NCBI RefSeq assembly: GCF_050613355.1
Contig: NZ_CP159618.1
Location: 311,581 to 343,580, forward strand
Origin: Plantibacter sp. RU18
GTDB taxonomy: Bacteria; Actinomycetota; Actinomycetes; Actinomycetales; Microbacteriaceae
Direction: 5' to 3'
Length of the DNA stretch: 32,000 nt
Positions 1 through 32,000 of this stretch are shown here, piece after piece. Under the pieces are notes generated by a model. That model was not told the DNA's origin and did not search any database. It was given only the letters and a program-made list of their open reading frames with translations. Position 1 is the first letter of the stretch; each line of letters starts with the position of its first letter. Position numbers and translations under genes: made by a program.

Positions 1-994
1 GAACCGTGCACTCAAGGCGGCCTTGGAGCTCGAACTCGCGTCGCGCGGCATCGACCTCCCGGTGCTCTGGGGCAACCGCAACTGGGATCCCTACCTGCGG
101 GATGCACTCACCGAGGCGCACGAGCGCGGCTTCACGAAGCTCATCGCGGTCGCCACGAGCGCATACTCCTCGTACTCGAGCTGTCGTCAGTACCGCGAGG
201 ACTTCGCGATCGCCGTCGACGAGACGAACCTCGAGGGCGAGATCCAGATCGACAAGGTGCGTCAGTTCTTCGATCACCCAGGATTCGTGAACCCCTTCAT
301 CGACGGCGTCCGCGACGCGATCTCGGAGTACCTGCGCGAGCAGCCCGAGCTCGACCCGACGACGCAGATCGAGGTGCTGTTCGCGACGCACTCGATCCCC
401 ACCGGCGACGCCGCAAGGTCGGGGCCGGACTTCCGCAACTTCGGCGACCACGGCGCGTACGAGGCCCAGCACCTCGCGGTGGCCGAGGTCGTCATGGCGA
501 ACGCCATCGACCAGCTGCGCGAGGCGGGTGTCCTCGGCGGCGCCGCCGACGACGGCACGGTCGATGACGTGAAGATCAGCGTGCCGTGGCAGCTCGTCTA
601 CCAGTCCCGTTCCGGACCGCCGAGCATGCCGTGGCTGGAGCCCGACATCAACGACGCCATCGCAGAGCTGCCCGCAGCGGGCCGCAAGGCGGTCATCATC
701 GTGCCGCTCGGCTTCGTGAGCGACCACATGGAGGTCATGTGGGACCTCGACAACGAGGCCATCGAGACGGCGGGTGAGCACGGTCTGTCCGCGGTCCGCG
801 TCCCGACGCCCGGAACCTCGGCTGCCTACGTCAGGGGCCTCATCGACCTCGTCCTGGAGCGACGCGACGGTATCCCGGTGGAGGATCGTCCCGCGATGAC
901 CGAACTCGGTCCCTGGTACGACGTCTGCCGACCCGGGTGCTGCGAGAACGCCCGGCTGGGATTCAAACCGGCGTTCTCCGGGATCGCCCCATGA
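1..994 (+). CDS. hemH: Ferrochelatase (coproporphyrin/protoporphyrin ferrochelatase), 5'-truncated at window edge
   Basis: The frame is open from nt 2 to TGA 992-994. Ferrochelatase-type stretches are present: NRNWDPYL, LFATHSIP, VPLGFVSDHMEVMWDLD. The C-terminal Cys cluster (VCRPGCCEN) resembles the actinobacterial [2Fe-2S] type. The stop overlaps the hemC ATG (ATGA). Confidence 0.93.
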   Translation, partial: NRALKAALELELASRGIDLPVLWGNRNWDPYLRDALTEAHERGFTKLIAVATSAYSSYSSCRQYREDFAIAVDETNLEGEIQIDKVRQFFDHPGFVNPFIDGVRDAISEYLREQPELDPTTQIEVLFATHSIPTGDAARSGPDFRNFGDHGAYEAQHLAVAEVVMANAIDQLREAGVLGGAADDGTVDDVKISVPWQLVYQSRSGPPSMPWLEPDINDAIAELPAAGRKAVIIVPLGFVSDHMEVMWDLDNEAIETAGEHGLSAVRVPTPGTSAAYVRGLIDLVLERRDGIPVEDRPAMTELGPWYDVCRPGCCENARLGFKPAFSGIAP

Positions 995-1938
995 CCCTGC
1001 GCATCGGAACCCGCGGCAGTGCCCTCGCGCTGGCGCAGACCGGCCACATGGCCGACGCCCTCACGGCCGCGACGGGCGAGGACATCGAGATCGTGACCGT
1101 CACCACCCAGGGCGACACGAGTCGTGAGTCGTTGTCGACGATCGGCGGCACCGGTGTGTTCGTCAACGCGCTCCGCGACGCCCTCCTCGACGGCGCCTGC
1201 GACCTGGTCGTGCACTCGCTGAAAGACCTCCCGACCGCTCGGACCGACGGCTTCACGATCGCCGCGATCCCCATGCGCGAAGACCCGCGAGACGCCCTGT
1301 GCGCCTCCGACGGCCGTTCGCTCGACGAGCTTCCGGCCGGTGCCCGCATCGGCACCGGTTCGCCACGCCGCATCGCGCAGCTGAAGCGCGTCCGCCCCGA
1401 CCTCGAGGTCGTCGACATCCGTGGCAACATCGACACCCGTCTTCGCCGCATCGACGACGACCTCGACGCCGTCGTCCTCGCCGCGGCGGGCCTCACCCGC
1501 CTCGGCCGACTCGACGCCGTGACCGGCCTGTTCGATCTCGACACCTGGCCCACGGCTCCCGGTCAGGGTGCACTCGCCGTCGAATGCCTGGACGACGACG
1601 ACTCCTCCGTCGCCGGTTCGATCGCGCTGCTCGACCACGCGCAGAGCCGCTGGCAGGCCACCGCGGAGCGGGCGGTGCTGCGCCGCCTCGAGGCAGGCTG
1701 CTCGGCGCCCGTCGGTGCCGCTGCCTGGCTCGACGACGAGGTGCTCGTGCTGCAGGCTGCCGTGTACTCGCTCGACGGCACCAAGACCATCCACCTGGAG
1801 AGCCACGCAGAGGGCTTCTCCGGCGACGGACACGGGCGCGAGCTGCTGCAGGCGGCCGACGCCCTCGGTGTCGCGCTCGCCGACGAGCTCATCGAGGCCG
1901 GCGCCGCCGACTTCGCACCGCTGGGAGGCGCTGCGTGA
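991..1938 (+). CDS. hemC: Porphobilinogen deaminase (hydroxymethylbilane synthase)
   Basis: ATG at 991 is inside ORF 937..1938. Motifs: MTLRIGTRGSALALAQT, DLVVHSLKDLP, GTGSPRR, RGNIDTRL. It is coupled to the neighbours by ATGA and GTGA overlaps. Confidence 0.95.
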   Translation: MTLRIGTRGSALALAQTGHMADALTAATGEDIEIVTVTTQGDTSRESLSTIGGTGVFVNALRDALLDGACDLVVHSLKDLPTARTDGFTIAAIPMREDPRDALCASDGRSLDELPAGARIGTGSPRRIAQLKRVRPDLEVVDIRGNIDTRLRRIDDDLDAVVLAAAGLTRLGRLDAVTGLFDLDTWPTAPGQGALAVECLDDDDSSVAGSIALLDHAQSRWQATAERAVLRRLEAGCSAPVGAAAWLDDEVLVLQAAVYSLDGTKTIHLESHAEGFSGDGHGRELLQAADALGVALADELIEAGAADFAPLGGAA

Positions 1939-2732
1939 ACGACTGGACCACCCCCATCACCGTGCCGACCGCGACGAAACCCCTCGGCGGTTGGCGTGTG
2001 CTCGTGCCACGTGGCGGCCCGTGGGGCGACTCCGTGGCCGGCACCGTCCGCGGCAAGGGTGGAGCGCCCGTCGTCGCCCCGATGATCAACTTCGCGAGCA
2101 CCGACGATCCAGACACCCTCGCAGCAGCGCTCGCCGCGCTCGAAGCCGGTGAGTTCGACTGGTTGACGGTCACGAGCGCCACCACCGTCGACGTCCTGTC
2201 CTCGCAGCGCATCCGCATCCCCGACACCACCAGGGTCGCCGCCGTCGGCGAGACGACCGCTGCAGCCCTCACCGCCGTCGGCTATGGCGTCGACCTCGTG
2301 CCGGCGAAGGACAACTCGGCCAAAGGCATGGTGCAGGAGCTCACCGCCCTCGAACCGCACCCGAAGCGCATCCTCACGCTGCGCTCGGCGATCGCGAAGC
2401 CGCTGCTCACCGAGGGCCTGATCGCCGCCGGGCACGACGTCCAGTCGGTCGTCGCGTACCGCACGGTCGGCGTGCCGGTGACGGAGAAGATCGTCGGCGA
2501 CGTCGCCAGTGGCAAGGTCCGCGCGATCCTCATCACCTCGGGCAGCGTCGCGGAGCAGGTGCGCACACAGTTCCGGGAGATCCCGGAGACGACGGTCATC
2601 GCCGCGATCGGTCCACGGACCGCGCGCGACGCCCGCGGGTACGGTCTCCGCGTCGACATCGTCGCCGAGCAGCAGACGGTCGACTCGCTCATCGAGGCGA
2701 TCGTCGCCGTCGCGCTCGCGCAGGGCGAGTAG
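1935..2732 (+). CDS. hemD: Uroporphyrinogen-III synthase
   Basis: GTG at 1935 overlaps the hemC stop, in the frame of ORF 1299..2732. The protein looks HEM4-like (WRVLVPRGG..., LTVTSATTV, ILITSGSVAE) and sits between hemC and hemB. Confidence 0.8.
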   Translation: MNDWTTPITVPTATKPLGGWRVLVPRGGPWGDSVAGTVRGKGGAPVVAPMINFASTDDPDTLAAALAALEAGEFDWLTVTSATTVDVLSSQRIRIPDTTRVAAVGETTAAALTAVGYGVDLVPAKDNSAKGMVQELTALEPHPKRILTLRSAIAKPLLTEGLIAAGHDVQSVVAYRTVGVPVTEKIVGDVASGKVRAILITSGSVAEQVRTQFREIPETTVIAAIGPRTARDARGYGLRVDIVAEQQTVDSLIEAIVAVALAQGE

Positions 2733-2823
2733 TCCCGAACCATCGGGTTGCACAGGATCCCCTGACGACCCACCTGTTCCGGGCAGGTCAGCACGGGGCG
2801 CGGTGCCCGCGTAGGGTTGAGGG

Positions 2824-3831
2824 GTGAGCATTCCCGAGACCCGCCCCCGTCGTCTCCGGCAGCAGCCGGCCATCCGTCGTCTCGTCAGCGAGACGCGACT
2901 CGAGCCGGCGGAGCTCGTGCTCCCGATGTTCGTCCGCGAGGGTATCTCCGAGCCCGTCGAGATCACCTCGATGCCGGGGGTCATGCAGCACACACTGGAC
3001 AGCGCTCGCCGGGCGGCGGCCGACGCGGCTGCAGCTGGTATCGGCGGTGTCATGCTGTTCGGCGTGCCCGAGGAGCGCGACGCCGTGGGCTCCGGCGCGA
3101 CCGACCCCGATGGCATCCTGAACGTCGCGACCCGCGAGCTGGTCGCGGAGGTCGGTGACGCCCTCGTCGTCCAGACCGACCTGTGCCTCGACGAGTTCAC
3201 CGACCACGGCCACTGCGGCGTCCTGGACGCCCGCGGTCGCGTCGACAACGACCGCACGCTCGAGCGCTACCGCGACATGGCTGTCGCGCAGGCGGAGGCG
3301 GGGTCGGCGCTCCTCGGCCTCTCCGGCATGATGGACGGCCAGGTCGCCGCGGTCCGCGAGACGCTCGACCTCGCCGGCTTCGAGGACACCATCGTCCTCG
3401 CCTACTCGGCGAAGTTCGCCTCGGCGCTGTACGGCCCCTTCCGCGAGGCTGTGGATTCGCAGCTGCAGGGCGACCGCCGCACCTATCAGCTCGACCCGGC
3501 CAACCGGCGCGAAGGCCTGCGCGAAGCACTCATCGACGAGGCGGAGGGGGCCGACATCGTCATGGTGAAGCCCGCCGGCAGCTTCCTCGACGTCTTGGCC
3601 GACGTTGCCGCCACCGTGTCGATCCCGGTCTGGGCGTACCAGGTGTCGGGGGAGTACGCGATGATCGAAGCGGCTGCGCAACAGGGATGGATCGACCGTC
3701 GTCGGGCCATCGAGGAGTCGGTGCTGTCGATCAAACGGGCAGGCGCCGAGGCCGTACTGAGCTACTGGGCCGTGGAGCTCGCTGCCTGGCTGGATGAGTC
3801 ACGCGGTCTGCGTGCAGGAGGAAGACGATGA
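2824..3831 (+). CDS. hemB: Porphobilinogen synthase (delta-aminolevulinate dehydratase)
   Basis: GTG start at 2824. Motifs: [30 protein letters not shown]. The stop overlaps the hemL ATG (ATGA). Confidence 0.95.
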
Positions 3832-5243
3832 ACGACGCACAGTTCGCGAGAGCACAGCGCTCCATCCCGGGTGGCGTGAACTCGCCCGTCCGAGCCTTCC
3901 GATCCGTCGGCGGCACACCCCGCTTCATGGTGTCGGCGAAGGGCGCGTACATCACCGACTCCGAGGGCTTCGAGTACGTCGACCTCGTGAGCGCGTGGGG
4001 GCCCGCGCTCCTCGGCCACGCCCACCCGCAGGTCGTCGAGGCCGTGCAGGCGGCCGCCGCCCGCGGTCTGTCGTTCGGTGCGTCCACGCCGGCCGAGACG
4101 GAATTGGCGGAGCTCGTCAAGGAACGCGTGCAGGCGTCCGGTGTCGCCCCCATCGAGAAGCTGCGCATGGTGTCCACAGGGACCGAAGCCACGATGACGG
4201 CCATCCGTCTGGCTCGCGGTGCCACCGGTCGCAGCCTGATCGTGAAGTTCGCCGGGCATTACCACGGGCACTCCGACGGTCTCCTCGCCGAGGCCGGTTC
4301 CGGCGTCGCGACGCTCGCGCTGCCGGGTTCGGCCGGTGTCACGCCCGAGACCGCCGCCCAGACGATCGTCGTCCCGTACAACGACCGGCAAGCGCTCCGA
4401 GAGGTCTTCGCCGAGCGCGGCGCGGACATCGCCGCGATCATCATGGAGGCGGCCTCCGCCAACATGGGTGTCGTCCCGCCGGCACCCGGCTTCAACGCGG
4501 CCGTCATCCGGCTCGCGCACGAGCACGGCGCGCTCGTCATCATGGACGAGGTCCTCACCGGGTTCCGTGTGTCCTCCGCCGGTTGGTGGGGGCTCGAGAA
4601 CCGCGGCCTCGCGGCGGTCGCGCCCGGGACGGTGCCCGAGCCGGGCGCAGAGGACTGGGAGGCCGGCAACCACGCCGTCGCGAACCCGACGGGCGCGATC
4701 AGCATCCCGATCGGCGTGTATCAGCCCGACCTCTTCACCTTCGGCAAGGTCATCGGTGGCGGCATGCCACTCGCAGCGCTCGGCGGTCGGGCCGAACTCA
4801 TGGACCTCCTGGCGCCGCTCGGCCCGGTATACCAGGCAGGAACGCTGTCGGGGAACCCCGTCGCGCTCGCCGCCGGCATCGAGACCCTCCGCCTCGCCGA
4901 CCAGGACGTCTATCGGAAGGTCGACGCCGCAGCCGCCATCGTCTCGGAGGCGACGTCCGGTGCGCTCACGGAGGCGGGTGTCGCGCACACCGTGCAGCGC
5001 GCAGGCAACCTGTTCTCCTTCGCGTTCACCGAGACCGCACCGACCGACTACGCGAGCGTGCTCCGTCAGGACGCCTTCCGGTACCCGGCGTTCTTCCACC
5101 GCATGCTCGACGCCGGGGTGTCCTTGCCGCCGAGCGTGTACGAGGCGTGGTTCGTCTCGGCAGCACACGACGACGAGGCGATCTCCCGCATCGTCGACGC
5201 GTTGCCGGGTGCAGCGCGTGCCGCTGCTGCGGCTGTCCGCTAG
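3828..5243 (+). CDS. hemL: Glutamate-1-semialdehyde 2,1-aminomutase (carries an unusual internal insertion)
   Basis: Motifs: [42 protein letters not shown]. At 471 aa it is longer than the usual ~430 aa because of an insert near nt 4596-4724. Confidence 0.95.
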
Positions 5244-5374
5244 GAGTTCGCCAGACGTTCCAGCAATCGTCAGCGCGCGAGCACGGCTCGCATCAGCCTG
5301 TGAACAATCGATGCGTTACCGCTTTGTGAACTTCCGGCAACGCGAACGTCGGTGCACCTTGGCAGACTAGAGAC

Positions 5375-5722
5375 ATGGCCTCCTTGCGTCTGCACCCCGA
5401 CCGACTGGAGATCGAGCTGTCCGCCTCCGAGAAGGCGCTGTCTCTCCGGAAGAGCAACGTCGTCGTCCCGCGGTCGAGCATCCGTTCTGCCACCATCACC
5501 GACGACCCGTGGATCTGGGTCCGGGGCATCCGCGCCCCTGGCACGGCGATCCCGTTGACGCTGGCGATCGGCCAGTGGAAGTTCCACGGCGGCAAGGACT
5601 TCCTCGTCGTGAAGGGCACGAAGCCGTCCGTCGTGATCGACCTCGAAGACACGGACTACTCGCGGCTCATCATCACGACCCGCCGCGGCCCGGAACTCAT
5701 CGAAGCGCTCAAGCTGTCCTGA
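5375..5722 (+). CDS. Hypothetical 115-aa soluble protein (family not recognised)
   Basis: Clean ATG ORF with GC-rich third codon positions. No signal peptide and no clear Shine-Dalgarno sequence. I recognise no motif. Confidence 0.6.
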   Translation: MASLRLHPDRLEIELSASEKALSLRKSNVVVPRSSIRSATITDDPWIWVRGIRAPGTAIPLTLAIGQWKFHGGKDFLVVKGTKPSVVIDLEDTDYSRLIITTRRGPELIEALKLS

Positions 5723-5873
5723 GCTGCGGTGGTTGTCGGGGGCGAGCGCGAAGTCGTAGCTGGTCAAGGCGATTTGCATTTGTTTGACTCGAATAGGGTA
5801 CAAAACGGCATGTGACGGGTATTCTGGGGCCGCTCGACTGGAGCGCTTCCGTCTGCTCGAAAGGACCACCGTC

Positions 5874-6275
5874 ATGACGACTCCTCCTCCCGGTGACTAC
5901 CCCGGCCAGCCGCCGCAGGCACCACAGCCGCCGCAGCAGCCGTACAGCGCGGCTCCGGCGTACTCGGGTGGTGCTGCTGCGTCCGGCGACGCGACCGTCG
6001 GCAAGACCCTCGGGATCGTCGGCCTGATCCTCGCATTCGTCGCGACGCCGATCGGTCTCATCCTGAGCATCGTCGCGCTCGTGCAGTCGAAGGGCGCGGG
6101 CGTGAAGAACACCCCCGCGAAGGTCGGTCTCATCCTGTCGATCATCTTCATCGTGCTCGCGATCATCATCACGATCGTTGCGATCTCGATCGGTGCGGCC
6201 GCCTTCAACGAGGCTTGCGCATCGCTCGGCAGCGGTGTGCACACCGACGGCGCGACCACCATCACCTGCCCGTAG
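5874..6275 (+). CDS. DUF4190-like small membrane protein with Pro/Gln-rich N-terminus
   Basis: ATG 5874 follows AAAGGA. The N-terminus reads PPPGDYPGQPPQAPQPPQQPY. Two hydrophobic helices follow (GKTLGIVGLILAFVATPIGLILSIVALVQSK, then VGLILSIIFIVLAIIITIVAISIG), as is typical of DUF4190. Confidence 0.7.
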   Translation: MTTPPPGDYPGQPPQAPQPPQQPYSAAPAYSGGAAASGDATVGKTLGIVGLILAFVATPIGLILSIVALVQSKGAGVKNTPAKVGLILSIIFIVLAIIITIVAISIGAAAFNEACASLGSGVHTDGATTITCP

Positions 6276-6290
6276 TCTCCTGGCCCGGCT

Positions 6291-6316
6291 GGGATTGGGG
6301 AGTTCTCCCCATCCCA
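6291..6316 (+). terminator. Weak hairpin after the first DUF4190 gene
   Basis: TGGGGA-GTTC-TCCCCA (6296-6311) with partly pairing flanks, followed by ATTTC. Confidence 0.35.
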
Positions 6317-6385
6317 TTTCAGTCGGATAACCCACTACTGTTGGCTCGCGTCCCTGACGCAACCACCATCCCGAGAGGAACCATC

Positions 6386-6673
6386 ATGACCAACGCTCCC
6401 CAGTACCAGTCCGGCCAGCAGCCTGCCGCCCTTCCCGCCGACTACCCGGGCAAGACGCTCGGCCTCGTCGGCCTCATCCTCGCGATCGTCGTGCCGCTCG
6501 TCGGCCTGATCCTGAGCATCGTCGCCCAGAACCAGTCGAAGGCTGCCGGTTACCCGAACCAGCTCGCGAAGATCGGTGTCATCATCGGCGCGATCCTCCT
6601 CGTGCTGGGCATCATCGGCTCGATCCTGTACTTCGTCACCGTCGGCTCGATGATGTCGACCGCCGGTTACTAG
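6386..6673 (+). CDS. DUF4190-like small membrane protein (paralogue of 5874..6275)
   Basis: ATG 6386 follows GAGAGGA. It shares GKTLGLVGLILAIVVPLVGLILSIVAQNQSK with the upstream gene and has two transmembrane helices. Confidence 0.7.
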   Translation: MTNAPQYQSGQQPAALPADYPGKTLGLVGLILAIVVPLVGLILSIVAQNQSKAAGYPNQLAKIGVIIGAILLVLGIIGSILYFVTVGSMMSTAGY

Positions 6674-6689
6674 GACTCAGGAGTCCGCT

Positions 6690-6728
6690 CGACAGCGGCC
6701 GGTCGCCTTCGGGCACCGGCCGCTGTCG
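6690..6728. terminator. Bidirectional hairpin between convergent genes
   Basis: Perfect 14-bp stem: CGACAGCGGCCGGT (6690-6703) pairs with ACCGGCCGCTGTCG (6715-6728). The loop is 11 nt. It lies between the DUF4190 stop and the reductase stop. Confidence 0.6.
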
Positions 6729-6859
6729 CGTTCCCGCCTGTCCGAGACCTCTCTTTCCCTTCCCTAACTCAGGAGTCTTGCGGCGTGTCGGGCCGGCTGC
6801 TCGTGGGGCAGCGGCGACGCGCCGGGGCGTTCCTGAGAAAGGTCGGCGGGTGATCGGGA

Positions 6860-7876
6860 TCAGGCGCGGACGTCGACGACGATCCGACCGTGGACGGAGC
6901 CCGCGATGACGCGCTCGGCTGCCGATGCAGCGTCGGCGAGCGACACGATCTCGGTCAGCGAGTCGAGTACGTCGAGGTCCAGCGCGGTCGTGACGCGCTC
7001 CCATGCCGACTGACGCAGCAGCAGCGGCGCGTCGACGGAGTTGACGCCGGCGAGGGTGATGCCGCGCAGGATGAACGGCATGACCGTCGCCGGGAGGTCA
7101 GGGCCACCGGCGAGGCCGCACGCAGCGACCGTTCCGCCGTATTCGACCTGCGACAGTACCGTCGCGAGCGTCTGTCCGCCGACGGAGTCGACTGCTCCCG
7201 CCCAGCGCTGCGAGGCGAGCGGGCGCCCGGCCTCGGACAACTCGGCGCGGTCGACGATGGACGTCGCGCCGAGGCGACGGAGGGCGTCACCGAGCTCATC
7301 GACTCTGCCGGTGGACGCTGCGACATCGAAGCCGGCCGCGGCGAGCAGCGCGATGGCGACACTCCCGACCCCGCCGCCTGCACCGGTCACGAGCACCGGC
7401 AGACCCCCTGGTTTCACACCGCCGGTCGCGAGACCGCCGTGCTCGAGCGCCAGGACGCAGAGCGCCGCCGTGTAACCGGCGGTGCCGATCGCTGCCGCCT
7501 GTGCACTCGACACGTGGTCGGGCACGCGCACGAGGGCGTCGGGCCGGACCTTCGCGCGTTCGGACAGTCCGCCGAAGCGGGTCTCGCTCAGTCCGTCGCC
7601 GAAGAGTGCGACCCGGTCGCCGGGACTCCAGGACGGATCGCTCGATGCGGCGACGACACCGACGAGGTCGATGCCGGCGACCATCGGGAACTCCCGGACC
7701 ACGCCGGCCCTACTGGTGAGCACGAGGGCGTCCTTGTAGTTGATGCTGGAGAACTCGACGTCGACTGTGACGGCTGCGTCCGGCAGGGCGGTGTCTGCGA
7801 GTTCCCGCAGCTCCACGGACCTGGTGGGCTTCGCGCCCTCGTGCTCGATCTGCTCGACGACGTACGCGCGGCCCAT
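6860..7876 (-). CDS. acuI: YhdH/AcuI-family NADPH-dependent acrylyl-CoA/quinone oxidoreductase (MDR superfamily)
   Basis: ATG at 7876 is internal to ORF 6860..8068. Motifs: VEFSSINYKDAL, FPMVAGIDLVGVV, VLVTGAGGGVGS. Confidence 0.85.
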   Translation of the reverse strand: MGRAYVVEQIEHEGAKPTRSVELRELADTALPDAAVTVDVEFSSINYKDALVLTSRAGVVREFPMVAGIDLVGVVAASSDPSWSPGDRVALFGDGLSETRFGGLSERAKVRPDALVRVPDHVSSAQAAAIGTAGYTAALCVLALEHGGLATGGVKPGGLPVLVTGAGGGVGSVAIALLAAAGFDVAASTGRVDELGDALRRLGATSIVDRAELSEAGRPLASQRWAGAVDSVGGQTLATVLSQVEYGGTVAACGLAGGPDLPATVMPFILRGITLAGVNSVDAPLLLRQSAWERVTTALDLDVLDSLTEIVSLADAASAAERVIAGSVHGRIVVDVRA

Positions 7877-7986
7877 GGTGCTCCCGTCTCCGACGTGACC
7901 GCCGGCTGTTGGCTCTCCGACGAGCCTACGCCCGGGCGTTCCCCTCTCGGAGGTGTACCCGTCCCGGCCTGCGCAGTCGTCCGGTC

Positions 7987-8005
7987 GCCGAGCGTGTCGA
8001 AGCGC
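7987..8005 (+). repeat. Degenerate copy of the REP-like core (CGCCGAGCGTGTCGAAGCG)
   Basis: There is one mismatch to CCGAGCTTGTCGAAG across the core. The copy is intergenic, between acuI and the ABC permease. Confidence 0.3.
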
Positions 8006-8074
8006 GGGGGTGAGGCCGGGCCCCTCGGCAGACCCGGGGAGCGGGGCAGCCGGGAGGCTCCGCCGCACGGAGCG

Positions 8075-8902
8075 TCAGGTGACGTCGCGGCGCCAGGTGG
8101 TCGCGTAGCCGATGAGCGAGATCACGGCCGCGATCCCGACCAGGACGAGGCCGCCCTGCCACCAGGTGAGTGGATCCTGCTGCGCGGACATCATCGTGTA
8201 GAAGCTCGGCCCGACCAGCGCATCCGTCGCGGCACCCGGGAGGAAGCGGCCGATGGAAGCCGTCACCTCGGAGAACGACGCGGCCAATCGCAGCAGTGGC
8301 TCGACGAACTGCGTGAACGCCAGTACGACGATGATGGCACCCACCTGGCTCGGCAACACGGCCCCCAGCCCCACACCGATCGCGCCCCACAACGCCATCG
8401 CGAGCACGGCCCGGCCGATGAGCGCCCACGTGTCGGAGTCGGTGAGCAGCGGGTCGACACCGCTGATCGCGAGCGCCCCGCCGCCGAGGCCCACGGACGC
8501 GACGAGTGCGATGACACCGTAGAGCGCTCCGACGCCGGTCAGGGCGAGGATCTTCCCGACGAGCACGTGGCCGCGATTGGGATTGGCGAGGAACGTCGGC
8601 GTGAGGCTCTGGTGTCGGAACTCACCCGTCGTCGCGAGGGCGCCGAGCAGCACCGGGAACACGTAACCGATACTCGTTGCAAAGCCGTAGATGAGACCGG
8701 GTTGGGTGAGCATCTCGCTGGTGGCCTGAGCACCACCGGCCCCGCTCGAGCCCGCTGCGCCCGGGATGTTCGCGAACAGGAGTGCCGCACCTGCTGCGAC
8801 GAGCCCGACGTAGGCGAAGAGGATGATCGCGAGCCCCCACCACACGCGGGTGGTGAACACCTTGAGGAATTCGGAGCGGATGGCCGCCATGAGTGAGTTC
8901 AT
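8075..8902 (-). CDS. ABC-2 type transporter permease
   Basis: 275-aa polytopic membrane protein starting MNSLMAAIRSEFLKVFTTRVWW. Its start overlaps the ATPase stop (ATGA). Confidence 0.85.
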   Translation of the reverse strand: MNSLMAAIRSEFLKVFTTRVWWGLAIILFAYVGLVAAGAALLFANIPGAAGSSGAGGAQATSEMLTQPGLIYGFATSIGYVFPVLLGALATTGEFRHQSLTPTFLANPNRGHVLVGKILALTGVGALYGVIALVASVGLGGGALAISGVDPLLTDSDTWALIGRAVLAMALWGAIGVGLGAVLPSQVGAIIVVLAFTQFVEPLLRLAASFSEVTASIGRFLPGAATDALVGPSFYTMMSAQQDPLTWWQGGLVLVGIAAVISLIGYATTWRRDVT

Positions 8903-9804
8903 GCGTGGTCCTCCCCGCCGCTGACGAGCGCAAGGAACGAGTCTTCGAGCCCCGATCGATGTCTGGACAGTGCGCTGAGCGGGATCCCGGCAGCCAGAGC
9001 CGTGCGTCCGATGTCGATCGCCTCGACGTCGTGGACGATCAGGCCGGAGCGCGCCTCGTCGTAGAGGTAGCCGGCGGCGTCGAGGGCCGCGGCGAGGCGT
9101 TCATGCTCGGGCGAGTTCACGACGACCCGCAGGGTGTCTGCGGCGTCGAGGCTCGCGAGGGTGCCGACGTGCGCGAGGCGGCCCTTCGCGATGATGACGA
9201 CCTCGTCGACCGACTGCTGCACCTCACTGAGCAGGTGCGAGCTGATGAGGACGGTGCGTCCCTCGTTCGCGAGGGCGGTGAGGAATCCGCGAATCCACTT
9301 GATGCCTTCTGGATCGAGCCCGTTGATCGGTTCGTCGAGGACGAGGACACCGGGGTCGCCGAGGAGTGCCGTGGCGAGCCCGAGGCGCTGACGCATACCC
9401 AGCGAGTAGCCGCCGACGCGCCGATCGGCGGCCTCGAGGAGTCCGACCTGGGCGAGCACGATGTCGACGCGGCTGGCCGGGAGCCGGGCGGCCGATGCGT
9501 GCACACGCAGGTGGTTGCGGGCCGTGCGACCGGGGATGAAGCTCGCTGCTTCGAGGGCGGCCCCGACGGTCGCCGCTGGGACCGGCAGTCTCTCGTACGG
9601 CACGCCGCCGAAGGTCGCGGTGCCCGAGGTCGGCTTGACGAGGCCCAGCAGCATCCGCAGCGTCGTGGTCTTGCCGGCGCCGTTCGGGCCGAGGAAACCG
9701 GTGACCTTGCCCGGTTCCACGTGGAACGTCAGCTGGTCGACGGCTTGCACCGCACCAAAGGTCTTCGAGAGTCCGTCGAACTCGATCGTCACGCCTGCAG
9801 TCAT
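8899..9804 (-). CDS. ABC transporter ATP-binding protein
   Basis: ATG 9804 follows GGGAGG. Walker A is GPNGAGKTT, the signature is YSLGMRQRL, and Walker B is VLVLDEP. Confidence 0.92.
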   Translation of the reverse strand: MTAGVTIEFDGLSKTFGAVQAVDQLTFHVEPGKVTGFLGPNGAGKTTTLRMLLGLVKPTSGTATFGGVPYERLPVPAATVGAALEAASFIPGRTARNHLRVHASAARLPASRVDIVLAQVGLLEAADRRVGGYSLGMRQRLGLATALLGDPGVLVLDEPINGLDPEGIKWIRGFLTALANEGRTVLISSHLLSEVQQSVDEVVIIAKGRLAHVGTLASLDAADTLRVVVNSPEHERLAAALDAAGYLYDEARSGLIVHDVEAIDIGRTALAAGIPLSALSRHRSGLEDSFLALVSGGEDHA

Positions 9805-9908
9805 CCGGTGCCTCCCCACGGGCGTGGCCGGATCCGCGCCTCGTATCCCCACGCTAGTGGGCGGTGCCCGTCCTGCGCCTCACCCGCGCGGGGGAGATCC
9901 GGGGAAGC

Positions 9909-10862
9909 CTACAGGCCGAGCGAGGCCAGGGAGTCGCGCACTGCGGTGGCGGAGTCGGCGAACTGCTGCTCTTCGCGAGGCGACATCGCGACGTCGAGCA
10001 CGCTCCGGATGCCTGTGCGGTCGACGATGCTCGGGACCGACAGTGCGACACCGCTCACGCCGTGGTACCCGTCGAGGACCGTACTGACGGGGAGGATCGC
10101 GTGCTCGTCACCGAGGATGGCCTCGACGATGCGGGCGCCCGAGAGGCCGATCGCGTAGTTGGTCGCGCCCTTGCCCTCGATGACGCGATACGCGGCGGTG
10201 CGCACGTCCTGCGCGATCTCGTCCAGCTGCAGCTCGGTGAAGTGCGAACCGTCGGGCAGTTCCCAATCGAGGATCGGTACCGGGCCGATGGTCGCCTGGG
10301 ACCACAGCGGGAGTTCACTGTCGCCGTGCTCGCCGACGATGAGCGCGTGCACCGCCGAGGTCGCGACACCGGCACGTTCGGCCAGCAACCACCGCAGACG
10401 CGAGGTGTCGAGGACGGTGCCCGAGGAGAACACGCGCTCACTCGGCAGGCCGGTGATGCGCTGCGCGGCGACGGTGAGGACGTCGCAGGGGTTCGTGACG
10501 AGCATGTAGACGGCGTCGGGTGCCTGCTCGACGAGCTTCGGGAGGAGTTTCTCGAGGATGGCGATGTTCGTGCCCGCGAGCTCGAGTCGGGTCTGCCCGG
10601 GTTCCTGCTTCGCGCCAGCAGTGATGACGACGACGTCCGCGTCGGCGACCACGGAGATGTCGTCTCCGCCCGTGATGCTGCTGGAACCGGTGAACTGCGT
10701 GCCGTGCGCAAGGTCGAGCACCTCGGCCGATGCCCGCTTGCCGTCGATGTCGTAGAGCGCCACCCGGCGGGCGCTACCGCGGATGAGGGAGGCGTAGGCG
10801 AGGGACGAACCGACGCTTCCCGCCCCGATGATGGCCAGTTTCGACTTCGTGCGAGCACCCAT
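9909..10862 (-). CDS. ldh: L-lactate dehydrogenase
   Basis: Motifs: KLAIIGAGSVGSS, VVVITAGAKQEPGQTRLEL, NPCDVLT, VGEHGDSE. Confidence 0.93.
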   Translation of the reverse strand: MGARTKSKLAIIGAGSVGSSLAYASLIRGSARRVALYDIDGKRASAEVLDLAHGTQFTGSSSITGGDDISVVADADVVVITAGAKQEPGQTRLELAGTNIAILEKLLPKLVEQAPDAVYMLVTNPCDVLTVAAQRITGLPSERVFSSGTVLDTSRLRWLLAERAGVATSAVHALIVGEHGDSELPLWSQATIGPVPILDWELPDGSHFTELQLDEIAQDVRTAAYRVIEGKGATNYAIGLSGARIVEAILGDEHAILPVSTVLDGYHGVSGVALSVPSIVDRTGIRSVLDVAMSPREEQQFADSATAVRDSLASLGL

Positions 10863-10948
10863 GCGTCCATCTTGGCAGGGGCGGCTGCGCGTCAGCGGAT
10901 GGATCGAAGGACCGCGAGGGGTTGTCTCGACATCGAGCTACTTCGGTG

Positions 10949-10967
10949 CCCCGCGACAAGCTCGGGG
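10949..10967 (-). repeat. Single REP-like core copy
   Basis: The reverse complement CCCCGAGCTTGTCGCGGGG matches the 20545-20563 copy at 18 of 19 positions. It is intergenic, between ldh and the SRPBCC gene. Confidence 0.45.
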
Positions 10968-10976
10968 AAAGGTGAG

Positions 10977-10994
10977 GGGACGGCGTTCCGTCCC
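10977..10994 (-). terminator. Short hairpin just downstream of the SRPBCC gene stop
   Basis: GGGACGG-CGTT-CCGTCCC: a 7-bp stem, followed on the minus strand by CTCACCTTTCC. Confidence 0.4.
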
Positions 10995-10996
10995 GC

Positions 10997-11470
10997 TCAC
11001 TGAGCGTGTCGAAGTGTGCTCGCCAACCACGCGTTCCGCGACTCGATCAGCCGCCGCAGGTGCCTGGTGAGCGCGACGCGTTCGACGATGAGACCGAGCG
11101 GGCCGAGGGGTGCCGCGAACGCGATGTGGTCGAGCATCAGCGTCCCGTCCCGGCCTCCGGGACCCTCGAGCGGCTCGAACACGTGCACGTGCCGGAAGTC
11201 CGCGAACGGCCCCCGCACCTGCTCATCGGTGAAGGTCCGCGGTGCGTCGAGCGCGGTGATGCGGCTCGTCATCGTCCACACGACGCCGAAGTGGCGTGCC
11301 CGCCACGTGACCGTCTCGCCGAGCCCGATCAGGCCGCTCGTCACGCCGTCGACCGCTCGCTCGTCGGTGTTCGCCATCGAACCGAGGTGGGCGTCGATGG
11401 AGCGCGACAGTTCGAACGCGCGCTCCGGTGCTGCGTCCAGCTCGGTGCGGCAGGTGAAGGCCGCCGTCAT
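10997..11470 (-). CDS. SRPBCC (START/polyketide cyclase-like) family protein
   Basis: 157 aa, with a pattern typical of SRPBCC ligand-binding proteins ([10 protein letters not shown]..., [18 protein letters not shown]). Its start overlaps the trhO stop (ATGA). Confidence 0.8.
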
Positions 11471-12426
11471 GCGGTCGTGGCCGCCAGGTCGTGGGCGGCG
11501 CAGCGCGGACCGCCGTCAGGACCGTCTACGTGCGCCTCGCAGACGACGAGCTGCGTCTTGCACGACGGGTCGGCACAGTTCTGCAGCTGCTTCGTCGACG
11601 CATCACAGACGACGCAGTGACCGATGACGGCGGCGTGATCGCTGAACTCGAGCGAACCGCGCTTGTCGAACACGTACAACGAACCCTCCCAGAGGCCGTC
11701 GTCGCCGAACTGCTCGCCGTAGCGGACGATGCCGCCGTCGAGCTGGTACACCTCACCGAAGCCGCGCGAACGCATCAGACCCGACAGGACCTCGCAGCGG
11801 ATCCCACCCGTGCAGTACGTGACGACGGGCTTGTCCTTGAGATGGTCGTACTTGCCGCTGTCGAGTTCGGCCACGAAGTCGCGGGTTGTCGCGACGTCGG
11901 GGACGACGGCGCCGGCGAAACGACCGATCTCCGCCTCGAACGCGTTGCGGCCGTCGAAGAAGACGACGTCGTCGCCGCGCTCCGCGACGAGGTCGTGCAG
12001 CTCGGTCGGTTGCAGGTGCACTCCGCCGCCGGTGACACCGTGTTCGTCCACGGTGAGTTCGCCTGGCGCACCGAACGAGACGATCTCGTTGCGCACCTTC
12101 ACGCTGAGCTTCGGGAAGTCCGAGCTGCGGCGCCACGGTGCCGGACGGTGCCTCGCGGTGCGGACGGTGTCGTCCTCGTCGAAACCGGAGCCGTCGCTCC
12201 ACTTCACGTCCAGGTCGCGGAACGCGGGGTGCTCCTTCGTCTTGCGGACATAGAGCTTGCAGGCGTCCAGTTCGCCGCCGACCGTGCCGTTGATGCCGTC
12301 CTTCGAGATGAGGATGCGACCGCGGAGCCCGAGCGACTCGCAGAGGTCGCGTTGCCAGAGCCGGATCGCCTCGGGGTCCGCCAGGGGCGCGAACGCGTAG
12401 TACAGGAGGATCTTCGGGTCGGCCAC
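11467..12426 (-). CDS. trhO: Rhodanese-domain tRNA uridine(34) hydroxylase (UPF0176/YceA family)
   Basis: I place the start at GTG 12426 ([12 protein letters not shown]). Motifs: [16 protein letters not shown] and the rhodanese loop YCTGGIRCE, plus a Cys-rich C-terminus. The rest of ORF 11467..12843 upstream is repeat DNA. An alternative GTG lies at 12459. Confidence 0.85.
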
Positions 12427-12455
12427 CGTCCAATGGTACGTGGGCTGCAGCGGTG

Positions 12456-12629
12456 GCACCTCGACAGGCTCGGTGAGCGGGAGGTTGCTCGGTGAGTGCG
12501 AGAGCTCGCCCCCTGAGCTTGTCGAGGGGCCGGCGCGCGGGGTGGTTCGCCCCCTGATCTTGTCGAGGGGTCGGTGTGGGTGTGGGTTCGCCCCCTGAGC
12601 TTGTCGAAGGGCCGGTGCGCAGATCGCGG
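12456..12629 (+). repeat. REP-like repeat cluster: one type-II unit, then three tandem 41-bp type-I units
   Basis: Type II is GCACCTCGACAGGCTCGGTGAGCGGGAGG (12456-12484). Type-I units start at 12507, 12548 and 12589 (CGCCCCCTGAGCTTGTCGAGGGG...), with an exact 41-bp period. Units 1 and 2 are about 80% identical. Confidence 0.85.
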
Positions 12630-12709
12630 GGCGAAGTTGTCCGGTGTCCACAACCGCGGCCGCGCCCGACCGACCACGGGCATAGTGTGGGGCGCAGACC
12701 TCGAGGGAG

Positions 12710-13897
12710 ATGGCCATGCGTACTGCGGTGATCGTCGACGCGATCCGGACCCCGTCCGGGCGCGGCAAGCCGGGCGGCGCGCTGAGCGCCGTGCACCCCG
12801 TCGACCTGCTCGCCGGCACGATCCGAGCGCTCGTCGAACGCACCGGCGTCGACCCGACCGTCGTCGAGGACGTCTACGCAGGCTGCGTCACCCAGGCCGG
12901 TCAGCAGGGCCAGAACATCGCGCGGAACGCGGCGCTCGCCGCAGGGTTGCCCCAGCAGGTGCCCGGCACGACGATCGACCGGCAGTGCGGCTCCAGCCAG
13001 CAGGCGACGACCTTCGCCGCGCAGAGCATCATGGCCGCCGGGAACGACGTCGTCATCGCGTGCGGCGTCGAGTCGATGAGCCGCGCGCCGATGGGCTCCA
13101 ATGTCGTCGGGGCCGACCCGTTCGGCGCCGAGCTCCGCGCCCGTTTTCCGGAGGGACTCGTCGGGCAGGGCATCTCGGCCGAGCTCATCGCGGCGCGCTG
13201 GAACCTCGGTCGGGACGAGCTCGACGCCTTCGCAGCCCGATCGCACGAGCGAGCCGCGGCCACCTGGGCGTCGGGTGGATTCGACCGCGAGGTGGTCGCC
13301 GTGACCCTGCCGGACGGCTCGGTGGTCACTACTGACGAGACCGTGCGGGCCGGGACGACCCCCGAAGGACTCGCGAGCCTGCCCGCCGTCTTCCACGACG
13401 AGCGTCTCGCCGCCCGTTTCCCGGAGATCGCATGGCGCATCACACCCGGCAATGCGTCACCGCTCACGGATGGTGCGTCGGCCGCGCTCATCATGAGCGA
13501 GGTCCGCGCGCTCGAACTCGGTCTCACGCCCCGCGCCCGGTTCGTGTCGTTCGCCGCAGTCGGGAGTGATCCGATCGAGATGCTCACCGGCATCCTTCCT
13601 GCGACGCGCCGCATCCTCGACCGCAGCGGACTGGCCATCGACGACATCGACGCGTTCGAGGTGAACGAGGCGTTCGCGTCCGTGCCGCTCGCGTGGCAGC
13701 GGGAGTTCGGCGTGGACGACGCTCGTCTCAACCCGCGAGGCGGTGCCATCGCGCTCGGTCACCCGCTCGGTGCATCCGGCACGAAGCTCCTGGCAACGCT
13801 GCTCGGACAACTCGAGGCGAGCGGCGGCCGGTACGGGCTGCAGACCATGTGCGAGGGCGGCGGCATGGCCAACGCGACGATCATCGAGCGCTGGTGA
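12710..13897 (+). CDS. Acetyl-CoA C-acyltransferase (thiolase)
   Basis: Motifs: [15 protein letters not shown], active-site [39 protein letters not shown] 12716 is an alternative start with better spacing to GAGGGAG. Confidence 0.93.
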
Positions 13898-13943
13898 GCA
13901 GGAACGTGCCCGCGAGAGCGAACGCCCAGGGAGGGGCCACGAC

Positions 13944-14780
13944 ATGGATGTGACAGGAAGCTCCGCGATCGTCACCGGCGGCGCATCGGGTCTGGGCTTT
14001 GCGACGGCGACCCGGTTGGCAGGCGCAGGCGCACGGGTCGTGCTCGTCGACCTGCCGGGGTCGGCGGGCGAGCAGCGGGCCGAAGAGCTGGGTGGATTCG
14101 CGACGTTCGTCGCGGCAGATGTGAGCGACGGTGAACAGGTGCAGGCGGCGGTCGAGGCGGCCGTGTCTCGCGGGCCGTTGCGCGTGGTCGTGAACTGTGC
14201 GGGCATCGCGCCGCCGGCGAAGGTGCTCGGTCGCGACGGCCCGGCCGACCTCGCCGCCTTCGAGCGCGTGCTCCGCGTCAACGTCCTCGGAACGTTCAAC
14301 GTCATCCGATTGACGGCCGACGCGATGCAGCACAACGATCCCGACGGCGCTGCCCACGACGGTGCGGCGCACGACGGGACGACCGATGGGACGACCGATA
14401 GCGTCGACCGACTCAGCGCTGACGGCGACCGGGGCGTCATCATCAACACCGCTTCTGTCGCAGCGTTCGACGGCCAGATCGGTCAGCCGGCGTATGCGGC
14501 GTCGAAGGGCGCGGTGCATTCGATGACGCTGCCGATCGCGCGTGAACTCGCCAGGTACGGGATCCGCGTCGTCACGATCGCGCCCGGCATCATGGAGACG
14601 CCCATGCTCGCCGGCTTGCCGGAGGCCGCGCAGGCGTCGCTGGGGGAGCAGGTACCGTACCCGGCGAGGCTCGGGCGTCCGGAGGAGTACGCGGCGCTCG
14701 CGCTGCACATCATCGAGAACGGGTACCTCAACGGCGAGACGATCCGCCTCGACGGCGCGATCCGGATGGCCCCGAAGTGA
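13944..14780 (+). CDS. 3-hydroxyacyl-CoA dehydrogenase type-2-like SDR (with a repeat-containing loop insertion)
   Basis: ATG 13944 follows GGGAGGGG. Motifs: [51 protein letters not shown]. Confidence 0.9.
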
Positions 14781-14794
14781 CCCCGGCCCCCTCG

Positions 14795-14844
14795 CAGCAC
14801 GTGCTGTCCCGCGGGCGACGACCGCCTGCACGTGCAGGCCTGCA
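14795..14844. promoter_or_regulatory. Twin GCACGTGC-centred palindromes (candidate operator pair)
   Basis: There is a 12-bp perfect palindrome CAGCACGTGCTG (14795-14806) and a 16-bp perfect palindrome GCCTGCACGTGCAGGC (14824-14839). Their centres are 31 bp apart. A third overlapping palindrome TGCAGGCCTGCA lies at 14833-14844. All sit in the 139-bp spacer upstream of the enoyl-CoA hydratase gene. Confidence 0.45.
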
Positions 14845-14919
14845 CCGAGCAGCCCGGGCTCCGATCCCCGTCCGGACCGGAAGCGCACCCCAGACCCCGA
14901 ACCGACCAGGAGCCACACG

Positions 14920-15750
14920 ATGAGCGACGACGACACCATCCTCTTCGAGGTGAGCGACGGCCTCGCGCACCTCACGTTGAACCGTCCGGCGAGCCTCAAC
15001 GCGATCGACCCCGCAGCGGCCCGCCGGTGGCGCGACCTCGCGCGGGAGGTCGCCGATCGTGACGACATCCAGGCGGTCCTCTTCGACGCGAACGGCCCGG
15101 CATTCTGCGCCGGCGGTGACGTCCTCAGGATGGCGAGCATGGGCGACGGCACAGCCGGATCGACCGGCGCCTTCGTCACCGAGCTGGCCGACATCATCCA
15201 CGAGGGGCACCGTGCGCTGCAGACGGCAACGAAGCCGATCGTCGCCGCCGTGCAGGGCGCGGTCGCGGGTGGGGGACTCGGGTTCATGCTCGTCGCCGAC
15301 GTCATCATCGCGTCCGACCGGGCGAAGTTCGTGAGCAAGTACGCCGACATCGGGCTCACCCCCGATTGCGGCGTGAGCACCCTCCTGCCCGAGGCTGTCG
15401 GTATGCGCCGCGCACTGGAACTCACGCTGAGCCCTCGGATGCTGAGCGCGGCCGAGGCGCTGGACTGGGGACTCGTCACCGAGGTCGTCGTGCCCGAGCA
15501 GCTCGACGCCAGGGCTCGCGAGGTCGCCGCGTTCTGGCTCGCCGGCGCAACCGGAGCCTTCGGGCAGGCGCGACGACTGCTCCGCGAAAGCGTCGGCCGG
15601 AGCTACCAGGACGCCCTCGACGACGAGGCGCGCACGATCGGCGCCGCCATCGAGACACCGGACTCCGTCGCCCGCGTGGCCGCCTTCGCCGCGGCCTCGT
15701 CGAAGCGGGCCGCGTCCGCACCCACCACCACGAAGGAGCAGCACGCATGA
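14920..15750 (+). CDS. Enoyl-CoA hydratase/isomerase family protein
   Basis: ATG 14920 follows AGGAG. Motifs: LTLNRPASLNAI, PAFCAGGDV, VAAVQGAVAGGGLGF. Confidence 0.9.
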   Translation: MSDDDTILFEVSDGLAHLTLNRPASLNAIDPAAARRWRDLAREVADRDDIQAVLFDANGPAFCAGGDVLRMASMGDGTAGSTGAFVTELADIIHEGHRALQTATKPIVAAVQGAVAGGGLGFMLVADVIIASDRAKFVSKYADIGLTPDCGVSTLLPEAVGMRRALELTLSPRMLSAAEALDWGLVTEVVVPEQLDARAREVAAFWLAGATGAFGQARRLLRESVGRSYQDALDDEARTIGAAIETPDSVARVAAFAAASSKRAASAPTTTKEQHA

Positions 15751-16571
15751 CCGGACTCGCCGGCAAGACCGTCCTCATGTCGGGCGGAAGTCGTGGCATC
15801 GGCCTCGCGATCGCCCTCCGCGCCGCGAGGGACGGAGCGAACGTCGCCATCCTCGCGAAGACCGACACCCCGGACCCGCGGCTGGAGGGGACGATCCACA
15901 CCGCGGCCGAGGCGATCCGCGCGGCCGGTGGGCAGGCCCTCGCGATCGTGGGCGACGTGCGCAGCGACGACGACATCGCCCGCGCCTTGTTCGAGACGGC
16001 CGGTGAGTTCGGCGGGATCGACATCGTCGTGAACAACGCGAGCGTCATCAGCCTCGCGCGCACGCTCGATCTCGACGCCAAGCGCTACGACCTCATGCAG
16101 GACGTCAACGTGCGCGGTACCTTCATGCTGTCGCGCGCGGCGATCCCGATGCTGCAGGACGCCGAGAACCCGCACATCCTGTCGCTGTCGCCGCCGCTCA
16201 ACCTCGACCCGAAGTGGCTCGGCGCCCACACCGGCTACACGCTCGCGAAGTACGGCATGTCGATGGTGACGCTCGGATTGGCTGCGGAGTTCGGCCGTGA
16301 CGGCATCGCGGCGAACACGCTGTGGCCGAAGACGACGATCAAGACGGCAGCGGTCGGCAACATCCTCGGCGGCGAGGCGTTGCTGGCGAAGAGCCGGACG
16401 CCCGAGATCTACGCCGATGCAGCGTACGAGGTGCTGACGGCACCGTCGCGTGCACTCACTGGTCGATCGCTCATCGTGGAGGACGTCCTCGCCGAGGCGG
16501 GTGTCACCGATCTCGCGAAGTACTCGCCCGGTGTCGACGAGTCGGAGCTCTTCCCGGACATCTTCCTCTGA
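15747..16571 (+). CDS. SDR-family NAD(P)-dependent oxidoreductase (HSDL2-like)
   Basis: The ATG overlaps the upstream stop (ATGA). Motifs: VLMSGGSRGIGLAIA, VNNASV, YTLAKYGMS. Confidence 0.88.
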   Translation: MTGLAGKTVLMSGGSRGIGLAIALRAARDGANVAILAKTDTPDPRLEGTIHTAAEAIRAAGGQALAIVGDVRSDDDIARALFETAGEFGGIDIVVNNASVISLARTLDLDAKRYDLMQDVNVRGTFMLSRAAIPMLQDAENPHILSLSPPLNLDPKWLGAHTGYTLAKYGMSMVTLGLAAEFGRDGIAANTLWPKTTIKTAAVGNILGGEALLAKSRTPEIYADAAYEVLTAPSRALTGRSLIVEDVLAEAGVTDLAKYSPGVDESELFPDIFL

Positions 16572-16624
16572 TCGGCCAGCACGTCCCCGTCAGGCACTGC
16601 GGCGGGGTGTGGGAGGGTGGCCCG

Positions 16625-17176
16625 ATGGAGACGCACTGGACCACGCTCGGCAGGCAGCCCGTGTACCGCGGACGCACGACGATCGTCGACCACACGGTCG
16701 AGCTCCCGGACGGCAGCCGGAGCACGTACGAGGTGGACGAGAGTGTGCCCTTCGCCGTCGCCGTCCTGGTGATCGATGACGACCGGGTGTTGCTCACCCG
16801 CCAGTACCGGTATCCGCTCGACGCCTGGATCCTCGATCTGCCGGCAGGTGGCGGCGAGCCGGGCGAGGAGCCGGAGCAGGCTGCACGTCGAGAGCTCGAG
16901 GAGGAGCTCGGACTCGTCGCGGTCGATCTCGTGCCGCTGCACACCTTCTTCGTGAACCCTGGCCGGTCGGCGTGGCCGGTGCACGTGTTCTCCTGCCTCG
17001 CGACGACGACGGGCACCGCCTCGCTCGACGACGCGTCGGAGCAGGTCCGACTCGTCACCTTGCGCGTCGTCGAGCTGGACGCTGCGATCCGTGCGGGCGA
17101 CATCGTCGACCCGACGCTCCTCGTCGCCCGCACGATGGCGGCCGCCACCGGTCTGCTCCCTCCCCTCGGCCGGTGA
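16625..17176 (+). CDS. NUDIX hydrolase (ADP-ribose pyrophosphatase-like)
   Basis: ATG 16625 follows GGGAGGGTGG. Nudix box: GGGEPGEEPEQAARRELEEELG. Confidence 0.88.
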   Translation: METHWTTLGRQPVYRGRTTIVDHTVELPDGSRSTYEVDESVPFAVAVLVIDDDRVLLTRQYRYPLDAWILDLPAGGGEPGEEPEQAARRELEEELGLVAVDLVPLHTFFVNPGRSAWPVHVFSCLATTTGTASLDDASEQVRLVTLRVVELDAAIRAGDIVDPTLLVARTMAAATGLLPPLGR

Positions 17177-17188
17177 CCGGCCGCCACG

Positions 17189-17213
17189 GTCAGCGGGAGG
17201 GCTGTCCGCTGAC
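17189..17213 (+). terminator. Hairpin after the NUDIX gene
   Basis: GTCAGCGG (17189-17196) pairs with CCGCTGAC (17206-17213). The loop is 9 nt and there is no U tract. Confidence 0.35.
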
Positions 17214-17285
17214 GGCAGAACCAGCCTCCGCAGACGAGGCGCGCCACGGACGTACAGTGAGACCACGCAGCCGGAAGGAGACGCC

Positions 17286-17612
17286 ATGTTGTACCGCGAA
17301 GCCCTCGGAGCCGTGCTGCGCAAGCGTCGCCTCGAGCAGGGGCGGACGCTGCAGGAGGTCGCCGGCGTCGCAGCCGTCTCGACCCCGTACCTGTCCGAGA
17401 TCGAGCGTGGACGCAAGGACGCTTCGTCCGAGGTCGTCGCGACGATCGCCGACGCCCTCCGCACCCGCATCGACCTCCTCATGTTCGACATCGCCGACCG
17501 GTTCGAGCGCGCTGCCGAAACACAACCGGAGGTGTCGTCGGCCTCGGCGACGATCACCGAACTGCACCCCGACCCGACGCCTGTCGCCCAGCCCCGCCTG
17601 CTCGCCGCCTGA
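17286..17612 (+). CDS. XRE-family HTH transcriptional regulator, ClgR-like
   Basis: ATG 17286 follows GGAAGGAG. The 108-aa protein carries GRTLQEVAGVAAVSTPYLSEIERGRKDASSEVVATIADAL, which matches the ClgR HTH signature (GRTLREV...YLSEIERGRKE.SSE) as I recall it. Confidence 0.8.
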   Translation: MLYREALGAVLRKRRLEQGRTLQEVAGVAAVSTPYLSEIERGRKDASSEVVATIADALRTRIDLLMFDIADRFERAAETQPEVSSASATITELHPDPTPVAQPRLLAA

Positions 17613-17777
17613 CCGCGTCCACCCACCGAGCCTGCTCGCTGCTCTGGTGCCTGTCGCTGCGCGTCGGCGGCAGCTGCGTCACGCAACGAGTGCGGGCGTA
17701 GGCTGGACGGACAGCGCCGTCGCAGGCCGCGCCCCGCACGGGCGGCATCCGAGCGGGCAGCATCCGAAGGGAACCCC

Positions 17778-19358
17778 GTGATCCAGCACCACCTCCGCGT
17801 CCACCGCAGCGACGAGAACCTCGCTCGTGACGGACAGCTCGCCTGGCAGCTCGCCCGAGTGGCGACCGATCCGGTGGAGGTGGCCCCCGAGGTCGTCGAC
17901 ATGATCATCAACCGGGTCATCGACAACGCCGCCGTCGCGGCCGCCTCCCTCACGCGGCGCCCCGTCTCCTCGGCTCGTGCGCAGGCCCTCAGCCACCCGG
18001 TCAGCACCGGGGGCGAGGGCGCCACGGTGTTCGGCCCGGACCTCGCCCGCCGCGTCTCACCCGAGTGGGCCGCCTGGGCCAACGGGGTCGCCGTGCGCGA
18101 GCTGGACTACCACGACACCTTCCTCGCCGCGGAGTATTCGCACCCGGGCGACAACATCCCGCCGATCGTCGCCGTCGCCCAGCACGCCGGCTGCACCGGC
18201 GCCGCCCTCGTGCGTGGTATCGCAACCGGCTACGAGATCCAGATCGACCTGGTGAAGGCGATCAGCCTGCACAAGCACAAGATCGACCACGTCGCGCACC
18301 TCGGCCCGTCCGCTGCCGCCGGGATCGGCACGATGCTCGGACTCGACCAGGCCACGATCTACCAGGCCATCGGTCAGGCGCTGCACACCACGACGGCGAC
18401 CCGTCAGTCGCGCAAGGGCGAGATCTCCACGTGGAAGGCGCACGCCCCGGCCTTCGCGGGCAAAATGGCGGTTGAGGCCGTCGATCGGGCGATGCGCGGC
18501 GAGACCAGCCCGTCACCGATCTACGAGGGTGAGGACGGTGTCGTCGCCTGGCTGCTCGACGGCCCGGATGCGTCCTACGACGTCCCGCTGCCCGGCGCGG
18601 GAGAGCCGAAGCTCGCGATCCTCGACAGCTACACGAAGGAGCACTCGGCCGAGTACCAGGCGCAGGCGTGGATCGACCTCGCTCGGAAGCTGCACCACGA
18701 GCACCCTGGGCTGTTCGGACCGACGAGCGCCTCGACATCCTCGGTGACCGGCGATCCGCTCCCTGATCGAATCGACGCGCCGACCGTGGAGCGGATCGTC
18801 CTGCACACCTCGCACCACACGCACTACGTGATCGGCTCTGGCGCGAACGACCCCCAGAAGTACGACCCGACGGCGTCCCGTGAGACGCTCGACCACTCCA
18901 TTCCGTACATCGTCGCGGTCTCCCTGCAGGACGGCAGCTGGCACCACGTCGACTCCTATACTCCCGAGCGCGCCGGCCGCGCCGACACCGTCGACCTGTG
19001 GCAGCGGATCACGACGGCGGAGGACGCCGAGTGGACGCGCCGCTACCACTCGGTCGACCCGGCCGAGAAGGCGTTCGGCGGCCGCATCGAGATCACGCTC
19101 AGCAACGGCGAGTCGATCGTGGACGAGATCGCCGTCGCCGACGCCCACCCGCTCGGTGCCAGGCCGTTCGCCCGTGCGGACTACGTCGCCAAGTTCCGGG
19201 CCCTCGCGGCCGACGTGCTCGAAGCTGCGGAGATCGACCGCTTCCTCGCGCTCGCGGAGCGACTGCCCGAGCTGAGCGTCGACGAGGTCCGCGAGCTCAC
19301 GCTGCAGGCCGCTCCCGGCGTCCTCGCCTCCGCCCCGCACCCGACCGGCCTCTTCTGA
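17778..19358 (+). CDS. prpD: 2-methylcitrate dehydratase (MmgE/PrpD family)
   Basis: 526 aa with a GTG start after GAAGGGA. Motifs: [49 protein letters not shown]. It lies adjacent to prpB and prpC. Confidence 0.93.
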
Positions 19359-19391
19359 TGCGCCGTCGTCCGCTCGTCGTGACCCCGCGCC

Positions 19392-19607
19392 GTCCGCAAC
19401 TCCTGCAGCTCGGGCCGCCGACGGCCCGATTCGGGCTGGTTGTGCCGGTCCTGAGCCCGATTGCAGGAGTTGTGCGCAAGCGAGGCGCTGCAGGACGGTG
19501 GAGCACTCGGCGGGCTCCCCGGTCCGCAACTCCTGCAGCTCCTGCCTGTTCGGGGACCTGGAACAGGATTCGGTCCGGATTGCCGGCCGATAGCAGGAGT
19601 TGTGGAC
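19392..19607 (+). repeat. Two tandem 130-bp units, each a long hairpin with conserved arms
   Basis: The 5' arm GTCCGCAACTCCTGCAGCTC is identical at 19392-19411 and 19522-19541. The 3' arm GCAGGAGTTGTG is identical at 19463-19474 and 19593-19604. The arms pair over 13 bp (copy 1) and 15 bp (copy 2), each with one G-U. The inner 49 nt differ but fold into their own small hairpins. Confidence 0.75.
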
Positions 19608-19626
19608 GAGAGAAAGGACCCCGTTG

Positions 19627-20526
19627 ATGCTGTACAGCGAGACGACACCGGCCGAGAAGCGCCGCCTGTTCCGCGAGCGACTCGCCACCGGTGAGCTGCT
19701 CCGCTTCCCGGGCGCGTTCAACCCACTGTCAGCGCGCCTCATCGAACAGAAGGGCTTCGACGGCGTCTACATCTCCGGCGCGGTGCTCTCCGCCGACCTC
19801 GGCCTGCCGGACATCGGCCTGACGACACTCACCGAGGTCGCCGGCCGTGCCAAGCAGATCGCCCGGATGACGGAGCTGCCGGCCATCGTCGACGCCGACA
19901 CCGGTTTCGGCGAGCCGATGAACGTGGCGCGCACGGTGCAGGAGATCGAGGACGCCGGGCTCGCCGGCCTCCACATCGAGGACCAGGTCAACCCGAAGCG
20001 GTGCGGGCACCTCGACGGCAAGCAGGTGGTCGACACCTCCACCGCCCTCGGTCGCATCCGTGCTGCGGTCGACGCCCGTCGCGACCCCAACCTGCTCATC
20101 ATGGCGCGCACCGACATCGCCGCGGTCGACGGCCTCCATGCCGCGATCGATCGGGCGAAGCAGCTCGTGGACGCCGGCGCGGATGCGATCTTCCCGGAGG
20201 CTATGCGCTCGCTCGAGGAGTTCGCTGCCGTTCGCGAGGCCGTGGACGTCCCGATCCTCGCGAACATGACGGAGTTCGGGAAGAGCGAGCTGTTCACCAC
20301 GCAGCAGCTCGCCGATGTCGGCATCAACATCGTCATCTGGCCGGTGTCCTTGCTGCGCATCGCCATGGGGGCGGCGGGCCGCGCACTCGACACCCTGAAC
20401 GAGGAGGGTGCGCTCACGTCGAAGCTCGGCGAGATGCAGCACCGCGCCGACCTCTACGAACTCATCGACTACGAGGGCTACAACCGGTTCGACACCTCGG
20501 TGTTCAATTTCACCGTGGACCGGTAG
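19627..20526 (+). CDS. prpB: Methylisocitrate lyase
   Basis: ATG 19627 follows AAAGGA. Motifs: FPGAFNPLSARL, DADTGFG, HIEDQVNPKRCGHLDGK, ARTDI. Confidence 0.93.
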   Translation: MLYSETTPAEKRRLFRERLATGELLRFPGAFNPLSARLIEQKGFDGVYISGAVLSADLGLPDIGLTTLTEVAGRAKQIARMTELPAIVDADTGFGEPMNVARTVQEIEDAGLAGLHIEDQVNPKRCGHLDGKQVVDTSTALGRIRAAVDARRDPNLLIMARTDIAAVDGLHAAIDRAKQLVDAGADAIFPEAMRSLEEFAAVREAVDVPILANMTEFGKSELFTTQQLADVGINIVIWPVSLLRIAMGAAGRALDTLNEEGALTSKLGEMQHRADLYELIDYEGYNRFDTSVFNFTVDR

Positions 20527-20542
20527 ACACCTCGGCGACCTG

Positions 20543-20624
20543 CTCCCCGAGCTTGTCGAGGGGCTGCAGGGGTGACAGGCTCGACCCGAGCACTCCGACC
20601 CGTTCCCCGACCTCGTCGAGGGGC
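20543..20624 (+). repeat. Two REP-like type-I cores inside the prpB-prpC spacer
   Basis: CTCCCCGAGCTTGTCGAGGGG (20543-20563) and GTTCCCCGACCTCGTCGAGGGG (20602-20624). The cores are 60 bp apart. Confidence 0.6.
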
Positions 20625-20663
20625 GCACGCACGACCGCCGCACCACCCGCAAAGGAGCAACGT

Positions 20664-21788
20664 ATGACCGAAGCGACCAGCGACATCAAGAAGGGTCTCG
20701 CCGGCGTCGTCGTCGACGTGACGAGCGTCTCGAAGGTGAACCCGGAGACCAACTCCCTGCTCTATCGCGGTTACCCGGTGCAAGAGCTCGCTGAGCACTG
20801 CACCTTCGAGCAGGTCGCATACCTGCTGTGGAACGGTGAGCTGCCGAGCGACGCCGAGCTGCGGGCGTTCGAGCAACTGGAGCGCGGCCAGCGGGTGCTC
20901 GATGACAACGTGAAGGCGGCGATCGATCTCCTGCCGACGACCTCGCACCCGATGGACGCCCTGCGCACCGCCGTGAGCGTCATCGGTGCGAACGATCCGA
21001 CCGCCGAGGACAACACACCTGAGGTCAACGCGGTGAAGGCGGCGAGCCTCTACGCGAAGCTGCCGGCGATCGTCGCCTACGACCAGCGGCGTCGGCACGG
21101 CCTCGAGCTCGTCCCGCCGCGCGACGACCTCGGCTACAGTGCGAACTTCCTGTACATGACCTTCGCCGAGGAGGCCGATCCGGTCGTCGTCGACGCCTTC
21201 GACGTGTCGATGATCCTGTACGCGGAGCACTCGTTCAACGCCTCGACCTTCACGGCTCGGGTCATCACCTCGACGCTGAGCGATCTGTATTCGGCCGTTG
21301 TCGGCGGCATCGGCGCGCTCAAGGGTGCGCTGCACGGCGGGGCGAACGAGGCGGTCATGCACGTCTTCGATGAGATCGGCACGGCGGACAAGGCGAACGC
21401 ATGGCTCGATGCTGCGCTCGCCGAGAAGCGAAAGATCATGGGCTTCGGCCACCGGGTGTACAAGAACGGCGACTCCCGCGTGCCGACGATGTTCGCGTCG
21501 CTCGAGAAGCTTGCGGAGCACTACGACAAGCCGGAGATCCTCGAGTTGTACACCACGCTCGAGGCCGACATGGTGGCGCGGAAGAACATCAAACCGAACC
21601 TCGACTACCCGTCGGGCCCCGCGTACAACCTGATCGGTTTCGACACGGCGACCTTCACGCCGTTGTTCGTTGCGTCCAGGGTCGTCGGCTGGACGGCGCA
21701 CATCGCTGAGCAGCTCGCGTCCAACGCGCTCATCCGTCCGCTGTCCGAGTACGTCGGTCCTGATGAGCGGCACGTGCCCATCAGCTGA
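20664..21788 (+). CDS. prpC: 2-methylcitrate synthase (citrate synthase family)
   Basis: ATG 20664 follows AAAGGAG. Motifs: LLYRGYPVQEL, ILYAEHSFNASTF, GALKGALHGGANE, GFGHRVYKNGDSR. Confidence 0.93.
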   Translation: MTEATSDIKKGLAGVVVDVTSVSKVNPETNSLLYRGYPVQELAEHCTFEQVAYLLWNGELPSDAELRAFEQLERGQRVLDDNVKAAIDLLPTTSHPMDALRTAVSVIGANDPTAEDNTPEVNAVKAASLYAKLPAIVAYDQRRRHGLELVPPRDDLGYSANFLYMTFAEEADPVVVDAFDVSMILYAEHSFNASTFTARVITSTLSDLYSAVVGGIGALKGALHGGANEAVMHVFDEIGTADKANAWLDAALAEKRKIMGFGHRVYKNGDSRVPTMFASLEKLAEHYDKPEILELYTTLEADMVARKNIKPNLDYPSGPAYNLIGFDTATFTPLFVASRVVGWTAHIAEQLASNALIRPLSEYVGPDERHVPIS

Positions 21789-21813
21789 CCGACGCGCCTC
21801 CACGCTACCCTCT

Positions 21814-21856
21814 CGGCGGCCGTCCACCACGCGGTGGGCGGCCGCCGTGGTGTTTT
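21814..21856 (+). terminator. Rho-independent terminator of the prp operon
   Basis: A 15-bp stem (CGGCGGCCGTCCACC pairs with GGTGGGCGGCCGCCG, one G-U), a 4-nt loop ACGC, then TGGTGTTTT. Confidence 0.75.
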
Positions 21857-21908
21857 CCGGGGCCACAGCCGTGCGCCGAGATGTCAACTGGTATTTATGA
21901 TGATGATT

Positions 21909-21921
21909 TGATATGTTAGAT
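21909..21921 (+). promoter_or_regulatory. Extended -10-like element TGATATGTT inside a shared 13-mer TGATATGTTAGAT
   Basis: It lies in an AT-rich island (21880-21925) in GC-rich DNA. TGn plus TATGTT fits TANNNT. A 12/13 identical copy occurs at 26828-26840. Confidence 0.4.
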
Positions 21922-22038
21922 TCCGGCGCGATCACGACGTCGGCTCGAGCAGTTCCGGCCGATCGGCCAACTCCCCTCCCTATGGCGACTCACCCGACAC
22001 CCGAGTGCGCCCTCCCACTGAGAAAGGCAGCTTCCCCT

Positions 22039-24285
22039 ATGAAGCTCAGAAAAACCCTGTCGGCGTTCGGCTTGATCGCCGTCGCCGCGTCCACCCTCGC
22101 GACCGGCCCGTCCGCGTTCGCCTCGGTCGACGATTCCGCGGCGCAGTCCGCGGCTCAGGCCACCGCAGCGAACGCCCCCGGATCCGCGGTGTTCACCGTT
22201 GCCGGCAAATTCTGGTCGTTGGACAACTCCAACGCCGGCTCCCCGCAAGCGTCGGCATATGACACGCCCGAGCAGGCCGAAGCTGCATCGGCTCAGCTGA
22301 CGTTGCCGCCCATCGGACAGCCCGGCCCGATCGTCAGCGGGAGCAATACGGGGGTCTGCCTCACGCCGAGCCCTGTCGGTGACAAGAACCGTCGCTGGTT
22401 CTCCTTCGCCGCTTGCTCGGGTGCTGGATCCCAGGACTTCGAGCTCGTTGAGCACGGCGGCGGGGTCGTTGTGAAAAACGTCGGTGCGTACCTCACTGTC
22501 CTGAAGTCAAACTGGTCAATCAACTACCTTGCAGGCGGAAACCTGGCTGAGGCCGCACAGGTCTCGGGCACGGCTGTCACTCCGGCGTTCGGCCTGACGA
22601 CGCCCGCTGTGGGGGCGGTCATTCGTGATGCTCAGCCGACCTTCTCCGGTGTGGGTGCGCCCGGGGCCACGATCGAGATCGAGGATGCTGACGGGCGCCT
22701 CGTCGCTACGACCACGGTCGGCGACGACAAGGCATGGTCTGTCCAGGCTGACGAGGCGTTCGCTGAGGGCACGCACACGGGCACGATCCGTCAGATCACC
22801 GCCGCTAATGTGGTGTCCACCACGCCGTACGAGTTCGAGTACGCGATGGTGAAGGACGTCGCTGTGACATCGCCGGAGATCGGCGGGTCGGTCGACGTAC
22901 CTCGTCCGGTGGTTTCCGGTACCGGTCAGGCTGGAGGCGAGATCGAGCTGGTGTTCGCTGAGCCGAACGAACGCACCTACAAGACGACGGTCGGCGAGGA
23001 CGGCACGTGGTCGATCGCGCCGACGGTGTCGCTGAAGAAGGGGCCGGTCGAAGGCCAGGTCACCCAGACCTTCGAGGGCGGTGTGAAGCAGTCCGCATTC
23101 AACTTCACCTATGGGACCGTCAAGCCCGTCACGAACGTGTCGCTCGAGACCCCGGCCGCTGGCGCAACACTGAAGGATGCCCGCCCGGTGTTCTCCGGTG
23201 CTGGTGAGAACGGTGCGACGATCGAGGTCGTCGAGGGTGGCAACATCATCGCGACGGCTACGGTCTCCGGCGGAACCTGGACCACGACGGCTGCCGCCGA
23301 CGTGGCTCTGGGCGCGCACGCTGGTTCGGTGAACCAGAAGATCAACGGTGCGCAGCAGTCATCCGTGCCGTTCTCCTTCACTCGTGAGGCTGACGTCGAG
23401 CAGCAGCCGCTCGTCGTCGCGAGCCCTGCCGTTGGTGGGTCGATTGTGACTGACGCGTCCGGCACGGTTGCTCCCGTGTTCTCCGGAACCGCGACGCCTG
23501 GTGCCGATGTCAAAGTCGTCACTGCTTGGGGCCACACGGTCGGCACGGTGAAGGCCGATGATGCCGGCGCATGGACGCTGACCTGGAACAAGACGCTGCT
23601 GCCGAACACCTACGCCGGCGGCGCGACCATCCAGTCGATCGACGGCAAGGTCATCGACCGCGTCGGCTACAACTTCACCGTGACGAACTCGCTCTCGCAG
23701 GAGCCGCTCGTGGTGACTTCGCCTGCTGTCGGCGGCACGATCGTGACCGACGCGTCCGGCACGGTTGCGCCGGTGTTCTCCGGAACAGCGACGCCTGGTG
23801 CCGACGTCAAGGTCGTCACCGCTTGGGGCGACACGGTCGGCACGGTCAAGGCTGACGCCACGACCGGCGCCTGGTCCCTCACCTGGAACAAGTCGCTGAA
23901 GCCTGCCACCTACGCCGGCGGAAACACCATCCAGAGCGTGAACAACGTCGAGATCGACCGCACAGGCTACCGCTTCACCGTTCAGGCTGCAGCCTCCAAG
24001 GTGGTGCTCACGAGCCCCGCGATCGGCGGAGTCATCTCCACCGGCGGCGCGACCAGCATCTCCCCGGTCTTCACCGGCACCGGTGACGAGGGTGCTCGGA
24101 TCGAGATCGTCGGCGCTTGGGGCACGGACCTCGGCAAGGGCGTCGTCAAGAACGGTGTCTGGGAGATCACCTGGGCGAACCAGTACTCGCCCGGGACCTA
24201 CTCCGGTGGCCTCGTGAAGCAGTACCTGGCCGATGGGACCGCGCTCCACTCCACGGTCCCGTACAACTTCACCATCACGAAGTAG
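22039..24285 (+). CDS. Secreted 748-aa protein: signal peptide, Cys-pair N-terminal domain, six Ig-like (Big-type) repeats, no anchor
   Basis: ATG 22039 follows GAGAAAGG, inside ORF 21913..24285. The signal peptide is MKLRKTLSAFGLIAVAASTLATGPSAFA. Six modules carry PxFSG(T/V/A)GxxGAx(I/V)x(I/V)...GxW...YxFx(Y/V). The protein ends NFTITK without LPXTG or a hydrophobic tail. Confidence 0.85.
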   Translation: MKLRKTLSAFGLIAVAASTLATGPSAFASVDDSAAQSAAQATAANAPGSAVFTVAGKFWSLDNSNAGSPQASAYDTPEQAEAASAQLTLPPIGQPGPIVSGSNTGVCLTPSPVGDKNRRWFSFAACSGAGSQDFELVEHGGGVVVKNVGAYLTVLKSNWSINYLAGGNLAEAAQVSGTAVTPAFGLTTPAVGAVIRDAQPTFSGVGAPGATIEIEDADGRLVATTTVGDDKAWSVQADEAFAEGTHTGTIRQITAANVVSTTPYEFEYAMVKDVAVTSPEIGGSVDVPRPVVSGTGQAGGEIELVFAEPNERTYKTTVGEDGTWSIAPTVSLKKGPVEGQVTQTFEGGVKQSAFNFTYGTVKPVTNVSLETPAAGATLKDARPVFSGAGENGATIEVVEGGNIIATATVSGGTWTTTAAADVALGAHAGSVNQKINGAQQSSVPFSFTREADVEQQPLVVASPAVGGSIVTDASGTVAPVFSGTATPGADVKVVTAWGHTVGTVKADDAGAWTLTWNKTLLPNTYAGGATIQSIDGKVIDRVGYNFTVTNSLSQEPLVVTSPAVGGTIVTDASGTVAPVFSGTATPGADVKVVTAWGDTVGTVKADATTGAWSLTWNKSLKPATYAGGNTIQSVNNVEIDRTGYRFTVQAAASKVVLTSPAIGGVISTGGATSISPVFTGTGDEGARIEIVGAWGTDLGKGVVKNGVWEITWANQYSPGTYSGGLVKQYLADGTALHSTVPYNFTITK
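23401..23994 (+). repeat. Intragenic tandem duplication: Ig modules 4 and 5 (2 x 297 bp)
   Basis: The QQPLVV unit at 23401 and the QEPLVV unit at 23698 give an exact 297-bp period. I counted 11 mismatches over a 114-nt stretch compared by eye (about 90% identity). Confidence 0.85.
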
Positions 24286-24314
24286 TCACCACCGCAGTCG
24301 ACAACTGAACATGC

Positions 24315-24348
24315 ATCGGCCCGGCCTCCCCTCGGAGGCCGGGCCGAT
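24315..24348 (+). terminator. Perfect 15-bp hairpin after the first Ig-repeat gene
   Basis: ATCGGCCCGGCCTCC-CCTC-GGAGGCCGGGCCGAT. There is no U tract (I-shaped terminator type). Confidence 0.65.
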
Positions 24349-24376
24349 CGTCATGACCAGCACGCTCACACACACG

Positions 24377-24385
24377 TGATATTTT
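24377..24385 (+). promoter_or_regulatory. Extended -10-like element TGATATTTT
   Basis: It lies in an AT-rich island (24375-24416) upstream of the second Ig-repeat gene and has the same TGATAT start as the two other module promoters. Confidence 0.35.
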
Positions 24386-24501
24386 TGTCGGTCGTACGAT
24401 CCATTTCAGATTGACATGTCGGGCCATGGGTCAGGCATTCTCCGGTGGTGTCTCGGGGGATCGATGAGGCACCGTCACCCCAGGAAAGGAAGCTTCGAAC
24501 G

Positions 24502-26727
24502 ATGAAGCTCACACACCCTCTGGCGATGCTCGGTGTCATCGTCATCGCCGCGGCTTCACTCGTGACGTCGGCTGAGGCGTCGGCGTTACCGGATGCTCAA
24601 CGCGCACCTGGATCGCTGGTCTTCCAGCTCGATGGCAAGTTCTACTCCACCGCGAACATCATGCCCACCAACACCGACTACGCCGAGTACCGCGAGTACG
24701 CGACGCTGGCAGAAGCGTCCACCAACTCCGTCGACTGGGTGCTTCCGGCGCTCGGAGCAACGGAAAGCATCCCCTCGCCGTTCGACGCCACGAAGTGCCT
24801 CACGGTCACGAACGGCGTGTCCCTGAGCTTCCAGCGTTGCGGAGGCGGCCGAAGCCAACAGTTCACGCTCGAGCCGACCGATGCCGGTGTCGTCCTCATC
24901 GGACCAGACGACGTCGCGTTCGGACCGACGCACTGGATCCGCGACAGCTTCCAGCTCCGTGCCGCAGTCGATCAGGCGGCGGCGGGGACCGTCACCGGAA
25001 CGGCCCTCGAGTCGCCGTTCGAGCTCGGGAGCCCGGCGATCGGCGCGACGGTTCGCGAGGGGCGGCCCGTGTTCTCGGGCGTCGGCCTGCCGGGCTCGGT
25101 CGTCGAGGTGGAGGACGAGGCCGGGCACCTGGTCGCTTCGACTGTCGTCGTCGCCGACGCCACCTGGGCGGTCCGAGCCGAACGAGCCTTCGTCGAGGGC
25201 TCCCATGCCGGCGCGGTCCGGCAGGTCTCGTCCGACGACACGGTCACCACCGTGCCGTACGCCTTCACCTACGCGTTGGTGCGGGGCGTCGACGTGACAT
25301 CGCCGGCAGCCGGGAGCTCCGTCAACATCCCGCGCCCGGTGATCTCGGGCACCGGAGAGCCGGGGGCATCGATCGAGCTCCTCTTCGCCGGTGTGAACGA
25401 GCGGAGCTATACGACCACGGTCACACCCGCCGGCGCCTGGCGGGTCTCCCCGACCGTCTCGTTGCAGCGAGGGCTCGTCGAGGGGCAGGTCACGCAGTCG
25501 TTCGAAGGCGAGATCGCCCAGGTCGGCTTCTCCTTCACCTATGGCGTGGTCGCGCCCGTCGCACCGGTCACGCTCGTCGCCCCTGGCATCGGTTCGACCG
25601 TCACCGATGCCCGTCCGTCATTCTCCGGGACGGGCGAGGATGGCGCGACGATCGAGGTCGTCGAAGACGGGTCGCTCATCGCTCGCGGAACCGTCGCCGA
25701 CGGGCGGTGGACCGCGAAGCCGAGTGCCGACCTCGCGGCCGGCAAGCACGAGGGTCGCGTCGTGCAGCTGATCGCGGGCGTCGAGCAATCCTCGACGCCG
25801 TTCTCCTTCACAAGGCGGCTCCCCGACGAGACCAGGCAGCTCGTCGTCGAGCGGCCTGCCCAGGGTGGCGAGTATGTGGTCGACGGCAAGGGAACGGCCA
25901 CGCCGCTCTTCTCCGGAACGGCCACTCCGGGAGCGGACATCCAGGTTCGGACGGCCTGGGGAGTCAACGCCGGGTCGGCGCGGGCCGATGTGGACGGGCG
26001 CTGGAGCATCACGTGGAACAAGGTGCTCGCGCCCGGTCGGTATGTGGGCGGATCGACGATCCAGTCCATCGGCGGGCGGCGCATCGACCAGGTGAGCTAC
26101 AGCTTCTCGGTCGTGCACGGGACGCAGATCCGCCGGCTCTCCGTGACCGCTCCGGCGATCGGTGGTGAGATCGGCGCCGACGACTCCGGTCTCGCACGAC
26201 CGGTCTTCACCGGCATGGGCACTCCGAACGCCGACATCAGGATCGTCACGGCTTGGGGCAACCTGGTCGGCTCGACGCAGGCTGATGCGACGGGTGCCTG
26301 GTCCATCACGTGGAGCAAGGCGCTGCAGCCGGGCGCCTATCGCGGCGGGAACACGATCCAGACGGTCAACAGCGTCGAGATCGATCGTGTCGGCTATTCG
26401 TTCGCCGTCCGCGCCGAATTGCTCGGTGTCCGGCTGGTCAGCCCGGCGCTCGGGGGTGTCGTGTACACGGGGGCTGCTGAAACGATCTCTCCGACGTTCA
26501 CCGGCACGGGCACCGAGGGTGCCCGCATCGAGATCGTCGGAGCATGGGGCACTCAACTCGGTCGCGGCGTCGTTCGCAACGGCGCCTGGCAGATCACCTG
26601 GGCCAACAGGTACCGCCCGGGAACGTATTCCGGGGGTCTCGTGAAGCAGTACCTCGAGGGCGAGACGGTGCTCGATTCCACCGCGCCTTACCGGTTCACC
26701 ATCCTCGCCGGCCTGCCCGCCGAGTAG
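24502..26727 (+). CDS. Secreted 741-aa paralogue: signal peptide, Cys-pair N-terminal domain, six Ig-like repeats, no anchor
   Basis: ATG 24502 follows GGAAAGGA, inside ORF 24445..26727. The signal peptide is MKLTHPLAMLGVIVIAAASLVTSAEASA. It is collinear with 22039..24285 module by module and ends FTILAGLPAE. Confidence 0.85.
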   Translation: MKLTHPLAMLGVIVIAAASLVTSAEASALPDAQRAPGSLVFQLDGKFYSTANIMPTNTDYAEYREYATLAEASTNSVDWVLPALGATESIPSPFDATKCLTVTNGVSLSFQRCGGGRSQQFTLEPTDAGVVLIGPDDVAFGPTHWIRDSFQLRAAVDQAAAGTVTGTALESPFELGSPAIGATVREGRPVFSGVGLPGSVVEVEDEAGHLVASTVVVADATWAVRAERAFVEGSHAGAVRQVSSDDTVTTVPYAFTYALVRGVDVTSPAAGSSVNIPRPVISGTGEPGASIELLFAGVNERSYTTTVTPAGAWRVSPTVSLQRGLVEGQVTQSFEGEIAQVGFSFTYGVVAPVAPVTLVAPGIGSTVTDARPSFSGTGEDGATIEVVEDGSLIARGTVADGRWTAKPSADLAAGKHEGRVVQLIAGVEQSSTPFSFTRRLPDETRQLVVERPAQGGEYVVDGKGTATPLFSGTATPGADIQVRTAWGVNAGSARADVDGRWSITWNKVLAPGRYVGGSTIQSIGGRRIDQVSYSFSVVHGTQIRRLSVTAPAIGGEIGADDSGLARPVFTGMGTPNADIRIVTAWGNLVGSTQADATGAWSITWSKALQPGAYRGGNTIQTVNSVEIDRVGYSFAVRAELLGVRLVSPALGGVVYTGAAETISPTFTGTGTEGARIEIVGAWGTQLGRGVVRNGAWQITWANRYRPGTYSGGLVKQYLEGETVLDSTAPYRFTILAGLPAE

Positions 26728-26827
26728 GTGGACCTCGGTAGCGGGTGGTGCCGTCGGGGACGGGTCCGCCCGGATCCCTGGGAGTCGACTGACAACCGTC
26801 GGCCACAACAACAGCCCATACTAGATC

Positions 26828-26840
26828 TGATATGCTAGAT
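26828..26840 (+). promoter_or_regulatory. Extended -10-like element TGATATGCT inside the shared 13-mer TGATATGCTAGAT
   Basis: It lies in an AT-rich island (26815-26860). It matches 21909-21921 at 12 of 13 positions, or 15 of 17 if extended to GATYTGATATGYTAGAT. Confidence 0.4.
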
Positions 26841-26906
26841 GTATTGAGTCACTCTGACCATATCGGCTCACTCCCGACCCACTCCGACCCGAGAAACGGA
26901 ACCATC

Positions 26907-27335
26907 ATGAAGAAGCTCTCTGTCATCGCAGCTGGCGGCATCCTGCTGCTCACCCTCGCTGGTTGCTCCGCCCCGGTGTCCAACAGCACCTCCACCCCAG
27001 ACCCCGAAGCGACGTCGTCGCAGGGCGCCACCGACCCCGACTACACCTTCCCCGAAGTCGACGGTGAGTGCGTCGACGGCACCGCTCTCGTCTCGGCAGA
27101 CGCGTCGAGCTCGATCATCACCATCGGCGACTGCGAGAACGTCGTCATCGAGGCGTCCAACAGCAAGGTCATCGTGGGCGCCGTCACCAACCTCACGGTC
27201 AACTCGTCGATCTCCCTCGTCGTGGCCGCGTCCGTCGAGCACATCACGTTCGGTGGCGAGGGCAACCGGGTCGTCACTTCGGGTGAACCCGTCGTCGAGG
27301 GTGACCTCGAGAGCAACACCGTCAACGCCGAGTAG
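26907..27335 (+). CDS. DUF3060-like lipoprotein (142 aa)
   Basis: ATG 26907 is inside ORF 26832..27335. The signal peptide and lipobox read MKKLSVIAAGGILLLTLAGC. A Ser/Thr/Pro linker follows, then short rungs (IITIGDCENVVIEASNSKVIVGAVTNLTVNSSISLVV) as in DUF3060. Confidence 0.8.
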   Translation: MKKLSVIAAGGILLLTLAGCSAPVSNSTSTPDPEATSSQGATDPDYTFPEVDGECVDGTALVSADASSSIITIGDCENVVIEASNSKVIVGAVTNLTVNSSISLVVAASVEHITFGGEGNRVVTSGEPVVEGDLESNTVNAE

Positions 27336-27369
27336 CCGCAGGCGCACCGCAAGCCTGCTCGTCCCCACA

Positions 27370-27405
27370 ACACCGGGTCGGTCGTCCCCACGACCGGCCC
27401 GGTGT
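27370..27405 (+). terminator. Hairpin closing the three-gene module
   Basis: ACACCGGGTCGGTCGT-CCCC-ACGACCGGCCCGGTGT: a 16-bp stem with one mismatch and no U tract. Confidence 0.55.
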
Positions 27406-27513
27406 CGCACTGTCGGTGCATGTCGACAAGCATCGAGGAGTAGGTGTTCCCAGGGGTTGTCGCGGTCGGACAACGTGTGAGCTCGGGTGGCGCCGCAGCG
27501 CTAGCATCCGAGG

Positions 27514-28074
27514 ATGCACCTGATCTTCCGCACGTTCCTCGTCATGATCCGTGCGCGGCGTCGACGCCGTCGTGGTGACACGCTCGGCTTCTGGGACGTC
27601 GGCCGGATCCGTCTGCGCGTGCTCCCCACCGATCTCGATGTCCTCCGCCACATGAACAACGGCGTGTACCTGTCGATCTTCGACCTCGGTCGCTTCGACC
27701 TGCTCGTGCGGAACGGGCTCTGGGCTGAGTTCGGCAGACGCGGCTGGTACCCGGTGGTGTCGAGCGAGACGATCACCTTCCGAAAGTCGCTCAACCCGTG
27801 GCAACGGTTCTCCGTCGAGACCCGGGTGATCGGCTACGACGAGAAGGGGGTGTTCATCGAGCACCGAGCCGTCGTCGGAGGCGAGATCTACACCCAGGCC
27901 ATCGTGCGGGGTCGCTTCCTGAAGCGCGCCGGCGGGACTGTCTCGATGACCGAACTGCTCGAGGTCACGGGGCTCCCGCCCCAGGGTGTGAGCCTCGCCG
28001 ACTGGCATGTCCAGTGGGCTCGCGACGTGGCTCTTCCGCCCACGAAAGCCCCCGCGCCGAGTGAGTGGAACTGA
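27514..28074 (+). CDS. Hotdog-fold acyl-CoA thioesterase family protein
   Basis: 186 aa. The stretch LRVLPTDLDVLRHMNNGVYLSIFDLGR... is typical of the thioesterase-like (4HBT-related) superfamily. Confidence 0.8.
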   Translation: MHLIFRTFLVMIRARRRRRRGDTLGFWDVGRIRLRVLPTDLDVLRHMNNGVYLSIFDLGRFDLLVRNGLWAEFGRRGWYPVVSSETITFRKSLNPWQRFSVETRVIGYDEKGVFIEHRAVVGGEIYTQAIVRGRFLKRAGGTVSMTELLEVTGLPPQGVSLADWHVQWARDVALPPTKAPAPSEWN

Positions 28075-28146
28075 GGCGAAAAGCTACCCTGATCAGACAC
28101 GCTGCATGACCGGGGATTTCCCCGTCAGTGTCGGTGGTGCTCACGT

Positions 28147-29187
28147 ATGGTGACTGTCATGTCAGCGATCGAGAGCCTCCCCGTGCGCCGCCGAACACCG
28201 GCGCTCGCGCCGTCCGGCACTCGCCCGACCGCGGCCGGGCCGGTCGCCGTGCGTGAACCGGTCGCCGAGCTTGTCGAGGCGCCCACCCACACCGTCTACC
28301 GCCCGGCCGGTCCGCTCGACGTGCACGCCACGCTCGCTCTCCTGTCCCGTGGTGGGGACGGTCCGTGCTTCCGCCGCACGCCCGGTGGTGTGTGGCTCAC
28401 CATGCGGACCCCGCAGGGCGGCGCGTCGCTCTTCGTCTCCACGATGCGGGGCGGTGAGGTCGAGGCCACTGCCTGGGGCAGCGGCGCGGAGTGGGCGATC
28501 AGCGGCATCCCCGAACTGCTGGGCGCGGGCGACGACTGGTCGCAGCTCGAGGTGTCAGGCAGTCCGCTACTCACGGAGGTGCTCCGTCGCAACCCCGGCG
28601 TGAGGCTCAGTCGCAACCGACTCGTCTTCGAGATGCTCGTGCCCTCGGTTCTCGAGCAGAAGGTCACGGCGCTCGAAGCCTGGCGGGCATGGCGCCTGCT
28701 GGTGCGTCACCACGGCGATCCAGCGCCCGGCCTCGCGCCGGAGGGCATGGTCGTTGCACCTGCACCCGATACGTGGCGCATGGTGCCGAGTTGGGAATGG
28801 CACGAAGCCGGCGTGGGGCCGCAGCGTTCCGAGACGGTCGTGCGGTCGTCACGGCTCGCGAGCGCGATCGAACGCACGATCGACGACGCCCCGGACGATG
28901 CATCGCGGCGCCTCCAGAGCCTTCCGGGAATCGGCGTCTGGACGGCCGCCGAGATCACGCTTCGTGCGCACGGCGATGCCGACGCGGTGAGCGTGGGCGA
29001 CTACCATCTCGCGGCCACAGTCGGGCAGGCGCTCACCGGTTCACCCGTCGACGACGACGGCATGCTCGAACTCCTCTCCCCGTGGGCCGGCCAGCGGCAG
29101 CGGGTGCTGCGCTTGATCGGGCTGAGCGGCATCCGCAAACCGCGGCGCGGTCCGAAGATCACCATCCAGGATCACCGCCGTCACTGA
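28147..29187 (+). CDS. HhH-GPD DNA glycosylase (AlkA / 3-methyladenine glycosylase II-like)
   Basis: Helix-hairpin-helix LQSLPGIGVWTAAEI, then the catalytic-Asp context VSVGDYHL. The start is uncertain (ATG 28147 or 28159), and the N-terminal ~45 codons include a REP-like core. Confidence 0.8.
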   Translation: MVTVMSAIESLPVRRRTPALAPSGTRPTAAGPVAVREPVAELVEAPTHTVYRPAGPLDVHATLALLSRGGDGPCFRRTPGGVWLTMRTPQGGASLFVSTMRGGEVEATAWGSGAEWAISGIPELLGAGDDWSQLEVSGSPLLTEVLRRNPGVRLSRNRLVFEMLVPSVLEQKVTALEAWRAWRLLVRHHGDPAPGLAPEGMVVAPAPDTWRMVPSWEWHEAGVGPQRSETVVRSSRLASAIERTIDDAPDDASRRLQSLPGIGVWTAAEITLRAHGDADAVSVGDYHLAATVGQALTGSPVDDDGMLELLSPWAGQRQRVLRLIGLSGIRKPRRGPKITIQDHRRH

Positions 29188-29197
29188 GGGCGGGGCG

Positions 29198-29339
29198 GTC
29201 CCTGAGCTTGTCGAACGGCGGTTCTGGGGTGTGTCGGGAGACAGTCCCTGAGCTTGTCGAAGGGTGGTTCTGGGGTGTGGTGGCGGGCTGGATGGTGCAC
29301 TTCGACAAGCTCAGTGACCGGGGTGCGCTCAGTGACCGG
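29198..29339 (+). repeat. REP-like cluster: two forward type-I units (46-bp period), one inverted unit, and an 18-bp-spaced 13-mer duplication
   Basis: GTCCCTGAGCTTGTCGAA(C/G)GG starts at 29198 and 29244. CTGAGCTTGTCGAAG (29248-29262) is the perfect reverse complement of CTTCGACAAGCTCAG (29300-29314). GCTCAGTGACCGG occurs at 29309 and 29327. Confidence 0.8.
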
Positions 29340-29360
29340 TGCTCGGTGTGCGGGACGGCC

Positions 29361-31055
29361 TCAGAGGGTTTCGAGGACGGCCTTGGCGGCGTTGTGGCCG
29401 CCGAGCCCACTGACGGCGCCACCGCGGCGGGCTCCGGCACCACAGAGCAGGACGCGCGGATGCGTCGTCGCCACGCCCCAGCGTTCCGCCGGGGTGACGC
29501 GCGTGGCGTCGTCTTCGAGGAACGGCCACGACAGTGCTCCGTGGAAGATGTTGCCGCCGGGCATGGCCAGGGAGTGCTCGAGGTCGAGGGTCGTCCGCGT
29601 CTCGATGCAGGCGCGCCCATCGGTATCGAGCAGCAAGAGGTCCTCGATGGGTTCGGCGAGCACGGCGTCCAGCGATCGCAGGACGGCCGCGGTGAGCTCC
29701 TCGCGGAACGCGTCGTGCCCGCCGGGAGTCGCATCAGCCGCCACCGCGAGGCGATGCGGCACATGCAGTCCGAACACCGTCAGCGTCTGCGCCCCGGCCG
29801 CCTGCAGCTCAGGCGAAAGGATGGTCGGGTCACTGAGGGTGTGGCAGTAGATCTCGAGCGGGAGCGGGTCGGGGATGCGGCCGGCCTCGGCTTCGAGGTA
29901 CGCGGCGTCGAGGCGCGCCCAGCCCTCGTTCACGTGGAAGGTGCCGCCGAACGCCGCCGCCGGGTCGACCGACGGATCGAGCAGGCGGGGCAGCCGTCGG
30001 ACGAGGAGGTTGACCTTCACCTGGGCGCCCTCCGGGGCAGGCGGGGAGGTGGCGATGGGCCCCTCGACAGACTTGGGGAGCGAGTCGAGCAAGCGGTCGA
30101 GCACCGCGGGTGCCGCGCCCGAGAGGATCCAATCGCCCTGGACCACGACGGACGGCTGCGGGACGTACGGCGAATCGACGTCGACGACACGGTCGGTCTC
30201 GGCGGCACGATCCACGTAGGCGACCAGGCCGTGCTCCGGGGTGATGGAGGTGACCTCGGCCATCGTCCTGATCTCCGCACCGGCTTCGACCGCCGCACGA
30301 GCGAGTTCATCGGTCACGGCGCCCATCCCGCCGATCGGGACGTCCCAGTCACCCGTCCCGCCGCCGATCAGGTGATAGAGGAAGCAGATGTTCTGCTGGA
30401 GACGCTCGTCGGAAGCACGGGCGAAGGTGCCGATGAGTGCGTCCGTGAGCACGACGCCTCGGACGAGGTCGGAGGTGGCCTCGTGTTCGATCATCGCGCT
30501 GATCGGCTGCTCGAACATCGCGGTCCAGATGTACTCGGCATCCGCATCGCTCATGCCGATGCCCACAGCGGCGGCACGCACGGCGGCCTGGGCCTCGGAG
30601 CGGGTGAGGAGCGGTTCGGTGACGGTCGGCCAGAGGGTGCGCGCGACGAGGTCCACCAGGCGGTGCAGCTCGGTAAGCCCACCTGAATCCGCCTCGGCGC
30701 CGATGCTGCGGAGCGACGCGGTCGTCGCCGCGTCGTCACCGTTGTCGACGAGGAGGCCCGTGCCCGGTCGCGCGGGATCGGGCGTGTAGGAGGAGTAGCG
30801 GCGCCGCACGAGCCGGACGTCGAGGCCGAGATCGTCGATGATCTGCTGGGGGAGGAGGCTCACGAGGTAGGAGTAGCGCGACAGCCGGGCGTCGACCCCG
30901 GCGAACGGACGCTCGGAGACGGCCGCGCCTCCCGTGTGGTCCAGGCGTTCGAGGACGAGCACGCGCTTGCCGGCCCGAGCGAGATAGGCGGCCGCAGTGA
31001 GTCCGTTGTGGCCGCCGCCCACGATGACGGCGTCGAAACGTTCGGCGAGGTGCAT
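29361..31055 (-). CDS. Phytoene-desaturase-family (CrtI/PYROXD2-like) FAD/NAD(P)-binding oxidoreductase
   Basis: 564 aa. The N-terminal dinucleotide fold is FDAVIVGGGHNGLTAAAYLARAGKRVLVLE. The C-terminus reads LLCGAGARRGGAVSGLGGHNAA. Confidence 0.85.
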   Translation of the reverse strand: MHLAERFDAVIVGGGHNGLTAAAYLARAGKRVLVLERLDHTGGAAVSERPFAGVDARLSRYSYLVSLLPQQIIDDLGLDVRLVRRRYSSYTPDPARPGTGLLVDNGDDAATTASLRSIGAEADSGGLTELHRLVDLVARTLWPTVTEPLLTRSEAQAAVRAAAVGIGMSDADAEYIWTAMFEQPISAMIEHEATSDLVRGVVLTDALIGTFARASDERLQQNICFLYHLIGGGTGDWDVPIGGMGAVTDELARAAVEAGAEIRTMAEVTSITPEHGLVAYVDRAAETDRVVDVDSPYVPQPSVVVQGDWILSGAAPAVLDRLLDSLPKSVEGPIATSPPAPEGAQVKVNLLVRRLPRLLDPSVDPAAAFGGTFHVNEGWARLDAAYLEAEAGRIPDPLPLEIYCHTLSDPTILSPELQAAGAQTLTVFGLHVPHRLAVAADATPGGHDAFREELTAAVLRSLDAVLAEPIEDLLLLDTDGRACIETRTTLDLEHSLAMPGGNIFHGALSWPFLEDDATRVTPAERWGVATTHPRVLLCGAGARRGGAVSGLGGHNAAKAVLETL

Positions 31056-31080
31056 GCGGTGAGCCTATCGTCGGGCGTGG

Positions 31081-31135
31081 GCACCTCGACAGGCTCGGTG
31101 GGCGGGAGGGGCAGCACCTCGACAGGCTCGGTGGG
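31081..31135 (+). repeat. Two perfect 22-bp type-II REP-like direct repeats
   Basis: GCACCTCGACAGGCTCGGTGGG occurs at 31081-31102 and 31114-31135. The first copy plus its flank matches 12456-12484 at 28 of 29 positions. Confidence 0.85.
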
Positions 31136-31206
31136 TCCAAAGTCTGGGGCGAGCGAGCAGGGTGCGCCTCAGCGGCACTCGCAGGGTGAGCGAATAGTCT
31201 GAGGGT

Positions 31207-32000
31207 ATGGCGAACCCTCTGGACGAGACGTCCACCGCGTCGGCCGCTCTCGCCGACCGTGCGATCGCGCTCGCCGCTGCCTGGGTGGAGGCCGGAGCGA
31301 AGGCCCCTGCCGACCCTGCCGCGGAGCGCCTCGCCAGTATCCTCCGGGACCCGAACGGCCTGAGTTTCGCGCTGGGGTTCGTGGACGGTGTCATGCGCCC
31401 GGGCGACCGACTCGTCGCGGGCAACACACTTCACGGCATCGCGCAGCTCGCCCCCGCCCAGTTGCCCTGGTACCAGCGCGCTGCCATCCACGCGGGCGGA
31501 GCCATCGGGCCGGTCATGCCCTGGGTGGTCATCCCCATCGCCCGCCGTGTGCTCCACGACATGGTCGGCCACCTCGTCGTGGACGGTCGCCCGAAGCAGC
31601 TCACCGAGCGCATCGCGGCACTCCACGAAGACGGTGCCGCCCTCAACCTCAACCTCCTCGGTGAGGCCGTGCTCGGTGAGGCGGAGGCGGCGAAGCGCCT
31701 CGAGGCCATCCGTGAGCTCCTGGAACGCCCCGACGTCAACCACCTGTCGATCAAGGTGTCGTCGATCGTCAGCCAGGTGTCGCTCTGGTCGTTCGAGCAG
31801 ACCGTCGCCCGAGTGGTCCGCCGCCTGACCCCGCTGTTCGAGGCGGGGCTGGCGAACGGCACCTTCATCAATCTCGACCTCGAGGAGTACCGCGACCTCG
31901 ACCTCACGATCGCCGTGTTCACGAGCCTCCTCGACCAGCCGCAGCTCCAGCGGTCCTCCGGGGGCATCGCCATCCAGGCCTACCTGCCCGATGCGCTCAC
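31207..32000 (+). CDS. putA: Bifunctional proline dehydrogenase / L-glutamate-gamma-semialdehyde dehydrogenase, 5' part (runs off the window)
   Basis: This frame is not in the supplied ORF track because no stop is reached. I read it by hand from ATG 31207 (an in-frame TAG lies at 31195). Proline dehydrogenase domain patterns: ALNLNLLGEAVLGE, HLSIKVSSI, INLDLEEYRDLDLT, GIAIQAYLPDA. Confidence 0.85.
   Translation, partial: MANPLDETSTASAALADRAIALAAAWVEAGAKAPADPAAERLASILRDPNGLSFALGFVDGVMRPGDRLVAGNTLHGIAQLAPAQLPWYQRAAIHAGGAIGPVMPWVVIPIARRVLHDMVGHLVVDGRPKQLTERIAALHEDGAALNLNLLGEAVLGEAEAAKRLEAIRELLERPDVNHLSIKVSSIVSQVSLWSFEQTVARVVRRLTPLFEAGLANGTFINLDLEEYRDLDLTIAVFTSLLDQPQLQRSSGGIAIQAYLPDAL

Follow-up and report, generated by a model that had tools for sequence, protein, structure and literature searches.

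The giant adhesins of the RTX/Bap type (MpIBP, LapA, SiiE and BapA) are Gram-negative type 1 secretion substrates with retention modules at the N-terminus, repeats numbering in the tens and RTX signals at the C-terminus. Other surface or matrix proteins are secreted without an anchor; these include the SERAMs Eap and Emp of Staphylococcus aureus and RbmC and Bap1 of Vibrio cholerae, the latter two joining lectin domains with repeat modules. Neither the Eap/Emp nor the RbmC/Bap1 system is known to have a dedicated lipoprotein partner. The locus described here lies in a window of DNA (the whole stretch analyzed, 32,000 nucleotides, to which all positions refer) from Plantibacter sp. RU18; Plantibacter is a leaf-associated bacterium. 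Genes for two anchor-less, predicted secreted proteins with Ig-like repeats, termed A and B, were followed by a gene for a predicted lipoprotein, termed C, and this pairing recurred in other genomes. The recurrent pairing points to an uncharacterised way of keeping adhesive proteins on the cell surface. The features of the locus are as follows.

21814-21847, + strand: intrinsic-terminator hairpin, left boundary of the island and end of the prpDBC operon
21878-21926, + strand: AT-rich promoter-like island upstream of A, containing TGATATGTTAGAT
22039-24285, + strand: gene A, predicted 748-aa secreted anchor-less protein, 100% identical to P0001 of Plantibacter sp.
Residues 1-28 of A: predicted Sec signal peptide (AFA/S), followed by an Ala/Gln-rich linker
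22180-22593, + strand: predicted beta-trefoil head of A (aa ~48-185), with Cys107/Cys126
22594-23403, + strand: Ig modules M1-M3 of A
23404-24282, + strand: Trp-rich Ig modules M4-M6 of A
24310-24354, + strand: strong terminator-like GC hairpin between A and B
24378-24421, + strand: milder AT-rich stretch upstream of B (GTGATATTTTTG...GATTGACATG, read from sequence)
24502-26727, + strand: gene B, 741 aa, collinear paralogue of A, signal peptide ASA/L
24607-25023, + strand: predicted beta-trefoil head of B (aa ~36-174), with Cys99/Cys113
25024-25833, + strand: modules M1-M3 of B
25834-26724, + strand: modules M4-M6 of B
26742-26772, + strand: weak hairpin after B
26816-26851, + strand: AT-rich promoter-like island upstream of C, with TGATATGCTAGAT
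26907-27335, + strand: gene C, predicted 142-aa lipoprotein
26907-26966, + strand: signal peptide and lipobox of C (MKK, hydrophobic core, LAGC; LAG/C20)
Residues 21-48 of C: disordered Ser/Thr/Pro linker of ~28 aa
27051-27332, + strand: predicted small beta-solenoid of C (aa 49-142), conserved pair Cys55/Cys76
27370-27405, + strand: terminator-like hairpin after C, right boundary in this genome

The open reading frames of all three genes were present in the window as described in the initial annotation, and the starts at 22039, 24502 and 26907 agreed with the lengths of proteins in the database (748, 741 and 142 aa). Of these entries, P0001 and P0032 matched at 100% identity, and P0002 and P0003 were 741-aa orthologues of B. 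A GAAAGG Shine-Dalgarno sequence preceded the start of each gene. As had been claimed, the flanks were core metabolism, with prpD/B/C upstream (the frame before the 21814-21847 hairpin being Citrate_synt/prpC) and, downstream, genes for a thioesterase and for a conserved protein of 346 aa. In sister species the island ran beyond the thioesterase gene to another Ig-repeat gene.

Folding against shuffled sequences indicated that both of the flanking hairpins reported earlier were real: the hairpin at 21814-21847 has a 15-pair stem followed by a T-run (-39.4 kcal/mol, z -4.8) and that at 27370-27405 a 16-pair stem (-32.4 kcal/mol, z -4.5). The idea of a single terminator-bounded three-gene unit had to be abandoned, as the hairpin between A and B was stronger still (-41.6 kcal/mol, z -8.5, with equal folding in 0 of 200 shuffles). 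The hairpin after B was unconvincing as a terminator (z -1.9), nine of the 200 shuffles folding equally well. Windows of ≤34% GC, our threshold for an AT-rich island, occurred only twice in the 32 kb, upstream of A and upstream of C; the proposal that each gene has its own island was thus correct for these two genes, while the stretch upstream of B is milder and does not reach the threshold. The TGATATGTTAGAT element is an extended -10-like sequence (TGnTANNNT), a motif common to the island upstream of C, and similar AT-rich islands were located upstream of homologous genes in loci L001, L002, L004, L005 and L012. These islands would act as promoters. A, B and C are, accordingly, three adjacent transcription units and not an operon, and the AT-rich promoter-like islands that precede them are similar. 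Stoichiometric co-expression is not guaranteed, as the promoters are separate and a strong terminator divides A from B.

The two large proteins were collinear and 52% identical over their full lengths, each with a signal peptide and a head of ~140 aa that held the only two cysteines of the protein; in these respects the initial annotation was borne out. It was also right in calling both proteins anchor-less: a regex search of A and B detected no LPXTG motif, a hydrophobicity scan detected no hydrophobic 19-mer past the signal peptide, and no lipobox was found. Gram_pos_anchor gave no Pfam match, and SLH, LysM, GW, CW_binding and PG_binding gave none at E≤1. The C-termini (...YNFTITK in A and ...FTILAGLPAE in B) were not those of sortase substrates. 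Sortase-anchored LPXTG proteins were ruled out by the lack of motif, helix and Gram_pos_anchor match. RTX adhesins of type 1 secretion were ruled out as well, since A and B had no Pfam match to RTX/HemolysinCabind, carried a classical N-terminal signal peptide instead and matched SiiEA only weakly (23 bits, where the cutoff is 425).

Each protein contained six Big_13/Big_6 stretches in Pfam searches (E 2e-24 for A and 3e-31 for B, with 3.2e-31 for Big_13), and the repeat signature of the initial annotation occurred at exactly six sites in A and six in B, so that its count of six Ig-like repeats stands. Scores for Big_13 (PF19077) and Big_6 (PF17936) were 86.5 and 79.6 bits in A and 108.3 and 93.3 bits in B, above the gathering cutoffs of 27 and 27.6. 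The modules were 87 to 99 aa long, module i of A being nearest to module i of B. The Ca_tandemer model NF033510 scored 65.6 bits in A and 64.4 bits in B against a curated cutoff of 50; the Blp2 Ig-like repeat equivalog NF040520 gave about 60 bits, far below the required 750.

Conservation increased from head to tail. Identity between A and B was 33% in the head, 49 to 60% in M1-M5 and 71% in M6, and between species the heads were barely alignable while the tails were still 43 to 57% identical. B and its orthologues P0002 and P0003 were 74 to 91% identical in every region, module M3 being the weakest. The tail modules M4-M6 form a distinct class with extra invariant Trp residues (AWG, W..W). 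A secreted GH18 enzyme of P. flavus carries the same tail modules at its N-terminus, which suggests that the tail can be moved between proteins as a targeting module. The tail had no sequence relative among solved structures, and no wall-binding family or CBM was detected in it.

The N-terminal domain, left unnamed in the initial annotation, could be assigned by profile and structure prediction. Neither A nor B gave a Pfam match to Ricin_B_lectin or RicinB_lectin_2 at E≤1. A profile of seven heads matched the CBM13 of a Streptomyces xylanase (1knl) at E 3.8e-5, all other matches being ricin-type lectins, and an exhaustive search with the head HMM gave 417 matches, among which the multi-stretch proteins P0043, P0045 and P0046 were bona fide Ricin_B_lectin proteins on a Pfam check. 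The ricin relationship was visible only with the family profile, through 1knl and the ricin-lectin proteins of the exhaustive search. An AF2 model of the head (pLDDT 83.7, pTM 0.78) was submitted to Foldseek, and the top 50 matches were essentially all beta-trefoils (TM 0.55 to 0.63, E 2e-3 to 2e-2), led by Symfoil, IL-1beta, HA33, the CBM13-bearing StrLNBase and the CysR domain of the mannose receptor. The head is thus predicted to be a divergent ricin-type beta-trefoil. Alignment of CBM13 repeats was confined to the central subdomain, where QxF/QxW was found once, and the sugar-binding Asp of CLD was missing from the heads, which have CLT, CLQ, CLE or others instead. With a single QxW-like repeat and no CLD Asp, lectin activity is only putative.

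C matched the lipobox consensus [LVI][ASTVI][GAS]C (MKKLSVIAAGGILLLTLAG/C) and lipidation is predicted. Cysteines 20, 55 and 76 were invariant in an alignment of 15 family members. In the AF2 model, pLDDT exceeded 90 for residues 50 to 142 and fell below 50 for residues 1 to 42; the best Foldseek matches were right-handed beta-helices, none of them significant. The earlier label of DUF3060-like lipoprotein was broadly borne out: C alone was below threshold for DUF3060 (PF11259; 18.1 bits against a gathering cutoff of 23.1, E 0.0022), yet 6 of the 15 family members matched at E≤0.01 (best 1.2e-7), and by sequence the C family appears to be related to DUF3060. The family is very rare, with 10 clusters among 5.8 billion, all from Plantibacter.

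The co-occurrence check proposed in the initial annotation came out in favor of a link. A same-strand, directly adjacent lipoprotein homologue accompanied anchor-less head-plus-Ig genes at the prpC locus of seven Plantibacter genomes, and the lipoprotein was co-conserved with these genes in all Plantibacter loci examined. Such a same-strand neighbour was also present inside an exopolysaccharide cluster of Plantibacter YIM 135347, at a dnaK-region locus on metagenome contigs and in two Frigoribacterium genomes, CFBP9030 and F. faeni, the latter with the arrangement Big-Big-lipo-Big-Big-lipo. In L004 and L013 the unit was duplicated as a pair. In all, the pairing was seen in at least five genomic contexts in Plantibacter and Frigoribacterium. 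The Plantibacter linkage is largely one inherited synteny block, and the truly independent contexts number about four or five. Homologues from Leifsonia aquatica (L006) and Microbacterium CGR2 (L014) possess their own C-terminal TM helix and Arg-rich tail and had no lipoprotein neighbour; these two cases fit a tether role for the lipoprotein and support a polarity in which the C-terminus is proximal to the cell. No lipoprotein was detected within the 6-kb flanks of head-only anchor-less paralogues of Curtobacterium (L015) or of a headless anchor-less Ig protein of Leifsonia (L016), which lies in a GlcNAc-utilisation cluster. None of 751 proteins was a Rosetta-stone fusion in which the lipoprotein domain is joined to an Ig protein.

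Linkage and domain content suggest that plant-associated Microbacteriaceae possess a conserved display module with two components in the cell envelope. A and B would be exported by Sec and oriented with the head out and the tail in, the divergent beta-trefoil sitting at the N-terminal end of a stalk of six Big_13/Big_6 modules. The conserved tail of these anchor-less proteins would consist of the final two or three modules, which are rich in Trp. C would be lipidated at the membrane and would present its small DUF3060-type beta-solenoid on the flexible linker of ~28 residues, docking the C-terminal tail modules of A, B and other tail-bearing exoproteins. The lipoprotein would in this way be a shared tether acting in trans, a role suggested by gene neighbourhood, and a stalk of ~20-25 nm would span the Gram-positive wall and expose a rapidly diversifying head for a glycan or other ligand. 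Of the readings considered we favor this arrangement, in which the lipoprotein would dock the conserved tail and the stalk would cross the wall to display a variable head, though it is tentative.

A possible but unlikely alternative is that A and B, in the manner of anchor-less adhesins or biofilm-matrix lectins, are released to work as matrix proteins or agglutinins that bind the producer's own exopolysaccharide or plant or fungal glycans; C would then be functionally linked, for instance as a cell-side receptor for the matrix, as a sensor or as a helper in folding or export, and would not hold them as a stalk anchor. Apart from the lack of an anchor in A and B, this reading draws on genomic context: the YIM 135347 module lies within a cluster for exopolysaccharide or a wall glycopolymer (Bac_transf, GT4, Wzz-kinase, LMWPc, flippase, pyruvyl transferase and LytR_cpsA_psr), the L012 module abuts a Wzy/GT cluster, and the EPS genes of L005 are preceded by ATATTAGATG-type AT-rich motifs similar to those in front of A and C. 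However, in the window and in most Plantibacter genomes the island lies among core metabolic and not EPS genes, and release would explain neither the TM-anchored homologues without a lipoprotein nor the peak of conservation in the C-terminal modules. Retention might also be a property of the tail itself, with the Trp-rich M4-M6 binding peptidoglycan, wall glycopolymer or chitin non-covalently and thereby retaining A, B and the GH18 enzyme, and with the lipoprotein as an accessory in a separate role. The distinct, Trp-bearing class formed by these modules, their fusion to a glycosidase and the position of distant homologues near GlcNAc/MurNAc genes (NagA/NagB/GH3 in L016 and NamZ/MurR in L014) are consistent with this. 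We regard it as rather improbable, since no SLH, LysM, GW, CW_binding or CBM was detected in the tail, the extra Trp could be core residues and the tight lipoprotein linkage across genera would be left unexplained.

The GH18 enzyme, which carries the same tail modules in the same island, would likewise be accommodated if A and B were nutrient glycan-capture proteins, a Gram-positive analogue of surface glycan-binding proteins that hold polysaccharide for such enzymes. A CBM13-like head is a domain type typical of actinobacterial glycoside hydrolases, and sugar ABC transporters and nag genes are nearby in L014 and L016. This proposal is very doubtful, as the island in the window has no transporter or hydrolase, the canonical sugar-binding Asp is absent and, of the loci examined, a single one contained the GH18. 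Separate promoters, a terminator between genes and the single ancestral locus behind most Plantibacter cases would all be compatible with no functional link, the lipoprotein and Ig-repeat genes being neighbours through inherited synteny in a variable island. That view is already disfavoured and highly improbable: the genes are again neighbours in at least four further genomic contexts and in a second genus, L004 and L013 carry the pair in duplicate, and so rare a lipoprotein family argues against coincidence.

Several known systems can be compared with A, B and C. The RTX/Bap-type adhesins share with A and B the logic of extender plus ligand domain and repeats that score with Ca_tandemer; A and B differ in their N-terminal Sec signal, only six repeats and Gram-positive host. 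Like Eap/Emp and RbmC/Bap1, A and B would be exported and would act at the surface or in a matrix with no covalent attachment to the cell, although no sequence relationship to these proteins was detected. The CBM13 of Streptomyces lividans xylanase 10A (1knl) shares the beta-trefoil fold predicted for the head, one subdomain of which has the C-L...C-x-G-x3-Q-x-[FW] signature and disulfide; in A and B, however, only a single QxW repeat out of three can be recognised, another residue stands in place of the CLD Asp and the head is joined to an Ig stalk instead of an enzyme. DUF3060, a family of small actinobacterial secreted proteins and lipoproteins for which no function was found in the literature searched, shares with the C family short beta-rung repeats and a predicted solenoid, whereas the C subfamily is marked by an invariant pair of Cys and is strictly associated with head-plus-Ig genes. 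Sortase-dependent adhesins of the MSCRAMM type resemble A and B in having a signal peptide for Sec, a binding domain at the distal, N-terminal end, an Ig-like stalk and a cell-proximal C-terminus, a polarity that the TM-anchored homologues support for A and B. In contrast to that type, A and B lack LPXTG, the C-terminal hydrophobic helix and the charged tail, their head is a predicted beta-trefoil and not a DEv-IgG or thioester domain, and their anchoring is proposed to occur in trans via the lipoprotein.

The three adjacent genes of the initial annotation were present as described, with starts matching database proteins of 748, 741 and 142 aa and with GAAAGG as the ribosome-binding site at each chosen start.

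Features of the three genes and their boundaries in the window
21814-21847: hairpin, z -4.8
22024-22047: GGAAGCTTCC/ATGAAGCTC element
22039-24285: gene A, Ig-repeat protein with signal peptide, head and modules M1-M6 (748 aa)
24310-24354: hairpin, z -8.5
24486-24510: GGAAGCTTCC/ATGAAGCTC element
24502-26727, same strand as A: gene B, paralogue of A (741 aa)
26907-27335, same strand as A: gene C, lipoprotein (142 aa)
27370-27405: hairpin, z -4.5

Protein A was 100% identical to the database entry 'MAG TPA: Ig-like domain-containing protein [Plantibacter sp.]'. The collinear paralogy of A and B was borne out by 52% identity over the full length, and the closest counterpart of each A module was always the B module at the same position. 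Six Big_13/Big_6 stretches were detected in each protein (Pfam, E 2e-24 and 3e-31), the repeat signature proposed previously occurred at exactly six sites in each (regular expression) and the repeats scored above the cutoff of the NCBIfam 'Ca_tandemer' adhesin repeat. The modules were 87 to 99 aa long and formed two classes, M1-M3 and the Trp-rich M4-M6. Each protein had two Cys residues, both within the N-terminal domain, and neither had an LPXTG motif or a hydrophobic segment past the signal peptide, in agreement with the claim that both lack an anchor. M4 and M5 of gene A were 85% identical as DNA (23400-23558 versus 23697-23855) and 76% identical as protein, far above the 48% protein identity of the same pair in B, a likeness that points to recent intragenic duplication or gene conversion.

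Both hairpins said to bound the module were real. The strongest hairpin overall was that between A and B, and the hairpin 3' of B was weak. The region is not the single terminator-bounded unit first proposed, nor an operon, and consists instead of three adjacent transcription units. Within the 32-kb window, stretches of ≤34% GC were confined to the sequence immediately 5' of A and of C. A sigma-70 consensus scan returned no promoters, and the AT-rich islands fit the actinobacterial extended -10 (TGnTANNNT) only by eye; an Rfam scan of 21700-27600 at permissive E gave chance-level matches only and no known riboswitch or leader. Exact copies of the motif TGATATGYTAGAT were present upstream of A and C, and copies with two or three mismatches upstream of three Plantibacter flavus island genes. 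As the motif was missing from the VKM Ac-2880 and Leaf171 loci and, in the window alone, was not significant relative to shuffles (19/100), it is not claimed as an operator.

TGATAT(N2)TAGAT-like words are common to the AT-rich islands upstream of island genes (window 21909-21921 and 26828-26840; P. flavus locus L001 5896-5908, 9939-9951 and 11587-11599). Related ATATTAGATG words lie upstream of exopolysaccharide genes in Plantibacter YIM 135347, in whose locus L005 island-type AT-rich words were located at 2051-2081, 2090-2135 and 14086-14159. Such words, which did not reach statistical significance in the window by itself, could represent an extended -10 promoter class or the site of a shared regulator. 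At the Ig-repeat genes, ribosome binding falls within a conserved palindrome, GGAAGCTTCC, with ATGAAGCTC located 6 to 8 nt further on; outside the window this element was found at ~6003-6026 in P. flavus, ~6661-6686 in VKM Ac-2880 (L002), ~10647-10672 in Leaf171 (L004) and ~9984-10009 in YIM 135347. Pairing of AGCUUC with GAAGCU at the start codon is possible, and this DNA is more highly conserved between paralogues than the downstream signal peptide and head. The element may mediate translational control or may be a mere carry-over from gene duplication.

The N-terminal domain (head) was examined with a profile built from an alignment of seven such domains and searched against PDB sequences. 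The best match was the CBM13 of Streptomyces xylanase 10A (1knl, E 3.8e-5), and all others were ricin-type lectins, including more xylanases, an arabinofuranosidase CBM13, ebulin, seed lectins and GalNAc-transferase lectin domains. The aligned segment corresponded to one ricin subdomain, C-L-x(n)-C-x-G-x3-Q-x-F, which matched all three CBM13 repeats one after another. AlphaFold2 gave a confident model of the A head (pLDDT 83.7, pTM 0.78), whose Foldseek matches were essentially all beta-trefoils (TM 0.55 to 0.63), among them Symfoil, IL-1beta, botulinum HA33, a CBM13-bearing lacto-N-biosidase and the mannose-receptor CysR domain. A word-indexed homologue search with the profile gave no matches; when 1.84 billion representatives were searched exhaustively with an HMM, 417 matches were obtained at E≤1e-3. 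Three of the many-stretch matches checked were bona fide Ricin_B_lectin proteins (a GH16 protein, a metallopeptidase and a galactose-oxidase-like protein), and a fourth, P0044, had only a sub-threshold Ig-like match. The few single matches spanning the whole head were Big_6/Big_13 proteins of Plantibacter, Frigoribacterium, Microbacterium, Leucobacter and Frondihabitans, together with a Curtobacterium protein that had no Ig module. The ricin profile matches, the trefoil-only matches of the model and the HMM search therefore indicate that the head is a divergent ricin-type beta-trefoil. The ricin models of Pfam did not detect the A or B head, which retains a single QxW-like repeat and in which the sugar-binding Asp of 'CLD' is replaced. 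Lectin activity is plausible as a prediction.

The heads of A and B were 33% identical, and identity increased to 71% by the last module. Between species the heads were barely alignable, and identity over the last two or three modules (the tail) was 43 to 57% for every island Ig protein. A P. flavus GH18 enzyme had these tail modules as its N terminus. This secreted glycosidase (L001 11701-13527) carries two N-terminal modules 54% identical to M5-M6 of A, and its gene lies in the same island behind an AT-rich island of its own. A metagenome scan for tail modules on other enzymes returned the same island types only and no new fusions, and a PDB sequence search with the tail gave nothing meaningful. 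The lipoprotein and tails of the window were closest to those of P. flavus (66% and 52 to 57%), whereas the flanking 346-aa core protein was closest to that of VKM Ac-2880 (85%, versus 76% to P. flavus). This discordance suggests block exchange of the island by recombination.

The assignment of C as a lipoprotein was upheld by a canonical lipobox, LAG|C. Across 15 homologues, the lipobox Cys and a further Cys pair (C55, C76) are invariant, and motifs recur at the spacing of short beta-rungs; the homologues of Frigoribacterium lack exactly one rung of ~19 residues. In the AlphaFold2 model, residues 1-42 (signal peptide and a Ser/Thr/Pro linker) were disordered and residues 50-142 formed an all-beta domain (pLDDT >90). 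Foldseek returned nothing significant for this model; the nearest shapes, below significance, were right-handed beta-helices such as the CAP C-terminal domain (the best, E 0.46), K5 lyase and bactofilin. C itself scored below the DUF3060 threshold, and 6 of the 15 relatives matched DUF3060 at E≤0.01 (best, 1.2e-7). A PDB sequence search with the lipoprotein profile gave nothing meaningful, and no functional literature on DUF3060 was found.

The flanks were core metabolism, as claimed, with haem synthesis, an ABC transporter and ldh further out and prpD-prpB-prpC immediately upstream, and a 4HBT thioesterase, the conserved 346-aa protein and an FAD oxidoreductase downstream. The site downstream of prpDBC held a variable set of genes for beta-trefoil-headed Ig proteins in P. 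flavus, VKM Ac-2880, Leaf171, ME-Dv--P-122b, P. auratus and P. elymi. At these loci one or two lipoprotein genes always directly adjoined a head-plus-Ig gene on the same strand, so the co-conservation named in the initial annotation was found. The set often also held a thioesterase and a 654-aa Ig-repeat gene, before a conserved 330-aa protein, and metagenome contigs repeated these arrangements. The P. flavus island encoded 743-aa and 486-aa Ig proteins and the Ig-GH18 enzyme; that of Leaf171 held two lipoprotein-Ig pairs and the decayed remnant of a deleted Ig gene. Independent contexts were also found.

Gene order in other contexts (Big, Ig-repeat protein with its length in aa)
Plantibacter YIM 135347, exopolysaccharide or wall-glycopolymer cluster: Big655, lipoprotein, Big655, Big645
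Metagenome contig, next to the dnaK operon: Big1074, then lipoprotein
Frigoribacterium faeni: Big725, Big634, lipoprotein, Big627, Big826, lipoprotein
Frigoribacterium CFBP9030: Big786, lipoprotein, Big1335, Big1210

All of the Ig proteins in these contexts had a beta-trefoil-type head and no anchor. Genetic linkage of the lipoprotein to anchor-less forms extended over about five contexts and at least two genera. Two head-plus-Ig homologues, of Leifsonia aquatica (755 aa) and Microbacterium CGR2 (287 aa), ended in a hydrophobic helix and an Arg-rich tail, and both were without a lipoprotein neighbour. There were two counter-cases in which no lipoprotein gene was adjacent within 6-kb flanks: five tandem Curtobacterium paralogues, and a headless, anchor-less Leifsonia Ig protein in a GH3/ROK/NagB/NagA cluster. 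No fusion of the lipoprotein domain to an Ig protein was present among 751 sequences. The distribution was restricted to plant- or phyllosphere-associated Microbacteriaceae (Plantibacter, Frigoribacterium and relatives).

Several further features were noted at these loci and elsewhere in the window. The paralogues of Curtobacterium sp. VKM Ac-2922 (L015 3921-9290; 326 to 361 aa, 38 to 74% identical) join a beta-trefoil-type head to an unrelated C-terminal domain of ~150 aa that has no Pfam match, with no Ig stalk. In Leaf171 (9774-10000), a promoter island, leader and decayed Ig-gene 5' end precede the first lipoprotein gene, ATGAAGCTC...CTGTCGGCCTTCGGG now reading ACGAAACTC...CTGTCGGCCTCGGGG; this is a deletion scar, the whole Ig gene having been removed and its promoter fused to the lipoprotein gene. 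The 655-aa genes on either side of the YIM 135347 lipoprotein gene (5089-7081 and 7754-9746; spacing, 2665 nt) encode 100% identical proteins and match exactly over an initial 300 nt, of which 25 nt lie upstream; the two copies arose by very recent duplication or are an artefact of the assembly. The 905-aa gene called in VKM Ac-2880 (6678-9896) is 5' truncated; from an upstream in-frame ATG with the family ribosome-binding site and an MKLKKTLSAFG signal peptide, it encodes 1073 aa with a beta-trefoil head. The variable island is delimited on its right side by the 346-aa protein (window 28147-29187; 76 to 85% conserved among Plantibacter species), which had no Pfam match at E≤0.01 and in which a helix-hairpin-helix/GPD-like motif (LPGIGVWTAAE...VGDYHL) was seen by eye. 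GC content is lower at 5001-6500 of the window (0.65 to 0.66 versus ~0.70), where small high-GC3 ORFs without a Pfam family lie at 5330-5722 and 5760-6275.

The initial annotation had suggested that the lipoprotein tethers the Ig-repeat proteins. In a sharper form of this idea, the solenoid of C would dock the conserved tail modules of A and B, and possibly those of the GH18 enzyme, while the stalk would cross the wall and expose the head. The transmembrane-anchored homologues set the polarity, placing the tail at the membrane and the head away from it. Constancy of the tail and variability of the head form the pattern of a protein with one end conserved for attachment and the other diversifying for binding, and the lipoprotein, with its flexible linker and small rigid solenoid, is plausible as a docking partner. 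The six-module stalk, which we take to be ~20 to 25 nm long from typical Ig-domain dimensions, would be enough to cross the wall. Because of this polarity, the head/tail pattern, the architecture of C and its linkage to anchor-less forms, docking of the tail by C is the reading that we favour, although we put it at somewhat short of an even chance; export, contact, localization and ligand are all putative.

Alternatively, A and B could be released from the cell as matrix proteins or agglutinins with a tie to exopolysaccharide, in keeping with the exopolysaccharide-cluster contexts of the module, or the tail modules could themselves bind wall or chitin, as the GH18 fusion and the GlcNAc/MurNAc neighbourhoods of homologues might suggest. 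Glycan capture for nutrition is another possible explanation. Mere synteny with no functional link is disfavoured. Should docking by C prove wrong, A and B would amount to secreted Ig-repeat proteins of an ordinary family specific to this lineage. The genes constitute a real, well-delimited, lineage-restricted surface-protein module made from known kinds of parts, and the putative, uncharacterised partner relationship of the Ig proteins and the lipoprotein is well supported genomically. Fast-diverging heads on constant tails would be expected where proteins encounter hosts, fungi, phages or neighbouring microbes; given this pattern and the plant-associated distribution, proteins of the A/B type are reasonable candidates for leaf-surface attachment factors.

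Among known systems, sortase substrates, RTX/type 1 secretion adhesins, S-layer/SLH, LysM or GW wall binders and Blp2 were rejected for A and B as their defining features were missing, as were polymorphic toxin and defence-island readings, there being no toxin domain and no supporting domain, respectively. A literature search found no characterised system joining a beta-trefoil-headed Ig stalk to a dedicated DUF3060-type lipoprotein and no functional paper on Plantibacter Ig-like proteins. A and B belong to the broad Big_13/Big_6 repeat class, with repeats of the Ca_tandemer extender type; the head shares the ricin beta-trefoil fold of CBM13 but fails the sequence-level and sugar-site criteria of that family. 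Gram-positive bacteria retain surface proteins in three main ways, namely, sortase and LPXTG, a few non-covalent wall-binding modules, and a lipid or transmembrane anchor of the protein's own. A small dedicated lipoprotein docking an anchor-less stalk family would, if true, be a fourth route and the first functional hypothesis for a DUF3060-type protein. More speculatively, and rather doubtfully, DUF3060-type beta-solenoid lipoproteins might form an unrecognised class of membrane docking receptors for sortase-independent, anchor-less Ig-stalk and other tail-bearing exoproteins (e.g. GH18) on the actinobacterial surface, a new trans-anchoring mechanism of Gram-positive surface display with hypervariable beta-trefoil heads swapped by recombination.
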